Position numbers and translations under genes: made by a program
Virus record (IMG/VR): IMGVR_UViG_3300021962_000133
Span: 1-54,661 of that record
Origin: a virus
Lineage: Duplodnaviria > Caudoviricetes
Strand: one strand, 5' to 3'
Length of the DNA stretch: 54,661 nucleotides
In this document: positions 1-54,661 of the stretch, piece by piece
Position numbering within the stretch: the stretch's first letter is position 1
Layout of the letters: each line of letters begins with the position of its first letter
Notes under the pieces: model-generated
The model's input: only the letters and a program-made list of their open reading frames with translations
Databases searched by the model: none
Told to the model about the DNA's origin: nothing

Positions 1-18
1 AATTCAAAAATGATTCTG

Positions 19-42
19 GACCGTCATGTGACGGTCTTTTTT
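19..42 (+). terminator. Intrinsic terminator-like hairpin
   Basis: GACCGTCA-TG-TGACGGTC inverted repeat followed by a T run. Confidence 0.6.
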
Positions 43-175
43 GTTGGAAAGGATTCTGTGTTACTTGGGTGTGGACTACCCAGTATACGGAAAATGATTC
101 TGGGGGAGCCTACCCCTGATCTCTTCACACCTTGCAACCGGTGCGCCCTTCGTACTTTTTCTTTCCGACATGTAT

Positions 176-204
176 AATATAACAAGCCCTGTGTGTAAAA
201 ACAA
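176..204 (-). promoter_or_regulatory. Leftward early-type promoter (TTGT-N19-TATATT)
   Basis: Reverse complement matches the early consensus at exact spacing; lies back-to-back with the promoter at 208. Confidence 0.5.
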
Positions 205-254
205 GCTTTGGTTTACATGAGAATTTCATTATATTATAGTATAAGAAAGAAAAT

Positions 255-494
255 ATGAAAGATATGAAAAAAGAAAATGAAGTAAAATTTAATGATGAAA
301 TAAAAGAATTTATTGATAGTAAAGTAATTGAAGCGTGTAATGATAATTCTTTTAATGGTTTAGTTGAATGTGGATGGTTTGATAATGAATTAGTTATTGA
401 AATTATTGAATTGTTTGGTGATGGAGATTATGATGATGTTTGTGATGAAATAAAAGAATATATTGTTAAAGTAGTAAAAAGACATGAGGTATAA
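255..494 (+). CDS. Small acidic early protein
   Basis: 79 aa, D/E-rich, ATG directly follows the repeated promoter unit. Confidence 0.8.
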   Translation: MKDMKKENEVKFNDEIKEFIDSKVIEACNDNSFNGLVECGWFDNELVIEIIELFGDGDYDDVCDEIKEYIVKVVKRHEV

Positions 495-549
495 AGTGAG
501 TTTGTTATTGTGAAATAAATTTATTATATTATAGTATAAGAAAGAAAAT

Positions 550-795
550 ATGAAAGAGTTAAAATTAAAATTTAAAGATGGTGTGTATGGGTTTGTGTAT
601 GATGCAATGTATGGTGATATATCAGAGGTTGTTAAAAAACCTTTATCTAAAGAAACTATAGAGTTTTTTAATAACAATACAGAAGATGATTATGTTTTAT
701 TTACAACAACAGATGAGTTAGCAGAGTTGTTTGGTATTGAGTGTGAGGCACATGTAACAGAGTATTGGGGTGATATATTGGAGATCGCAAAATAA
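550..795 (+). CDS. Small acidic early protein
   Basis: 81 aa ORF directly after a promoter unit. Confidence 0.8.
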   Translation: MKELKLKFKDGVYGFVYDAMYGDISEVVKKPLSKETIEFFNNNTEDDYVLFTTTDELAELFGIECEAHVTEYWGDILEIAK

Positions 796-828
796 TTTGT
801 TATATTATAGTATAAGAAAGATAAAAAT

Positions 829-1080
829 ATGAGAGCAAGTATTAAAGAAGTAATGTGCGAGTTAAAAAAGGTTCAAGGTTTGGGTTTGTTAATCTCAGAC
901 GCAGACGCAAACAGAGTGATCAACAGAAAAACTCGTACAAAGAGAGGCAAAACAATGTCTAAAGAAAAGTTAGTAGATTTAGAAAAGCCATTCAAACTAA
1001 ATAACACTCTTTACTACCCACTAATTGTAAAATTAGATGATTGTCACTTTAATAATAATATGAGAGGAGTTATCGCATAA
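829..1080 (+). CDS. Small basic early protein
   Basis: 83 aa ORF after a promoter unit. Confidence 0.75.
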   Translation: MRASIKEVMCELKKVQGLGLLISDADANRVINRKTRTKRGKTMSKEKLVDLEKPFKLNNTLYYPLIVKLDDCHFNNNMRGVIA

Positions 1081-1184
1081 TGGTAACTCTATTCATGATT
1101 GTATTTTACGCGTTTATTATTCTGGTATGTGCGGCACTAGAGAAATTGACTAGGCCAAACGGTAAAAAGGGATTGTGGGGATAA
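1080..1184 (+). CDS. 34-aa single-TM peptide (not in ORF track)
   Basis: MVTLFMIVFYAFIILVCAALEKLTRPNGKKGLWG; TAATG coupling to the upstream stop. Confidence 0.65.
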   Translation: MVTLFMIVFYAFIILVCAALEKLTRPNGKKGLWG

Positions 1185-1237
1185 CATGCTTGGCATGCTC
1201 CACACCCTATGCTATATTACAGTATAAGAAAGATAAT

Positions 1238-1456
1238 ATGAAAAAGATAATCGCAACATTTAAAGTAACTGACGACGCTGGAAATTTGATCAAAATGTAT
1301 ACCATGACAGCTATGGACCATACAGATTTGTATGTTATGACCTCAGTGGCTAGAGAGGTATGGGATGAGTATCATGTGGAGGTAGAAACAGATTTGTTCA
1401 CACAGTCATTTTCACACACATACAAAGAGGAAGTGATGCTTGGGCTCGCTAAATAA
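1238..1456 (+). CDS. Small early protein (start moved from 1175 to ATG 1238)
   Basis: MKKIIATF...; ATG directly follows the promoter unit. Confidence 0.8.
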   Translation: MKKIIATFKVTDDAGNLIKMYTMTAMDHTDLYVMTSVAREVWDEYHVEVETDLFTQSFSHTYKEEVMLGLAK

Positions 1457-1487
1457 TTTCACTATATTACAGTATAAGAAAGATAAT

Positions 1488-1595
1488 ATGAAAGAGATAA
1501 TTAAAGACACAGTAATTGCAGTTATGTATTTGTTTGGCGCTTCAATGTTGGGAGCAGCTTTTGTAATTGGGCTTTACACAATGTGTGGTTATTAA
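1488..1595 (+). CDS. 35-aa single-TM peptide (not in ORF track)
   Basis: MKEIIKDTVIAVMYLFGASMLGAAFVIGLYTMCGY; has its own promoter unit. Confidence 0.7.
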   Translation: MKEIIKDTVIAVMYLFGASMLGAAFVIGLYTMCGY

Positions 1596-1659
1596 GATAA
1601 TTTGGCCGCACACGGAAATTTAGTTATATTATAGTATAAGAAAGATAAAATAAGAAGAT

Positions 1660-1764
1660 ATGAAAAAGTCAAATGGAGTATTTAGCAATGACATTAGCAA
1701 CATTTTGTTGGTTGCAGGATGGTTTTTATTGGTTACAGCGGTTGCATTAATTGTTACACAATAA
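1660..1764 (+). CDS. 34-aa single-TM peptide (not in ORF track)
   Basis: MKKSNGVFSNDISNILLVAGWFLLVTAVALIVTQ; has its own promoter unit. Confidence 0.7.
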   Translation: MKKSNGVFSNDISNILLVAGWFLLVTAVALIVTQ

Positions 1765-1841
1765 GGTAAGTTTGGCACCGCACGAAGATTTAGTTATATT
1801 AATAAGGTAAAAGAAAGTAAAATAAAAAGAAATAAAAAGTT

Positions 1842-2132
1842 ATGAGCAAAAAAGTAAACAACACAAACACAATCGAAGTTATTCAAGTTAACACTATCAG
1901 CAAAAATGGTAAGCGTTTAGGCCGCCCAGCAAATGCAAGCAGTCGCCGCCAACAGACATTGGCTTTAAAAGCTGAGTTGCGTGAGCAAGGTTTGCTTAAA
2001 AAAGGTCGTCCAGTTGATCCAACTAGTAAAAAACAACAACGTGAACAAGCACGTTTGGAATTTCTAGCTAATGGAGGTGTTATTAAGCGTGGCCGTCCAA
2101 AGATGGTTAAAGCTGAAACAACTGAAGCATAA
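1842..2132 (+). CDS. Basic protein with three AT-hook-like GRP motifs
   Basis: KRLGRP, KKGRP and KRGRPK at ~29-aa spacing. Confidence 0.75.
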   Translation: MSKKVNNTNTIEVIQVNTISKNGKRLGRPANASSRRQQTLALKAELREQGLLKKGRPVDPTSKKQQREQARLEFLANGGVIKRGRPKMVKAETTEA

Positions 2133-2153
2133 GTTAATTAGTTTAAAAACACT

Positions 2154-2173
2154 AGCCCGCCAAAGTGCGGGCT
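2154..2173 (+). terminator. GC-rich hairpin after the AT-hook gene
   Basis: AGCCCGC-CAAAGT-GCGGGCT; U tail is weak. Confidence 0.5.
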
Positions 2174-2198
2174 TACAGTGTTGATAATAGTTATATAC

Positions 2199-2459
2199 AT
2201 GAACGAAAATAAAGAATTAATGGAATTTCTTAAGAATCTACGTGACACATTGACTGAATTGACTGATGACGTAGATACTGAATTGCGTGATGTTGAAAAC
2301 ATTGAATTGTCAGATGAGATCTATAAGTCAGTAGTCTCTAAACTTGATGCTGCATTGAGCGGATGTGATGACCTTATCGATGAATTAGAAGCCGGATCGT
2401 TCAATCGTGATGATATATACGATGACGATGATGGACTTTTTGATGATGTAGATTTCTAA
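2199..2459 (+). CDS. Highly acidic helical protein (start at ATG 2199)
   Basis: MNENKEL...DDIYDDDDGLFDDVDF. Confidence 0.75.
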   Translation: MNENKELMEFLKNLRDTLTELTDDVDTELRDVENIELSDEIYKSVVSKLDAALSGCDDLIDELEAGSFNRDDIYDDDDGLFDDVDF

Positions 2460-2703
2460 AATCTGTCTCTAGAGACCCCCGGTAATTGCTTTCCCGTAAA
2501 GACGGTCTTGGTGGACCGGGATATGTTTGCGTAACTTTTAACTCGTAAACGATTTTTCACATCGATGCGTATATACATATATACCCACAATTAACTTACA
2601 ATTCCGTTTTAACCCATTTGACATAAAATCCACGGGATGTAAAATCTCTTTTTTATAAAATTTTTTGTATTGACTAAAGTATATACTTATATACAATAGG
2701 TGA

Positions 2704-2883
2704 TTATAGGAATTTTTTCCTACGTTCCTCTAAATCCTCAATTTTATCCCAGCCTTTTATAGCCCTGTTTTTATTGAATGTTTGTAATACTTCCCATGTT
2801 ACAAAATGAGTATCACCGTTTGATGTTTGTACTAAGCAACCTTCTTTTTCCTCTTTCAATATCTCAATACTCCAGACTTTCAT
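2704..2883 (-). CDS. Hypothetical 59-aa protein (not in ORF track)
   Basis: MKVWSIEILKEEKEGCLV...RRKKFL; abuts 2887..3183. Confidence 0.6.
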   Translation of the reverse strand: MKVWSIEILKEEKEGCLVQTSNGDTHFVTWEVLQTFNKNRAIKGWDKIEDLEERRKKFL

Positions 2884-2886
2884 GTA

Positions 2887-3183
2887 TTATCTATCCGATT
2901 TATGTACTTCAACTCCTTCTTCAATATAAGTAACCGTGTGTTTAATTTCAGCATCACTCATTAGTTTAGAAAATAATTCAGCCATTTTAATCCAATCATC
3001 AGGGTTGTTTAAAGTTAATTTGATTTTGAATTTAGAATCACCAAATTCCATTGATTGATATGGATGGTAATTTGATGATATGCTTATATTTGAATTAGGT
3101 GAAGAAGTTGGATTATATACTATAGAATGACTCACATTACTACCAACACCAACATTTAATAAATTTGTACTTTTATTTTTCAT
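2887..3183 (-). CDS. Hypothetical protein
   Basis: 98 aa; preceded by a minus-strand TTGG-N19-TATATT at 3238-3210. Confidence 0.7.
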   Translation of the reverse strand: MKNKSTNLLNVGVGSNVSHSIVYNPTSSPNSNISISSNYHPYQSMEFGDSKFKIKLTLNNPDDWIKMAELFSKLMSDAEIKHTVTYIEEGVEVHKSDR

Positions 3184-3186
3184 AAC

Positions 3187-3348
3187 TTACTTTTGTTTTT
3201 GTTTAGCATAATATAATGAGTCATGTTTTCCTTTCCAAGCTACCCATTGTACTTCTCCTTTTCTAATTTGTTTACGGGTTTTTACAGCGCCACCAACACT
3301 TAATCCTAATATCAGAGCAATTCCTGCTTTCATCCATAATTCAAACAT
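3187..3348 (-). CDS. 53-aa membrane-anchored peptide (not in ORF track)
   Basis: MFELWMKAGIALILGLSVGGAVK...; fills the gap between neighbouring genes. Confidence 0.6.
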   Translation of the reverse strand: MFELWMKAGIALILGLSVGGAVKTRKQIRKGEVQWVAWKGKHDSLYYAKQKQK

Positions 3349-3357
3349 ACAATTTAT

Positions 3358-3684
3358 TTAATCTAATCCAAAAGGTTCTCCAAGTATTTTATGTATTACT
3401 CTTCTAAAAGTTTTTTGGAATTCTTCTTGTAATACACTCATAACTTCTTCTTGTAATTTAGGATCATCTTTTAATTTTTCCATTTTTCCATTACTACCGT
3501 CATGATACATAGCACTCATTTTAAAAAATACAGATGGTGAGTTTTTTTCACCATCATCTATAATCTGCATTTTAATAGAAGGAACATCATCAAATTCATT
3601 GTCATCTTCAATTTTATTAAATTCAACAGATTCTTTATTTATTCTATTTTCAGTTAAAAATTTCTTTAAGTCAAAGTTATCCAT
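3358..3684 (-). CDS. Hypothetical protein, possible internal head protein
   Basis: MDNFDLKKFLTEN leader; ATATTTAT motif upstream (3696-3689). Confidence 0.7.
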   Translation of the reverse strand: MDNFDLKKFLTENRINKESVEFNKIEDDNEFDDVPSIKMQIIDDGEKNSPSVFFKMSAMYHDGSNGKMEKLKDDPKLQEEVMSVLQEEFQKTFRRVIHKILGEPFGLD

Positions 3685-3695
3685 AATGATAAATA

Positions 3696-4370
3696 TTACT
3701 TAACTTTCTTTAATTTCAAATCCTTAATTACCTTACTAGCTATTTTTTTATGTCCAGATGGGGCCATATGACATAAATTGTCCCAACAGTCTCTTCTATC
3801 AACTACCCTAGTATCTATTACAATTGCTCCCTCCATATCACTGGTTAAAAGTAATTGTTGAAACTTCGCATACCTTGTTGCATAATTTGGGTTTTGCGTT
3901 TTAGTACATTTTAAAGCGTCAAATCCCGTTAATACTACACATGTTATACCTCTTTTAACAGCCATCCTAACAATACCTTTGATATTTTCAACAGCATGTT
4001 CTGGCTTAATGTGACTTGAATACATGTCATTAGCTCCTCCATAAACAAATACATAATCAACTTTATCATTGATTTTATATAACGCTTGATCTAACATCCA
4101 ATAAGTTGTTTTACCTCCAACAGAAGCATTAATCATTTTAAAACCAACTGAATCACTTAATTGTTTTTGCCAACCTTGAGTGTGATTGGATGTATGTGAA
4201 TCACCTATATACAATGCTGTTTTATTTTTAACACTTACTAATGTGTCTTTAATGACTACTGTGTCATTATATATTTTGGGTGTTATAACTGGTTGATTTG
4301 TTTTGTAAACTGCTGCACTTAAAAATCCCATTATTAAAGCAGCGAATAAAACTGATTGTTTAATATTCAT
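3696..4370 (-). CDS. Exported SGNH/GDSL-family hydrolase (esterase/acyltransferase-like)
   Basis: N-terminal hydrophobic signal, IGDS block I, GG block II, GGAND block III, D-x-x-x-H block V (DNLCH). Confidence 0.85.
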   Translation of the reverse strand: MNIKQSVLFAALIMGFLSAAVYKTNQPVITPKIYNDTVVIKDTLVSVKNKTALYIGDSHTSNHTQGWQKQLSDSVGFKMINASVGGKTTYWMLDQALYKINDKVDYVFVYGGANDMYSSHIKPEHAVENIKGIVRMAVKRGITCVVLTGFDALKCTKTQNPNYATRYAKFQQLLLTSDMEGAIVIDTRVVDRRDCWDNLCHMAPSGHKKIASKVIKDLKLKKVK

Positions 4371-4539
4371 ATTTGTTTTTTATTTTTTTTAATTCATTAT
4401 AAGCTTCTCTAACTATTAAGTGATTACATTTAATTTTAGTTGTTTTTTTTAATTCACTTACTTTATCATGTAATTCATGAAAAAAACCTTTTACATGGGC
4501 TTTATGATACAATTCTTCAACAAGTTCTTCATTAGTCAT
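4360..4539 (-). CDS. Hypothetical protein
   Basis: MTNEELVEELYHKAH...; ATATTTAT motif at 4551-4544. Confidence 0.65.
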   Translation of the reverse strand: MTNEELVEELYHKAHVKGFFHELHDKVSELKKTTKIKCNHLIVREAYNELKKIKNKYEY

Positions 4540-4551
4540 AAACATAAATAT

Positions 4552-4785
4552 TTATTTTCTTCTTTTTGTTTTTCTTGTTTTCTTTGTACTATCAATTTTT
4601 TTCATTTGTCTAGCTACTCTTTTTTGAATCTTAGTTTCCCTAAGTTCCATATTCATTTCTTTTATTGTTTTAGCATATGTAATATCTACTCTGATTGGAT
4701 TTTTTGATACTTCTGTATCATAATGCCAAACTGTTTTCTTAATATCACTACCTTTTTCACTTTCAAACACCCTAGTATATTTCAT
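4552..4785 (-). CDS. Hypothetical basic protein
   Basis: 77 aa; early-type promoter at 4824-4796 on the minus strand. Confidence 0.7.
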   Translation of the reverse strand: MKYTRVFESEKGSDIKKTVWHYDTEVSKNPIRVDITYAKTIKEMNMELRETKIQKRVARQMKKIDSTKKTRKTKRRK

Positions 4786-5120
4786 ATCTTAGTATAATAT
4801 AATAAAATTTGCCCGTAAAGCCAAACTTACTTTAATATTTTTTAGTATATATGTATATAGGGATTAAGAATGTGCGCACGAAAACTAGGGTTTTTTTCTT
4901 TTTCTTAAAAGCTTTTTACTTTTTTCCACAAAAGGCTTGGCTTCCCAAGGAAGATTCATTATCTTCTCCCTTGTTAAAGAAGGTATGAATGAATGAGAAT
5001 GAGAGAATGAGGAAGGAAGGATAAGGAAAGAATGAGAAATGAAGGAATAAAGTAACAAAAATAAGATTAGCAATAGACCTTGCATATATAAAAATTATAT
5101 CTGCATATATTTATATACGA

Positions 5121-5414
5121 ATGAATAAACAAAAGTTATTACTTGAAGCTATTAAAAGTAGCAGGTTATTTAATGTTACTAGTGAAGTACCTAAAACATA
5201 TGTCTTAGGATTAACATATTGTGAACACTGTACTCAACTGGAAGAAGAATTAAAATCTAGAAATATAAACTATACTTTTATTGATGCTGGAGATAATGAT
5301 GATTTTTCTGATAAGATAGAAAAAATAACTAAAAATGAATATTATCCAATGATTATAATCTATAATGGTTTAATGGTTGAGATATATGACATAGATTTTA
5401 AATCCCTAATATAA
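5121..5414 (+). CDS. Glutaredoxin/thioredoxin-fold protein
   Basis: YCEHC CxxC motif and YPMI cis-Pro motif. Confidence 0.8.
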   Translation: MNKQKLLLEAIKSSRLFNVTSEVPKTYVLGLTYCEHCTQLEEELKSRNINYTFIDAGDNDDFSDKIEKITKNEYYPMIIIYNGLMVEIYDIDFKSLI

Positions 5415-5415
5415 T

Positions 5416-5610
5416 ATGAGACAAAAACAATTAGTATCTAAAAAACTAGATCAACTTGAAAACATGCTTAATAAGCTTAATTTCAAATTCCGCGAACTCC
5501 CACTTGAACAAAATCAATCCCAGCAATTAAGGGTATTTGTTGAAGAAATTAAAGAACATGTTTCTGATATTCAGACATTAATAAACAACGAAGGTAACGA
5601 GTGGATCTAA
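5416..5610 (+). CDS. Hypothetical helical protein
   Basis: 64 aa, tightly packed with neighbours. Confidence 0.65.
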   Translation: MRQKQLVSKKLDQLENMLNKLNFKFRELPLEQNQSQQLRVFVEEIKEHVSDIQTLINNEGNEWI

Positions 5611-5613
5611 AGC

Positions 5614-5642
5614 TTGGCTTTTTAAGATCCTTTCATTATATT
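5614..5642 (+). promoter_or_regulatory. Early-type promoter TTGG-N19-TATATT
   Basis: Exact consensus and spacing, just upstream of the HD gene. Confidence 0.75.
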
Positions 5643-5650
5643 CAATCCAT

Positions 5651-6424
5651 ATGTTAACACCAGAAAAAATTCAATCTAATTGGCAGCAGTTTTTAGAGTT
5701 AATTGAGACTCACATTTCCTCTCCTCGTAAGGAAAAATTATTAGACTTTTATAATAAGTATGAGGAACGTTTTTGTTTGATGCCTGCTAGTCACAAAAAA
5801 GAATACCATAACTGCTTCCCAGGTGGTTATGTTGATCATGTATTGCGTGTTGTTGAAGCTGCCTTAGATATGGATCAAGTATGGAAAAAATTTGGTGTTA
5901 AAGAAACATACACTACTGAAGAGTTAGTATTTTCAGCTTTAAATCATGACTTAGGAAAATTTGGTGACTTTGATCATGAAGCTGTTATACCTAACCCTTC
6001 AGAGTGGCATGTTCAAAATCGTGGTGAAATTTACGCTTTTAATCCAGCACTTGCTTATATGACTGTTCCAGATAGAGGTTTATGGTTATTAACTCAATAT
6101 GGAATTAATTTCACCCAAAATGAAATGTTAGCTATTAAATTACATGATGGATTATATGATGATTCAAATAAACCTTATTTGATGACTTGGATGCCTGAGA
6201 CAAAACCTAGAACATCTTTAATTTATATTGTTCATCAGGCTGATTTAATGGCAGCACGTATTGAATTTGAACATGCTTATCTTGATAAGTTTGTTGATCC
6301 TAGAACTATTTCAAAACCTAAAAAAGAATATACAAAACCTACAGCAGCTATTAATAAGGATAAAGCTTTTAAATCATTAAGCAAAAATAATCCTGGATTT
6401 GCAGATATGCTTAAAAATTTATAA
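5651..6424 (+). CDS. HD-domain metal-dependent phosphohydrolase (YhaM-like)
   Basis: H...GGYVDH, LNHDLGK, LHDG, HQAD motifs. Confidence 0.85.
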   Translation: MLTPEKIQSNWQQFLELIETHISSPRKEKLLDFYNKYEERFCLMPASHKKEYHNCFPGGYVDHVLRVVEAALDMDQVWKKFGVKETYTTEELVFSALNHDLGKFGDFDHEAVIPNPSEWHVQNRGEIYAFNPALAYMTVPDRGLWLLTQYGINFTQNEMLAIKLHDGLYDDSNKPYLMTWMPETKPRTSLIYIVHQADLMAARIEFEHAYLDKFVDPRTISKPKKEYTKPTAAINKDKAFKSLSKNNPGFADMLKNL

Positions 6425-6427
6425 TAT

Positions 6428-6700
6428 ATGGTAACAACTATTTTAAATATTGCTCTTTGGATTTTCACATTAGCAGGATATGCTATTTGGAATCTTATGA
6501 AAAAAACAGAGCGTTTAGAAACAATTATTGAAGAACAACAGATTTTAATTAATCAAATATCTACTGTTATTGACGAATCTGATCGTGTTTTAACAGAAAT
6601 TGATCAAAGAGGTTCATTTTCATCAGATGATGAAATAGGATGGTTTTTTAAAGCAGTTAAAGAAATTCAATCTGCTTTAAATCAATTTATTAAAAAATAA
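6428..6700 (+). CDS. Membrane-anchored coiled-coil protein
   Basis: N-terminal TM helix followed by heptad pattern. Confidence 0.7.
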   Translation: MVTTILNIALWIFTLAGYAIWNLMKKTERLETIIEEQQILINQISTVIDESDRVLTEIDQRGSFSSDDEIGWFFKAVKEIQSALNQFIKK

Positions 6701-7464
6701 TGAGTGCTGAATTAATAGTTGAGGTGGAAGTCCCTTCAGTAGAACTCACTAAAAAAGGCACTATACGTAAACGTAAACCTAAAAAGTCAAATACTTACTT
6801 TACTCAAGAAACTGAAGATGCTATTGTAGCCTGGAAAAATGCTACTACATTTGAAGAAAAAGATAGAATTTTTTCAACTAAAATTTATCAACCTTTTTTT
6901 AAATTAACAGAAAATATTATTCATACTTTTAAATATTATTATACTGAAGTTGATACTATTAAAGAATTACAACATGAAGTTATTATTTTTTTATTAGAGA
7001 AAATGCACATGTATAATCAAGCTAAAGGTAAAGCTTATTCTTATTTTGGTACTATAGCTAAACGTTATTTAATCTTATCCAACCAAGCTATTTATAAAAA
7101 AATTAAAAATAAAGCTGAAGTTGAAGAAGTAGATGAAGATGATACTATATATAATGATTTAGTAGCTCAAACTGACACAACAGGTCCTACAGAATTTATG
7201 GGTATGTTTATTATTTATATGGATCATAATTTAAAAAAGATATTTAATAAACCTAAAGATATAATTGTAGCTGATGCTATTATACAATTATTTAGAAATA
7301 GAGAAAATATTGATATTTTTAATAAAAAAGCTCTTTATATCTACATCAGAGAAATGACAGATTCATCTACTCCACAAATTACTAGAACTATTAAAAAGTT
7401 AAAAAAGATATATAAAGAACAATATAATCATTATTACACACATGGTTATATAAAAACTAATTAA
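6700..7464 (+). CDS. gp55: Phage RNA polymerase sigma factor (T4 gp55-like, late)
   Basis: Sigma region-2-like segment LLEKMHMYNQAKGKAYSYFGTIAKRYLI; N-terminal YFT motif; C-terminal helical region. Confidence 0.7.
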   Translation: MSAELIVEVEVPSVELTKKGTIRKRKPKKSNTYFTQETEDAIVAWKNATTFEEKDRIFSTKIYQPFFKLTENIIHTFKYYYTEVDTIKELQHEVIIFLLEKMHMYNQAKGKAYSYFGTIAKRYLILSNQAIYKKIKNKAEVEEVDEDDTIYNDLVAQTDTTGPTEFMGMFIIYMDHNLKKIFNKPKDIIVADAIIQLFRNRENIDIFNKKALYIYIREMTDSSTPQITRTIKKLKKIYKEQYNHYYTHGYIKTN

Positions 7465-7502
7465 ATTTTTTCTTTAACTTGTATTTATATTATATACAAG
7501 CT

Positions 7503-7835
7503 ATGAATTTTGATACAATTATATTTAAAGACAAAACATTTGGTTCATTATTAGAGGACATTTATAAAAATTCTAAAGAGAAAGAAAAACAACTAAAAGC
7601 TTTAATTTCTCAATTAAAAGAATTTATTCATGAACCAGGTGATGCTGTTATGATGGTACCTTTATTAAAAGAATATCTTGAAATAAGTGTTAAAAATGAT
7701 GATGCTTTAATTAAGATGGCAGGTATAGTTCAAAGAGCTATGAATGCTTCTTCTAATGAAGGAGGTGATTTATTAACAGAAAAAGAAAAAGAAATGTTAT
7801 TTCAATCATTACAAGATTTAAACACTAACGACTAA
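7503..7835 (+). CDS. Hypothetical helical protein (start at ATG 7503)
   Basis: GTATTTATA motif upstream; coupled to the next ORF. Confidence 0.7.
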   Translation: MNFDTIIFKDKTFGSLLEDIYKNSKEKEKQLKALISQLKEFIHEPGDAVMMVPLLKEYLEISVKNDDALIKMAGIVQRAMNASSNEGGDLLTEKEKEMLFQSLQDLNTND

Positions 7836-8320
7836 TGCCTACATCTAGTACCTCTATTATAACTGGTGATCCTACAGGTAATATTAATTCCATATTAGCT
7901 TCTAATGGTTATGATAAAACTGGAGATAATAGAAATAATTCAGTATATGCTAGAGTATTAAATGTTTTTGAAGATAAATCTATAACATATGAGTTATTAA
8001 TTGATAATTTAGGAGAATCTAAAGCAGAAACTGACTATACAGGATCTGCTATTGCTTATCCTTATTCTAAAACTATTGGTGTTACACCTTTACAATATGA
8101 ATTAGTAAGATTAATTAATGGTCCTGAACCATATTCTACATCTAATCTACCAGCTCAACCTAGACCAAGAGTTTATTATGAACCTACACCTTTATCACTC
8201 TGGCAAGATGTTAATAATAATATTATATTAAATAATAAAACAGTCTCTTCTAACCCAGATAACGGATTAACAAAACCTATTAATATAAAATCATATGTTA
8301 ATAATTCAAACGGATTTTAA
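7835..8320 (+). CDS. Putative baseplate hub/spike N-terminal (gp5 OB-like) piece
   Basis: ARVLNV...AYPY...PLQYELV pattern and position before gp25/gp6. Confidence 0.45.
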   Translation: MPTSSTSIITGDPTGNINSILASNGYDKTGDNRNNSVYARVLNVFEDKSITYELLIDNLGESKAETDYTGSAIAYPYSKTIGVTPLQYELVRLINGPEPYSTSNLPAQPRPRVYYEPTPLSLWQDVNNNIILNNKTVSSNPDNGLTKPINIKSYVNNSNGF

Positions 8321-9948
8321 TGGGAGGTAATTGGAAAAATACAAAATATTATCCTAGGAAAAATAAACCTGGAGATATTTTTATAGAAGGTAGAGCTTCT
8401 AATGGTATTACTTTAGATAATACAGGTAATATTTTTCTATATTCATCACATAATGAAAATATTACTAACCAATTAACATCTAGTAATTATACAGGTTCTA
8501 TTGAAATATCACCTAATAATGATAAATCTTTTATAGGAATTATAGCTACTTCAACAGATTCATTAATATCACAGTCTCCTATTAATGTTCAAATGGGAGC
8601 TACAAATTATACAACATTAAATTTAAATCCAAGTAAACCAAATATAGTACAAGCAGCTCCAATTCCTCCTCCAACAGATGAAAAATTTACTCATAATCCT
8701 GTAGATAATATTTCTGATATAAGAAGATCAATCATTCCAGGAAAACATAAAGGAACTGATTTCGCTATACCTGTTGGTAGTAACATATATGCTGTTTGGG
8801 ATGGTAAAGTTATAGTTTCTCAATTTAATTATAACCCTAATGGATTTGGAACTACAATAATAATAGAACATGAAGATAAAGGATACTTAACTTTATATGC
8901 TCATTTATCTAAACTTCTTATAGATGTTAATAAAGATGTTAAAGGTGGTCAACTTATAGCTTTAAGTGGAGGTGAAAAAGGAGTAGAAGGTGCGGGTAGC
9001 TCAACAGGTCCTCATTTACATTTTGAATTAAGAAAAGGTACTACAAAAACAACAGATGGTTCTTACAACCCAGCGGCTTATTATAACGCAGCTGTATTAG
9101 AACCTTTAAATTTTTTAACAGGAAGTACAGCTGGAATTATTCTTCCTAATACAGAATTGCCTGAGCCTATGGAGGCAGAAACTAGAGAACTTACTAAAGA
9201 AGAAAAAATTAGTCTTATTAAATCTCAAGAAATAGATTTAGATGGGATTGAAGCAACTTTACCTGAAAATGAAGATGAAGGTGTTGTAACTACAGATATT
9301 GGTGAATACTCAAGAATTCCAACTCCTGAAGAACAAGGAGGCACAGTTAATAAAGTAAATACACCAACCCCAGGTTCACCTCCATCTTCAGGTAAAGGAT
9401 GTACAAAAAATGATTGTAAAACTAGTTATCCTAATCTAAATTTTAATGAAGATGATGTTTCAACAACAATATCATTAGCTGAATTAAAAAAACAAATACT
9501 ATCTAAAACAAATAATAATGTTTCTTTAGCTAAAAGTGTTTGGGCTATATATTGGACAGAATCTTTTAGAATTAATTATGGAGTTTTACCTAATTCTTTA
9601 TTTTCAACTCCTAATTCTCATAACTATACAGGAATCCAAACTGATTCAGGAAACTGGGGAAATAATTTAAGTAAATATTTTATTGGACAAAAATGTTTTA
9701 ATGATCGTGTAAGTTGTAGAGCATTTGCTTTATTTTCAACTCAAGATGATGCTATTAATTTTATGGTTGATAGAGTTAAAGCTAAAGGTTTTGATAAAAC
9801 AGATAATGCTGATAAATGGGCTGATCTTTATTTAAATACTTGGTTTGCTTATAATTTAAAAACAAATAATCCTAATTTATATAATCAAAAATATTCTGGT
9901 ACAAAAGATTTATATAATACAGCTATTAAATATTATAACCAAGTTTAA
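8320..9948 (+). CDS. Baseplate-associated muralytic protein: gp5-like segment + M23 peptidase + putative lysozyme-fold domain
   Basis: GDIFIEGR; HKGTD, YAHL and STGPHLHFE (M23 HxxxD/HxH); C-terminal ES...NYTGIQ...F pattern. Confidence 0.85.
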   Translation: MGGNWKNTKYYPRKNKPGDIFIEGRASNGITLDNTGNIFLYSSHNENITNQLTSSNYTGSIEISPNNDKSFIGIIATSTDSLISQSPINVQMGATNYTTLNLNPSKPNIVQAAPIPPPTDEKFTHNPVDNISDIRRSIIPGKHKGTDFAIPVGSNIYAVWDGKVIVSQFNYNPNGFGTTIIIEHEDKGYLTLYAHLSKLLIDVNKDVKGGQLIALSGGEKGVEGAGSSTGPHLHFELRKGTTKTTDGSYNPAAYYNAAVLEPLNFLTGSTAGIILPNTELPEPMEAETRELTKEEKISLIKSQEIDLDGIEATLPENEDEGVVTTDIGEYSRIPTPEEQGGTVNKVNTPTPGSPPSSGKGCTKNDCKTSYPNLNFNEDDVSTTISLAELKKQILSKTNNNVSLAKSVWAIYWTESFRINYGVLPNSLFSTPNSHNYTGIQTDSGNWGNNLSKYFIGQKCFNDRVSCRAFALFSTQDDAINFMVDRVKAKGFDKTDNADKWADLYLNTWFAYNLKTNNPNLYNQKYSGTKDLYNTAIKYYNQV

Positions 9949-9951
9949 AAC

Positions 9952-10401
9952 ATGAGTACACCATCATTACCTAGTCAATACGAAGGAGAACAAATAATAC
10001 TATCATCTGGTAGACTTATCTTAAATGGTAGATCTGACAGTATATTTTTAAGTGCTAATCAATATATTCATATAAATGCTAATGAAGGTATTTATATAGA
10101 TATAGGACCTAAAGATACAGATAATGAAGCTAATAAATTATATGTAAATGCTCCATTAATTCAATTAGGTGATGAAAAAAATGGAAATTTACAAGCTGTT
10201 GTTAAAGCAGATGATTTAAAACAAGTTTTTGAAAAATTATTTAATGTTATTAATGAATCTAATAGTATTATAGCTACTAGCGCTAAATTACCACCTGTAT
10301 ACACAACAGGTGCTAATTATTTAAAAGCTCAATTAACTGTTATTCTTCAATCATTAGATAACCCAAATTATTTCAAATCAAATATAACTAAAACTATATA
10401 A
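9952..10401 (+). CDS. Putative spike beta-strand-repeat piece (gp5 C-terminal-like)
   Basis: QIILSSGRLILNGRSDSIFLSANQYIHINA alternating beta pattern; baseplate context. Confidence 0.5.
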   Translation: MSTPSLPSQYEGEQIILSSGRLILNGRSDSIFLSANQYIHINANEGIYIDIGPKDTDNEANKLYVNAPLIQLGDEKNGNLQAVVKADDLKQVFEKLFNVINESNSIIATSAKLPPVYTTGANYLKAQLTVILQSLDNPNYFKSNITKTI

Positions 10402-11363
10402 TGGCTATTACTGATGCTATAAACAAACTAAAACCTAATATTAACACCCCAGGAGTTGATAGTATCACTAATCCTACTAATAATATTTCATCAGCATTAG
10501 ATAATTTTAGTACAGATGGTATATCATCTGATAGTATTTTAAAAACATTAGCACCTTTAGTTGAAACTACTTTAATAGGTATAGCTACTTCTGATCAAAC
10601 TATTAATACTATTGTTAAAGAAGCTACATCTTTATTAAATAGAAAAGGAAGAATTGAGATTAATAATGATATTGAAATTCTTTTTTACCCTAATCAAGAA
10701 GGTGATTGGTTTTTTGTTGAAGATCAATTTAATAAAAAAATAGATTTATTAAGAACTAGTATAAATAAAATAAAAGAATTAGTAAATACATTAACTAAAA
10801 TTGTTAATGTAACTAATAAAATATTAATAGCTCTTAATATATTTCTTGAATTTAGGCAAAAATTACTTAGTGCTCAATTAATATCATCAGCAGCTGATTT
10901 ATCCAGTCCTGCTCCTTCAAAACCTATAACAGCTCAAACTATAATTGACTTAAGTAGTAAAATTAATAAAAATATAGAAATACAAAATAAAATTAAAGAT
11001 ATTAATGATGTTTTAACTACTATTTCAAATATTTTGTTAATCATTAATACTTTATTAGCTACTTTAAAAATTAAATTAAGTAAAGCTAAATTCACTGTTG
11101 TTGTTAGTGATAATAATTTTAATGAAACTAAAAAAGTATTAACTGATAGATTTGATGAAGTTGATACTGCTTTTACTTTAGAAGAAACTATAAATTCAAC
11201 TAATAATATTAAATATGTTATAAAAGTAATACCATTAAAAGATGGATTTAATAAAGCAGCTGCTTATGATTCATTATCTGGTTTATTAATTACTGAAACA
11301 GCTCCTAGTATATCTAAAACTCCATTAGAATTAATTGATGAACTAAAACAAATACTTAGTTAA
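10401..11363 (+). CDS. Hypothetical coiled-coil virion-associated protein
   Basis: 320 aa with long amphipathic helices, inside the baseplate module. Confidence 0.6.
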   Translation: MAITDAINKLKPNINTPGVDSITNPTNNISSALDNFSTDGISSDSILKTLAPLVETTLIGIATSDQTINTIVKEATSLLNRKGRIEINNDIEILFYPNQEGDWFFVEDQFNKKIDLLRTSINKIKELVNTLTKIVNVTNKILIALNIFLEFRQKLLSAQLISSAADLSSPAPSKPITAQTIIDLSSKINKNIEIQNKIKDINDVLTTISNILLIINTLLATLKIKLSKAKFTVVVSDNNFNETKKVLTDRFDEVDTAFTLEETINSTNNIKYVIKVIPLKDGFNKAAAYDSLSGLLITETAPSISKTPLELIDELKQILS

Positions 11364-11380
11364 TATAAATATTTATAACC

Positions 11381-11806
11381 ATGAAAACAAATGAATTTCT
11401 TAATTTAATTAGAAAAGTTGTACGAGATGAAGTTAGGACAGTTCTTAGAGAAGAACTAGCTGACATTAATAAAACTCAAATTATTGAAAATAAATCTATT
11501 AAAAATTTAGTTAAAGACATTCCTGTTAAAAAAGAATTTAAACCTACAGGTAATCCAATAACTGATATTTTACAAGAAACAGCTGCTGAAGGGAGTTGGA
11601 GAACTTTACTTAATGCTACTTCTCCAATGGCTCCTAATTTTTCTAGTATGATGCCTAATATTAATGGTCATCAAACCCAAGCTACTACAGTTGAAGGTTT
11701 TTTAAAATCTGCTAAACCATCAAATGATGTAAGTCAAGTACAATTAGGTGATGTACCTGATTATAGAGCTATGATGGGTAAACTAAAAGAAAAAGGTAAA
11801 ATTTAA
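11381..11806 (+). CDS. Hypothetical protein
   Basis: LIRKVVRDEVRTVLREE N-terminus; ATATTTATA upstream. Confidence 0.7.
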   Translation: MKTNEFLNLIRKVVRDEVRTVLREELADINKTQIIENKSIKNLVKDIPVKKEFKPTGNPITDILQETAAEGSWRTLLNATSPMAPNFSSMMPNINGHQTQATTVEGFLKSAKPSNDVSQVQLGDVPDYRAMMGKLKEKGKI

Positions 11807-12210
11807 TGGCTATTAATAGACCAATATATAAAATAAATACAACATCTTTAGTTCCTCAAAGAACTTTAGGTATTAGTATTATTTTTGGTGGAAATAATGT
11901 TTTTGTACCAACAATAACTACTAAAGAACAAGTTAAATCAAATTTAATTAATTTTGTTTTAACAAATAATGAAGAACGTTTATTTGATCCTACATTTGGT
12001 GGAAATATAAGATCTTCAATTTTTGAACAAGATACTACATTAGACAGTATTTTAGAATCTTTAAAAGATAGAATATTAGCTTATGTACCTGGTATAACAA
12101 TTAATGATATAACTGTTACTAGAAATTCTGATCAAAACCAAGCTAATTTAATAATTGATTACAGTATATATAATCAATCTGATGTATTAAATATTAACAT
12201 AACACAATGA
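11806..12210 (+). CDS. gp25: Baseplate wedge protein gp25-like
   Basis: QVKSNLINFVLTNNEERLFDPTFG motif, 134 aa, precedes gp6. Confidence 0.85.
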   Translation: MAINRPIYKINTTSLVPQRTLGISIIFGGNNVFVPTITTKEQVKSNLINFVLTNNEERLFDPTFGGNIRSSIFEQDTTLDSILESLKDRILAYVPGITINDITVTRNSDQNQANLIIDYSIYNQSDVLNINITQ

Positions 12211-14078
12211 GTCAAGACATTCAATATATAAATCGAGATTTTACTCAACTTAAACAAAGTTTAGTTGATTATATTAAAAACTATTATCAAAATAGTTACA
12301 TAGATTTTGGACCATCAGCTCCAGGAAATATGTTTATTGACTTAGCTGCTTATGTAGGAGATGTTTTATCATTTTATACTGATAATCAACTTCAAGAAAC
12401 TTTATTAGCTTATGCTAAAGAAGAAAAAAATATTTTAGCTTTAGCTTATTCTTTAGGATATAAACCTAAAGTAATATCAACTGCTCAAGTTGTTTTAGAT
12501 ATATACCAATTATTACCATCAGATGCTGCTAATAGTTATAACCCAGATTATAGATATGCTCTTCAAGTATTAGAAGGTTCTGTTGTTAATTCTAATTCAA
12601 ATTCTAGTGTTAATTTTATAACAGAAAATTTAGTTGATTTTAAATTTTCATCATCTTTTGATCCAACTGATGTATCAGTATATAGCTATTATGCAAGTAC
12701 AAACAACCCAGAATTTTACTTATTAAAAAAACAAGTAAATGCTTATTCTGGTATTAAAAAATCAACAACATTTAGTTTTGGTAGCCCTGAACAATTTTCA
12801 ACAGTTGAGTTAGTTGATGATAATATAATTAAAATAGAAAATATAATTGACAGTGATGGAAATATATATTATGAAGTACCTTATTTAGCCCAAGATACAA
12901 TAATTGATAAATCTTATAATATTCCTGTTAATGAACCTAACTACGCTCAATATAGAGACTCAGCTCCTTATATGTTAAGGTTAAAAAAAGTAAATAGAAG
13001 ATTTACAACTAGATTTACAAATAATACAACTTTAGAAATAGGATTTGGATCTGGAGTTTCATCGGTTCAAGATGAATTAATAATCCCAAACCCAGATAAT
13101 GTTGGTTTAGGTTTAGTAGATGGTATTTCTAAATTTAATACTGCTTTTGACCCATCAAACTTTTTATATACTAAAGAATATGGTTTAGCTCCTTCAAATA
13201 CAACATTAACTGTAAATTATGTAGTTGGTGGAGGTCCAGAATCAAATGTACCACCAGATGATTTAATAAATGCTATTAATTTAAATACATATGTTGATTC
13301 ATATGGTTTAAATGGAGGTATATTAAATATTGTAAATGAATCTATAAGATTTAACAACTCTATAGGTGCTACAGGAGGAGGTCCTGGTGATTCAGTTGAA
13401 GAAATAAGGTTAAATGCTTTAGCTAACTTTCCTACTCAATTAAGAGGTGTAACTAAAGAAGATTATTTAATTAGAACTTTATCAATGCCATCAGAATTTG
13501 GTTATATATCTAAAGCATATGTTACTCAAGATTATAGAGTAGGTGTTGATATTGATAGACCATCTGAATTATTAAATAGTAATCCATTAGCTTTATCTAT
13601 TTATATTTTATCAAATGATATTAATAATAAATTAACACAAGCTTCCCAAGCTGTTAAAGTTAATTTAAAAAATTATTTAGAACAATTTAAAATGGTTACA
13701 GATGCTATTTCTATTAAAGATGCTTTTTATATAAATGTAGGTGTTAACTTTGATATATCTGTTTTAACTGGTTATAATGCTCAAACAGTTTTATTAGATT
13801 GTATTACTAGATTACAAAACTTTTTTGATACTAATAAATGGCAAATTAATCAACCTATTATAAAATCAGCTGTTGAAAGTACAATATTATCTGCTCCAGG
13901 TGTTCAAACTGTAAGAAAATTAGAATTTATAAATAAAGCTGGAGGTAATTATTCTCCTTATACTTATGATTTAAATGCTGCTACATTAAATGGAGTTATT
14001 TATCCTTCAATAGATCCTTCTATATTTGAAATTAGATTTCCTGAATCAGATATATATGGACGCGTAATAGTTTATTAA
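12207..14078 (+). CDS. gp6: Baseplate wedge protein gp6/J-like
   Basis: RDF..LK, DLAAYVGDVLSFY, LGYKP, ATGG..DSVEEIR, RGVTKEDY. Confidence 0.9.
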   Translation: MSQDIQYINRDFTQLKQSLVDYIKNYYQNSYIDFGPSAPGNMFIDLAAYVGDVLSFYTDNQLQETLLAYAKEEKNILALAYSLGYKPKVISTAQVVLDIYQLLPSDAANSYNPDYRYALQVLEGSVVNSNSNSSVNFITENLVDFKFSSSFDPTDVSVYSYYASTNNPEFYLLKKQVNAYSGIKKSTTFSFGSPEQFSTVELVDDNIIKIENIIDSDGNIYYEVPYLAQDTIIDKSYNIPVNEPNYAQYRDSAPYMLRLKKVNRRFTTRFTNNTTLEIGFGSGVSSVQDELIIPNPDNVGLGLVDGISKFNTAFDPSNFLYTKEYGLAPSNTTLTVNYVVGGGPESNVPPDDLINAINLNTYVDSYGLNGGILNIVNESIRFNNSIGATGGGPGDSVEEIRLNALANFPTQLRGVTKEDYLIRTLSMPSEFGYISKAYVTQDYRVGVDIDRPSELLNSNPLALSIYILSNDINNKLTQASQAVKVNLKNYLEQFKMVTDAISIKDAFYINVGVNFDISVLTGYNAQTVLLDCITRLQNFFDTNKWQINQPIIKSAVESTILSAPGVQTVRKLEFINKAGGNYSPYTYDLNAATLNGVIYPSIDPSIFEIRFPESDIYGRVIVY

Positions 14079-14095
14079 AAATATATTTATATTAA

Positions 14096-15268
14096 ATGGC
14101 TGTATATAAAATATTCCCTATAAAAGATGCTACAATCTATTCAGATTATCCACACCTTAACTCAGGTATTGATGAAATCTTAGATATTTCTAAACAATTA
14201 TCTAGAGTATATGATAATCAATCAGCGGCTAGAAGAATTTTAATCAAATTTGATCAAGAACCAATTACAACAATAATTAATAATGCTTCTTCTTCAGCTG
14301 TAACATCTAGTTTAAAATTATTTGCAGCTAATGTTAGTGGATTACCTTCAGATATTACTTTAATAATTAATCCTATTTCTCAATCTTGGGATATGGGAAC
14401 TGGAAGATATTCTGATATTCCTATTGTTGAAGATGGAGTTAGTTGGAGATATAGAAAATCTAATAGGTCAGATGCTTGGCCTACAACTTTTATAAATGGA
14501 ACCACAGGTTCTTATACAGGATCAAATTATGGTGGTGGAGCATGGTTTACAGCTTCAGTAACTCAATCTTTTAGTTATTATACTACAAAAGATATTAATG
14601 TTAATGTTTCATCTTTAGTTAATATGTGGTATAATGGTACTATTCAAAATGAAGGATTTGTAATAAGATTAAGTGGTTCTGCTTATAATGAGTTTAGTAC
14701 TTCATCTTTATATAATTTTGATTTCTTTTCAAGAGATACTAATACAATATATCCTCCTTGTTTAGAAATGAAATGGGACGATTCTGTTTGGAACACAGGA
14801 TCATTAGTAACTATAACAGATGATAATGTAATAGTTAATTTAGGTAATAATAAATCTACTTATCGTGACTCAGAATATACTAAAATAAGAGTTTATGTAA
14901 GAGAAAAATATCCTGCTAGGATATTCACTACCTCTTCATTATATATATTTAATAATTCATTACCTCAAACATCTTATTATTCAATTGTAGATGTTGATAC
15001 TAATGAAACAATAATAGATTTTGATGATGTATCCACTAAATTAAGTTCAGACTCAACAAGTAATTATTTTAATTTATATATGAACGGATTAGAACCAGAT
15101 AGATATTATAGAGTATTAGTTAAATCTATTATAGGAGCTAATGTTTATATATTTGATCAACCTGACTTTTATTTTAAAGTTATACAAAATGTAAATGCAA
15201 CTGTTGATAACATTTTCACAAATGGTTCTTCATTTACTACAGCTTTTGATTTATCTTTCTCAAGTTAA
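14096..15268 (+). CDS. Virion structural protein (DNRLRE-like beta domain)
   Basis: KDATIYS...NSG, RILIKFD, SW..G, FFSRD...PCLE pattern. Confidence 0.6.
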   Translation: MAVYKIFPIKDATIYSDYPHLNSGIDEILDISKQLSRVYDNQSAARRILIKFDQEPITTIINNASSSAVTSSLKLFAANVSGLPSDITLIINPISQSWDMGTGRYSDIPIVEDGVSWRYRKSNRSDAWPTTFINGTTGSYTGSNYGGGAWFTASVTQSFSYYTTKDINVNVSSLVNMWYNGTIQNEGFVIRLSGSAYNEFSTSSLYNFDFFSRDTNTIYPPCLEMKWDDSVWNTGSLVTITDDNVIVNLGNNKSTYRDSEYTKIRVYVREKYPARIFTTSSLYIFNNSLPQTSYYSIVDVDTNETIIDFDDVSTKLSSDSTSNYFNLYMNGLEPDRYYRVLVKSIIGANVYIFDQPDFYFKVIQNVNATVDNIFTNGSSFTTAFDLSFSS

Positions 15269-15269
15269 T

Positions 15270-15617
15270 ATGGCAGAAACAGTAAATATTAAAAAAACTA
15301 TATATGATGCTAACAGCTTTAAGGAAGTTGTAAATACTAGTTTTACTCAATTAATTCCACAAGATCCTCCAACAACATTAGACACAGGAAGTATAGTACT
15401 ATCAGTTCAAGATTTTTTTAGACTATATAATACTTTATTTTATACAATCCCTACAACAGGTTCTTTAAATTCTCATGAATATATAGTTGAAACAAGTTTA
15501 AAATACCTTGGTGTGTCTTTAGATAGTATTTATAATGAATTAGAACTTTTAAGACAAGAAAATGTTCGATTAAAAAATCAAATAGTTTCATCAACTTTTA
15601 CTAATTTAACACCATAA
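15270..15617 (+). CDS. Hypothetical structural protein (start at ATG 15270)
   Basis: MAETVNIKK...; starts right after the previous stop. Confidence 0.65.
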   Translation: MAETVNIKKTIYDANSFKEVVNTSFTQLIPQDPPTTLDTGSIVLSVQDFFRLYNTLFYTIPTTGSLNSHEYIVETSLKYLGVSLDSIYNELELLRQENVRLKNQIVSSTFTNLTP

Positions 15618-15618
15618 T

Positions 15619-18600
15619 ATGGGAATAATAGTTACTAAGTTACCATCAAATGATAGAATATTAACTCCACAAGAGCAATCTTTAGTAGTTAATAAAGAAA
15701 TGACCAGAAAATTTGGTCAACCTGAAGATTTTATTGAATTACATGTTTATGATAATACTGATAAATTAATAAGATCTATTATTCCTTATAAAAATTATAG
15801 TGTACCTAATAATGGTGTTACAGGTGATGTTGATGCAACAACAGAATTATCATTTGACCCAGCTTTTGATATACAACAATTAGGTTTTAGTAGAGGTTCA
15901 TTTATAACAGATTATAATGTTTTAAGACCTAAAATTTATTTAGGTGTTGAAAGAGTATTTTTTATAAAAGAAATATCAAGTGATAGACTTGAATTAAGAT
16001 TAAATTCAACAGAATTACCTAATAACTTAATATTAAGTGGAGGTTCATCTTTTATAAATGAATTTTATGGTACTCCATATTTTAAAGAATTTTATTTAAA
16101 TTTTGGTCAAAACAGATTTATTCCTGCTGTTAATATAGCTTTAGATTTAAGTGATGACAAATATTCTGTTTTAATTAAATTAATTAATCCATTACCTGTT
16201 GAATTTACTCAAAATGATAGAATAGGTATAGTTGATAAATTATCAATTGATGATAGATTTTCTGTTTCTATTACAATTGATATAACACCCCCAGCTTTAC
16301 CAACATTAAGACCAGCTAATTTTAATTTAGATACTGACTATTTAGTTGCTGGTTCTACTCCATATTACAATTATAATCAAATAACAAATGTAACAAGTTC
16401 TCAAAATCCTTTATTTCAAAGACTTTTAACTTATATGTCTTCATCAACATTCCAAATTAATGTTGATTATACAGATTATAATAATTTTATTCATTTTTCC
16501 TCAGCTACTGAAAGATTAAATGCTTTTCAATATAAAATTAATCAAATAGAATTATATAATAAGACAATAACTTCAGCTAGTTTAAGTTCAGCACCTGCTT
16601 CAGCTTTAACAGTTACTTCTTCTTTAAATTCTATTAATAAAATAATTAAAAGTTTTGATGGATATGAAAATTATTTATATTTTGAGTCAAGTTCATATGC
16701 TTGGCCTAAAATAAATAATACTAAACCATATCAATTATATTCTGTGTCAAGTTCACAAGTTATAACATGGTATAGTGGATCATATAATAGTGGATCAATA
16801 TATGATGATAATAACCAAAATTATTTATTAAACGCGTTACCTACTTATATTACTGATAATAGTAGTAATGAACAATTATTTACTTACATATCAGCTTTAG
16901 GTCAAATGTTTGATGAAATTTGGCTTTATATTAAAGCTATAGTTGATTTACATCAAGCAAAAAATAAATTATCTGAAGGTATATCTAAAGATTTAGTTTA
17001 TTATGCTTTACAATCTGTAGGTATTAAAGTATATACAGATGAAGATGGAACTGAAACATTTGATTATTTATATGGTGTTAACCAAAATGGAACATATCTC
17101 CCAGTTACATCATCATATCAAACATTAATATCATCTTCACAATATCAAACATCTGGTCAAGATCAAATTAAATCTTTTTATAAAAGATTATATAACAATC
17201 TACCAGCTTTATTAAAATCAAAAGGAACAAATAAATTCGCTGATTATTTATCTACAGTTTATGGTATTCCTGATACTATTTTAAGACCTTTAGAATTTGG
17301 TGGTACTGATAAAAATGAAAGTACTGTTGAATATAGTTTTGATAGATTTACATATACACTTCAAGTAAGTGGTTCTCAATACATTTATACTCCATGGACA
17401 ACTTTATCTTCATCATATGTTGATTCTGTTTATTCTGATAAATCTATAAATGCGTTTGAGTTTAGATTTAAACCTTTTGAAAATTCTTATATTCCTCCTA
17501 CTCAATCTTTAGCAGTTATTAGAAATTTTAATACTAATAATGATCCTGTTGTTGGTGTTACTTTAACTAAATATATTACTGGAAGTTATAATTATGGTGT
17601 AGTTAAACTTTATATGGATAATAATGGAGGTGGTTCTACAACTACTTATGCCACATTATCTTTAGATCCTTTACCAATATTTGTAACTAATTCTTTAGGT
17701 GAGTATAATTGGTATAATATATTAGTTCAAAGAGTTTTAGGATCTGATACATCTTATGTTGACTCCGGATATGTTAATTCAGGATATGTACTTGATGATA
17801 GTGATTACCTATATAACATATATGTTAAAAATGAAGTTGGAGGAGAAATAGGACATCAAGCCAGTGGTTCTTTAACAGGTTCAGTAGAAATTACAGATAT
17901 AGCTTGGAGTGGTAGTACTACCAAACAGTTAGTTATTGGAGGATATGATATTACACCTAATAATTCTATTTTTGGAAATAGATTTAGTGGTTCTTTACAA
18001 GAATTAAGATTGTGGGGAGTTCCATTATCTCAATCAAAATTTAATCATCATGTATTAAACCCAGAATCATTTGAAGGTAATGATACAACTTCTCCTTATG
18101 ATAAATTAGTAGGTAGATTTCCTTTAGGTAATGATTTATATACTTACAATCATTCTTTAACAACAAAAGTATATGGTGTTCAACCAAATATAAGTATGGC
18201 TTATAGCTCATCCGCTTATACTACATCATCATATATTTCAGCTAGTGGATTTTTGAACCAAAATAACTATGCTTCTTTTAAAGAAACATATTATACAAAT
18301 CCAGCTATTTCAACTTATACTAGTCCAGTAACTAGTAAAATTGATATTGTTAGTAGTAGTGTTTATGGTGATATTTTAACATTAAATCATTCTATTGTTC
18401 AATCTCCTATATTAACAAATACTACTGATATTCATTTATATCAATTTGGTTTCTCACCACAAGATGAAATAAATGAAGATATTATAGCTCATTTAGGAAC
18501 AACATATAATATAGATGATATAATAGGAAATCCTGAAGAAGCTAGTTCAACATCTTATGAAGATTTAACTTTATTACAAAATAAATACTTTAAAAAATAT

Positions 18601-20895
18601 CAAAAGAATTTTAATTATAAAGATTTTGAAACTTTAATAGATTATTTCCATAACTCTGTATTTAGGTTTATTAAAGATTTTACTCCTGGAAGAAGTAATA
18701 CAGCTACTGGTTTAATTTATAAACCACATATATTAGAAAGAAGTAAACAGGCTAGATATGAACCTTCTTATGAAACTATATTTTATACTGGTTCTATAGA
18801 AACAGAAACAATAAAAGGTGGATATGGAGGAGCATTGCCTGAAATTACTATATCATCAAGTTTGTATAATTTATACACACAAACAGGTTCAGTTCCTGTA
18901 GTTGGAAGTAATGAATATGCTTATAATGGAGAGTTAAGTGGTTCATTAATTGATGTTAATGATTATTATTTGTTTAAAAATCCATTCGCTATTCAAGGTT
19001 CTAATTTAAGTAATGTATATTACACATTCCCAGATTATGATCTATATCCACCACCATCAGGTCCTTCTATATATGATATAAATGTAAATGCTATTGGTGT
19101 TTATGTTTTAAATTTTCATTTAAATGCTTGTAATGCTGATTTAGAAGTAGAAGATGGTTTAGGAAACATAATATATAGTGTATCAGCTGGAACAGTAGGT
19201 CAATTTAATCTTACAGTTAATAATCCTGGATATTATGTTAGATTTATTAATACTGGTTTAAATGTTATTGGTGGTGGAAGAATAGGTTTAGATGTTATAG
19301 AATATTATCAACCATCTTTACTTCCTATTTTTAACCAACAGTATGAAGGATTTAACGCTGTTCAAAATAATGCTGAAGAAAATAGACTTTCTGAAAAAGC
19401 TAGATTAGTATCTTATAATGAAAATGGAACTGAAGTAACAAGTTTTGTTGAATTACAAGATGCTTTATATAATAGTTCTTTAGCTATACCTAGAATAGAT
19501 GGTACTAAAACAACTAGTGCTACTTATAATGAGTATTCTGATGGAGATACAACTTATGGTAAAACAGCTACTGTTGATAAAAGACAATCTTATTTTGCTT
19601 ATTGTGATTGGAATGGTGGATCTTTAGCTGAAAAACAAGGATCTTGGAATTACCATGTTAAATTTTTAGTTAATGAGGATGGTGTCACTTTAAATCCTAC
19701 AAATTTACTTTCGTATAATGGTGAATATAAACTAGGTTTATTTTCAAGCTTTGAATCAGGTGATGAAGTAAACGTCAGTTCAAATCCAGGATTTTCAACA
19801 GGATCAGATGCATCTACATATACTATTTTTAGACCAGGACAATTAGCTCAAACTATTATATACACAGATACAGGATCTCGTATTGGAGAAAATTATTTAA
19901 GATCTGGTTCTTTTAGTAGTATTAATTTTTATATTCCTTCTTCTTCTGTAGATGAACAAAAATTTGCTCTTACTGTTACTAGATCAGCAGACCAAAGTAT
20001 AAATTTGTCATCATGGAATGGAGAATATATACCTATCGAATTTGATGCTGTTACATTAGATGAAAAAAATGATTGGAATTTAACTAATTATCAATATACA
20101 TCTTCTTTTACTTCTGGTATTAATGCTAGAATCGCTCTACAATCAGTTATAACTAACCCAAATGCTTTACCTCTTAGTTGTTCAGCAATAATACTTAAAA
20201 ATAATAAAATTTTTGATTCAAGTTCATTTAATATACCTGCTGGAGGTACAGTTGCTCCTATATTAGCAGCTGTAAATAACAGTTGGAATATTAATGATAT
20301 TTATCAACCCGTATTACTACCTCTTACAACAACCCCAGGTTTTTATCCAACACCCTTATTATTAAAAAAATTAGCTGGTGCAGCTATATCTCAATTTAGA
20401 TTTTTTCCTTACACTGGTTCTATTACAATACAAAAAGGAGATTGTTGGTCAGTTGGAAATTCTACAAATGATACTGTGTTAACAGCTTCTGTAACTCTTG
20501 TAACTAGCCCTGGGTTAGCTAGAGTTTATGGTGGATCATATTATCAAGTTCCTTTTTCTGAATCTGGTTTTGACACTCCTCAAAAATTTACTTTACAATA
20601 TGGTGATGAAATTAGATTTATGGGTAATGAAGGTTTAGTAAGAACAATAATAAAAGTAGATTTTGATTCTAATGATGAAAAATTATTTGTTACTTTATCA
20701 GAACCTGTTAATAGTACTAAAATTGATATAGATTATTTTTCTATTAGAAGATATGTTGAAGATATTGGATTTATTATGATTAATGGAGCTGGTGGAACTA
20801 ATCCTACTTATGTATTTCCAAAATATCCAACTGAAAAATTAAAAAATAATTTATCAAAAATAATAGATGATCTTACACAGAAAGGACTACTTTAA
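15619..20895 (+). CDS. Large baseplate/tail protein with a LamG/ConA-like segment
   Basis: 1758 aa, S/T/N/Y-rich; LLKSKGT wedge-like motif; FSGSLQELRLW LamG-like motif. Confidence 0.7.
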   Translation: MGIIVTKLPSNDRILTPQEQSLVVNKEMTRKFGQPEDFIELHVYDNTDKLIRSIIPYKNYSVPNNGVTGDVDATTELSFDPAFDIQQLGFSRGSFITDYNVLRPKIYLGVERVFFIKEISSDRLELRLNSTELPNNLILSGGSSFINEFYGTPYFKEFYLNFGQNRFIPAVNIALDLSDDKYSVLIKLINPLPVEFTQNDRIGIVDKLSIDDRFSVSITIDITPPALPTLRPANFNLDTDYLVAGSTPYYNYNQITNVTSSQNPLFQRLLTYMSSSTFQINVDYTDYNNFIHFSSATERLNAFQYKINQIELYNKTITSASLSSAPASALTVTSSLNSINKIIKSFDGYENYLYFESSSYAWPKINNTKPYQLYSVSSSQVITWYSGSYNSGSIYDDNNQNYLLNALPTYITDNSSNEQLFTYISALGQMFDEIWLYIKAIVDLHQAKNKLSEGISKDLVYYALQSVGIKVYTDEDGTETFDYLYGVNQNGTYLPVTSSYQTLISSSQYQTSGQDQIKSFYKRLYNNLPALLKSKGTNKFADYLSTVYGIPDTILRPLEFGGTDKNESTVEYSFDRFTYTLQVSGSQYIYTPWTTLSSSYVDSVYSDKSINAFEFRFKPFENSYIPPTQSLAVIRNFNTNNDPVVGVTLTKYITGSYNYGVVKLYMDNNGGGSTTTYATLSLDPLPIFVTNSLGEYNWYNILVQRVLGSDTSYVDSGYVNSGYVLDDSDYLYNIYVKNEVGGEIGHQASGSLTGSVEITDIAWSGSTTKQLVIGGYDITPNNSIFGNRFSGSLQELRLWGVPLSQSKFNHHVLNPESFEGNDTTSPYDKLVGRFPLGNDLYTYNHSLTTKVYGVQPNISMAYSSSAYTTSSYISASGFLNQNNYASFKETYYTNPAISTYTSPVTSKIDIVSSSVYGDILTLNHSIVQSPILTNTTDIHLYQFGFSPQDEINEDIIAHLGTTYNIDDIIGNPEEASSTSYEDLTLLQNKYFKKYQKNFNYKDFETLIDYFHNSVFRFIKDFTPGRSNTATGLIYKPHILERSKQARYEPSYETIFYTGSIETETIKGGYGGALPEITISSSLYNLYTQTGSVPVVGSNEYAYNGELSGSLIDVNDYYLFKNPFAIQGSNLSNVYYTFPDYDLYPPPSGPSIYDINVNAIGVYVLNFHLNACNADLEVEDGLGNIIYSVSAGTVGQFNLTVNNPGYYVRFINTGLNVIGGGRIGLDVIEYYQPSLLPIFNQQYEGFNAVQNNAEENRLSEKARLVSYNENGTEVTSFVELQDALYNSSLAIPRIDGTKTTSATYNEYSDGDTTYGKTATVDKRQSYFAYCDWNGGSLAEKQGSWNYHVKFLVNEDGVTLNPTNLLSYNGEYKLGLFSSFESGDEVNVSSNPGFSTGSDASTYTIFRPGQLAQTIIYTDTGSRIGENYLRSGSFSSINFYIPSSSVDEQKFALTVTRSADQSINLSSWNGEYIPIEFDAVTLDEKNDWNLTNYQYTSSFTSGINARIALQSVITNPNALPLSCSAIILKNNKIFDSSSFNIPAGGTVAPILAAVNNSWNINDIYQPVLLPLTTTPGFYPTPLLLKKLAGAAISQFRFFPYTGSITIQKGDCWSVGNSTNDTVLTASVTLVTSPGLARVYGGSYYQVPFSESGFDTPQKFTLQYGDEIRFMGNEGLVRTIIKVDFDSNDEKLFVTLSEPVNSTKIDIDYFSIRRYVEDIGFIMINGAGGTNPTYVFPKYPTEKLKNNLSKIIDDLTQKGLL

Positions 20896-20918
20896 TATAT
20901 TTATAATAAAAATACAAA

Positions 20919-21599
20919 ATGGCTTTTTTAAATAACCAATACATTACTATTGATGCTGTATTAACAAAGAAAGGTCGTGAGTTATTAGCTCGCAACGATG
21001 GTTCTTTTAGAATAACACAATTTTCATTAGCAGATGATGAAATTGATTATACTTTGTATAATCCAAATCATCCTTCCGGATCAGCTTTTTATGGAGAAGC
21101 TATTGAAGCGATGCCTTTATTAGAAGCATTTATAGATAATACTCAAGATATGAAATACCAACTTGTTACTCTTCCTAGAGGTACAAGCAAACTACCAGTT
21201 CTTAGTATTTCTCAAGGTTCTATATCCTTAACTCAAGGAGCTCAAACAACAATTTCACCACAAACTTTAAATTATTTAGGTGCTGCTGGTGCAACTGTTG
21301 AAACATCTGGTTATACAGCCATTTTAGGTGATAGTAGAGTATGTTCATCATTTGTTGGTGTTGGTATAGATACAACAAATATTAATTTAAGTTCTTTAGT
21401 ACCTGTTACAAGTGGTGTAGCTATTTCATCAGCTCAAGTAGGTACTTCATTTACATTTGTAGCTGGAACAGCTAATGACTCATTATTCCCAGGAGGTTCA
21501 AGTGCTGTTACAGGAACTCAATACACTACTACAGTAACATTTATTGGTAGAGACTCAGGAGCTAGAATAACTATTCCATTTATATTAAAGAAAAAATAA
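20919..21599 (+). CDS. Baseplate/tail-collar protein
   Basis: AVLTKKGRELLA...ITQFSLAD resembles fibre-collar N-termini. Confidence 0.6.
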   Translation: MAFLNNQYITIDAVLTKKGRELLARNDGSFRITQFSLADDEIDYTLYNPNHPSGSAFYGEAIEAMPLLEAFIDNTQDMKYQLVTLPRGTSKLPVLSISQGSISLTQGAQTTISPQTLNYLGAAGATVETSGYTAILGDSRVCSSFVGVGIDTTNINLSSLVPVTSGVAISSAQVGTSFTFVAGTANDSLFPGGSSAVTGTQYTTTVTFIGRDSGARITIPFILKKK

Positions 21600-21606
21600 T
21601 TAAATA

Positions 21607-22644
21607 ATGTCATTTACACAATTTGCCCCAGATGATTCAGTTACAAGTAACCAGGAAGTAGTTACTCCATTATGGAGTAGTGGTAATGTTACGGCTTCTG
21701 CTTTTTTCACATCTTCAACTCAAGAAGCTACAACTCAAGGAGATTTTTATTTAAATGTATATTTAGAAAATCCAACTGTAAATCCAAGTGCTAGTGTACA
21801 AATGGCTTTAACCTTTGGAGATAGTAGAGGTTCAGGATCAGCTTATTTTAACCCTGCTGTTAATGGTTATTCTCCTACTCGTGATGTTTATGGTCAATTT
21901 AGAACTTTAATTTTAGGAGATGAAAATTCTAAATTTACTTTTGATACATTAACATCAGGATCTGATCAAATAGCTGTTATATCATTTGCTAGAAGTCAAT
22001 ATAAACAATCTTTATATGGTGGTAGTTTAACTTTAGTATTAAGTGGAAGTGGAAATAATAAATTAACATTAACTGATAATTCTCAAACTCAAACCACAGC
22101 TGAATTTATCCAAACTAGTCAATATTACACATTAATTTCAGGTTCTCAAGGTACAGCAGCTAACCAAATATCTTTACCTAGTGGTTCTTATGGGTATGTT
22201 TTTCCAAGTGAAGGTTTAATTATATTAAATGCTTTAGCTTTACAACAACCAACAGCTAGTGGTGGTTTAGCAGTAACTTGGAACTCTCAGTCAAATGCTA
22301 CAGTTTATTCAGCAAACCCAGATTATAATTATAATAATAGAATTTTATTTGATTTAATTAAAAAAGGAGAAAATTTTAGAATTCAAGCTAGTGAAACAAT
22401 ATCATCTAGATATTTTTTCTGTAGAGTTAAAAATGCTGAGTATAATTTCACAAGTAACCCAACTATTATAGATTCAAATGGTAATTTACTATATGCTACA
22501 TTAATTAATAGTCCTGTAACATATCCAACAACAGTTGGTTTATATAATAACACTGGTGATTTATTAGCTGTGGCTAAAATGAGTAAACCATTACAAAAAG
22601 ATTTTACTAAAGAAGCTCTTATTAGAGTTAAGTTAGATTATTAA
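21607..22644 (+). CDS. Baseplate/tail structural protein
   Basis: C-terminal TTVGLYNNTGDLLAVAKMSKP. Confidence 0.65.
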   Translation: MSFTQFAPDDSVTSNQEVVTPLWSSGNVTASAFFTSSTQEATTQGDFYLNVYLENPTVNPSASVQMALTFGDSRGSGSAYFNPAVNGYSPTRDVYGQFRTLILGDENSKFTFDTLTSGSDQIAVISFARSQYKQSLYGGSLTLVLSGSGNNKLTLTDNSQTQTTAEFIQTSQYYTLISGSQGTAANQISLPSGSYGYVFPSEGLIILNALALQQPTASGGLAVTWNSQSNATVYSANPDYNYNNRILFDLIKKGENFRIQASETISSRYFFCRVKNAEYNFTSNPTIIDSNGNLLYATLINSPVTYPTTVGLYNNTGDLLAVAKMSKPLQKDFTKEALIRVKLDY

Positions 22645-22650
22645 TATGAT

Positions 22651-23604
22651 ATGGCTTATACATCATGGAAAAGACTAAATACAGGAGATGTATTCACAGT
22701 TCCTTATACAGCTAATAAGTATTATTATATACCATCATCAAATTTTTCATCTAGTCAAGTAATAATAAATGTAGGTATTAATACTACAAATTCATTTGAC
22801 ATTTCTACAAGTTATAAAACAAATAATGAATATGATTTTCTAGTTTATAGAAGCATACTAGTAAATTACTACCCAGAATTTTATAACCAATTTCACTCTA
22901 CAGGTTCTATTAAACAAACAACTTATTTAGATGGAACTCAAACTACAACTCCTCCAACAGGTGCTTTTGTAATAGAAGGAAATGTAATAACAACAGAAAA
23001 GTATTATCCAACATCATCAAATAGTGGTAGTATTTTAGTTATTAATACTCCTAAAAATTTAATAGGAAATAAAATTACTCCTGGTACTTTTATAATTACT
23101 ATAGATAGTGGTTCAATTTATGATGATGGTCAATATAATTTATTATGGAGTGGTTCTAATGTTAGTTCATCCATAGGTACAGTATTATCACAATCATCAT
23201 ATGTTGGAAATGTATTTTATGAACAGGGTATATCTATTCTAACAGTAATACCAAATGCTATATCTCAAACTTATACTGTTGGAACTCTTCCAACTAGAAG
23301 TTTAGTTACTAATATAGATTCTATAGAATTTAAAAATAATTATACAATTTATGAAAACTTTGTAAAATGTACAATTAAAGATTATGAATTTAATGCTAGT
23401 TATAATCCAACATTATTAACTAGTAGCACAAATAATAATGATACTTTATTAAATTTTGCTACCTCTTCAGAATTTGCCCCATATGCTGGAGCTGTAGGTT
23501 TATATAATGACACTCAAGATTTATTAGCTATAGCCAAACTTACAAATCCAATTCCAATTTCATCTAATACAGATACAACATTTTTAATAACATACGATAC
23601 TTAA
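22651..23604 (+). CDS. Baseplate/tail structural protein, paralog of 21607..22644
   Basis: C-terminal EFNASYNPT...VGLYNDTQDLLAIAKLTNP. Confidence 0.65.
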   Translation: MAYTSWKRLNTGDVFTVPYTANKYYYIPSSNFSSSQVIINVGINTTNSFDISTSYKTNNEYDFLVYRSILVNYYPEFYNQFHSTGSIKQTTYLDGTQTTTPPTGAFVIEGNVITTEKYYPTSSNSGSILVINTPKNLIGNKITPGTFIITIDSGSIYDDGQYNLLWSGSNVSSSIGTVLSQSSYVGNVFYEQGISILTVIPNAISQTYTVGTLPTRSLVTNIDSIEFKNNYTIYENFVKCTIKDYEFNASYNPTLLTSSTNNNDTLLNFATSSEFAPYAGAVGLYNDTQDLLAIAKLTNPIPISSNTDTTFLITYDT

Positions 23605-23605
23605 C

Positions 23606-24034
23606 ATGATAACAGAATTTTGGGTCCATACAGACAACTTTAACCCAGCTGATTATTTTGGATTTGTTTACATTATCAAAAACAAAAATAACAACAAAAT
23701 ATATGTAGGTAAAAAGGTTTTTTGGAATAATGTCAAAACAAAACTAACTAAAAAAGAATTAGCAGAACAAATAGGACCTGGTCGAAAACCAACTACTAAA
23801 ATAACTCAAAAAGAATCTAATTGGAAACTTTATTGGGGTAGTTCAAAAGATCTTACAGAAGACTTAAAAACACAAGGAACAAGTAATTTTGAAAAAAAGA
23901 TATTAAAATTATGTAAAACTAAAAAAGAAATGACTTTTTTTGAAATGTATTATCAATGTAAATATGATGTTTTAACTACTAGCAGTTACAATGATAACAT
24001 TTTAGGAAAGTTCTATAGAAAAGACTTTTTATAA
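23606..24034 (+). CDS. GIY-YIG endonuclease
   Basis: GFVYII...IYVGKK, YWGSS, catalytic-type E and YN. Confidence 0.85.
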   Translation: MITEFWVHTDNFNPADYFGFVYIIKNKNNNKIYVGKKVFWNNVKTKLTKKELAEQIGPGRKPTTKITQKESNWKLYWGSSKDLTEDLKTQGTSNFEKKILKLCKTKKEMTFFEMYYQCKYDVLTTSSYNDNILGKFYRKDFL

Positions 24035-24045
24035 TATTTAAAGTT

Positions 24046-24078
24046 AAGCTTGGAAAACCAAGCTTTTTTTATTATGTT
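24046..24078 (+). terminator. Terminator hairpin overlapping an early-type promoter
   Basis: AAGCTTGG-AAAA-CCAAGCTT plus T run; TTGG(24050)-N19-TATGTT(24073). Confidence 0.7.
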
Positions 24079-24085
24079 ATGACTA

Positions 24086-25009
24086 ATGGAGAATATACTT
24101 TTATTAAATACACTTGAATCTGTTTTAGGTAAAGGACTTAGAACATCAAAAGGTAATTATTCTTTCCATTGTCCTTTTTGTAATCATAGAAAACCTAAAT
24201 TAGAAGTAAATATTGTCACAACATTAAAAGGTGAAAATCCTTATAATTGTTGGGTTTGTCATACAAAAGGTAGATCTGTTTTAACCTTATTTAAAAAAAT
24301 AAATGTACCTAAAGATAAAATTATTGAGTTATCTTCTATAGTTAAAACATCTCCAAAACAAGAAATTATTGAAGATATTAATATAGTTAAATTACCCAAA
24401 GAATTTAAATCATTAATTGGTGATAAAACATTTGAAGGAAGACATGCTAAAGCATATCTTAAAAAAAGAGGTATAATAGATGAAGATATTATAAAATATA
24501 ATATAGGATATAGTACAAATGGAAGATACAATGACAGTGTTATAATACCTAGTTACAACTCAGAGTATAAATTAAACTATTTTATCTCCAGAAAAATAAT
24601 AGATAGTAATAGAAAATATGATTCTCCTAAATGTGATAAAAATGCTATTATAGGTTTAGAATCAAATGTAAATTGGAAAACACCAATTATATTATGTGAA
24701 GGTATATTTGATGCTATAGCTATTAAACGTAATGCTATACCATTATTTGGTAAAACAATATCTAATGCTCTAATGAAAAAACTTGTTGAAAGTGAAACAA
24801 AAACAGTTTATTTAGCATTGGATCAAGATGCAATTAAAGATTCTTTAGACCATGCTATGACATTATTAAATTATGGTAAAAGTGTTTATTTAGTTGAAAT
24901 GGAAGGTAAAGATCCATCTGAATTAGGTTTTGAAAAGTTTACAAAATTGTTACATAATGCTCATGAATTAACTTTAGTTGATCTCATGATTCAAAAAATT
25001 AACTTATGA
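24086..25009 (+). CDS. DNA primase (Zn finger + TOPRIM)
   Basis: CPFC...CWVC; LCEGIFDA; LALDQDA; KDP. Confidence 0.9.
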   Translation: MENILLLNTLESVLGKGLRTSKGNYSFHCPFCNHRKPKLEVNIVTTLKGENPYNCWVCHTKGRSVLTLFKKINVPKDKIIELSSIVKTSPKQEIIEDINIVKLPKEFKSLIGDKTFEGRHAKAYLKKRGIIDEDIIKYNIGYSTNGRYNDSVIIPSYNSEYKLNYFISRKIIDSNRKYDSPKCDKNAIIGLESNVNWKTPIILCEGIFDAIAIKRNAIPLFGKTISNALMKKLVESETKTVYLALDQDAIKDSLDHAMTLLNYGKSVYLVEMEGKDPSELGFEKFTKLLHNAHELTLVDLMIQKINL

Positions 25010-25785
25010 TAGAAAAAGGAAACAACATCCACAAACACCCCCAATTAAAACGTATTGTGGAACACAATGGTGAACAAATTAATTTTTTAGACCAAAGATT
25101 TTACAAAACAGAAACAGGTGAATATTATCCATCAGTAACTTCTATTTTAAATTTTTATCCAAAAAATGGATTTTTCCATGCTTGGTTAAAAGATGTAGGA
25201 CATAATTCAGATATTATAGCTAGAAAAGCAGCTGATGAAGGTACACAAGTACATAATGCTATTGAATCTTTTTTAGAAGGTAAAGAAATTAAATGGATGG
25301 ATGATAAAGGACATGCTATATATAATTTAGATGTTTGGAGAATGATTTTAAGATTTTCAGACTTTTGGAAAACATACACTCCAGAATTAATAGCCTCAGA
25401 AATTCATTTATTATCTCATGAGCATAAGTACGCTGGTACTTGTGATTTAGTAGTCAAATTAAATGATAAAGTTTGGTTATTAGATATAAAAACATCAAAC
25501 TCATTACATACTAGTTATAATCTACAATTATCAGCTTATGCTAAAGCATGGAATGAAAAATATGATGACAAAATTGAAGAAACAGGAATCATATGGCTTA
25601 AATCAAGTAAACGTGGTTCAAAAGAAGGAAAATTACAAGGTAATGGATGGGAAATTATTCAAGGTGATAAAACTGTTGATGAATATTTTACAATGTTTAA
25701 AAACATTTACGAAATTTACTTACTTGAAAATCCTAATCAAAAACCAATATTTGAATCATATCCTACAAGTATTAAATTAGGTTAA
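25006..25785 (+). CDS. PD-(D/E)XK exonuclease (Cas4-like superfamily)
   Basis: YPSVTSIL, GTQVH, AGTCD...LDIKTS, QLSAY. Confidence 0.85.
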   Translation: MIEKGNNIHKHPQLKRIVEHNGEQINFLDQRFYKTETGEYYPSVTSILNFYPKNGFFHAWLKDVGHNSDIIARKAADEGTQVHNAIESFLEGKEIKWMDDKGHAIYNLDVWRMILRFSDFWKTYTPELIASEIHLLSHEHKYAGTCDLVVKLNDKVWLLDIKTSNSLHTSYNLQLSAYAKAWNEKYDDKIEETGIIWLKSSKRGSKEGKLQGNGWEIIQGDKTVDEYFTMFKNIYEIYLLENPNQKPIFESYPTSIKLG

Positions 25786-25797
25786 TATTTATAGTTA

Positions 25798-26556
25798 ATG
25801 ATACGTCTAATTAACTTACTATTAGAAATAAACAATCAACCTAAAGCTATATTTCTAGCAGGTCCAGCTGGATCTGGTAAGTCTTATATATCAAAACAAT
25901 TAATACCTTCAACTATGCAAGTTATTAATGTTGATAATACTTATGAAGAACTACTTAAAAAAAGTGGTTTAGGCATGAAACAAAAAGATTTCACACCAGA
26001 TGAATTGTCTCAAGCAGCTAAATTAATGGGACAAGCTCAATCAGTGACTAGAGAAAAATATGCTAAAGCTTTAGAATCACTTCAAAATGTTGTTATTGAT
26101 GGTACTGGTGCTGCTTCTAAACCATTAATAAAAAAGAAAGTTGAATTAGAAAATCTTGGATACAAAACTATGATGATTATGATTTATGTTTCTCCATTAA
26201 CTTCATTACAAAGAAATTCTGAAAGAGATAGATCATTAATGCCATCTATTGTTTTAAGAACTTGGAGAGATGTTAATAAAAATATTGAATTATATAAAAA
26301 AGAATTTGGAAATAATTTTACATTAATTAATAATAACCCAGAAGAAACTAATTTAGGATTTTCAAAAGAATTAGTATCTCCTTATTTCCAAGATTCTAAA
26401 GCTAAATCTGGTAAAGAAAAATCACCAGAAGAAATTGAAAAAAAGAAAAAAGAAATTGAACAAATGAATCAAGATATTGAACAATTAGTAAAAAATCTCC
26501 CTAAATTTGATTCAATTGAAACAGCTAAATCTAAAATACAATCATTTCTGCAATAA
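25798..26556 (+). CDS. P-loop kinase (zeta-toxin/AAA_33-like) with MIRLINLLLE leader
   Basis: LAGPAGSGKS, INVD, VIDGTG, RNSERDR lid. Confidence 0.8.
   Translation: MIRLINLLLEINNQPKAIFLAGPAGSGKSYISKQLIPSTMQVINVDNTYEELLKKSGLGMKQKDFTPDELSQAAKLMGQAQSVTREKYAKALESLQNVVIDGTGAASKPLIKKKVELENLGYKTMMIMIYVSPLTSLQRNSERDRSLMPSIVLRTWRDVNKNIELYKKEFGNNFTLINNNPEETNLGFSKELVSPYFQDSKAKSGKEKSPEEIEKKKKEIEQMNQDIEQLVKNLPKFDSIETAKSKIQSFLQ
26470..26556 (+). repeat. 87-bp imperfect direct repeat, copy 1 (kinase 3' end)
   Basis: CAAGATATTGAACAATTAGTAAAAAATCT...; matches 27347-27433. Confidence 0.9.
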
Positions 26557-26582
26557 ACAATATTTATGACATATTAATAATC

Positions 26583-27260
26583 ATGGAAAAACAAATTTTA
26601 TCTAAAGAATTTTTAAAAATGCAAAAATTGGCTGGTTTAATTACTGAAAGTCAATTTAAACAATTAACTGAGCTTAAACAAGGGGATAAATTTAAAGGAG
26701 GTTTTGTATTGGCTTCAAATGATGATAATGATATTCCAGATACTGAATTTCAAGAATTATTAAAACTATCTAAGGATAAGGGTGTTACTAAAGATAATTT
26801 TGTAGTTATTTCTACAATAAATGATGAAAGGGTAAGGATTGATGGAGATTATAGTGGTAAACAGTTGGTATACTTAATAAAAAACAAACCTGAAATCTAT
26901 CAAATTAAAAATCCATCTTTAGTTAATGAAGTACGTACATCTTATCGAAAAGGTGATGATATATTTGATATTATAGATGCTGATGTTCTCCAACCAGACA
27001 TAGAGAAATATAGTTCGAAAAGTAGTGAATTGTTTGATGAACCTGGAATAGATAGATATAAAGGAGGTGTTGGATTTAAAACAGGCCGTCAAAAGGATAG
27101 AAATGGAAATTTTACATATACAGAAGAACAAAAAGAAAATTATTTGAAATATTTAAAGAAAAAAGTAGATGAAGGAAATGAAGTAGCTCAAGAGTTATTT
27201 AAAATAGCTAAAAAACTTCCTGAAGTACAATATCTTGTTAAACGATTAAACCTTAATTAA
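26583..27260 (+). CDS. Hypothetical protein with scaffold-like KMQKLAGLITE N-terminus
   Basis: 225 aa; own ATATTTAT motif and downstream terminator. Confidence 0.8.
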   Translation: MEKQILSKEFLKMQKLAGLITESQFKQLTELKQGDKFKGGFVLASNDDNDIPDTEFQELLKLSKDKGVTKDNFVVISTINDERVRIDGDYSGKQLVYLIKNKPEIYQIKNPSLVNEVRTSYRKGDDIFDIIDADVLQPDIEKYSSKSSELFDEPGIDRYKGGVGFKTGRQKDRNGNFTYTEEQKENYLKYLKKKVDEGNEVAQELFKIAKKLPEVQYLVKRLNLN

Positions 27261-27301
27261 TTTTTTATACAACATATAATAAAAAATCTTTAAAAGAAAG
27301 A

Positions 27302-27336
27302 GCTTGGTTATCCAAGCCTTTTTTGTTATATTTATA
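27302..27336 (+). terminator. Terminator overlapping both promoter motifs
   Basis: GCTTGG-TTAT-CCAAGC plus T run; TTGG(27304)-N19-TATATT(27327); ATATTTATA at 27328. Confidence 0.7.
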
Positions 27337-27346
27337 ATAAATTATA

Positions 27347-27433
27347 CAAGATATTGAACAATTAGTAAAAAATCTTCCTAAATTTGATTCAATCAGTACA
27401 GCTAAATCTAAAATACAAACATTTTTAAAATGA
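27347..27433 (+). repeat. 87-bp imperfect direct repeat, copy 2 (orphan kinase 3' end)
   Basis: Encodes QDIEQLVKNLPKFDSISTAKSKIQTFLK*; its TGA overlaps ATG 27430. Confidence 0.9.
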
Positions 27434-29178
27434 AAATAAACGCTGCTGAATTAGGAAAAAATATTATAGCTGAAGTATTAAATGAACCTGCTCCTGGTTT
27501 TTATCCTGGTGGATTTAAACCACCTCATAAAGGTCATTTAGAAGTGGCATTAGATGCTGCTTCAAGAAATTATATCACTAATTTAACTATTATTATAGGT
27601 AAAGGTGTTAGAGATGGTATTAATGCTGAACAATCAAAAGCTATTTGGGATATATATTTAAAAGCTTATCCTAATCAAAAAATTGATGTCATTATAACTA
27701 ATTCACCAAAAAACTCCCCAATAGATGATATTTTTAGTTATTTAGGAAAAGATGTTGATAATAAAGCTTATGTTATAGGAGGTAAAGCTGAAACTATAGA
27801 TCAAAATTATTTTGCTTCTTTAGAAGATAAATTTGGAGATAGAGTTAGAGCTGTAGCTATTGATGAAAAATTTGTTGATGAAAAAGGAAAAAGAATTTCT
27901 GCTTCTGCTTTTAGAACAACTATAGCTACTTTAAAAACTCAAATTTTTACAATTGAAAATACACAAAAAGGAACACCTGAATATAATAAAGCTGTAAGTG
28001 ACTATAATAACACTTATGATTATTTTAAAAGTTTATTCCCTGAAGCTGTTATTCAAAAAGGATATTTTAATGATATTTTAGAAGTATTAAATTTAAATCT
28101 TCCAAAACCAGAATCATTAAATGAGTCAATAGAAGAATATAAAAATAAATCAAAATTAAATCCTAATATTTTTGGAGAAAATGACAGATTAAGACCAAAT
28201 ATTAGACAAGCTTTACTTAAAATAGCTGATACATTTTGGAATAAACTTGATTTAGGGCAAGAATATGATGATGTTACTTTAACAGGTTCATCAGCTAATT
28301 ATAATTGGGGTACTAATTCTGATATTGATTTACATATAATTGTTGATTTTTCAAAATTTGGAGATCCTAAATTAGTTAAAAAATTATTTGATCAAGCTGA
28401 AGCTAATTGGAATAGTGCTTATAATCTTAAAATTAAAAACAATCCAATATCTCCATATGTCCAAGACTCAGAAGGACCTCATAGAAGTACAGGAGTATAT
28501 TCTGTTTTAGATAATGACTGGGTTAAAAAACCTGTTTATCAAAAAATAGAAATTTCTGATTCTGATATTGATAAAAAATCAAATCCATTTAAAAAACAAA
28601 TTGATCAATTAGAAAAAATAAAAGATCCTAATGTTGCTCTTAAAAAAATTGAAGTATTAAAACAAAAACTTAAAAATTTTAGAGAAACTGGTTTAGATAG
28701 AGAAGGTGAATATGCTGTTGAAAACTTAGCTTTTAAAGAATTAAGAAATTCAGGATATTTAGAAAAATTAACTAATATTAAAAGAGATTTAACAACTAAA
28801 GACTTATCTAAAGATTTAAATGAAAATATTGATAAAAATATAGTTGAAAAATTTATTCAATTTGCTTCTAATTTTTTAGATTTAGAAAATATTCCTGAAA
28901 TAAAATTTAAAGAAAAAGTATTAGCCAATGGTATTCAACCAAGTTTTGGAGGTTATATACCTGATTCAAATAGTATAGTTACTGATCCTTCTGGTAGACA
29001 TATTATTGATATATTAAGAACATTAGGACATGAATTAGTTCATGCTAAACAAAATGAATTTAAACCTTTAAACCCAAAAGATGGAGCAACAGGATCACCA
29101 TATGAAAATGAAGCTAACGCTGTAGCTGGCATAATGATGAGAATGTTTGCTAAACAAAACCCCAATATATTTCAATAA
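27430..29178 (+). CDS. Three-domain protein: HIGH-family nucleotidyltransferase + Pol-beta-type nucleotidyltransferase + HExxH zincin
   Basis: PGGFKPPHKGH and ISAS; GSSANYNW...SDIDLH; LGHELVH...YENEA. Confidence 0.8.
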   Translation: MKINAAELGKNIIAEVLNEPAPGFYPGGFKPPHKGHLEVALDAASRNYITNLTIIIGKGVRDGINAEQSKAIWDIYLKAYPNQKIDVIITNSPKNSPIDDIFSYLGKDVDNKAYVIGGKAETIDQNYFASLEDKFGDRVRAVAIDEKFVDEKGKRISASAFRTTIATLKTQIFTIENTQKGTPEYNKAVSDYNNTYDYFKSLFPEAVIQKGYFNDILEVLNLNLPKPESLNESIEEYKNKSKLNPNIFGENDRLRPNIRQALLKIADTFWNKLDLGQEYDDVTLTGSSANYNWGTNSDIDLHIIVDFSKFGDPKLVKKLFDQAEANWNSAYNLKIKNNPISPYVQDSEGPHRSTGVYSVLDNDWVKKPVYQKIEISDSDIDKKSNPFKKQIDQLEKIKDPNVALKKIEVLKQKLKNFRETGLDREGEYAVENLAFKELRNSGYLEKLTNIKRDLTTKDLSKDLNENIDKNIVEKFIQFASNFLDLENIPEIKFKEKVLANGIQPSFGGYIPDSNSIVTDPSGRHIIDILRTLGHELVHAKQNEFKPLNPKDGATGSPYENEANAVAGIMMRMFAKQNPNIFQ

Positions 29179-29729
29179 TGATAGCATTAAAAGATTTGTT
29201 TTTAGAAGTAAATAAAACGCAGTATACCATATACTGTGATATGGATGGTGTATTATGTGACTTTGATGGTCGCTTTGAATTTTACACTGGTATGTCGTTT
29301 GATGATTATAAAATTAAATACGGTGACAAAAAAGCTTATGATAAAATAAGCGAAATAGGAGAAAATTATTGGTCCAATATGAAATGGGAGAAGAATGGAA
29401 AAGAATTATGGAATATAATTAAAATCCATAACCCATATATTCTTTCATCACCAGGCTATTTTACAGGTGCTAAAGAAGGAAAATTAAAATGGATTAAAAA
29501 GAATTTGGGTATTCCTGAAAGTAGAGTTATATTCAAACAATCTAAAGATAAAAAAGATGCTTCTGGAAAAAATCAAGTATTAATTGATGATCTCCCATCA
29601 AACATCTCAGATTGGAAAAGTGCAGGTGGTATAGGAGTTAAATACAATTCATCCAGTCCAGAATCTGCTTACAAAAAATTAGAAGAATTAGGTTTATATG
29701 AAAGAGACATTACTAAAAAAGGAGTTTAA
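29178..29729 (+). CDS. HAD-family 5'(3')-deoxyribonucleotidase-like protein with MIALKDLFLE leader
   Basis: DMDGVLCDF, LSSP, K..WI, LIDD. Confidence 0.85.
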   Translation: MIALKDLFLEVNKTQYTIYCDMDGVLCDFDGRFEFYTGMSFDDYKIKYGDKKAYDKISEIGENYWSNMKWEKNGKELWNIIKIHNPYILSSPGYFTGAKEGKLKWIKKNLGIPESRVIFKQSKDKKDASGKNQVLIDDLPSNISDWKSAGGIGVKYNSSSPESAYKKLEELGLYERDITKKGV

Positions 29730-30276
29730 TCCAGCTGATGTTCAGCGTTTAAGAAATTTAGTTACTAGAAAATATAATGACGCTACTAAAATACAAGTAG
29801 GTTATGATAAAAATCAAACAGATTATAAAGAAGGTGATATCTGGGAAGAAAATAGTAAAACATGGACTATTAAAAATGGTATAAAACAAACTGTTACTAA
29901 GTTAGATAAATTTAAATCTTATTATACAATACCTTTAGTATGTCCTTCATGTAGTGGACCTCTACATAGTGATAGTCCTGCTGTTAAAAAATTATTTAGT
30001 ATCCATAATATGTGTCCAAAATGTGTTGCTACAATGGAAACTAGATTAAAAGCAGAAGGTAAATATGATGAGTATGAAAAAAATCTAATGGTTAAAAATA
30101 AAGAATCAATGGTTGATGATTTTGAATTAGCTATTGGAGAATGGTTATCTTCTAAAAATGATACTTTTATAACTGAACAGGGTGATGTTGAAAATTGGTC
30201 TGGTGGTAAAATTAGTGAAGAAGAAATTAAACAAATAAAAGAATATATTCAAAAATTACGTGAATTAGAGTTATAA
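29698..30276 (+). CDS. Hypothetical Zn-ribbon protein
   Basis: CPSC...CPKC. Confidence 0.7.
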   Translation: MKETLLKKEFNPADVQRLRNLVTRKYNDATKIQVGYDKNQTDYKEGDIWEENSKTWTIKNGIKQTVTKLDKFKSYYTIPLVCPSCSGPLHSDSPAVKKLFSIHNMCPKCVATMETRLKAEGKYDEYEKNLMVKNKESMVDDFELAIGEWLSSKNDTFITEQGDVENWSGGKISEEEIKQIKEYIQKLRELEL

Positions 30277-30316
30277 TTACTTATTTTATTCATATTTATA
30301 AGTAAACTATAATAAT

Positions 30317-30670
30317 ATGCCATACACATCAGTTGGAAAATGCGTCTATAAAAAGAATAAATCTGGAGAAAGAGGCGCTAAAGTTGGATGTACTAGAGGT
30401 GACGTACATCAGTATTTAAGAGCTTTATATGCTAGTGATCCTAAAGCTGCTAAAAATGAAATAGCTGAAATTAGAGGTTCATTAATTGAGGCAACTAAAT
30501 ATGCTGAATTAGAAGAAAATTATATGGGTGTTATTGAAAACATCAAATCTAGCTATGAAAAAATGGCTGAGATGAAACATAAAGATTTTCTTAAACAACT
30601 TAAAGAAGTAATGAAGATGAATAAAAATCTTCAAAAACTTCATAAAGAATATACTAAAGATTTAAAATGA
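30317..30670 (+). CDS. Hypothetical protein
   Basis: 117 aa; ATATTTATA upstream. Confidence 0.7.
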   Translation: MPYTSVGKCVYKKNKSGERGAKVGCTRGDVHQYLRALYASDPKAAKNEIAEIRGSLIEATKYAELEENYMGVIENIKSSYEKMAEMKHKDFLKQLKEVMKMNKNLQKLHKEYTKDLK

Positions 30671-31335
30671 GATTAATTTCATTATTAGAAGAAATCCTTT
30701 TAGAGGCTAAATTTAAAAACCTAAAAGAGGTTGATGATGAAGAATCAAACAATCCTGATCTTAAATCAACCATCAACCCTGGTTTAATATTTGATGATGA
30801 GTCAGATAGAAATAAAGCTTTTGAATGGTTACAGGATATATCAAATTACCCATCAGATGTTGTAACTCAAACAACTAGAGGTGGAGGTGGTAAAGGTACT
30901 GTGACTAAAATATATAAAGGTACTGAATTTGATAGTCCTGAAAATTATATTAAATTTACTAAAGGAGAAATGGATGGTATTCAAAATAGAAATGATTGGG
31001 ATGCCTTTAAATTTGGTCCATCTAATGCTAAAAAAAGAAGTAATTTAGAAAAACAAATTCAAACTATTGATTCATCATTTAAATTCCCATTAAAAATGGG
31101 ACCTGCTTCTCCACAAGGTAAAGAGTATGATAAAGAATTTTTAGCCCAAAAAACAGGTGGAAAAACAAGAGTACCTATTAAATTTACTAAAAAAGATAAT
31201 CTAGGTATAGAATTTCCAGCTGAAGAAAATGCTGGTTTAGGTTTTAATAAAAACAGATTAACTAAAATAATTAAGTTCTTATCAGATAAAATGATAGATA
31301 CTTATTATCATGAAATAACCTCATTCAAATACTAA
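30667..31335 (+). CDS. Hypothetical protein with MRLISLLEEILLE leader
   Basis: 222 aa, ATGA-coupled. Confidence 0.75.
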   Translation: MRLISLLEEILLEAKFKNLKEVDDEESNNPDLKSTINPGLIFDDESDRNKAFEWLQDISNYPSDVVTQTTRGGGGKGTVTKIYKGTEFDSPENYIKFTKGEMDGIQNRNDWDAFKFGPSNAKKRSNLEKQIQTIDSSFKFPLKMGPASPQGKEYDKEFLAQKTGGKTRVPIKFTKKDNLGIEFPAEENAGLGFNKNRLTKIIKFLSDKMIDTYYHEITSFKY

Positions 31336-31890
31336 ATGGCTTTAAAAGAACTTTTAGATAAATTAATTGAAGAAGAATTAGCTAAATTAAAAGAAGCTGA
31401 TGAAGAAGTTGTCTCTGATGAAGAAGAAATTGACATGGAACCTACAACTCCTGTTGAAGATCCTAAATCACCCACTTTTGAAGAAGATCCATTAGGATTT
31501 ATTTTATTCAAATATCCAACTTTAACTAAAACTTTAATTGATTTACTAACAAAAGATTTTAAAGATTATATTATTGGTGTATATGTTATAGCTCCTATAC
31601 CTACTACATTTAAAGTAGTATTACATAATAATCATTTTTTCTACTTAATTTATATGGGTAGATCTTGGGTAGCTAAAGTATCTGGTAAAAAATATTATCT
31701 ATTAAATTTAGGTGAAGAAGAAAGAGCTAGAGTAGCTATAGCTAATTTATTAATGTTAGGTAAAGCTAAAGAAGACATCCAAGGTCCAGACCAAACTCAA
31801 TCTGGAACTGATAAAACTGAACCTACTCCACCTGAAGCTACAACATCCCCAGAAGAAGAAACAACTTCAACAGAAACTGAACCAGCATAA
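31336..31890 (+). CDS. Hypothetical protein with MALKELL..LIEEE leader
   Basis: Acidic termini around a globular core. Confidence 0.75.
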   Translation: MALKELLDKLIEEELAKLKEADEEVVSDEEEIDMEPTTPVEDPKSPTFEEDPLGFILFKYPTLTKTLIDLLTKDFKDYIIGVYVIAPIPTTFKVVLHNNHFFYLIYMGRSWVAKVSGKKYYLLNLGEEERARVAIANLLMLGKAKEDIQGPDQTQSGTDKTEPTPPEATTSPEEETTSTETEPA

Positions 31891-31892
31891 TT

Positions 31893-32555
31893 ATGATTAA
31901 ATTACTTAAATTATTATCAGAATGTAATGATTGTGTTAGAAATAGTGTTAAATCACCATTATTATTAGAATCAAAACAACCTTTATCAGAGGGATTACAA
32001 TATCATTTAGATAATAAATTACCTATTTCTCAACCAATCTATAGATATGGTTCTGAATCTTATTTTGAATTGTTTAAAGAAGTTAGACAATTGTTTAATG
32101 AAGATAAAATAGAACTTTTTGGTGTTGATAAAGAAATTATAACTGAAACTGATTTAGGTGAATCATTTATATATAATAATGAAATATTATATTTAGATCA
32201 CATTTATGAGTCTGAAGATGCTGAAGCTGAAGGTATTAAAATGATAGCAGATGAACCATTTTCAGAATCAAAAACTAAAAAGAAAAATCCTCCACTTGGT
32301 AAACCAAAACGTGGTGGTTCTAAAAAGTTTTATGTTTATGTAAGAGATCCTAAGACTAAAAAAATTAAAAAAATATCATTTGGTGCTCAAGGTATGTCTG
32401 CTAAAATTAATAATTCTAAAAGAAGAGCAGCATTTTCTAAACGCCATAATTGTCCACAAAAAACAGACAAAACAAAAGCTTCATATTGGTCTTGTCGTTT
32501 ACCAAGATATGCTAAATTATTAGGTTTAAAATCAAACTATTCAGGATTTTGGTAA
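31893..32555 (+). CDS. Two-module protein with MIKLLKLLSE leader and a basic Cys/His C-terminal module
   Basis: KKFYVYV...ISFG...AFSKRHNC...SYWSC. Confidence 0.75.
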   Translation: MIKLLKLLSECNDCVRNSVKSPLLLESKQPLSEGLQYHLDNKLPISQPIYRYGSESYFELFKEVRQLFNEDKIELFGVDKEIITETDLGESFIYNNEILYLDHIYESEDAEAEGIKMIADEPFSESKTKKKNPPLGKPKRGGSKKFYVYVRDPKTKKIKKISFGAQGMSAKINNSKRRAAFSKRHNCPQKTDKTKASYWSCRLPRYAKLLGLKSNYSGFW

Positions 32556-32556
32556 G

Positions 32557-33075
32557 ATGACTAAATTAATTGATATATTAGGTGAAATTCTTTTAGAAAA
32601 AAGAAAAAGTAAAAAACGAGACAGATGTCTTCGTATTGCTGACCGTAAATTTGATAAACCATCAGCTTATAAATCAGGTGCTGTTGTTAGATGTCGTCGA
32701 GGTAAAATTTGGAAAGACTTAAAAGAATATGAGGATTTAACTACTAAAAATAGTTATATAGATATAGATGGTAATTTAGATCCTGATCATATTAAAAAGG
32801 ATTTAATTAAAACAAAACCATATTATAAATCATCACTACCTAATTATTTAAATGATGAACCATTAACTGATAATCAAATAGATCAATTAATAGAATTGTT
32901 TACTGATAATGAGGCTGATATATTTGATGCTGGTTATATGACGGACACTGATAAAATTAAGCTTAACCAGCGTTGGAGAAAAGCAGACATAGATGATTTA
33001 AGTGATTGGTTTGTAAGTTTTGTAGAAGGATTAGCTAATAATTGGGAAGAATATCCATTAGATGAAATTAGTTAG
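32557..33075 (+). CDS. Two-module protein with MTKLIDILGE leader
   Basis: Basic DRC...PSAYKSGAVVRCR module, then LKE, then an acidic module. Confidence 0.75.
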   Translation: MTKLIDILGEILLEKRKSKKRDRCLRIADRKFDKPSAYKSGAVVRCRRGKIWKDLKEYEDLTTKNSYIDIDGNLDPDHIKKDLIKTKPYYKSSLPNYLNDEPLTDNQIDQLIELFTDNEADIFDAGYMTDTDKIKLNQRWRKADIDDLSDWFVSFVEGLANNWEEYPLDEIS

Positions 33076-33325
33076 TTTATTAGTTGAAATTTTAAATGAA
33101 GATGAATCATTATACAAATGGTTCAAACGCCAAGGTACATCAGGTAAAGAAGGTGGATGGGTTGATTGTAATACTTGTAGAAAAGATAAAAAAACAGGTA
33201 GATTAAAATGTAAAGCTTGTGGTAGAAAAAAAGGTGAAACTCGAGCTAAATATCCTTCTTGTAGACCTACACCCGCTGGATGTAAGAAAAAAGGTAAAGG
33301 TAAAACATGGGGTAAAACTAAATGA
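33062..33325 (+). CDS. Small basic Cys-rich protein with MKLVSLLVEILNE leader
   Basis: SLYKWF...WVDC...CGR...YPSCRP. Confidence 0.75.
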   Translation: MKLVSLLVEILNEDESLYKWFKRQGTSGKEGGWVDCNTCRKDKKTGRLKCKACGRKKGETRAKYPSCRPTPAGCKKKGKGKTWGKTK

Positions 33326-34068
33326 TTAAACTTGTAGACATATTATTTGAAATGTATCCACCATATAAAGCAAATATGGTGAAAAAAACAAGATATAAAG
33401 CATCTGATGTTTGGACTAATGATCCTGAAACTATTGAAGAATTAATTACAAATACAAAAATTATTTGTGATAATTGTGGTTGGAGTTGGAAAAAAGAAGA
33501 TGGTGGTAAAGATTTATACATTTGTCATAAATGTGGACATAATAATAACCCTAATTTAAAAGAAGCAGATCCTAAAGTAGGTACAGGTAAAAAACCTAAA
33601 GGATCAGGTCGTCGTCTATACACAGATGAAGATCCAACAGATACAGTTAGTATAAGATTTAAAACAGTTCAAGATATTAAAAATACATTATCAAAATCAT
33701 CTTTTAAATCCAAATCTCATGCTCGTCAATCTCAAATTATTAATTTAATTCATCAACGAGTAAGAGCCGCTTATAATAAGGCTAAAGATCCTGAAGTTAA
33801 AGCACGTTTAAAACGAGGATTAATATATATTACAGCTAAAAAAGAAGCATCTAAAGAAAAAACAGAACGTTTACGTAATCAGAAAGAAAATTTAGATCCT
33901 AAAACATTTAAAGATAAAAAAACAGCTATTCCTTATGGATCAGGATATAGTCGTGTACAACAAAATGAAGACTTATTAACTGAAAAATGTTGGAAAGGTT
34001 ATACTCAAAAAGGTTTTAAAACAATGTTTGGTAAAAGATATCCTAACTGTATAAAAAATAAAAAATGA
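33322..34068 (+). CDS. Multi-module protein with MIKLVDILFE leader
   Basis: Zn ribbon CDNC..CHKC, GTGKKPKGSGRRLYTDE module, terminal KCWKGY...PNC module. Confidence 0.75.
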   Translation: MIKLVDILFEMYPPYKANMVKKTRYKASDVWTNDPETIEELITNTKIICDNCGWSWKKEDGGKDLYICHKCGHNNNPNLKEADPKVGTGKKPKGSGRRLYTDEDPTDTVSIRFKTVQDIKNTLSKSSFKSKSHARQSQIINLIHQRVRAAYNKAKDPEVKARLKRGLIYITAKKEASKEKTERLRNQKENLDPKTFKDKKTAIPYGSGYSRVQQNEDLLTEKCWKGYTQKGFKTMFGKRYPNCIKNKK

Positions 34069-34490
34069 TAAATTTATTAGATATATTAAATGAAGCAGAA
34101 TTAGGAAAATGTCCACCTGCTACTCAAGATATAGATTTAAATCTTGAAAATAGACAAAAAGCTATTGACAAATATGGTTATGGCCCATTAAATCCTAATG
34201 AACCTAATGAAAAATTTTGGGAAAAGAAAGTTGAAATGTGGCAATTAGATTCAATAGATGAAGCTAAAAAATCTTTATGTGGAAACTGTGCTGCTTTTGA
34301 TGTGACTAAAAAAACATTAGATTGTATAGCTAAAGGTATAGGAAATGATGAAGGTTCTGAAGATCCTTTTGATGTTATTGAAGCCGGCCAGTTAGGTTAT
34401 TGTAGATTCTTAAAGTTCAAATGTGCAGCTGCTAGAACCTGTGATGCTTGGGTTGTTGGTGGACCAATAATAGACAAAAAAGAAGATTAA
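34065..34490 (+). CDS. Cys-rich putative metal/Fe-S-binding protein with MINLLDILNE leader
   Basis: CGNCAAF...GYC...C...TCDAW. Confidence 0.7.
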   Translation: MINLLDILNEAELGKCPPATQDIDLNLENRQKAIDKYGYGPLNPNEPNEKFWEKKVEMWQLDSIDEAKKSLCGNCAAFDVTKKTLDCIAKGIGNDEGSEDPFDVIEAGQLGYCRFLKFKCAAARTCDAWVVGGPIIDKKED

Positions 34491-34491
34491 T

Positions 34492-34767
34492 ATGGATAAA
34501 CCATATGTAGATATAGAAACTACAGACAAATATATCATTAGAGAATTTGATGATAATATTGATCCAATAGAATTAATGTGGCATCGTGATGATGAAGATC
34601 GTATGGTTGAAATATTAGAACCTGGATTTAATTGGGGTTTTCAATTTGAAAATGAATTACCTTGGGAATTAGAAGAAAATTTAACTATATTTATCATGAG
34701 ACATGAGTGGCACCGTGTTATTAAAGGAACAGGTACACTCAAATTAAAAATACATAAGTGTGATTAA
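34492..34767 (+). CDS. Cupin-like protein
   Basis: WHRDDEDR and HEWHRVIKG two-His pattern. Confidence 0.6.
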   Translation: MDKPYVDIETTDKYIIREFDDNIDPIELMWHRDDEDRMVEILEPGFNWGFQFENELPWELEENLTIFIMRHEWHRVIKGTGTLKLKIHKCD

Positions 34768-35899
34768 ATTAGCATCTTTACTTTTAGAAATGATTATGGA
34801 AGGTTCGTTAACAGCGAATTCTGAAAAAGCTATTAATAAAATAGTAAATTCCCCAGAAGGTAAAGCTGCCGGTTTAGAAAACATGAAAGGTAAGGGTCGT
34901 ATAGCTAATAAAGGAAAAATAGATCCATCTCAATTTTTAAACATAATAAAAAAAGTATATCCTGATACAGAAGTATCGTCTTTTGGTCCTAAACAAGGTC
35001 CTAACCAATCTGATGCTAAACCTATAAAAGGTAGTTCTAAATATCATATGTTTCAATTTGACACAGAAGATGGTGAAGTTAAAATAGTATTAGCAGGTGG
35101 TAAAAATGCTGGTGAGCAATATGAAGAAGATTTATACAATGCTGTGAAATCAGTAGCTGGAAATAATATTGAGGATATTGATAATAAAACAGTTGTTCAA
35201 TTATTCAAATTCTTAAAAATCAACCCAGAAAATTTAAAACCAGAAGATGTAGTTTCAACAGGTAAACAAGATACAAAACGACCATTATCTTTAGATAAAG
35301 TTGAGAATATAGGATCTAAAATATCTGATATTACTATAAAATATGATGGTAATATTTATTATATATCTTTAAAAAATGTATCTGGGGCTGGTTTTTATAA
35401 TGGTGGTACTGTACCTTTTATAGTTTATGACAAAGATAAAAAAGTTATTTTTGATAAAAGTAAATATAATGATAAACCTATAATTAAAGATATATTTGAA
35501 TTATTTAAAGTTAATTCAGATAGAGTAGCTCAAGGTTTAAATGAATATGTAGATAAAGAAGGAGATATACCTAATACTTTTGAAACAGTATCTGGAGTAG
35601 ATATTAAAAAATTATCTAACTTAATAGGTTCTGGTTATGGATATGGTTATTATTATGCTAGAGAAAAAGCAAATGGTGATTTATTTATGACATCAATAAT
35701 GACTGAAAAAGACTTAGAAAAATTTGTTGGTGTTTTAAATAATGTTCAAATTAAATATCCTAATAAAGGAGCTAAAGCTTTATATATAAAAGTAGATACA
35801 AAGAGTGAAATATTAGGAGATATAAATTATATTATAGAAGTAAGAAATACATCAGGATTAGTATTGCCTTTATCTTTAAAGATGAAGTCAAGCAAATAA
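34760..35899 (+). CDS. Protein with MIKLASLLLE leader, possible restriction-endonuclease-like fold
   Basis: GEQYE...ISDITI...YISLK, a (P)D-(D/E/S)xK-like arrangement; GTG start. Confidence 0.6.
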   Translation: MIKLASLLLEMIMEGSLTANSEKAINKIVNSPEGKAAGLENMKGKGRIANKGKIDPSQFLNIIKKVYPDTEVSSFGPKQGPNQSDAKPIKGSSKYHMFQFDTEDGEVKIVLAGGKNAGEQYEEDLYNAVKSVAGNNIEDIDNKTVVQLFKFLKINPENLKPEDVVSTGKQDTKRPLSLDKVENIGSKISDITIKYDGNIYYISLKNVSGAGFYNGGTVPFIVYDKDKKVIFDKSKYNDKPIIKDIFELFKVNSDRVAQGLNEYVDKEGDIPNTFETVSGVDIKKLSNLIGSGYGYGYYYAREKANGDLFMTSIMTEKDLEKFVGVLNNVQIKYPNKGAKALYIKVDTKSEILGDINYIIEVRNTSGLVLPLSLKMKSSK

Positions 35900-35905
35900 A
35901 TTATA

Positions 35906-35980
35906 GACTGATTCATAGCCAGTCGCTCGTAAGAGATTAACATATGGTAGCTGTGGCACCTTAAAAAGGTGCCACCTTTG
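35906..35980 (+). ncRNA. Candidate structured RNA (hairpin/pseudoknot) plus terminator
   Basis: GACTG/CAGTC stem, CTC-GTAA-GAG hairpin, loop CATAGC complementary to GCTGTG, GTGGCACC/GGTGCCAC stem. Confidence 0.45.
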
Positions 35981-35981
35981 T

Positions 35982-36010
35982 TTGGCAAATTAAATAAAAA
36001 TTATTATATT
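35982..36010 (+). promoter_or_regulatory. Early-type promoter TTGG-N19-TATATT
   Basis: Exact consensus and spacing. Confidence 0.75.
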
Positions 36011-36020
36011 TAAATAAAGT

Positions 36021-37373
36021 ATGAAGAAAAAAATTGTAATTGTAGGCGCTGGTGTAGCAGGAGTAAATGCAGCTACTAAATTAGTTGACAATGGTTTTCC
36101 AGGTAAAAACATTACTATTATTGATATGGGTAATGATCCATACAATAGAAAACCAGAAGAAGTAATGACTGGATTTCTAGGAGCTGGAGGTTGGTCTGAT
36201 GGTAAATTAACTTATCATACAGCAATTGGAGGTCAATTATCTAAGTATGTTGGTGAAGAAAAAGCTATGAAATTAATGGATGAAGTTATTAATAACTTTA
36301 AACGTTTTCATCCTAAACCTGAAGAAGTACAATGTTCTAATCCAATAGAAGAACCTGAATTTATTAAACCATATTTTGGTTTAAGATTATTCCCAGTATG
36401 GCATGTTGGTACAGATTATCTTCATGAAATTGGTAAAAATTGGTATGATTATTTAGTATCTAAAGGTGTACAATTTATTTGGAATGAACGAGTATTTAAA
36501 GTTGATTTTGAATCTAATTTAGTATACTTAACTACTAAAGGTAAAGAAGGTCAATATGCTGTTGAATATAATGAATTAATTTTTGGTGTAGGTAAATCAG
36601 GTATTGATTTTGCTCAAAGTATTCAAGATGAATATCAATTAGAAACAGAACCTAAATCAGTACAAATTGGTGTTAGATTTGAAGCACCACAGAAACATTT
36701 TCAGGATTTAATTGATATTAGTTATGATTTCAAATTATATCGTAAGTTTGAAGATAAAGGTGTTTCATTACGTTCATTCTGTACAAATAATAATGCTGCT
36801 TATGTTGCTGTAGAAGATACTTATGGTAATCATTCATATAATGGTCATGCTAAAAAAGATCCTAAATATAGAAATGACATGACTAACTTTGGTATTATTA
36901 TGGAAATTAATAACATTGAAGATCCATTTGCTTGGTCACGTAAAGTAGTAAATAAATTACAATATGCTGGTACTGGTTTATACTATAGCCCATCTCGTAA
37001 ACCATCAACTACATCAGAAGGTGAAAGAGTTAGCTCTATTCAAATTGATAATTTAGATATTGTAAGACATGGAATGGGTGAATATTGGAATTATATTGAG
37101 GATTTTATTGAGGATATGAAAAAAGTATTTCCAACATTAGGTGATGATTGGGGTGTTTATGTTCCTGAAGTAAAATATCTTTCACCTGAACCTCTTGTGT
37201 ATCATAGTGATTTAGCTTTAGTTGAATATCCAAATGTTCATTTTGTAGGAGATGCTTTATCAGCTAGAGGTATTACTGTTTCAGGAGCACAAGGTATACT
37301 AGCAATATCAAAACTAATATCATCATCAGATGCTTGGGATAATCACATTGGAGACATAATTAATTGGAAATAA
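36021..37373 (+). CDS. FAD-dependent oxidoreductase
   Basis: VIVGAGVAG Rossmann motif, GAGGWSDGKL, GVRFE, RSFC, HFVGD. Confidence 0.9.
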   Translation: MKKKIVIVGAGVAGVNAATKLVDNGFPGKNITIIDMGNDPYNRKPEEVMTGFLGAGGWSDGKLTYHTAIGGQLSKYVGEEKAMKLMDEVINNFKRFHPKPEEVQCSNPIEEPEFIKPYFGLRLFPVWHVGTDYLHEIGKNWYDYLVSKGVQFIWNERVFKVDFESNLVYLTTKGKEGQYAVEYNELIFGVGKSGIDFAQSIQDEYQLETEPKSVQIGVRFEAPQKHFQDLIDISYDFKLYRKFEDKGVSLRSFCTNNNAAYVAVEDTYGNHSYNGHAKKDPKYRNDMTNFGIIMEINNIEDPFAWSRKVVNKLQYAGTGLYYSPSRKPSTTSEGERVSSIQIDNLDIVRHGMGEYWNYIEDFIEDMKKVFPTLGDDWGVYVPEVKYLSPEPLVYHSDLALVEYPNVHFVGDALSARGITVSGAQGILAISKLISSSDAWDNHIGDIINWK

Positions 37374-37377
37374 ACAT

Positions 37378-37614
37378 ATGACAAATTTAATGACAAAAAG
37401 GCTTAAAACACCAGACGGAAAAGTAGTATATTACTGTAATGGAAAATTACATAATTGGGATGGACCTGCTATTAAACATCCAAAAAGTTCTGGTCAAAAA
37501 GATGAATATTATATTCATGGTATACAATATACTAAAGATCAATGGTCTGAAGTAAAACGTGACTTTAATGGTGTACCTCCAGCTAAAGATCCTAAATATC
37601 AGACTAGAATGTAA
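37378..37614 (+). CDS. Hypothetical protein
   Basis: GKLHNWDGPA...EYYIHG beta-repeat unit. Confidence 0.7.
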   Translation: MTNLMTKRLKTPDGKVVYYCNGKLHNWDGPAIKHPKSSGQKDEYYIHGIQYTKDQWSEVKRDFNGVPPAKDPKYQTRM

Positions 37615-37616
37615 GT

Positions 37617-37645
37617 TTGGCTTTAGTAATTTTTTTAATTATATT
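37617..37645 (+). promoter_or_regulatory. Early-type promoter TTGG-N19-TATATT
   Basis: Exact consensus and spacing. Confidence 0.75.
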
Positions 37646-37653
37646 ATAATATT

Positions 37654-38178
37654 ATGAAAATAGGTTTATGTGGAACAATGTCAGTTGGTAAAACTACATT
37701 GATTAATAATTTAATTCAAATTTCTCATTTTTCTGATTATAATAAAGCTACTGAAAGATCTAAATATCTAAGTAGTTTAGGTATTCCATTAAATACTGAT
37801 TCTACATTAGAAGGTCAATTTATATTTTTAGCTGAAAGAGCTACTGAATTATTACAAACTAATATTTTAACTGATAGAACAATTTGGGATGTATGTGCTT
37901 TTACAGCTTTAGCTAAATCTATTGATAATGGAGATAAATTCTATTTTGAAAAAGCAGCTATGACATTAAAAAATAAATATGATTTAGTAGTTTATGTTAA
38001 ACCTGATGGAGTAGCTATTGAAGATAATGGTATTAGAGAAACAGATTCTACTTATAGAGATGAAATTGATTACCAAATTCGTAACTTATTAGAATTATAC
38101 CCACCTAAAAATTTACTAACTATATCAGGATCAGTAGAAGATCGCATTAAGGCTATTATTAACCATATTTATAAATAA
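37654..38178 (+). CDS. P-loop nucleoside/nucleotide kinase (NadR-kinase/AAA_28-like)
   Basis: GTMSVGKTT, TDRTIWD, YDLVVY, DNGIR, GSVEDR. Confidence 0.8.
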   Translation: MKIGLCGTMSVGKTTLINNLIQISHFSDYNKATERSKYLSSLGIPLNTDSTLEGQFIFLAERATELLQTNILTDRTIWDVCAFTALAKSIDNGDKFYFEKAAMTLKNKYDLVVYVKPDGVAIEDNGIRETDSTYRDEIDYQIRNLLELYPPKNLLTISGSVEDRIKAIINHIYK

Positions 38179-38188
38179 ACTTACAACA

Positions 38189-39154
38189 ATGAGCTCACAT
38201 TTTAATACGCCTGAATTTGACCATAAGGCTTTCGCTAAGTATTTAGCTGAAAACAAATTAACATCTTCTAGTAGACTTCATTCATTAAATGAAGGTATTG
38301 AAGAAGCAGTACCATTTGAAAAAGATGCTTTAGATGAAGAATTAACAGTAGCAGATATTAATAAAAAATATACTGAAATGCTTAATAAAAACAAAGCCAC
38401 AACTTTATCAGATGTAGCTAAAGCTTTAGGTGTAACAGAAAAAGAAATGGCTAAAGCTTTCTTTAAATCTTCTTTAAAATTAAAAGAAAATGAAGAATTA
38501 GAAGAAATGGCTAATTTCTTTAAAATCACTAAAGACCAAAAAGATAAACTTAATCCAGACAAATATGTAGGTACTAAAAAATTAGTAGCTCAAGCATTAA
38601 AAGGAGATGAAGTTGAAGCTGATCAACCATTCACTAAAGCAACTATTAAAGCTATTATAGGTAAAGATCCATTAAAAGATTTTAATTCTGTATTAGACGC
38701 TGAAGAAATTGGTGCTTTAGGAAAAACATCAGATGTTAATCCACAAGAACCAAAAACACCAGGTGTTAGAGGTCGCAAACCAGGAACTTCTACCCCAACT
38801 AAAAAAGAACCATCTATGTCAATGGCTAAAGATAAAGTTGTTGGTGTTAGAGATATTGATGGACCAAGATCAGCTGATGTAACTGCCGCTGAAAAAGAAT
38901 TAGGTGGAGCTAAAGGTATTGAAAGAACAATTGCTATTGATAAAGCAGGCAAAGCTATTATTGCTAAATTAAAAGATAGTAAAGATAAACTTATTGATCC
39001 TAAATTTAAAGAAGCTAAACGTTTAGCATTTATATCTTATTTAACTCGTTCAAAAGCTGAAGGTGGTAAAATTGGTTTAAGAAAAGGTGGTGAAACTTAT
39101 ACTAACTTGTTACAAGTTTGGGACAATACAGTTGAAGATTTAATTTCTAAATGA
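38189..39154 (+). CDS. Putative internal head protein
   Basis: FDHKAFAKYLAENKL leader; several L-x-E sites; RGRKP; ATATTTATA upstream. Confidence 0.6.
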   Translation: MSSHFNTPEFDHKAFAKYLAENKLTSSSRLHSLNEGIEEAVPFEKDALDEELTVADINKKYTEMLNKNKATTLSDVAKALGVTEKEMAKAFFKSSLKLKENEELEEMANFFKITKDQKDKLNPDKYVGTKKLVAQALKGDEVEADQPFTKATIKAIIGKDPLKDFNSVLDAEEIGALGKTSDVNPQEPKTPGVRGRKPGTSTPTKKEPSMSMAKDKVVGVRDIDGPRSADVTAAEKELGGAKGIERTIAIDKAGKAIIAKLKDSKDKLIDPKFKEAKRLAFISYLTRSKAEGGKIGLRKGGETYTNLLQVWDNTVEDLISK

Positions 39155-39486
39155 AAAAATATATAACTCAAATTGTTATACTCTTAGGAACTATAGGATT
39201 ACTATGGTTCCTTTTAGTTCGTAATGATATTTCTTCATCAGAAGCTAAATATCAAAAAACTATTGATTCATTAAATATTGAAATAGGAAAAAAAGATATT
39301 AAAATAGCATCTTTAGATTCTACTAGACATATTTTAGATTCTTTAGTAATTTTAGATAAAGCTAAATTAGCTAATATAGCTAAAAAAGCTCAACAATATA
39401 AAGAACAATATGAAAAAGAACATAATCGCATCAATAATATGTCTGATGATGATATCATCAGCGAGTTCACAACAGCGTTTAACTGA
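39151..39486 (+). CDS. N-terminal TM + coiled-coil protein (i-spanin-like topology)
   Basis: Hydrophobic residues ~4-23 followed by heptads. Confidence 0.6.
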   Translation: MKKYITQIVILLGTIGLLWFLLVRNDISSSEAKYQKTIDSLNIEIGKKDIKIASLDSTRHILDSLVILDKAKLANIAKKAQQYKEQYEKEHNRINNMSDDDIISEFTTAFN

Positions 39487-39817
39487 TTCAACGGTAATAG
39501 TTCCTATTAAATCATTAAAAAACGCTCTTTTAGTTAAAGTTGAAAGAGATAATCTTAAAAAAGAATTAGTTATTGCTCGTGATTCAATAAAAGCTATGGA
39601 CACTATTATTTTTAGAAAAGATATTATAATTAGTGTTTTAGACTCTACTCGTGTTGTTTTAGATAGTAAAGTTAAAGATTTGAATGGAGTAATTATAGCT
39701 AAAGATGGTATTATAAATGAAAAAAGTAAAAAAATTACAAAATTAAATAATACAATTAAAAAATTAACTGGAGCATTTATGATTTCAGTTGTAGGTTTTA
39801 TTATAGCACTTTTATGA
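39410..39817 (+). CDS. Signal peptide + coiled coil + C-terminal TM protein (possible spanin partner)
   Basis: MKKNIIASIICLMMISSASS signal; terminal GAFMISVVGFIIALL; overlaps the previous ORF. Confidence 0.6.
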   Translation: MKKNIIASIICLMMISSASSQQRLTDSTVIVPIKSLKNALLVKVERDNLKKELVIARDSIKAMDTIIFRKDIIISVLDSTRVVLDSKVKDLNGVIIAKDGIINEKSKKITKLNNTIKKLTGAFMISVVGFIIALL

Positions 39818-41412
39818 GTGAACAACAACCCCAAGATATAAAAACTTTAATTAGACAGGAGTACATTAAATGTGCTAGTGATCCTGTTTATTTTATGAAA
39901 AAATATTATTGGATTCAACACCCAACAAGAGGTAGAACCCAATTTAATCTATACCCATTCCAGGAAAAAGTATTAAATTTATTTCAAGATAATAGTTACA
40001 ATATAGTAAATAAATCTAGACAGTTAGGTATATCAACATTAGTTGGTGCTTATACTTTATGGATGATGTTGTTTCAAAAAGATAAAAATATACTTTGTAT
40101 AGCTACAAAACAAGAAACAGCAAAAAACTTAGTAACTAAAGTTAAATTTGGTTATGAAAATTTACCAAGTTGGCTTAAATTAAAAGCAATAGAAAACAAT
40201 AAATTATCACTTAAACTAGCTAATGGTTCTCAAATTAAAGCAGTATCAGCGGCTAGTGATTCAGGTCGAAGTGAAGCAGTTTCATTATTAATCATTGATG
40301 AAGCAGCATTTATTGACAATATTGAAGAAATATTTGCTAGTGCTCAACAAACCTTAGCTACTGGTGGTGGTTGTATAGCTATATCTACACCTTATGGTAC
40401 AGGTAACTGGTTTCATAAAACATGGATTAAAGCTGAAGCTAAAGATAATAGCTTTTTACCAATTAGATTACCATGGACTGTACACCCAGAACGAGATCAA
40501 AAATGGAGAGATACACAAACTTCTGACTTAGGACCTAGATTAGCTGCCCAAGAGTGTGATTGTGATTTTAGTACATCTGGTGATACAGCTATTGAACCAG
40601 AAATATTAAATTGGTATATAGAAACATATCAAAAAGATCCAATTGAAAGAAGAGGCATTGATGGAAATTATTGGATTTGGGAACATCCAGATTTTTCAAG
40701 AACATATGTAGTTACAGCTGATGTAGCTAGAGGTGATGGTAAAGATTTTTCAGCATTTCATGTTATTGATGTAGACTCAAATACTCAAGTAGCAGAATAT
40801 AAAGGACAATTAGGTACTAGAGATTATGGTAATTTTTTAGTAGGTGTAGCAGTTGAATATAATGATGCTTTATTAGTTATAGAAAACGCTACTTATGGTT
40901 GGGATGTAATTCAAACAGCTATTGATAGAGGTTATAGGAATCTTTATTATTCTCCTAAATCAGATACAGCTTTAACTAATGTTGAAATGTATCTTGATAG
41001 ATATGAAAATGGAAATGGTATGGTTCCTGGATTTACTAATTCTCTTCGTACAAGACCGCTTGTTATCTCAAAACTTATTAGTTATATTCATGAACGTTCA
41101 GTTACTATACAATCAAAAAGATTGTTAGAGGAATTTAGAACATTTATTTGGAAAAATGGAAAAGCACAGTCTATGGATGGTTATAATGATGATTTGGTTT
41201 TAAGTTTTGGATTTGCTATGTTTTTAAGAGATACTAGCTTACGTTTTAAACAAACAGGAATTGATTTAGCTAGAGCTAGTTTAAATAGTATATCTAGTGG
41301 TTATATGCCTGTTATGTCAAATAATCATACTCCACATAATGTACATAATGATCCATGGACAATGGATGATGGTATGGGAGGAAAAGAAAATTTAAACTGG
41401 CTTATAGGATAA
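39814..41412 (+). CDS. gp17: Terminase large subunit
   Basis: LYPFQ, KSRQLGIST, IIDEAAF, ISTP, ADVARGDGKD, NDDLV. Confidence 0.95.
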   Translation: MSEQQPQDIKTLIRQEYIKCASDPVYFMKKYYWIQHPTRGRTQFNLYPFQEKVLNLFQDNSYNIVNKSRQLGISTLVGAYTLWMMLFQKDKNILCIATKQETAKNLVTKVKFGYENLPSWLKLKAIENNKLSLKLANGSQIKAVSAASDSGRSEAVSLLIIDEAAFIDNIEEIFASAQQTLATGGGCIAISTPYGTGNWFHKTWIKAEAKDNSFLPIRLPWTVHPERDQKWRDTQTSDLGPRLAAQECDCDFSTSGDTAIEPEILNWYIETYQKDPIERRGIDGNYWIWEHPDFSRTYVVTADVARGDGKDFSAFHVIDVDSNTQVAEYKGQLGTRDYGNFLVGVAVEYNDALLVIENATYGWDVIQTAIDRGYRNLYYSPKSDTALTNVEMYLDRYENGNGMVPGFTNSLRTRPLVISKLISYIHERSVTIQSKRLLEEFRTFIWKNGKAQSMDGYNDDLVLSFGFAMFLRDTSLRFKQTGIDLARASLNSISSGYMPVMSNNHTPHNVHNDPWTMDDGMGGKENLNWLIG

Positions 41413-41429
41413 TAAATATTTATATATAA

Positions 41430-43313
41430 ATGGCAAATACTTCTTTATTTGGAAGACTACAAAGATTATTCTCATCTGATGTTGTTATTAGAAACACAGG
41501 TGGAAATCAGTTATCCGTTATGGATACTGATAGAATTCAATCTTTAGGTGTTCTACAAACAAACTCACTGGTTGATAGATTTCAAAAAATCTATACAACT
41601 TCAGGTCCTGGAATTTATAATTTAAATTCTGCTCAAAACTATCAAAACATTCGTGTTCAGTTATATGCTGATTATGAATCAATGGACACAGATGCTATTG
41701 TTTCTTCTGTATTAGATATTGTTTCAGATGAATGTACTTTAAAAAATGAACAAGGTGAAGTTTTACAAATTAGATCAAGTGATGAAAATATTCAAAAGAT
41801 TCTTTATAATTTATTTTATGATGTATTGAATGTTGAATTTAATCTTTGGTCTTGGACTCGCAATATGTGTAAATATGGTGACTTCTATTTAAAATTAGAA
41901 ATTGCTGAAAAATATGGGATATATAATGTTATTCCATTCTCAGCATACACAATGATTAGAGAAGAAGGAACAGATCAACAAAATCCAGCTTATGTTAGAT
42001 TTAGATATGATCCAACAGCAGCTACAGGTGTAACAGCTAATTATGCTTCATATGCTGGCCAAGATACAGGTATTTTATTCCAAAATTATGAAATAGCTCA
42101 CTTCCGTTTAATTAATGATGTTAATTATTTACCTTATGGTAGATCATATCTTGAACCAGGAAGAAAATTATTTAAACAGTATGTATTAATGGAAGATGCT
42201 ATGTTAATCCATAGAATTGTACGTGCCCCTGAAAAACGTGTTTTCTATGTTAATGTAGGTAATATTCCACCAAATGAAGTTGAAAACTATATGCAACGTA
42301 TGATGCAAAAAGTTAAGAAAACTCCATTTATTGATCCTAATACTGGTAATTATAATTTGAAATTTAACATGCAAAACATGTTAGAAGATATTTATATTCC
42401 TGTTAGAGGTGGTGACTCAACAACAAAAATTGACACAGCTAAAGGATTAGAATATAACGGTATTGAAGATGTAGCTTATTTAAGAGAAAAATTATTCGCC
42501 GCTCTAAAAGTACCTAAAGCTTATTTAGGATATGAAAAAGATTTAAGTGGTAAAGCTACATTAGCAGCTGAAGATATTAGATTTGCACGTACTGTTGAAC
42601 GTATCCAGCGTATATTATTAAGTGAATTAACTAAAATTGCTTTAGTGCATTTATATACTCAAGGTTATGATAATGAAACTTTAACTAACTTTGAATTAGG
42701 ATTAACAACTCCATCTATCATTTATGATCAAGAAAGAGTAGCATTAATGAAAGAAAAAGTTGATTTAGCTTCATCTATTTTAGAAACTAATCTATTACCT
42801 TCAAATTGGATTTATGATAATGTATTCCATTTTAGTGAAGATCAATTTGATGAATATAGAGACTTAGTAGCTGAAGATAAAAAACGTACCTTTAGACTTA
42901 AACAAATAGAAGAAGAAGGTAATGATCCAGCTGAAACAGGTCAAGTATATGGTACACCTCACCAATTAGCTAATGCTTATGGTAAAGGAAGATATACAAC
43001 TAGTAGAGATGTACCTGCTGGATTTGATGAAAATGATCCTAATATTGTAAATATGCCTGGTAGACCTCAAGAAAAACCATCATTTATTAATACTCAAAAT
43101 GATCCCTTTGGTAGAGATCGATTAGGAGTTGATTCTATGAAAGGTAAATATAAAGATGATGAAGAAATTAGAGAAACTATAAAAAAATCTGTACCTGCTA
43201 CAGCTATATATTTACAAAATAAAAATATGTTTGATGGATTACCTCGACAAACTAATATGTTTAAAGGAAGTAGTTTATTAAATGAAGAAAATATCCGTGA
43301 GGAACTGAAATAA
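41430..43313 (+). CDS. gp20: Portal protein
   Basis: LMEDAMLIHRIVRAPEKRVFYVNVGN, MLEDIYIPVRG, LFAALKVP. Confidence 0.95.
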   Translation: MANTSLFGRLQRLFSSDVVIRNTGGNQLSVMDTDRIQSLGVLQTNSLVDRFQKIYTTSGPGIYNLNSAQNYQNIRVQLYADYESMDTDAIVSSVLDIVSDECTLKNEQGEVLQIRSSDENIQKILYNLFYDVLNVEFNLWSWTRNMCKYGDFYLKLEIAEKYGIYNVIPFSAYTMIREEGTDQQNPAYVRFRYDPTAATGVTANYASYAGQDTGILFQNYEIAHFRLINDVNYLPYGRSYLEPGRKLFKQYVLMEDAMLIHRIVRAPEKRVFYVNVGNIPPNEVENYMQRMMQKVKKTPFIDPNTGNYNLKFNMQNMLEDIYIPVRGGDSTTKIDTAKGLEYNGIEDVAYLREKLFAALKVPKAYLGYEKDLSGKATLAAEDIRFARTVERIQRILLSELTKIALVHLYTQGYDNETLTNFELGLTTPSIIYDQERVALMKEKVDLASSILETNLLPSNWIYDNVFHFSEDQFDEYRDLVAEDKKRTFRLKQIEEEGNDPAETGQVYGTPHQLANAYGKGRYTTSRDVPAGFDENDPNIVNMPGRPQEKPSFINTQNDPFGRDRLGVDSMKGKYKDDEEIRETIKKSVPATAIYLQNKNMFDGLPRQTNMFKGSSLLNEENIREELK

Positions 43314-43345
43314 GTATATATTATAAGTAGTATAATTATACCTTC

Positions 43346-44194
43346 ATGACAATCAAACATTCGAAGTATAAAAACACAGGTGTCCTTTTTGAGCTTTTAG
43401 TCAGACAAATAGCTTCTGATGTAATGGCTGGAAAAGAATCATCTTCTGTTAAGATAGTTAAAAAATACTTTACTAACACTGAGTTAGCTAAAGAACAAAA
43501 ATTATATTATTCAATATTAAACAGTGACAAATTAGAAGAAACTAAAGCTGATTTGTTAATTAATACTGTTTTAGATTTATCTATTAAATTAGATGAAGAA
43601 AAAATTAATAAAGAAAAATATGCTTTAATCAGAGAAATTAAAAAACATTATGATTTAGACAATTTTTTTAAAAACAAAATAAATAACTATAAAACATCAG
43701 CTGCTATTTATACATTGTTTGAAATTAAAAAATCAAAAAATTTTATTACTCCTGACCAAATATTAACTAATAAAATAACATTATTAGAGCATATAACTAG
43801 AAGTAGTATAAATTCTGAAAATGTTGAAAACAGAATAATTCAAGAATTTAAAACTCAAGATAAAGATATTCGTATTTTAACATATAGGATATTAATTGAA
43901 AAATTTAATGATAAGTATTCTAATTTATCTGATAAACAAAAATTAGTTTTAAAAGAATACATAAATAATATTTCTAATGTTGATTATTTAAGAAGATTTG
44001 TTAATAAAAATTTAACTGAAGTTAGAGAAAACTTAGTTAAACTAAAAAGTAAAGTAGATAATAAAACAACAGAAATTAAACTACAGGAAGCTATAAATTT
44101 AATTAAACCTTTATCTAAAAAGCAAGTAGTAAAAGATGAACATCTTATTACTTTACTTCAGTATCATGAGTTAGTAAGTGAATTATCTAAATAA
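43346..44194 (+). CDS. Hypothetical head-module protein
   Basis: 282 aa helical ORF between portal and protease. Confidence 0.7.
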   Translation: MTIKHSKYKNTGVLFELLVRQIASDVMAGKESSSVKIVKKYFTNTELAKEQKLYYSILNSDKLEETKADLLINTVLDLSIKLDEEKINKEKYALIREIKKHYDLDNFFKNKINNYKTSAAIYTLFEIKKSKNFITPDQILTNKITLLEHITRSSINSENVENRIIQEFKTQDKDIRILTYRILIEKFNDKYSNLSDKQKLVLKEYINNISNVDYLRRFVNKNLTEVRENLVKLKSKVDNKTTEIKLQEAINLIKPLSKKQVVKDEHLITLLQYHELVSELSK

Positions 44195-44196
44195 TC

Positions 44197-44766
44197 ATGA
44201 GAAGCAAAGAAGATATTAAAAAAATTATTGAGGCTTATATTAAACAAAAATTAGCCCAAGAAATTTCTACAACAGGAGCAGTTCCTGGATTCGCTCCAAA
44301 ATATGCTTTTAAAAAGAAAGAAGCTAAAAATGAAGCTGTTTTAAATCCAAGAAAAAATCCAAAACCAACAAAATCAGGTTTACCTTCTACTTTTGTTAAA
44401 GGTACTAAAAATAATGTTTATACTAAGTCTTATGGTTATAAAGAAATACAACCAAAAGATATGTTAGATGCTAGTTTTTTATGGAATGAAAATCAAATAA
44501 ATGAAGTAAAATATTCACAATTTAAAAAAACAGCTGAAATGCGTAGACCAGCTGATCAGTTACATACAGCTATTAGAGAAGTTCGTAAACGTGTTTTAGA
44601 AATAAATAAAATATTAGAATATACAAATAGATTAAAGACTGAATTAAAACAGTCTAATGAAAATTTAACATATTTAAAAAGAACTAATGAGGTTTTAGAA
44701 AAAATGGTTAATGAAATTAAAGAATTACAAACCAAAATTAAAATCTTAACAAATGGCAAAAGCTAA
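44197..44766 (+). CDS. Hypothetical head-module protein
   Basis: IKKIIEAYIKQKLAQE N-terminus, INE site, C-terminal coiled coil. Confidence 0.7.
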   Translation: MRSKEDIKKIIEAYIKQKLAQEISTTGAVPGFAPKYAFKKKEAKNEAVLNPRKNPKPTKSGLPSTFVKGTKNNVYTKSYGYKEIQPKDMLDASFLWNENQINEVKYSQFKKTAEMRRPADQLHTAIREVRKRVLEINKILEYTNRLKTELKQSNENLTYLKRTNEVLEKMVNEIKELQTKIKILTNGKS

Positions 44767-44902
44767 AAAAACTACACTCTCAGCTTCATCACTTTATAAA
44801 GTAAAACCAAAGAAGAGAAGACCAGGAATCCATGCAAAAACTAAATCAAGTAAATTAAAACAAAGTAAAAACTATAAAAAACTGTCAGTTGGGCAGGGAT
44901 AA
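44753..44902 (+). CDS. 49-aa very basic peptide (not in ORF track)
   Basis: MAKAKKTT...KPKKRRPGIHAK...NYKKLSVGQG; fills the gap exactly. Confidence 0.7.
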   Translation: MAKAKKTTLSASSLYKVKPKKRRPGIHAKTKSSKLKQSKNYKKLSVGQG

Positions 44903-44919
44903 TTAATATTTATACATAA

Positions 44920-46446
44920 ATGGCTACTACAAACGAATATCTTAAATCACTTATGTCAGTAATTCCTGACATTGATAAAGCTAACCCATTTGAAGTTCAA
45001 AGAGGTCTTGACTATGAATTAGTTAAGATGGGTGGAGAAGTAACTAATGAAACAGTTAAAAAAGCTTTAGTTAAAGCTGTTAAGAATGTACTTTCTGATG
45101 CTAATTACTATACTCATTTGTTAGAAGATGCCACTTATGAAATGTTAGGTGTTAAAAAACCTAATAGAAAAAAAGAAGTAGCTAGTACTGAAATGGAAGA
45201 AGTTAAAAAGAAAGATAACATGGCTCCAAATCAGATGACAAAAGCTAAAGTAGTTAAAGAATCTTTAGAAGAAAAAAGAAAAAATCCATCTGATTTTGTC
45301 ATTATGGATGTTCCTCTTTTTATTCGTATGCTTGAATATGCTCGTGAAGACGCTACTTCAGACATGGATCTTCATGATGTAGCTGAAAAATTAATTAAAT
45401 TAAGTGCTACAGGAAAACCTGTAACAATGAAATTTTATAATTCTATTGTATCTAAAAAAGAACCAGTTAAAGCTAAACCTGAACCTAAAAAGGTTGAGCC
45501 TAAAACAGATGAACCTAAAACAGGTGAAAAATTAAATGAAAAAAAGAAACTAAAAATGCCTGATTTTCCAGATGTTGATGGTGATGGTGATAGAGAAGAA
45601 CCAATAGTTAAAGCTACTAAAGATAAGAAAAAAGCTCTTAAAGAATCAATTAGAGAAGATATTGATTTAGGTCATGAAGATGACGAACCAGACATGTTAA
45701 AAGCTAGTGTTTATCGTATAGCTAAATATGCTGTTGAATTATATAAAATGCTTGACAAATATGATCAAATGGAAGATGAAGTTGATTTTCCTGATTGGTG
45801 GCAAGAAAAAATTCATTTAGCTAAAGATTATTTAGTTAAAGCTAAACATTATCTTGATTTTGAAGAAAAACAACCATCATTAGATGCTATGGTTTCAATG
45901 AATGAAGCTATAGACGGAACAAAAAAATATCAACAACCATCATCAGATATTAAAACTTTTGATACTGAAGAAGTTATCTTACAAAAAATATATGGTAATA
46001 ATTTAAAGAATTTAAAAAAATATTCTGTAGGATCTTATACTGGTGATTTAGGTGATATGAAAAGTGCATTTTTTATGTTTGCTCCATCAGGTAATAATTT
46101 TAAAGTATATAAATCTTCTATTGATTTTGAAGAATATATAGATAAAGCTAAAAATGTTCCTGCTAATGAATTATATCCAATTCAACAAGAATTTTTAAAG
46201 AAAGCTATTGACACTGTATTCTATAGAATGCCTAAAATGACTAAACAACCAACATCATTAAAAGAAATTGAATTAACTAAAGAAAATGTTGAGTTAATTA
46301 AAAAAACAATTAAAAAAATGATGGAAGGAGCTGTTGAATTTACAGTAGCTGGAAAACCTAGTTATGTTACTCCTCAAGAAGCTTCAGCTTATGAACAAGA
46401 CTTAAAGCGTAAAGGAGTTAAATACACAAAAAGAACTATTCAATAA
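44920..46446 (+). CDS. Multi-module putative prohead core/internal protein
   Basis: Modules separated by VKESLEE, LNE, LKESIRE, MNE, LKE; DVDGDGD Ca-loop-like motif. Confidence 0.65.
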   Translation: MATTNEYLKSLMSVIPDIDKANPFEVQRGLDYELVKMGGEVTNETVKKALVKAVKNVLSDANYYTHLLEDATYEMLGVKKPNRKKEVASTEMEEVKKKDNMAPNQMTKAKVVKESLEEKRKNPSDFVIMDVPLFIRMLEYAREDATSDMDLHDVAEKLIKLSATGKPVTMKFYNSIVSKKEPVKAKPEPKKVEPKTDEPKTGEKLNEKKKLKMPDFPDVDGDGDREEPIVKATKDKKKALKESIREDIDLGHEDDEPDMLKASVYRIAKYAVELYKMLDKYDQMEDEVDFPDWWQEKIHLAKDYLVKAKHYLDFEEKQPSLDAMVSMNEAIDGTKKYQQPSSDIKTFDTEEVILQKIYGNNLKNLKKYSVGSYTGDLGDMKSAFFMFAPSGNNFKVYKSSIDFEEYIDKAKNVPANELYPIQQEFLKKAIDTVFYRMPKMTKQPTSLKEIELTKENVELIKKTIKKMMEGAVEFTVAGKPSYVTPQEASAYEQDLKRKGVKYTKRTIQ

Positions 46447-47078
46447 TGTCAAAACAAGTACTTATAGAATATTTACCCTTCAAGATTAGTCCTCAATCAT
46501 TGATGGAGGCTAAACTTGGCCCTACAAAAAACTTAGTTGTAGAAGGAGTTGTTCAACGTGCTAACTCTTTAAATGCTAATAAAAGAGTATATCCTGAACC
46601 AGTTTTAAAACGTGAAGTAGAAAAATATATTTCTGGTCCAATAGCTCAAAACAGAGCACTTGGTGAATTAGATCATCCAGATTCATCTATCATCAACTTA
46701 AGAAATGTTTGCCATAATATTAAAAAATTATGGTGGGAGGGTGATGATTTAATGGGTCGTATTGAAATTCTACCCACACCATCAGGTAATATTTTACGTG
46801 ATTTATTTTTAAATAATATTACTGTAGGTATTTCTTCTCGTGGTATGGGTTCAGTAAAATCATTAGGTGAAGGAACAGTAGAAGTACAAGATGATTTTGA
46901 GTTAGTATGTTGGGACTTTGTTAGTACACCATCAACTCAAGGTGCTTATATGGATGTTGTTGGATTAAGTGAATCATACAACCCAAACAATACAAACACT
47001 TACAACAAATATCAAAGAGTTAATCAAATAATTACAGATATTATTTGTTCTCAAACTGGTGTTTGTTGTATAAAATAA
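46446..47078 (+). CDS. gp21: Prohead protease
   Basis: NANKRVYP, LGELDHP, GISSRGMGS, WDFVSTPS. Confidence 0.95.
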   Translation: MSKQVLIEYLPFKISPQSLMEAKLGPTKNLVVEGVVQRANSLNANKRVYPEPVLKREVEKYISGPIAQNRALGELDHPDSSIINLRNVCHNIKKLWWEGDDLMGRIEILPTPSGNILRDLFLNNITVGISSRGMGSVKSLGEGTVEVQDDFELVCWDFVSTPSTQGAYMDVVGLSESYNPNNTNTYNKYQRVNQIITDIICSQTGVCCIK

Positions 47079-47229
47079 AGTTTCTTTTTAAAGGACGCGT
47101 TTTTATATTTCCTTATATATTTATATCTGTCCTTTATACGTGATCTCTAATATCACGTGACTGATTTGTAAAATCCGCTATATTACTTTTTTAATAAGTA
47201 ATTGAAAACCAAAAAATTTTAAAAATTAA

Positions 47230-48324
47230 ATGAAAAACAAAGAATTATTTGAACAGGCTATTGCCGATGCTAAAGCTGTACGTGATACTGCTGTAGCGAA
47301 CGCCAAACTTGCTCTTGAAGAAACTTTAGCCCCACGTATCATGTCTATGATTCAAACTAAACTTTCAGAAATGGAAGAAGAAGTTGAAGAATCAGAAGAA
47401 ATGATGAAAGATGAAGCTTACGAAAAAGAGGAAGAAGGTAAAATGATGAAAACTGATGAAGTTGAAGAAACTGATGAAGCTTATGAAGAATTTGCTGAAG
47501 CTGATGAAGATGATTACGGCCTTGACAACAACATGGAAGAAGGTGACATCACAGAAGCTGATTTAGAAGAAATCTTAGCTGAATTAGAAGCTGAAGCTTT
47601 AGAAGAAAAAAGAAAAGCCAAGAAACCATCTGAAGAAAAAGAAAAAGAAGAAGAAGATGAGATGAATGAAGGCATGGGAGCTTATGAGTATGAAGAAGGT
47701 AAAGAAGAAGGTGAAAAAGAAGCTGAAATGGAAGAAATGAAAAAATCTTCTGACAAAATTTCAGTTGATGAACTCCGTAATATTATCCGTGATGTATTCA
47801 TGAGTGAAATGGACAAAACTGATGAAGCTGAAGAAGAAAAAGGTGAAATGGAAGAAGATTTCAATCTTGAAGAAATTTTAGCTGAATTAGATGAAGCCGA
47901 AAAAGAAGAAGAAGGAAAAATGGAAGAAGCTAAAAAAGCTAAAAAAGATGATGAAGAAAAAGAAGAGATGAAAAAGGAATTAAAAGAAGCTATCAAAACT
48001 ATCAATATCCTTAAGTCTGAACTTAACGAAGTTAATCTTTTGAATGCTAAACTTCTTTACATGAACAAAATCTTTAAATCTAAGAACTTAAGCGAAGGTC
48101 AAAAGTTAAAAGTTATCAATGCCCTTGATAGAGCTGCTAACTTGAACGAAGCTAAGAATATTTATGAAACATTAAAAGATGCTTTAGTTGAAACTAAAAA
48201 ATCAACTATTAAAGAATCTGTAGGTTTTGCCTCAAAACCAATGGGTGTTGCTCCTGCCAAGACCATTGTTAATGAGGACGTGCAAGTGACACGTATGAAA
48301 AAATTAGCAGGTATTATTAAATAA
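47230..48324 (+). CDS. gp22: Prohead scaffolding protein
   Basis: Very E-rich coiled coil between protease and capsid; ends RMKKLAGIIK. Confidence 0.85.
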   Translation: MKNKELFEQAIADAKAVRDTAVANAKLALEETLAPRIMSMIQTKLSEMEEEVEESEEMMKDEAYEKEEEGKMMKTDEVEETDEAYEEFAEADEDDYGLDNNMEEGDITEADLEEILAELEAEALEEKRKAKKPSEEKEKEEEDEMNEGMGAYEYEEGKEEGEKEAEMEEMKKSSDKISVDELRNIIRDVFMSEMDKTDEAEEEKGEMEEDFNLEEILAELDEAEKEEEGKMEEAKKAKKDDEEKEEMKKELKEAIKTINILKSELNEVNLLNAKLLYMNKIFKSKNLSEGQKLKVINALDRAANLNEAKNIYETLKDALVETKKSTIKESVGFASKPMGVAPAKTIVNEDVQVTRMKKLAGIIK

Positions 48325-48348
48325 CATAAAAAACAAAATTAAATAAAA

Positions 48349-50028
48349 ATGAGCACAATTAACTCTCTTTTAGAATCCACTACTGGTTGGCAGTCAGCTC
48401 AAACTGATGCTGTCCGCTTAGCCTCTAGGTGGGAAAAATCAGGTCTTTTAGAAGGACTTGAAGACACAAACCGCAATACAATGGCGGTATTATTAGAAAA
48501 CCAAGCTAAGCAATTAGTAGTTGAAGCTAACACTACAGCTGGTACTTCTGACTTCACAAACGGTACTGGTGCCCAATGGGCTGGTATCGCCTTACCAATG
48601 GTTCGTAAGGTATTTGGTCAGATTGCTGCTAAAGAATTTGTTAGTGTTCAGCCAATGTCATTGCCAGCTGGTTTAGTATTCTTCTTAGATTACCAATATG
48701 GTACTAACAAAAAAGCTCCAGGAGCTGGTTTGTCAGACGGTGATAGCTTGTATGGTACTCCAACAGCTAACTTTGGTAACGCTGCTTCTGGTGGTTTGTA
48801 TGGTGCTGGCCGTTTTGGTTATTCTATTAACCAATTCAGTTCTTCATTAGTAGGAGCTACTATTACTTCAGCTTCTTATGCTGATGTTGATTTTGATACT
48901 AATTTTACAGCTTCTATTGTTGGTGGTGTTGATTCAGCTCTCTTAACTGTTAAGAAATTTACTTTTGCCACTTCATCATTAACTTTTGGTGGTGTTGTAA
49001 ACTTTGATGTTAATGGTATTTCGGCTTTCGCTATTGAATCTGGTTCAGGTGCTACTGTAACTCCAAGCCAAGTATTAGGTCAATTTACTAAAATTAACGG
49101 TGGTAATATTGAATTCTTTGTAACTGCTTCTAGCACAGGTATTGCTCCTAACGCTGATGGTACTTACAAAATTTACTACAATAGACAAGATACTATCCGT
49201 AACCGTGGTGATTTTGAAGATCAGAACCCATTTGCTTTACAAGCTAACGCTAATGATTCTGTAACAATTCCAATTCCACAAATTAACATCCAGTTAAGAA
49301 ATGAAACTATCTCAGCTAAGACTCGTAAGTTAAAAGCTCAGTGGACACCTGAATTCGCTCAAGATTTGAACGCTTATCAGAATGTTGACGCTGAAGCTGA
49401 ATTAACTTCTATTTTAAGCGAGTACATTTCTATGGAAATTGATCTTGAAATCTTAGGTATGTTGATTGAAAATGCCGCTACAACTGACTTCTGGTCAGCT
49501 AAAGTTGGTAACCAAATCAATGCTACTCAAACTGGATTCAATTCTAACACAGCTGGTGTTTATTACACTCAAATGTCTTGGTTCCAAACAATTGGTATTA
49601 AGTTGCAGAAACTTTCTAACATTATTCACCAGAGAACCTTACGTGGTGGTGCTAACTTCTTAGTATGTTCTCCAGCTGTAGGTACTGTATTAGAATCAAT
49701 CCCAGGATTTGCTGCTGATTCAGCTGCTGATGCTGATGCTATGAAGTATGCGTTTGGTGTTCAGAAAATTGGTTCATTGAACAGCCGCTATAAAGTTTAC
49801 AAAAACCCATACATGACACAAAACGTGATCTTGTTAGGTTTCCGTGGAACTCAGTTCTTGGAAGCTGGTGCTGTCTATGCTCCATACATTCCATTGATCA
49901 TGACTCCATTAGTGTACGATCCTGATACCTTCACTCCAAACAAAGGTATTATGACTCGTTATGCTAAGAAGATGATTCGTCCTGAATTCTATGCTAACTT
50001 GTTTGTTTCTGATTTAAACATTGTCTAA
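48349..50028 (+). CDS. gp23: Major capsid protein
   Basis: LLENQ, VSVQPMSLPAGLVF, AKTRKLKAQWTPEFAQDL, YAPYIPL, GIMTRY. Confidence 0.97.
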   Translation: MSTINSLLESTTGWQSAQTDAVRLASRWEKSGLLEGLEDTNRNTMAVLLENQAKQLVVEANTTAGTSDFTNGTGAQWAGIALPMVRKVFGQIAAKEFVSVQPMSLPAGLVFFLDYQYGTNKKAPGAGLSDGDSLYGTPTANFGNAASGGLYGAGRFGYSINQFSSSLVGATITSASYADVDFDTNFTASIVGGVDSALLTVKKFTFATSSLTFGGVVNFDVNGISAFAIESGSGATVTPSQVLGQFTKINGGNIEFFVTASSTGIAPNADGTYKIYYNRQDTIRNRGDFEDQNPFALQANANDSVTIPIPQINIQLRNETISAKTRKLKAQWTPEFAQDLNAYQNVDAEAELTSILSEYISMEIDLEILGMLIENAATTDFWSAKVGNQINATQTGFNSNTAGVYYTQMSWFQTIGIKLQKLSNIIHQRTLRGGANFLVCSPAVGTVLESIPGFAADSAADADAMKYAFGVQKIGSLNSRYKVYKNPYMTQNVILLGFRGTQFLEAGAVYAPYIPLIMTPLVYDPDTFTPNKGIMTRYAKKMIRPEFYANLFVSDLNIV

Positions 50029-50055
50029 TCAGAGACTAGCATAATTCCTTAAAAG

Positions 50056-50086
50056 AGCCCAAGCGCAAGCTTGGGCTTCTTTTTTT
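50056..50086 (+). terminator. Intrinsic terminator after the capsid gene
   Basis: AGCCCAAGC-GCAA-GCTTGGGCT plus T run. Confidence 0.9.
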
Positions 50087-50110
50087 ATATTTATAATAGA
50101 ATATACCGTT

Positions 50111-50785
50111 ATGGAAGATGTTTTTAAAGAAAAGCGTAGGCCTAAAAATCCAATTCGCTTCCAAATTAGTTTAAATGAAGAACAAAAGACAGCAAAATCT
50201 TTAATTTTAAGTAATACTATTACTGTTATAACAGGACTAGCTGGTTCAGGTAAAACTTTAGCTGCTTGCCAAGCAGGTTTAGATTTATTATTTAACAGAG
50301 AAGTAGAAAAAATTATTGTGGCTAGACCTGTAGTAACAGCTAAAGAAGAAATAGGATTTCTTCCAGGTGGATTAAAAGACAAATTAGATCCTTTTATAGC
50401 TCCTATATATGATAATATGTATAGATTATATAATAAGGAAAAAATTGACAAAGAATTTGCTGACGGAAGAATTGAAATTATACCTTTTGCTTTTATGAGA
50501 GGTAGAAATTTCTCAAATTCATTTATTATTCTTGATGAAGCACAGAACATTACAGATACCCAAATGGAATTAGCAATAACACGTTTATGTGAGGGATCAA
50601 AAATGGCTATTGTTGGTGATACAGGTCAAATAGACTTAAGAGATAAAAAAGACAGTGGTTTATTTTTTTTAACAAAAGCTATAGCACATTCTATTAATGG
50701 TGTATCATATGTTCATTTAAAAACTAATCATAGACATCCAATTGTTGAACCAATATTAGAAATATATAAACAACTTAGAAACTAG
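50111..50785 (+). CDS. phoH: PhoH-family ATPase
   Basis: GLAGSGKT, IGFLPG, FMRGRNF, ILDEAQN, GDTGQID, HRHP. Confidence 0.95.
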   Translation: MEDVFKEKRRPKNPIRFQISLNEEQKTAKSLILSNTITVITGLAGSGKTLAACQAGLDLLFNREVEKIIVARPVVTAKEEIGFLPGGLKDKLDPFIAPIYDNMYRLYNKEKIDKEFADGRIEIIPFAFMRGRNFSNSFIILDEAQNITDTQMELAITRLCEGSKMAIVGDTGQIDLRDKKDSGLFFLTKAIAHSINGVSYVHLKTNHRHPIVEPILEIYKQLRN

Positions 50786-50805
50786 CCATATTTATACAAA
50801 ATAGT

Positions 50806-52332
50806 ATGGCTACTTCAGGAACTTATACATACGCAGTCTCAACAGCTGATTTATCCCCAGTACCAGGTAATACACCTTTTGGTTATTATGACCAAGATCC
50901 TTCATTTCAAAATGATGCTCAAAGAGCATGTTTTTTTGTAACTCGTCGTTTAGGATTTGGTACAGTTGATGTTGAATTATGCGATTTTCAAATATATGCT
51001 GCTTATGAAGAAGCAGTAACAACTTATGGTAATGAAGTTTACCAATATAAAATTCAATCAAATTATTTATCTTTAGAAGGATCTCCAACAGATACTTTTT
51101 TATGTGAATATAATATAACTTATTTTACAGCTTCTGTTAATTTCTCCTCAGCTTCTGTAGCTACTTGGTCAGAAGTTGACAGTGATGGTGCTTTATCTCA
51201 ATCTATAGCTGATGGACTAATATATAAAATATCAGGTAGTTATTTACCTTCAATGTCTATGGCTGATCCATTAATGGCTTATGCTTTTTCTATTCAAAAT
51301 TGTGGAAAAGTATTAAATCAATATACATATATTAGTGGATCTTTAATAAATTTCTTTATAACAGACACAACACTTGGTGGTAAAAATCAAACTGTAAATT
51401 ATATTAAGTTCAAATCGGCATATAATTTAACAAATAAACTAATTAAACCTGGTTTAGTTACAGGACTTATTAAAGTTGCCGACTCATATGGCCAACAAAG
51501 TAATATGGGCGCTATCCCGATTTATCGAGGAAAACTTGATTTAGAACATAATAAACAAGTATATGATATGAACGCTTGGGCTCAAGCTAGTGCTAGTATT
51601 AGTCCAAATGATGGTATTGAGATTACTCGTGTATTTTATGACGCTCCACCTCCAATTACACAATATTATGATCCTTATTTAGGATTAGGAGGTGTACCTG
51701 GTTACGCTGATAGTATTGGATTAAATGCTTCTTACCCAGGTTCTAACTTTATGATGTGGCCAATTTATTTTGATATTGAACGTATTCAACAAATTGAAAT
51801 GTCACGTGAAGTAAGAACTAATGGTTATTCTTTTAATATAGTTGATAATCAATTAACAATATTCCCAATTCCTTATGATGAAGGTAATGGTGGAGCTGGT
51901 ACATTAAGATTTGAGTATAGAAAACTTTCTGATGTATTTAGAGTTACTGCTGGAAAACCTTCAGGATCAATTACAGAACCACCAGTAGTTACAGACATGA
52001 TGAGAGTACCATATTCTAATCCTGTATATTCTAATATTAATTCTGTAGGTAGAAGTTGGGTTATGCGTTATACTTTAGCTTTATGTAAAGAAACATTAGG
52101 ATATATTAGAGGAAAATACCCATCTGCTACATTACCAGGTGTTGGAGCTATGTCTTCTGGTGACTTAATATCAGACGCAAAAACAGAAAAAACTGACTTA
52201 TTAACTCAACTAAGAGAAATACTAGATTCAGTATCTACTCAGAAACAACTTGAAAGAAAAGCATTAGAAGCTCAATCTGAACAAGATGCTTTAAATAAAA
52301 TTCCATTTATATCACCAATTTATATAATGTAA
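50806..52332 (+). CDS. gp13: Neck protein gp13-like (head-tail adaptor)
   Basis: RRLG...VDVEL..Q; WVMRYTLALCKETLGYIRGKY. Confidence 0.8.
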   Translation: MATSGTYTYAVSTADLSPVPGNTPFGYYDQDPSFQNDAQRACFFVTRRLGFGTVDVELCDFQIYAAYEEAVTTYGNEVYQYKIQSNYLSLEGSPTDTFLCEYNITYFTASVNFSSASVATWSEVDSDGALSQSIADGLIYKISGSYLPSMSMADPLMAYAFSIQNCGKVLNQYTYISGSLINFFITDTTLGGKNQTVNYIKFKSAYNLTNKLIKPGLVTGLIKVADSYGQQSNMGAIPIYRGKLDLEHNKQVYDMNAWAQASASISPNDGIEITRVFYDAPPPITQYYDPYLGLGGVPGYADSIGLNASYPGSNFMMWPIYFDIERIQQIEMSREVRTNGYSFNIVDNQLTIFPIPYDEGNGGAGTLRFEYRKLSDVFRVTAGKPSGSITEPPVVTDMMRVPYSNPVYSNINSVGRSWVMRYTLALCKETLGYIRGKYPSATLPGVGAMSSGDLISDAKTEKTDLLTQLREILDSVSTQKQLERKALEAQSEQDALNKIPFISPIYIM

Positions 52333-52335
52333 AAT

Positions 52336-52941
52336 ATGCCAGGTGTATTTTTTAGACCTCCAGGACAAGATGTAACAACTCCAGGTGATTATCAAGCGTC
52401 AGCTACTAATCCTGATGGTTTAGCTCGTCCTACTCCATTTGCACCTGGTGATGATGTTAATCTCCAAATATCTTCTATAACAGAAGGATATAAAAGATTA
52501 CAATCTATTCAGGTAGCTTATTATAAAATGATACCTGCTCAATCTAAAACAAACATATATGGTGAATCTTTAGTTAAATATTACTATGAACCAGTTATGG
52601 TTAAATGTTATCTTGAAAGAGGTGATGAAACTTATGTAATTGAAGAATATGGTCCTGATAATAGTCAACAAATTAAATTTTTCTTTGTTCATGTTATGTT
52701 AGAACAAATTGGTTTATTACCTCAAGTTGGAGATATAGTTTTAGATAGAGAAAGATATTATGAAATTCATAATGTTAATGAAAATTTAATTGATTTTGGA
52801 AATGATAATGATTATTTAATGAATGCTAATAATTTTGATGAAGCTCCTTTATTTAAACGTGGACAAAGTATAGTATTTGAATTAGATGGTCATATGAGTA
52901 GAGTTACAAAATTAAATTTATTACCATATAAATTACAATAA
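52336..52941 (+). CDS. gp14: Neck protein gp14-like (head closure)
   Basis: NIYGE...KYY, PQVGDIV...YYEIHNV; position after gp13. Confidence 0.7.
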   Translation: MPGVFFRPPGQDVTTPGDYQASATNPDGLARPTPFAPGDDVNLQISSITEGYKRLQSIQVAYYKMIPAQSKTNIYGESLVKYYYEPVMVKCYLERGDETYVIEEYGPDNSQQIKFFFVHVMLEQIGLLPQVGDIVLDRERYYEIHNVNENLIDFGNDNDYLMNANNFDEAPLFKRGQSIVFELDGHMSRVTKLNLLPYKLQ

Positions 52942-54164
52942 TGGCTCAATATAGAAAACCCGTACCAAAAACACCCCAACAGGCATTACATGAGACAATA
53001 GTCTCATATGATCCTACTTATGGTAAACAGCCATTAGAAGTACCTAATAGAGGTTATAACACATCAACAAAAGGAGATTCAACTAAAGACTTTTCAGTTG
53101 GATTAATGGACATTGATTCAGCTGTTATAAATTATATTAATGATTATATTAGACCAACAGTTACTCAAGATGGTGAACAAGTAGCAGTACCAACAATATA
53201 TGCTTATCCAGAACGATGGGTAGCTATTCAAAAAGAAGGTTTTTTAAGAGATGCTAATAGCAGAATTTTAACACCATTAATTGTTTTAAAACGAGATAAT
53301 ATTGAAAGAAATAGAAGTTTAAGTTGGAAATTAGATGGTAATAAAGCTCAAAATGTACATATATTTGATGTTCCTTATACTAAAAAGAACTCATATGATA
53401 ATTTTGATATTTTAACTAATAGAATCCCTGTTAGAGAAAAAAGAGTAGTAGTTGTTCCTGATTATGTTACAATAACTTATTCTTGTATAATTTATACTAA
53501 CTATATTGAACAAATAAATAAAGTAATTGAAGCTATTCAATACGCTTCAAATGCTTATTGGGGAGATAAAAACAGATTTCAATTTAGAGCTATAGTTGAT
53601 TCATTTTCAACAGTAACTGAATATACAAGTGATAATGATAGAACTTCTAGTGCTAAATTTAATATTACTTTAAATGGATATATAATACCTGATAGTATAA
53701 ATAAAAATTTATCTACAGATCTTAAATATTTTACTAAAGCTCAAATAGTTATAGAGGACTATGTTGTTGATAATTTACTAGATGCTTCTACTCCTAATAG
53801 AAGACAAAGAGTAATCCAATCTCAACTAATACCAACCCCAGTTATAAGTGATCAAATTGACCCAGCCGTGTTAAACTATTTAAATACAAATAAAACAATA
53901 TTAGGTACAGTAACATCAGTTAATACCTTTTTTGTAGTAGGAGTTATATTAGCAGCTCCTTCTCCATTAGTAACCACATCACCAGATAATTTTTTGGTGA
54001 CTGTTAATTCAACAATTGTTCCTAGAACATCTGTAATTAGTATAACACAATCTGGTCCAACACAAGTAGATGTTGTTTTAAACATTAACCCAGCATCTCC
54101 ATATTATATAGGTTACGAATTACAATCTTCTGATATAGTAACAATAACAGGTAAATTTGAATAA
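52941..54164 (+). CDS. gp15: Tail terminator/sheath stabiliser gp15-like with C-terminal beta extension
   Basis: VPTIYAYPERW, P...ITY, QINKVIE, FNITLNGYI. Confidence 0.7.
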   Translation: MAQYRKPVPKTPQQALHETIVSYDPTYGKQPLEVPNRGYNTSTKGDSTKDFSVGLMDIDSAVINYINDYIRPTVTQDGEQVAVPTIYAYPERWVAIQKEGFLRDANSRILTPLIVLKRDNIERNRSLSWKLDGNKAQNVHIFDVPYTKKNSYDNFDILTNRIPVREKRVVVVPDYVTITYSCIIYTNYIEQINKVIEAIQYASNAYWGDKNRFQFRAIVDSFSTVTEYTSDNDRTSSAKFNITLNGYIIPDSINKNLSTDLKYFTKAQIVIEDYVVDNLLDASTPNRRQRVIQSQLIPTPVISDQIDPAVLNYLNTNKTILGTVTSVNTFFVVGVILAAPSPLVTTSPDNFLVTVNSTIVPRTSVISITQSGPTQVDVVLNINPASPYYIGYELQSSDIVTITGKFE

Positions 54165-54166
54165 TA

Positions 54167-54661
54167 ATGGGTGGACAAATAAAAGGTAAACAGTTAGTAA
54201 CAGATTTACACTTATCTGGGTCATTAACAATGACTGGAAGTATAGTAATTTCAGGTTCAAATCCTTTAACTATAGTAGGTTTACAAAATAATCCAAGTCC
54301 TAATTATAATTTAACTTATAATAACGTAACAGGAATTGTTTCTTATGGAGTAGCTTCATCAGGAATATCAGGTTCAAGTGGTTCATCAGGATCATCAGGC
54401 AGCTCTGGATCTTCAGGTAGTTCAGGATCAAGTGGAAGTTCAGGGTCATCTGGCTCAAGTGGTTCTTCTGGTTCAAGCGGCTCAAGTGGTTCTTCTGGCT
54501 CAAGTGGTTCTTCTGGTTCTTCTGGATCAAGTGGTTCAAGCGGCTCAAGTGGTTCTTCTGGTTCTTCTGGATCAAGTGGTTCTTCTGGTTCTTCTGGTTC
54601 TTCTGGTTCTTCTGGTTCTTCTGGTTCTTCTGGTTCTTCTGGTTCTTCTGGTTCTTCTGGT
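54167..54661 (+). CDS. Truncated fibre-like protein with (Gly-Ser-Ser)n repeat
   Basis: MGGQIKGKQL... stays open to the window end; G-S-S triplets from ~54356. Confidence 0.8.
   Translation, partial: MGGQIKGKQLVTDLHLSGSLTMTGSIVISGSNPLTIVGLQNNPSPNYNLTYNNVTGIVSYGVASSGISGSSGSSGSSGSSGSSGSSGSSGSSGSSGSSGSSGSSGSSGSSGSSGSSGSSGSSGSSGSSGSSGSSGSSGSSGSSGSSGSSGSSGSSGSSGSSGSSG
54356..54661 (+). repeat. 9-bp-period coding repeat, perfect (GGTTCTTCT)n from 54578
   Basis: Directly visible in the sequence. Confidence 0.95.

What the first reader, a model, noticed from the sequence alone, without database searches (positions are those of the whole stretch)
25798..35899. Shared N-terminal 'MIKLxxLLxE' leader on about ten unrelated proteins: candidate capsid-cargo addressing system
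Seen: ORFs with unrelated bodies start alike: MIRLINLLLE (25798, kinase), MIALKDLFLE (29178, HAD), MRLISLLEEILLE (30667), MALKELLDKLIEE (31336), MIKLLKLLSE (31893), MTKLIDILGE (32557), MKLVSLLVE (33062), MIKLVDILFE (33322), MINLLDILNE (34065), MIKLASLLLE (34760). The capsid protein begins similarly (MSTINSLLE). The cluster lies downstream of ATATTTATA motifs. Known: T4 internal proteins are encapsidated through a ~10-aa N-terminal capsid-targeting sequence ending in E, which gp21 removes at (L/I)-x-E, and a gp21 homolog is encoded at 46446. Inference: this is a modular tag that loads diverse enzymes into the prohead for injection with the DNA.
Basis: partly seen in the sequence, partly recalled or inferred. 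Interest (0 to 1): 0.9.

Follow-up and report, generated by a model that had tools for sequence, protein, structure and literature searches.

The report
Capsid-loading leader tags on phage proteins
A distant relative of phage T4 starts about a dozen unrelated late proteins, two of them recognisable enzymes, with a short clip-off tag built like the one T4 uses to load proteins into its head, so they are probably packed in the capsid, though nobody has examined the particle.

Summary
All ten N-termini are at the stated coordinates. Nine fit M-x(1-2)-L-x-x-[LI]-[LF]-x-E, where 0.015 such N-termini are expected by chance. With a looser h-x-x-h-h-x-E rule, 12 of 15 genes in 25798-35899 carry a leader, against 7 of 53 elsewhere.

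The window is a whole 54.7-kb contig of an uncultured 'Far-T4' phage with a T4-type head module, including an S77/gp21 protease at 46446-47078.

The conserved leader positions (4, 7, 8, 10) are those that T4 genetics ties to capsid targeting and to gp21 cleavage. The same rule picks out T4's own IPII, IPIII, Alt, gp24 and gp23 sites. The leader recurs in 114 related loci on many unrelated bodies, is Glu-specific, is swapped between orthologues, and is absent from 98 early-side ORFs of a complete relative.

A homologue of the tagged kinase is a mass-spectrometry-confirmed virion protein of phage Atu_ph07.

Best reading: a T4-style capsid-targeting propeptide. That makes it a new member of a known kind. 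Packaging, cleavage and injection are not shown for this phage.

Earlier reports of this scan describe the same thing on other genomes.

The parts
25798..26556 (+). P-loop kinase (zeta-toxin / polynucleotide-kinase-like) with leader MIRLINLLLE (25798-25827)
   Evidence: In the alignment of 15 orthologues M1 and E10 are invariant and I2, L4, L8 nearly so. In the AF2 model, residues 1-10 have mean pLDDT 50 while the whole model averages 86.7. Best folds: zeta toxin, bacterial polynucleotide kinase.
26583..27260 (+). Unknown protein with 22-aa leader MEKQILSKEFLKMQKLAGLITE ('tag B'), which repeats the scaffold's C-terminal tail and then ends in I-T-E
27430..29178 (+). 582-aa multidomain protein (HxGH-type nucleotidyltransferase motif, nucleotidyltransferase-like middle, HExxH C-terminal domain) with looser 19-aa leader MKINAAELGKNIIAEVLNE
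   Evidence: Relatives start MSLGDYLAEQILLEE and MNLGQHIAKQLLEE.
29178..29729 (+). NT5C-type 5'(3')-deoxyribonucleotidase (HAD) with leader MIALKDLFLE. The Pfam match starts at residue 18.
30667..31335 (+). Unknown protein, leader MRLISLLEE-ILLE (two tandem sites, E9 and E13)
31336..31890 (+). Acidic unknown protein, weaker leader MALKELLDKLIEE (h..hh.E at E13)
31893..32555 (+). Basic protein (C-terminal phrog_7595 domain), leader MIKLLKLLSE
32557..33075 (+). DUF5872-like protein, leader MTKLIDILGE-ILLE
33062..33325 (+). 87-aa very basic Cys-rich protein (mature pI 10.1), leader MKLVSLLVE-ILNE
33322..34068 (+). Basic zinc-ribbon-like protein, leader MIKLVDILFE
34065..34490 (+). Unknown protein, leader MINLLDILNE. 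An orthologue in L028 carries MDNFDLKKYLAEG instead (tag swap).
34760..35899 (+). 379-aa unknown protein (phrog_8438), GTG start, leader MIKLASLLLE-MIME
38189..39154 (+).
25785..25793 (+). ATATTTATA late-promoter-like motif. Further copies at 27328-27336 and 30292-30300 head the three transcription units of the cluster. The same motif precedes tail, portal and scaffold/capsid genes.
35953..35975 (+). Terminator-like hairpin (10-bp stem) closing the cluster. A weaker one at 27302-27317 closes the first unit.
46446..47078 (+). Prohead protease, T4 gp21 orthologue (Peptidase_S77): the enzyme proposed to remove the leaders
   Evidence: 34% identity to T4 gp21, with GELDHP and SSRGMGS conserved.
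47230..48324 (+). Acidic scaffold-like protein. It has internal leader-like motifs DLEEILAELE (47563-47583) and NLEEILAELD (47866-47886), and a C-terminal tail RMKKLAGIIK (48292-48321).
48349..50028 (+). Major capsid protein (gp23 family), N-terminus MSTINSLLE
44197..44766 (+). Small head-module protein in the position of T4 gp67/gp68 (between the portal region and the protease), N-terminal helix ...IKKIIE...
   Evidence: The role is inferred from position only.

Best explanation
The 9-22-residue N-terminal leaders are capsid-targeting propeptides of the T4 kind. The core is hydrophobic-x-x-hydrophobic-hydrophobic-x-Glu, and the commonest form is M-I-K-L-x-D-[IL]-L-x-E. The tagged proteins are made late, together with the head proteins. 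The amphipathic leader docks them into the scaffold core or inner shell of the assembling prohead. The gp21-type serine protease (46446-47078) then cuts after the Glu. The mature proteins stay in the head with the DNA and probably enter the host with it. They comprise a zeta/PNK-like kinase, an NT5C nucleotidase, a multidomain nucleotidyltransferase/HExxH protein and several basic proteins of unknown function. Shown here: the motif, its position, its statistics, its conservation and modularity, the protease orthologue, the match to T4's genetically mapped positions, and virion presence of a kinase homologue in another phage. Inferred: docking, cleavage, retention and injection in this phage.
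For: (1) Statistics: 9 strict leaders against 0.015 expected; 12 of 15 cluster genes against 7 of 53 others carry h..hh.E in the first 30 aa, Fisher p = 2e-6.
(2) Codons vary, so selection acts on the peptide.
(3) T4 comparison from fetched sequence: IPII/IPIII MKTYQEFIAE, Alt MELITELFDE, gp24 MAKINELLRE. The h..hh.E rule lands on E10 of all four and on E65 of gp23.
(4) Review PMC9026906 (passages read): gp21 cuts after L/I-X-E, the first 10 residues of IPIII suffice for targeting, residues 4 and 7 matter for targeting and residues 8 and 10 for processing. These are the conserved positions here: L4, I/L7 and E10 in all 42 unique strict leaders and L8 in 40 of 42, although the pattern used to select those leaders itself fixes these positions.
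(5) The protease is 34% identical to T4 gp21 and keeps both catalytic-region motifs.
(6) In 114 related IMG/VR loci (1445 genes), the strict leader sits at 42 N-termini against 9 of 7469 internal Met. The loose motif occurs in 219 of 1204 N-termini, against 34 and 38 in two control segments of the same proteins.
(7) Families are bimodal. The kinase family has the leader in 21 of 23 members, portal in 0 of 64 and the 29698 family in 0 of 62. At least 15 body families carry it.
(8) Glu specificity: at N-termini h..hh.E 269 against h..hh.D 58; internally 664 against 691.
(9) Tag swapping on orthologous bodies. The NT5C body occurs bare, tagged or fused.
(10) All 16 distinct scaffold orthologues carry the same 7-mer internally.
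(11) In the complete 171-kb relative the leader is on 0 of 98 early-side ORFs and 12 of 35 ORFs around the head module (Fisher p = 7e-8).
(12) In the AF2 model the leader is a low-confidence helix ahead of a confident kinase fold.
(13) Atu_ph07 gp53 holds a homologue of the kinase body (tblastn 5e-18) and computes to 87.07 kDa. It was found in purified virions with 31 unique peptides and 45.5% coverage, most abundant in gel band 9, where the other proteins listed as most abundant are mostly about 17-29 kDa (Supplementary Table S5). That phage has a gp21 match (Table S3).
(14) RsoM2USA ORFs 254-258, beside its TerL, all begin with such leaders, and ORF257 is one of its ten identified virion bands.
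Against: There are no virion, cleavage or injection data for this phage. I found none for any Far-T4 phage either (searches; the Far-T4 paper PMC4360716 mentions neither protease nor internal proteins).
The tag is not obligatory. 33 of 120 NT5C homologue representatives have no leader. Relatives of one such leaderless gene lie in the same syntenic cluster in 32 of 49 loci. At 13 of 19 junctions examined the gene follows a stop codon directly, with no tag.
The loose motif is not fully specific. It matches 25 of 85 TerL N-termini and 7 window proteins outside the cluster, where about 4 of 68 are expected by chance.
One tag-C protein (3358-3684) lies on the minus strand, away from the late units.
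Late expression rests only on a promoter-like motif.
The Atu_ph07 and RsoM2USA evidence concerns distant relatives. PEG-purified virion preparations can also carry contaminants, and Table S5 lists TerL and RecA-like proteins too.
Confidence: 0.75

Rival explanations
1. The leaders are prohead-protease substrates, but the tagged proteins are assembly-core components like T4 gp67/gp68/gp22. They would be degraded and expelled during maturation, not kept as cargo and injected.
For: The scaffold carries the same motif internally. Relatives encode leader-bearing small proteins inside the head module, next to the protease (L072 15477, L075 15544). Several tagged proteins have no recognisable enzymatic domain.
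Against: Two tagged bodies are intact enzyme folds with catalytic motifs (P-loop kinase, HAD nucleotidase). These have no obvious scaffolding role. 7 of 12 mature forms are basic (pI 8.5 or higher), like DNA-associated internal proteins. The kinase homologue is retained in Atu_ph07 virions.
Confidence: 0.1
2. The leader is an N-terminal amphipathic helix that docks these proteins onto some other shared partner unrelated to the capsid, such as a phage or host hub protein, a chaperone or a membrane.
For: It is predicted helical and detached from the body. No binding partner has been identified.
Against: This does not explain the invariant terminal Glu or the E-over-D bias. It does not explain the copy of the motif in the scaffold, the identity with T4's CTS positions, or the clustering next to head genes. 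The leader has no signal-peptide features: the hydrophobic run is shorter than 8 residues and is interrupted by D/E/K.
Confidence: 0.08
3. The shared start is an mRNA or translation-initiation feature of an AT-rich genome without Shine-Dalgarno sites, or a remnant of gene duplication.
For: The genome is 26-28% G+C, no Shine-Dalgarno-like sequence precedes the genes, and the leader uses AT-rich codons.
Against: Synonymous codons vary while the residues are fixed. Other genes of the same genome lack the leader. Position-specific L4, L7, L8 and E10 cannot come from composition. The bodies are unrelated folds. Different tags replace each other on orthologues.
Confidence: 0.03

Closest known systems
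Phage T4 capsid targeting sequence (CTS) of internal proteins IPI, IPII, IPIII and Alt, removed by gp21
   Same: About 10 N-terminal residues, with hydrophobic residues at 4, 7 and 8 and Glu at 10. Cleavage motif (L/I)-x-E. The same tag sits on unrelated bodies. A gp21-family protease and a gp22-like acidic scaffold are encoded nearby. Several cargo proteins are basic.
   Different: The tag sequence differs (MIKLxDILxE against MKTYQEFIAE). There are about 12-13 tagged genes in one 10-kb late cluster, where T4 has four scattered genes. The cargo includes a zeta/PNK-like kinase, an NT5C nucleotidase and a nucleotidyltransferase/HExxH protein. There are at least three interchangeable tag forms, one copying the scaffold tail. 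Nothing has been tested experimentally.
gp21-cleaved propeptides of T4 gp24 and gp23
   Same: gp24 MAKINELLRE|STTT resembles the window capsid protein MSTINSLLE|STTG by eye. The body is gp23 family (3e-29).
   Different: BLAST does not align the N-termini. Alignment with gp23 begins at window residue 70, so a longer gp23-like N-terminal domain ahead of that point may be what is removed; I did not align this stretch.
Propeptide-bearing head and ejection proteins of giant phages (phiKZ, 201phi2-1, SPN3US; also Atu_ph07 gp53)
   Same: Many head proteins are cut after Glu by a diverged gp21 homologue, and cleavage sites in propeptides are redundant (PMC9026906 passages). The window has tandem sites in 30667, 32557, 33062 and 34760.
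   Different: I did not compare their propeptide sequences here; from recall, they are long and heterogeneous rather than a single portable 10-residue tag.
Encapsulin cargo-loading peptides (recalled, not tested)
   Same: A short address peptide on unrelated enzymes directs them into an HK97-fold shell.
   Different: Those peptides are C-terminal, are not cleaved and involve no protease. No encapsulin is present here.

Membership tests
T4-type CTS / internal-protein system | gp21-family (Peptidase_S77) prohead protease with catalytic His and Ser | tested here: met
   PF03420 1.1e-30 and phrog_207 1.3e-54. 34% identity to T4 gp21, with GELDHP and SSRGMGS aligned. That these motifs hold the catalytic residues is recalled.
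T4-type CTS / internal-protein system | Short N-terminal leader ending in (L/I)-x-E | tested here: met
   9 strict and 3 looser leaders among 15 cluster genes. E10 is present in all 42 unique strict leaders by the selection pattern; it is independently invariant in the kinase alignment.
T4-type CTS / internal-protein system | Functional positions 4 and 7 (targeting) and 8 and 10 (processing) | tested here: met
   Met at the sequence level only. L4, I/L7, L8 and E10 are the conserved columns. The mapping in T4 comes from PMC9026906.
T4-type CTS / internal-protein system | The same tag on otherwise unrelated proteins | tested here: met
   P-loop kinase, HAD nucleotidase and at least 8 unknown bodies in the window. 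At least 15 body families in relatives.
T4-type CTS / internal-protein system | Late co-expression with head proteins | tested here: inconclusive
   The ATATTTATA motif is shared with tail, portal and capsid operons, and terminator-like hairpins bound the units. There are no transcript data.
T4-type CTS / internal-protein system | Presence of the mature protein in virions | not testable with these tools
   Indirect only. Atu_ph07 gp53 (kinase homologue) is in the virion mass-spectrometry table. RsoM2USA ORF257 is a virion band.
T4-type CTS / internal-protein system | Cleavage after the Glu by the protease | not testable with these tools
   Indirect: the E against D bias at N-termini is 269:58, against 664:691 internally.
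T4-type CTS / internal-protein system | The tag alone is sufficient to package a foreign protein | not testable with these tools
   Needs leader-reporter fusions in a cultured relative.
Sec/Tat signal peptide | Basic n-region, uninterrupted hydrophobic core of 10 or more residues, A-x-A-type cleavage site | tested here: not met
   By inspection only; no predictor was run. The leader is 9-10 residues, the conserved hydrophobic positions are interrupted by D/K/S, and it ends in Glu.
Encapsulin cargo-loading peptide | Uncleaved C-terminal peptide, with an encapsulin shell gene adjacent | tested here: not met
   The tags are N-terminal. The shell protein is gp23 family.

The most novel reading that the evidence does not exclude
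The tags are molecular mimics of the scaffold protein's own docking elements. One form (26583, ...RMQKLAGLITE) is a near-copy of the scaffold's extreme C-terminal tail RM(K/Q)KLAG[IL][IL], followed by a cleavage Glu. The common form M-I-K-L-x-x-I-L-x-E has the same M-x-K-L-x-x-h-h pattern, and a database homologue even reads MIKLAGILNE. The scaffold also carries the 7-mer internally. Cargo would then compete with, or co-assemble like, scaffold on the same site of the capsid interior. That would be an encapsulin-like cargo-loading logic inside a tailed phage, with interchangeable tags and polyprotein junctions. It would let one predict the packaged proteome of uncultured marine and freshwater T4-like phages from sequence alone.
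Probability: 0.3. Interest if true: 0.75.

Novelty: new member of a known kind. Interest (0 to 1): 0.55.

Why it matters
If the reading is right, T4's capsid-targeting device is not a peculiarity of the T-even phages. It would be an old and much expanded feature of the abundant aquatic 'Far-T4' phages and of related T4-like phages of Pelagibacter, Methylophilales, Ralstonia and Agrobacterium.

A simple sequence rule would then predict which proteins of uncultured phages travel inside the capsid and act at the first moment of infection: an N-terminal h-x-x-h-h-x-E leader together with an S77 protease.

Here that set includes a zeta/PNK-like kinase, a deoxyribonucleotidase and a nucleotidyltransferase/metalloprotease-like protein. 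These are candidates for immediate host takeover or counter-defence, which is speculation. The tag could also serve as a natural protein-packaging handle for Bacteroidota phages.

The mechanism itself is already known from T4, and the scan has met the same pattern on other genomes.

Tried and rejected
1. Complex prediction of the scaffold (alignment A1) with the 87-aa leader protein 33062-33325 gave 'no answer' (score 0.00). It says nothing either way.

2. The search for related loci with 34760-35899 found no relative, and tblastn of it against phage genomes found none.

3. Megablast of 25798-45000 against phage genomes gave no match.

4. A PSSM built from the nine window leaders (columns 3-9) did not place the scaffold tail KKLAGII among the top 25 of 16,726 heptamers. 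The tag-A/scaffold-tail likeness is therefore only pattern-level. The tag-B/scaffold-tail likeness is direct identity.

5. A degenerate DNA pattern for the leader, run over two whole relatives, was too crude to be useful. I replaced it with ORF calling on the complete record.

6. NCBIfam added nothing for 20 proteins.

7. The capsid N-terminus as a homologue of the gp24 propeptide is not supported by BLAST and is kept only as a resemblance.

8. The idea that each separate polypeptide needs its own tag is weakened by leaderless NT5C genes in syntenic clusters.

9. RsoM2USA ORF257: the paper gives 17.57 kDa. The GenBank ORF computes to 19.65 kDa whole and 17.97 kDa after E15. This is suggestive but not usable, because I do not know how the paper's figure was derived.

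Full report
What the window is. The window is a complete 54,661-bp contig with 26-31% G+C over most of its length and no tRNA genes. Almost all genes lie on the + strand. Pfam and PHROGs identify a T4-type head module:
- large terminase, 39814-41412
- gp20 portal, 41430-43313
- Peptidase_S77/gp21 prohead protease, 46446-47078
- gp23-family capsid protein, 48349-50028

An acidic scaffold-like gene lies between the protease and the capsid gene (47230-48324). The nearest named phages by capsid protein are Flavobacterium phage vB_FspM_immuto (54% identity), Microcystis phage Mel-JY01 and Rhodothermus phage RM378. This is the group a 2015 paper calls 'Far-T4' (PMC4360716; search listing and passages).

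The observation.
- Nine fit L..[LI][LF].E starting at residue 3 or 4. In the 68 proteins I called, this regex hits 15 times in 16,834 positions (1.8 expected).
- Twelve hits are in the first 8 residues of those nine proteins, where 0.015 N-termini are expected to match. Two more hits are in the scaffold-like protein and one is in the capsid protein.
- With hydrophobic-x-x-hydrophobic-hydrophobic-x-Glu ('h..hh.E', Y allowed) in the first 30 residues, 19 of 68 proteins match, against about 4 expected.
- Twelve of these are among the 15 genes of 25798-35899, against 7 of 53 elsewhere (Fisher p = 2e-6).
- The three cluster genes without a leader are 29698, 30317 and 34492.
- Leu and Ile codons differ between leaders, and the upstream DNA is unrelated. 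The constraint is therefore on the peptide.

Operon structure. The cluster forms three units. Each is headed by ATATTTATA (25785, 27328, 30292). Terminator-like hairpins follow the first unit (27302-27317) and the last (35953-35975). The same 9-mer sits just upstream of tail, portal and scaffold/capsid genes. Fourteen of its 15 copies are on the + strand. It behaves like a late promoter, although that role is inferred.

Comparison with T4, from fetched sequence. T4 IPII and IPIII begin MKTYQEFIAE, Alt MELITELFDE and gp24 MAKINELLRE. The h..hh.E rule lands on E10 of all four and on E65 of gp23.

A review of T4 head assembly (PMC9026906, passages read) makes four relevant statements:
- gp21 cuts after L/I-X-E.
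- The first 10 residues of IPIII suffice for packaging.
- Residues 4 and 7 matter for targeting, and residues 8 and 10 for processing.
- Asp at position 10 blocks processing.

Those four positions are the conserved ones here. In 42 unique strict leaders from the window and its relatives, the columns read M1, I2 (31), K3 (32), L4 (42), D6 (22), I/L7 (42), L8 (40) and E10 (42). L4, I/L7, [LF]8 and E10 are fixed by the pattern that selected these leaders. The independent check is the 15-sequence kinase alignment, where M1 and E10 are invariant, and I2, L4 and L8 nearly so, alongside the P-loop. The window protease is 34% identical to T4 gp21, with GELDHP and SSRGMGS aligned.

Relatives. I collected 114 IMG/VR loci holding 1445 called genes.
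- The strict leader is at 42 N-termini, but follows only 9 of 7469 internal Met.
- Among proteins of 110 aa or more, the loose motif is in the first 24 residues of 219 of 1204, against 34 (residues 61-84) and 38 (a C-terminal window).
- Clustering the bodies with the first 24 residues removed gives a bimodal picture. Some families almost always carry the leader (kinase family 21 of 23; others 18 of 23, 9 of 10, 8 of 8). Others never do (portal 0 of 64, 29698 family 0 of 62, 43346 family 0 of 50).
- At least 15 families hold a strict leader, and 16 of 81 families of three or more members are mostly tagged.
- The motif is Glu-specific at N-termini: h..hh.E 269 against h..hh.D 58. Internally the counts are 664 against 691. 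This is what a Glu-specific protease predicts.

Complete relative. In a complete 171-kb relative with terminal repeats (G001) the loose leader is distributed as follows:
- 0 of 98 ORFs on the early/replication side
- 0 of 22 small ORFs at the other end
- 4 of 59 ORFs in the tail blocks
- 12 of 35 ORFs in the head module and the cluster upstream of the terminase (Fisher p = 7e-8 against the rest)

Modularity.
- Orthologous bodies carry different tags. One kinase has MDNFNLKKYLTEG... where its relatives have MISLVQLLKE. An orthologue of 34065 has MDNFDLKKYLAEG.... This 'tag C' also fits h..hh.E if Tyr counts as hydrophobic.
- Of 120 database representatives of the NT5C body, 33 start directly at the conserved YTIYCDMDG and 65 have a 10-20-residue extension. 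Of those 65, 19 fit h..hh.E; among the other 46, recurrent forms such as MKNLIDLLE and MKKIPTLLDLYE follow an h..hhE pattern. A further 21 are fused behind an HExxH domain like the C-terminus of window gene 27430, and one lacks the motif.
- The AF2 model of the kinase is confident overall (mean pLDDT 86.7). Residues 1-10 form a helix with mean pLDDT 50. The fold is nearest zeta toxins and bacterial polynucleotide kinase.

The scaffold link. All 16 distinct scaffold orthologues carry one or two internal copies of (D/N)L(E/D)E[IL][IL]xE[LI] in an otherwise poorly conserved acidic region. This is the leader's 7-mer.

Their extreme C-terminus is RM(K/Q)KLAG[IL][IL]. The same stretch occurs near the N-terminus of ten other proteins, followed by T/N-E. 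Window gene 26583 is one of them. One NT5C homologue even begins MIKLAGILNE. So some tags copy a scaffold element. A PSSM from the nine window leaders did not rank the scaffold tail highly. I therefore treat the wider claim, that all tags mimic the scaffold tail, as a hypothesis only.

Experimental evidence from relatives.
- tblastn with the kinase finds bodies in Melnitz, HTVC008M, Atu_ph07 and RsoM2USA.
- In Melnitz and HTVC008M the kinase homologues start MKTFAELQE|GVYDP and MIPFILKE|GLYDP.
- In RsoM2USA five consecutive genes beside the terminase start MTTFKEYLLE, MNQTFKQFLTE, MKFSDYILE, MFDMLKGLINAPITE and MRLKQFLME. ORF257, one of the five, is among the ten virion bands identified in that phage's paper (PMC8504454, passages).
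- In Atu_ph07 the kinase domain lies inside gp53, which I compute at 87.07 kDa. Supplementary Table S5 of PMC6102473 (parts 2 and 3 read) lists gp53 at 87.08 kDa in purified virions, with 31 unique peptides and 45.5% coverage. It is most abundant in gel band 9, where the other proteins listed as most abundant are mostly about 17-29 kDa. This suggests processing.
- In gp53 the kinase domain is flanked by ...EVTE|G and ...NLTE|L. Table S3 of the same paper records a gp21 match in that phage.

What counts against, and what is not shown. Nothing has been measured for this phage, and I found no virion data for any Far-T4 phage.

The tag is dispensable for at least one body. Relatives of a leaderless NT5C gene sit in the same syntenic cluster in 32 of 49 loci. 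At 13 of the 19 junctions I examined the gene starts just after a stop codon. Two further junctions are in-frame fusions to a zinc-ribbon module.

The loose motif also gives false positives, for example 25 of 85 terminase N-termini.

The capsid protein's MSTINSLLE resembles gp24's propeptide by eye, but BLAST does not align it.

Verdict. The best explanation is a T4-type capsid-targeting propeptide removed by the gp21 orthologue (confidence 0.75). It is a new member of a known kind, notable for the size and enzymatic content of the tagged set, the interchangeable tags and the scaffold-tail copy. After my own analysis I found that earlier reports of this scan describe the same pattern on other genomes. 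They agree with this reading but are not independent evidence.

Noticed in passing
window 235-1644: Six copies of TATAGTATAAGAAAG (0-1 mismatch; about 1 expected) precede small + strand ORFs. This looks like an early-promoter/translation-start cassette, distinct from the late ATATTTATA motif.
   Followed up: partly
window 5107, 11369, 14083, 20897, 25785, 41416, 44906, 50788 and others: ATATTTATA mostly ends only about 4-15 nt before the start codon (about 100 nt at 27328 and 47117), and no Shine-Dalgarno-like sequence is visible. If it is a -10-like late promoter, many late mRNAs would be leaderless or nearly so.
   Followed up: no
window 47230-48324 (tail 48292-48321) and 26583-26648: The scaffold's extreme C-terminal RMKKLAGIIK recurs as an N-terminal tag (KMQKLAGLITE) on an unrelated protein. 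Of 34 RM.KLAG-type matches in the window and related loci, 18 lie at C-termini (14 of them scaffold orthologues) and 10 near N-termini.
   Followed up: partly
window 3358-3684 (-) and 38189-39154 (+): A third N-terminal motif, MDNFDLKKFLTEN... / ...KAFAKYLAENKLT, is also seen in immuto and several IMG/VR relatives. In two families it replaces the MIKL-type leader on orthologues.
   Followed up: partly
window 27430-29729: The gene pair 27430 (ending in an HExxH domain) and 29178 (NT5C) overlaps by one base. In other phages the HExxH and NT5C parts are fused (21 of 120 representatives), adjacent without a tag, or separated by a single in-frame stop (L141).
   Followed up: partly
L128 (HTVC008M) 2453-4902; window 25798-29178: The kinase plus cytidylyltransferase-like gene pair is conserved between this Far-T4 phage and the T4-like pelagiphage HTVC008M. 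Both HTVC008M proteins start with short MKT/MIP-type leaders.
   Followed up: partly
L130 (Atu_ph07 gp53): This 778-aa virion protein looks like a polyprotein. It has an N-terminal ...DLNE|A, the kinase domain between ...EVTE|G (252) and ...NLTE|LFDT (458), and a repeated NLNE|LFDT at 582.
   Followed up: partly
window 23606-24034: The 142-aa ORF contains ...FGFVYIIKNKNNNKIYVGK..., which looks like a GIY-YIG homing-endonuclease motif between the tail genes and the primase-like gene. I did not scan it against families.
   Followed up: no
window 39151-39817: Two small overlapping ORFs just upstream of the terminase have a transmembrane-like start (MKKYITQIVILLGTIGLLWFLL) and a lipoprotein-signal-like start (MKKNIIASIICLMMISSASSQQ). 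They may be lysis or spanin-type genes and are conserved in relatives (L009, L028).
   Followed up: no
L058, L075 capsid genes: In some relatives the capsid N-terminus reads ...ISNLLND / ...ISNLLSD, with Asp where the window has Glu. In T4, Asp at that position blocks processing but not targeting.
   Followed up: no

Follow-up and report, generated by a model that had tools for sequence, protein, structure and literature searches.

A short peptide that terminates the head-scaffolding protein of a T4-type phage was found also to initiate hundreds of otherwise unrelated, small phage proteins, immediately before a motif of the type cut by the head protease, which indicates that it probably directs these proteins into the capsid, as does the known targeting sequence of phage T4. 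The analysed DNA (hereafter the window) is the whole 54,661-nucleotide record IMGVR_UViG_3300021962_000133 (28.5% G+C), probably a genome fragment since complete relatives are 155-163 kb. In the window, ORF 26583-27260 (ORF26583) starts MEKQILSKEFLKMQKLAGLITE, whereas the protein considered to be the scaffold (47230-48324) ends RMKKLAGIIK. The features relevant to this work are as follows.

26583..27260 (+): ORF26583, 225 aa, an N-terminal tag followed by a cargo domain without assigned function.
26598..26648 (+): the tag, residues 6-22 (LSKEFLKMQKLAGLITE), with a predicted helix at residues 8-16 followed by a non-helical "hook" (AGLIT) and ending in the putative cleavage site I-T-E22.
26664..26672 (+): second possible protease site, L-T-E (residues 28-30).
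39814..41412 (+): large terminase subunit (Pfam Terminase_6N, E 8e-12).
41430..43313 (+): portal protein of the T4 gp20 family (PF07230, E 3.8e-69).
46446..47078 (+): prohead protease of the T4 gp21 family (Peptidase_S77; PF03420, E 1.1e-30; phrog_207, E 1.3e-54).
47230..48324 (+): head scaffolding (core) protein, 364 aa, with a very acidic middle part.
48292..48321 (+): scaffold C-terminal motif RMKKLAGIIK (residues 355-364), which runs to the last residue before the stop.
48349..50028 (+): major capsid protein of the T4 gp23 family (PF07068, E 9.6e-76).

The window thus carries a T4-type head module, composed of the large terminase, the portal, three unannotated ORFs, the protease, the acidic 364-aa protein, the capsid protein and PhoH. 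The acidic protein was designated the scaffold because the order protease, acidic protein, capsid protein matches that of genes 21, 22 and 23 of the T-even phage PP01. It has no Pfam family, and across 14 homologues it presents a conserved N-terminal helix and a conserved C-terminal domain of about 120 aa. The comparison of 14 scaffolds with PP01 gp22 by hhalign gave only a weak, local match (probability 6.9%, E 0.005; NLTESQKVKV against DLTESQKEKV). The protease is 33% identical to PP01 gp21, with the HP and SSRG motifs aligned and the residues aligned to PP01 H85 and S140 kept, these being the catalytic residues. Both proteases have L-I-E near the N-terminus. [quoted passage not shown]

The preliminary description had pointed out the presence of the scaffold's C-terminal motif at the N-terminus of an unrelated protein, with an I-T-E site after it, and this observation proved correct. 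ORF26583 begins MEKQILSKEFLKMQKLAGLITESQFKQL and the scaffold ends VNEDVQVTRMKKLAGIIK followed by the stop, with the pattern [RK]M..LAG[IL] occurring only at these two places in the six-frame translation of the window. I-T-E follows the motif in ORF26583 at residues 20-22, and L-T-E follows at residues 28-30. The two proteins share nothing else, as BLASTP found only KMQKLAGLI against RMKKLAGII (6/9 identities, E 0.22 for that single comparison), the window's scaffold having V where tags have F and K where tags have Q. Taken within the window alone, therefore, the match is not better than chance, and a fortuitous resemblance between short lysine- and leucine-rich sequences in an AT-rich genome could be considered. 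This possibility is very unlikely, however, and is already contradicted by comparative data. A profile HMM built only from N-terminal tags of other contigs, run on the six-frame window, scored ORF26583 at 41.5 bits (E 2.8e-12) and the scaffold C-terminus at 14.0 bits (E 1.3e-3), with the next hit being noise at 5.5 bits (E 0.6).

Conservation of the motif in homologous scaffolds, whose absence had been named beforehand as a reason to abandon the proposal, was confirmed in 15 of 15 scaffold homologues examined, all of which end with R-x-x-x-L-A-(G/F/D) two to five residues before the stop. Three of these were found by tblastn, namely those of Flavobacterium phage immuto (SRWQKLAGIIK), Microcystis phage Mel-JY01 (ERMKKLAGIVK) and an uncultured 484-kb phage, LR756508 (SRMQKLADIS). 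The other 12 were all the scaffold homologues present in the metagenomic loci retrieved, with endings such as AFARMQKLAGIKK, AFARMQQLAGLRK, YLRMQKLAGII, DRFKKLAGII and a variant, RMRELAFGNNK. In the 14-sequence alignment, R355, L359, A360 and G361 are invariant. Several scaffolds of relatives read N-[ED]-A-F-A-R-M-Q-K-L-A-G, which is closer to the tag than the window's own scaffold is, and match the tag over 12 or more residues; the scaffold end (N-E-A-F-A-R-M-Q-K-L-A-G-I) and the tag (N-K-E-F-L-K-M-Q-K-L-A-G-L) agree at N, F, M, Q, K, L, A and G.

The N-terminal copy behaves as a constrained and portable element. ORF26583 has 7 homologues besides itself in a set of 5.8 billion proteins, down to 43% identity, and in all 8 family members E9, F10 and M13-Q24 are invariant and form the most conserved stretch of the protein. 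Around the second possible protease site, K26, Q27 and L28 are invariant, residue 29 is T or V, and residue 30 is E in 7 of 8 rows. In phage immuto, a 154-aa protein (gene 187) begins MKKQILSEQFRRMQKLAGIITESQF, sharing 19/27 N-terminal residues with ORF26583 (E 3e-10) and no other similarity. An exact scan of IMG/VR viral contigs for the back-translated pattern M-Q-K-L-A-G-[ILF]-I-T-E returned at least 119 loci, which held 125 in-frame matches: 107 N-terminal, 3 probably N-terminal, 7 C-terminal and 8 internal. Typical starts are MNKEFLKMQKLAGLITE and MKKQILSEEFRRMQKLAGIITE, and several loci carry two or three tagged ORFs. Three complete genomes carry 2-5 motif copies each (scaffold copy, where identified, included), with 0 hits for the reversed-pattern control. 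After addition of relaxed matches, at least 120 unique N-terminally tagged proteins were collected, whose 108 complete cargos fall into 70 BLAST clusters. Finally, a profile of 108 tags (32 positions) searched against 1.84 billion representative proteins found 1598 clusters at E<=1e-3 and 47 at E<=1e-10. Among the best 150 of these, 147 carry the tag at the N-terminus, the median length is 128 aa, 125 cargos form 85 clusters, and cargos are mostly acidic (median pI 4.6, with 78% below pI 6). Three proteins of 874-1005 aa have the tag near both ends, and one 304-aa protein has a second tag in the middle. A DNA-level element (promoter or recombination cassette) was rejected as the main cause of the tag's conservation because the invariant L, A and G use 6, 4 and 4 different codons, meaning that selection acts on the peptide.

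The cargos are almost entirely unannotated. For ORF26583 itself, Pfam gave no family, PHROGs a single weak hit, and tblastn of the whole protein against 50,697 phage records no match. Its AlphaFold2 model (mean pLDDT 76.6) found no match in the PDB by Foldseek at E<=0.001 (best 0.79). Pfam named only 7 families among 70 cargo representatives, and PHROGs matched 1 of 70. One tagged cargo from another locus is a 2H phosphoesterase that matches the anti-CBASS Acb1 family just under its cut-off (26.8 against 27 bits, E 4.9e-6), which hints at, but does not establish, anti-defence cargo.

The tag is nearly always followed by [L/I]-x-E, the motif after which gp21 cuts (PMC9026906). Because the scan pattern itself demanded I-T-E, the 20 unique N-terminal tags that do not fit it were examined separately, and 17 of them have [LI]-x-E within the 9 residues after LAG (INE, IAE, LNE, IKE, ILE and others), against 7.3% for control windows in the cargos. 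Scaffold copies have no such site and simply end. In the AlphaFold2 model of ORF26583, DSSP assigns helix to residues 8-16, coil to 17-21 and a new helix to 22-29, so that the putative cleavage site would be contained in an exposed hook following a helix.

In terms of distribution, the tag appears to be phage-specific. The same pattern occurs once in 596 billion bases of bacterial and archaeal genomes, and that one match lies in a head module (protease, tagged ORF, scaffold, capsid) on a contig of a Flavobacteriaceae MAG. Among cultured phages only the immuto phages carry it. Many tag-bearing loci are relatives of the phage studied here, and in some of them a small tagged ORF sits between the protease and scaffold genes, although the window has none at this position. 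The scaffold motif has the wider distribution, since Mel-JY01 and the 484-kb phage have it but the pattern scan found no N-terminal tags in them. This suggests that the tag derives from the scaffold end, a direction of evolution that remains an inference, as it also was in the preliminary description, where the peptide was said to mimic the scaffold.

The explanation favoured here, with moderate confidence, is that the first ~22 residues of ORF26583 form a capsid-targeting propeptide, the core of which, EF-x-[KR]-MQKLAG-[LI]-I, is the same helix-plus-hook peptide that ends the phage's own scaffolding protein. In this view, the tag would occupy during prohead assembly the site used by the scaffold C-terminus, most likely on the inner face or N-terminal arm of the gp23-like capsid protein and less likely on the scaffold core itself, and the tagged protein would thereby be enclosed in the prohead. 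The gp21-family protease would then cut after I-T-E22, and perhaps after L-T-E30, freeing a mature protein of about 200 aa inside the head, which would probably be ejected with the DNA. ORF26583 would be one member of a very large, hypervariable set of mostly small, acidic, unannotated proteins carrying this leader in immuto-like T4-type phages of Flavobacteriaceae, which resembles the diverse internal proteins of T-even phages. What the sequences demonstrate is the motif, its conservation, portability and position in the proteins, the adjacent [L/I]-x-E, and the presence of the protease, scaffold and capsid genes; binding, packaging, cleavage and ejection are all inferred, without proteomic, structural or genetic data for any tagged protein. 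The preliminary description had interpreted the peptide as a second address tag, mimicking a coat-binding helix of the scaffold so that the protein is packaged and then released by the protease, and this interpretation is only partly supported, its sequence-level elements holding while coat binding, packaging and release remain inferences. Prediction of a complex between the capsid protein (alignment of 8) and residues 1-40 of ORF26583 scored 0.00 in two runs without controls, in which the partner's own fold was uncertain, and counts neither for nor against binding.

The organization just described is that of the capsid targeting sequence (CTS) of T-even internal proteins (IPI, IPII, IPIII and relatives; Mullaney & Black 1996, as reviewed in PMC3012670, PMC9026906 and PMC9958956), in which otherwise unrelated, hypervariable small proteins share only a 10-residue leader that is removed by gp21. 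The annotated internal proteins of PP01 begin MKTYQEFI[TA]E, and PP01 IpIV has F-I-T-E where the window has L-I-T-E. The same T4-type portal, protease, scaffold and capsid gene set is present, and tags near both ends of some proteins recall the propeptides at both ends of T4 Alt (PMC9026906). For the T4 CTS, a change of the E of the cleavage site to D is reported to give packaging without cleavage (PMC9026906). However, the leader does not resemble the T-even CTS in sequence, sharing only the terminal I-T-E with PP01 IpIV, and it is about twice as long (~17-22 residues). The core KLAG peptide is absent from T-even gp22, which ends differently, whereas here the leader is recognisably the scaffold's own C-terminal peptide, a relation that was not found stated for T4. 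In addition, the repertoire is far larger (1598 clusters), and the mostly acidic cargos contrast with the T4 internal proteins, described as basic (PMC9026906).

A second precedent is the C-terminal helix-and-hook shared by the phage 80alpha scaffolding protein and SaPI1 CpmB (Dearborn et al. 2017, PMC5644958), where the 16 C-terminal residues of the scaffold, ending RIIK, bind the N-arm of the capsid protein and the same amphipathic element is reused by a second, otherwise unrelated protein that gains access to the capsid interior. The window's scaffold ends GIIK, and a conserved terminal motif is found in 15 of 15 scaffolds, with helix and hook predicted for the N-terminal copy. In 80alpha both copies are C-terminal, the second protein belongs to a satellite and alters capsid size, and binding is shown by cryo-EM. 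Here the second copy is N-terminal, phage-encoded, followed by a putative cleavage site and present on hundreds of cargos, its binding being inferred only, and the capsid lineage also differs (gp23-type). In the giant phages phiKZ, 201phi2-1 and SPN3US, head-internal ejection/inner-body proteins are trimmed by a diverged gp21-like protease after a short x-x-E motif, S/A-x-E instead of L/I-x-E (PMC9026906), with no shared leader of this kind being mentioned in the text consulted. Engineered cargo loading by fusion to the P22 scaffold C-terminus and encapsulin cargo-loading peptides (PMC9962691, PMC8229669) also indicate that a short shell-binding peptide is enough to load arbitrary cargo into an HK97-fold shell, but the P22 case is engineered, encapsulins are not viral, and neither is known to be followed by proteolytic release.

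It is also possible, although considered unlikely, that the tag has the same role in prohead incorporation and protease release but a partner other than the capsid protein, such as the scaffold core (for example, the conserved C-terminal domain of the scaffold), the protease or the portal, in which case the scaffold's own terminal copy would serve scaffold self-assembly or protease recruitment. For T4, the targeting sequence is described as directing proteins into the scaffolding core, and internal proteins co-purify with gp22 (PMC3012670, PMC9026906). On the other hand, where scaffold termini have been resolved they bind the capsid protein (80alpha, PMC5644958), and the terminal helix followed by G-I-I-K resembles that helix-and-hook.

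If the favoured reading is true, cargo and scaffold would share, and compete for, one docking site, cargo being then released by the protease. This would give a concrete mechanism for capsid targeting sequences, a question that reviews of T4 call "mysterious", and a defined peptide for study in a cultured system, phage immuto. More tentatively, immuto-like phages would load their heads with a very large, fast-evolving arsenal of small, mostly acidic proteins (at least 1598 clusters at 50% identity in the present sample, almost all unannotated), each hijacking the scaffold's capsid-docking peptide as a cleavable N-terminal leader. The leader would then be a sequence-only marker of proteins injected with the DNA, which are candidate anti-defence effectors, a simple profile would label more than a thousand families of viral "dark matter" as virion-delivered, and the peptide would provide a natural cargo-loading element for T4-type capsids. 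Propeptide-based capsid targeting and reuse of a scaffold terminus are both already known, but no description of the present motif was found in print, supplementary files excluded: a full-text search for QKLAG returned only unrelated papers, searches on capsid targeting, propeptides and cargo revealed no such system, and none of the papers naming the immuto phages dealt with virion proteins, judging by title and abstract.

Some observations do not fit easily with a head-targeting role. ORF26583 does not lie in the head module but about 20 kb from it, among replication and nucleotide-metabolism genes (a primase-like ORF, an exonuclease-like ORF, a P-loop kinase, a nucleotidyltransferase-like ORF and a 5'-nucleotidase). 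This early/middle-type context, the acidic cargos and the Acb1-like enzyme, which could equally act in the cytoplasm, would be compatible with the KLAG peptide being a general interaction or regulatory module unrelated to the capsid (an oligomerisation helix, a degron or a docking motif for another phage or host hub) that the scaffold merely also carries. This alternative is regarded as unlikely, considering that the motif is fixed at the extreme C-terminus of every scaffold homologue examined, next to the capsid gene, that it is nearly always followed by the head protease's cleavage motif when N-terminal but not in scaffolds, that small tagged ORFs lie inside the head module of some relatives, and that it is virtually confined to phage contigs of one T4-type lineage.

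The KLAG peptide also ends, or lies inside, a family of coiled-coil proteins encoded just upstream of the large terminase gene, which are not obviously scaffolds; this occurrence of the tag would fit a general core-assembly adaptor, as in the alternative with a partner other than the capsid protein. Pfam gave nothing meaningful for 10 proteins (nine carrying the tag at the end or inside, plus window ORF 38189-39154), and the window has no homologue of them beyond the tag. In addition, a second, shorter leader (M-x(1-3)-L-x-x-[LIF]-[LIFV]-x-E, for example MIKLVDILFE; MIKLxDLLxE type) heads 8 of 62 plus-strand ORFs of the window, all between 25.8 and 34.5 kb and including a P-loop kinase and a 5'-nucleotidase, against 0.17 expected from its internal frequency, although the pattern was defined after the sequences had been seen, which inflates the significance of this excess. 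The same leader heads 45 of 1706 ORFs in the related loci, against 6.5 expected. Its format is closer to the T-even leader than that of the KLAG tag, and it may be a second targeting signal or the main one, which would leave the KLAG peptide another role; alternatively, both could be ordinary N-terminal helices. Some proteins present this leader at the N-terminus and the KLAG peptide at the C-terminus.

Besides the tag, a second shared leader of about 10 residues ending in [LIFV]-x-E heads eight neighbouring ORFs of the window, which start at the following positions:

25798, 29178, 30667, 31893, 32557, 33062, 33322 and 34065 (+ strand): ORFs beginning MIRLINLLLE, MIALKDLFLE, MRLISLLEE, MIKLLKLLSE, MTKLIDILGE, MKLVSLLVE, MIKLVDILFE and MINLLDILNE.

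This corresponds to 8 of 62 ORFs against 0.17 expected from the internal frequency, although the pattern was defined post hoc. Two of the eight are enzymes in which the leader precedes the Pfam domain, namely a P-loop kinase and an NT5C nucleotidase. The leader recurs in related loci, including on homologous kinases (45 of 1706 ORFs against 6.5 expected), and its format parallels that of the T-even CTS, MKTYQEFI[TA]E. The capsid protein itself starts MSTINSLLES.

In other tag-bearing loci (designated L followed by a number), mostly just upstream of the large-terminase homologue, a coiled-coil module of about 160 aa (IRESIQEYI..., followed by a long helix and an acidic linker) ends with NES[FT]L[KR]MQKLAG[IL]ITE. 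The module is found either alone (short forms, in L039, L051, L102, L109, L087 and L104) or fused behind a larger N-terminal part (long forms, in L018, L070, L077, L088, L091 and L124), and in some proteins another 95-165 aa follow the tag, as in a polyprotein. A Pfam search of these proteins gave no meaningful hits, and the window was found to have no homologue of them apart from the tag. It is possible that they represent a second core protein or a small-terminase-like protein.

Between the protease and scaffold genes of L076, L084, L046, L081, L037, L064 and L138, a small ORF of the head module carries the tag, which is followed after I-T-E by only about 12 residues (EEEYKA[RH]LWY.QY), with some copies presenting an extra N-terminal domain of 70-85 aa. 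The window has no ORF in the corresponding 150-base gap (47079-47229). Two further ORFs of the window were recorded:

44920-46446 (+): an unannotated 508-aa ORF lying between the portal and protease genes, in which a segment of about 65 aa (residues about 117-184) recurs at 50-67% identity in 13 of the tag-bearing loci, with no Pfam family matching it.
15619-20895 (+): a 1758-aa ORF with no Pfam family at E<=0.001.

Among the tagged proteins of other loci, one of 188 aa (L126:3425-3988, + strand) has two H-x-T motifs and matches the 2'-5' RNA ligase superfamily as well as Pfam Acb1 (anti-CBASS), the latter at 26.8 bits against a cut-off of 27. Some proteins carry the tag more than once. Among the proteins recovered with the tag profile (designated P), three large ones (P0012, P0013 and P0014; 874-1005 aa) carry it near both ends, while of P0011 and P0010 one, with 304 aa, has a second tag in the middle and the other, with 47 aa, has two tags in tandem. 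Finally, two adjacent immuto proteins, the products of genes 193 and 194 (L016:12588-13888), begin with another shared N-terminal peptide (..NLRSFLTENKLT.. and ..DLKKFLVENKLT..).
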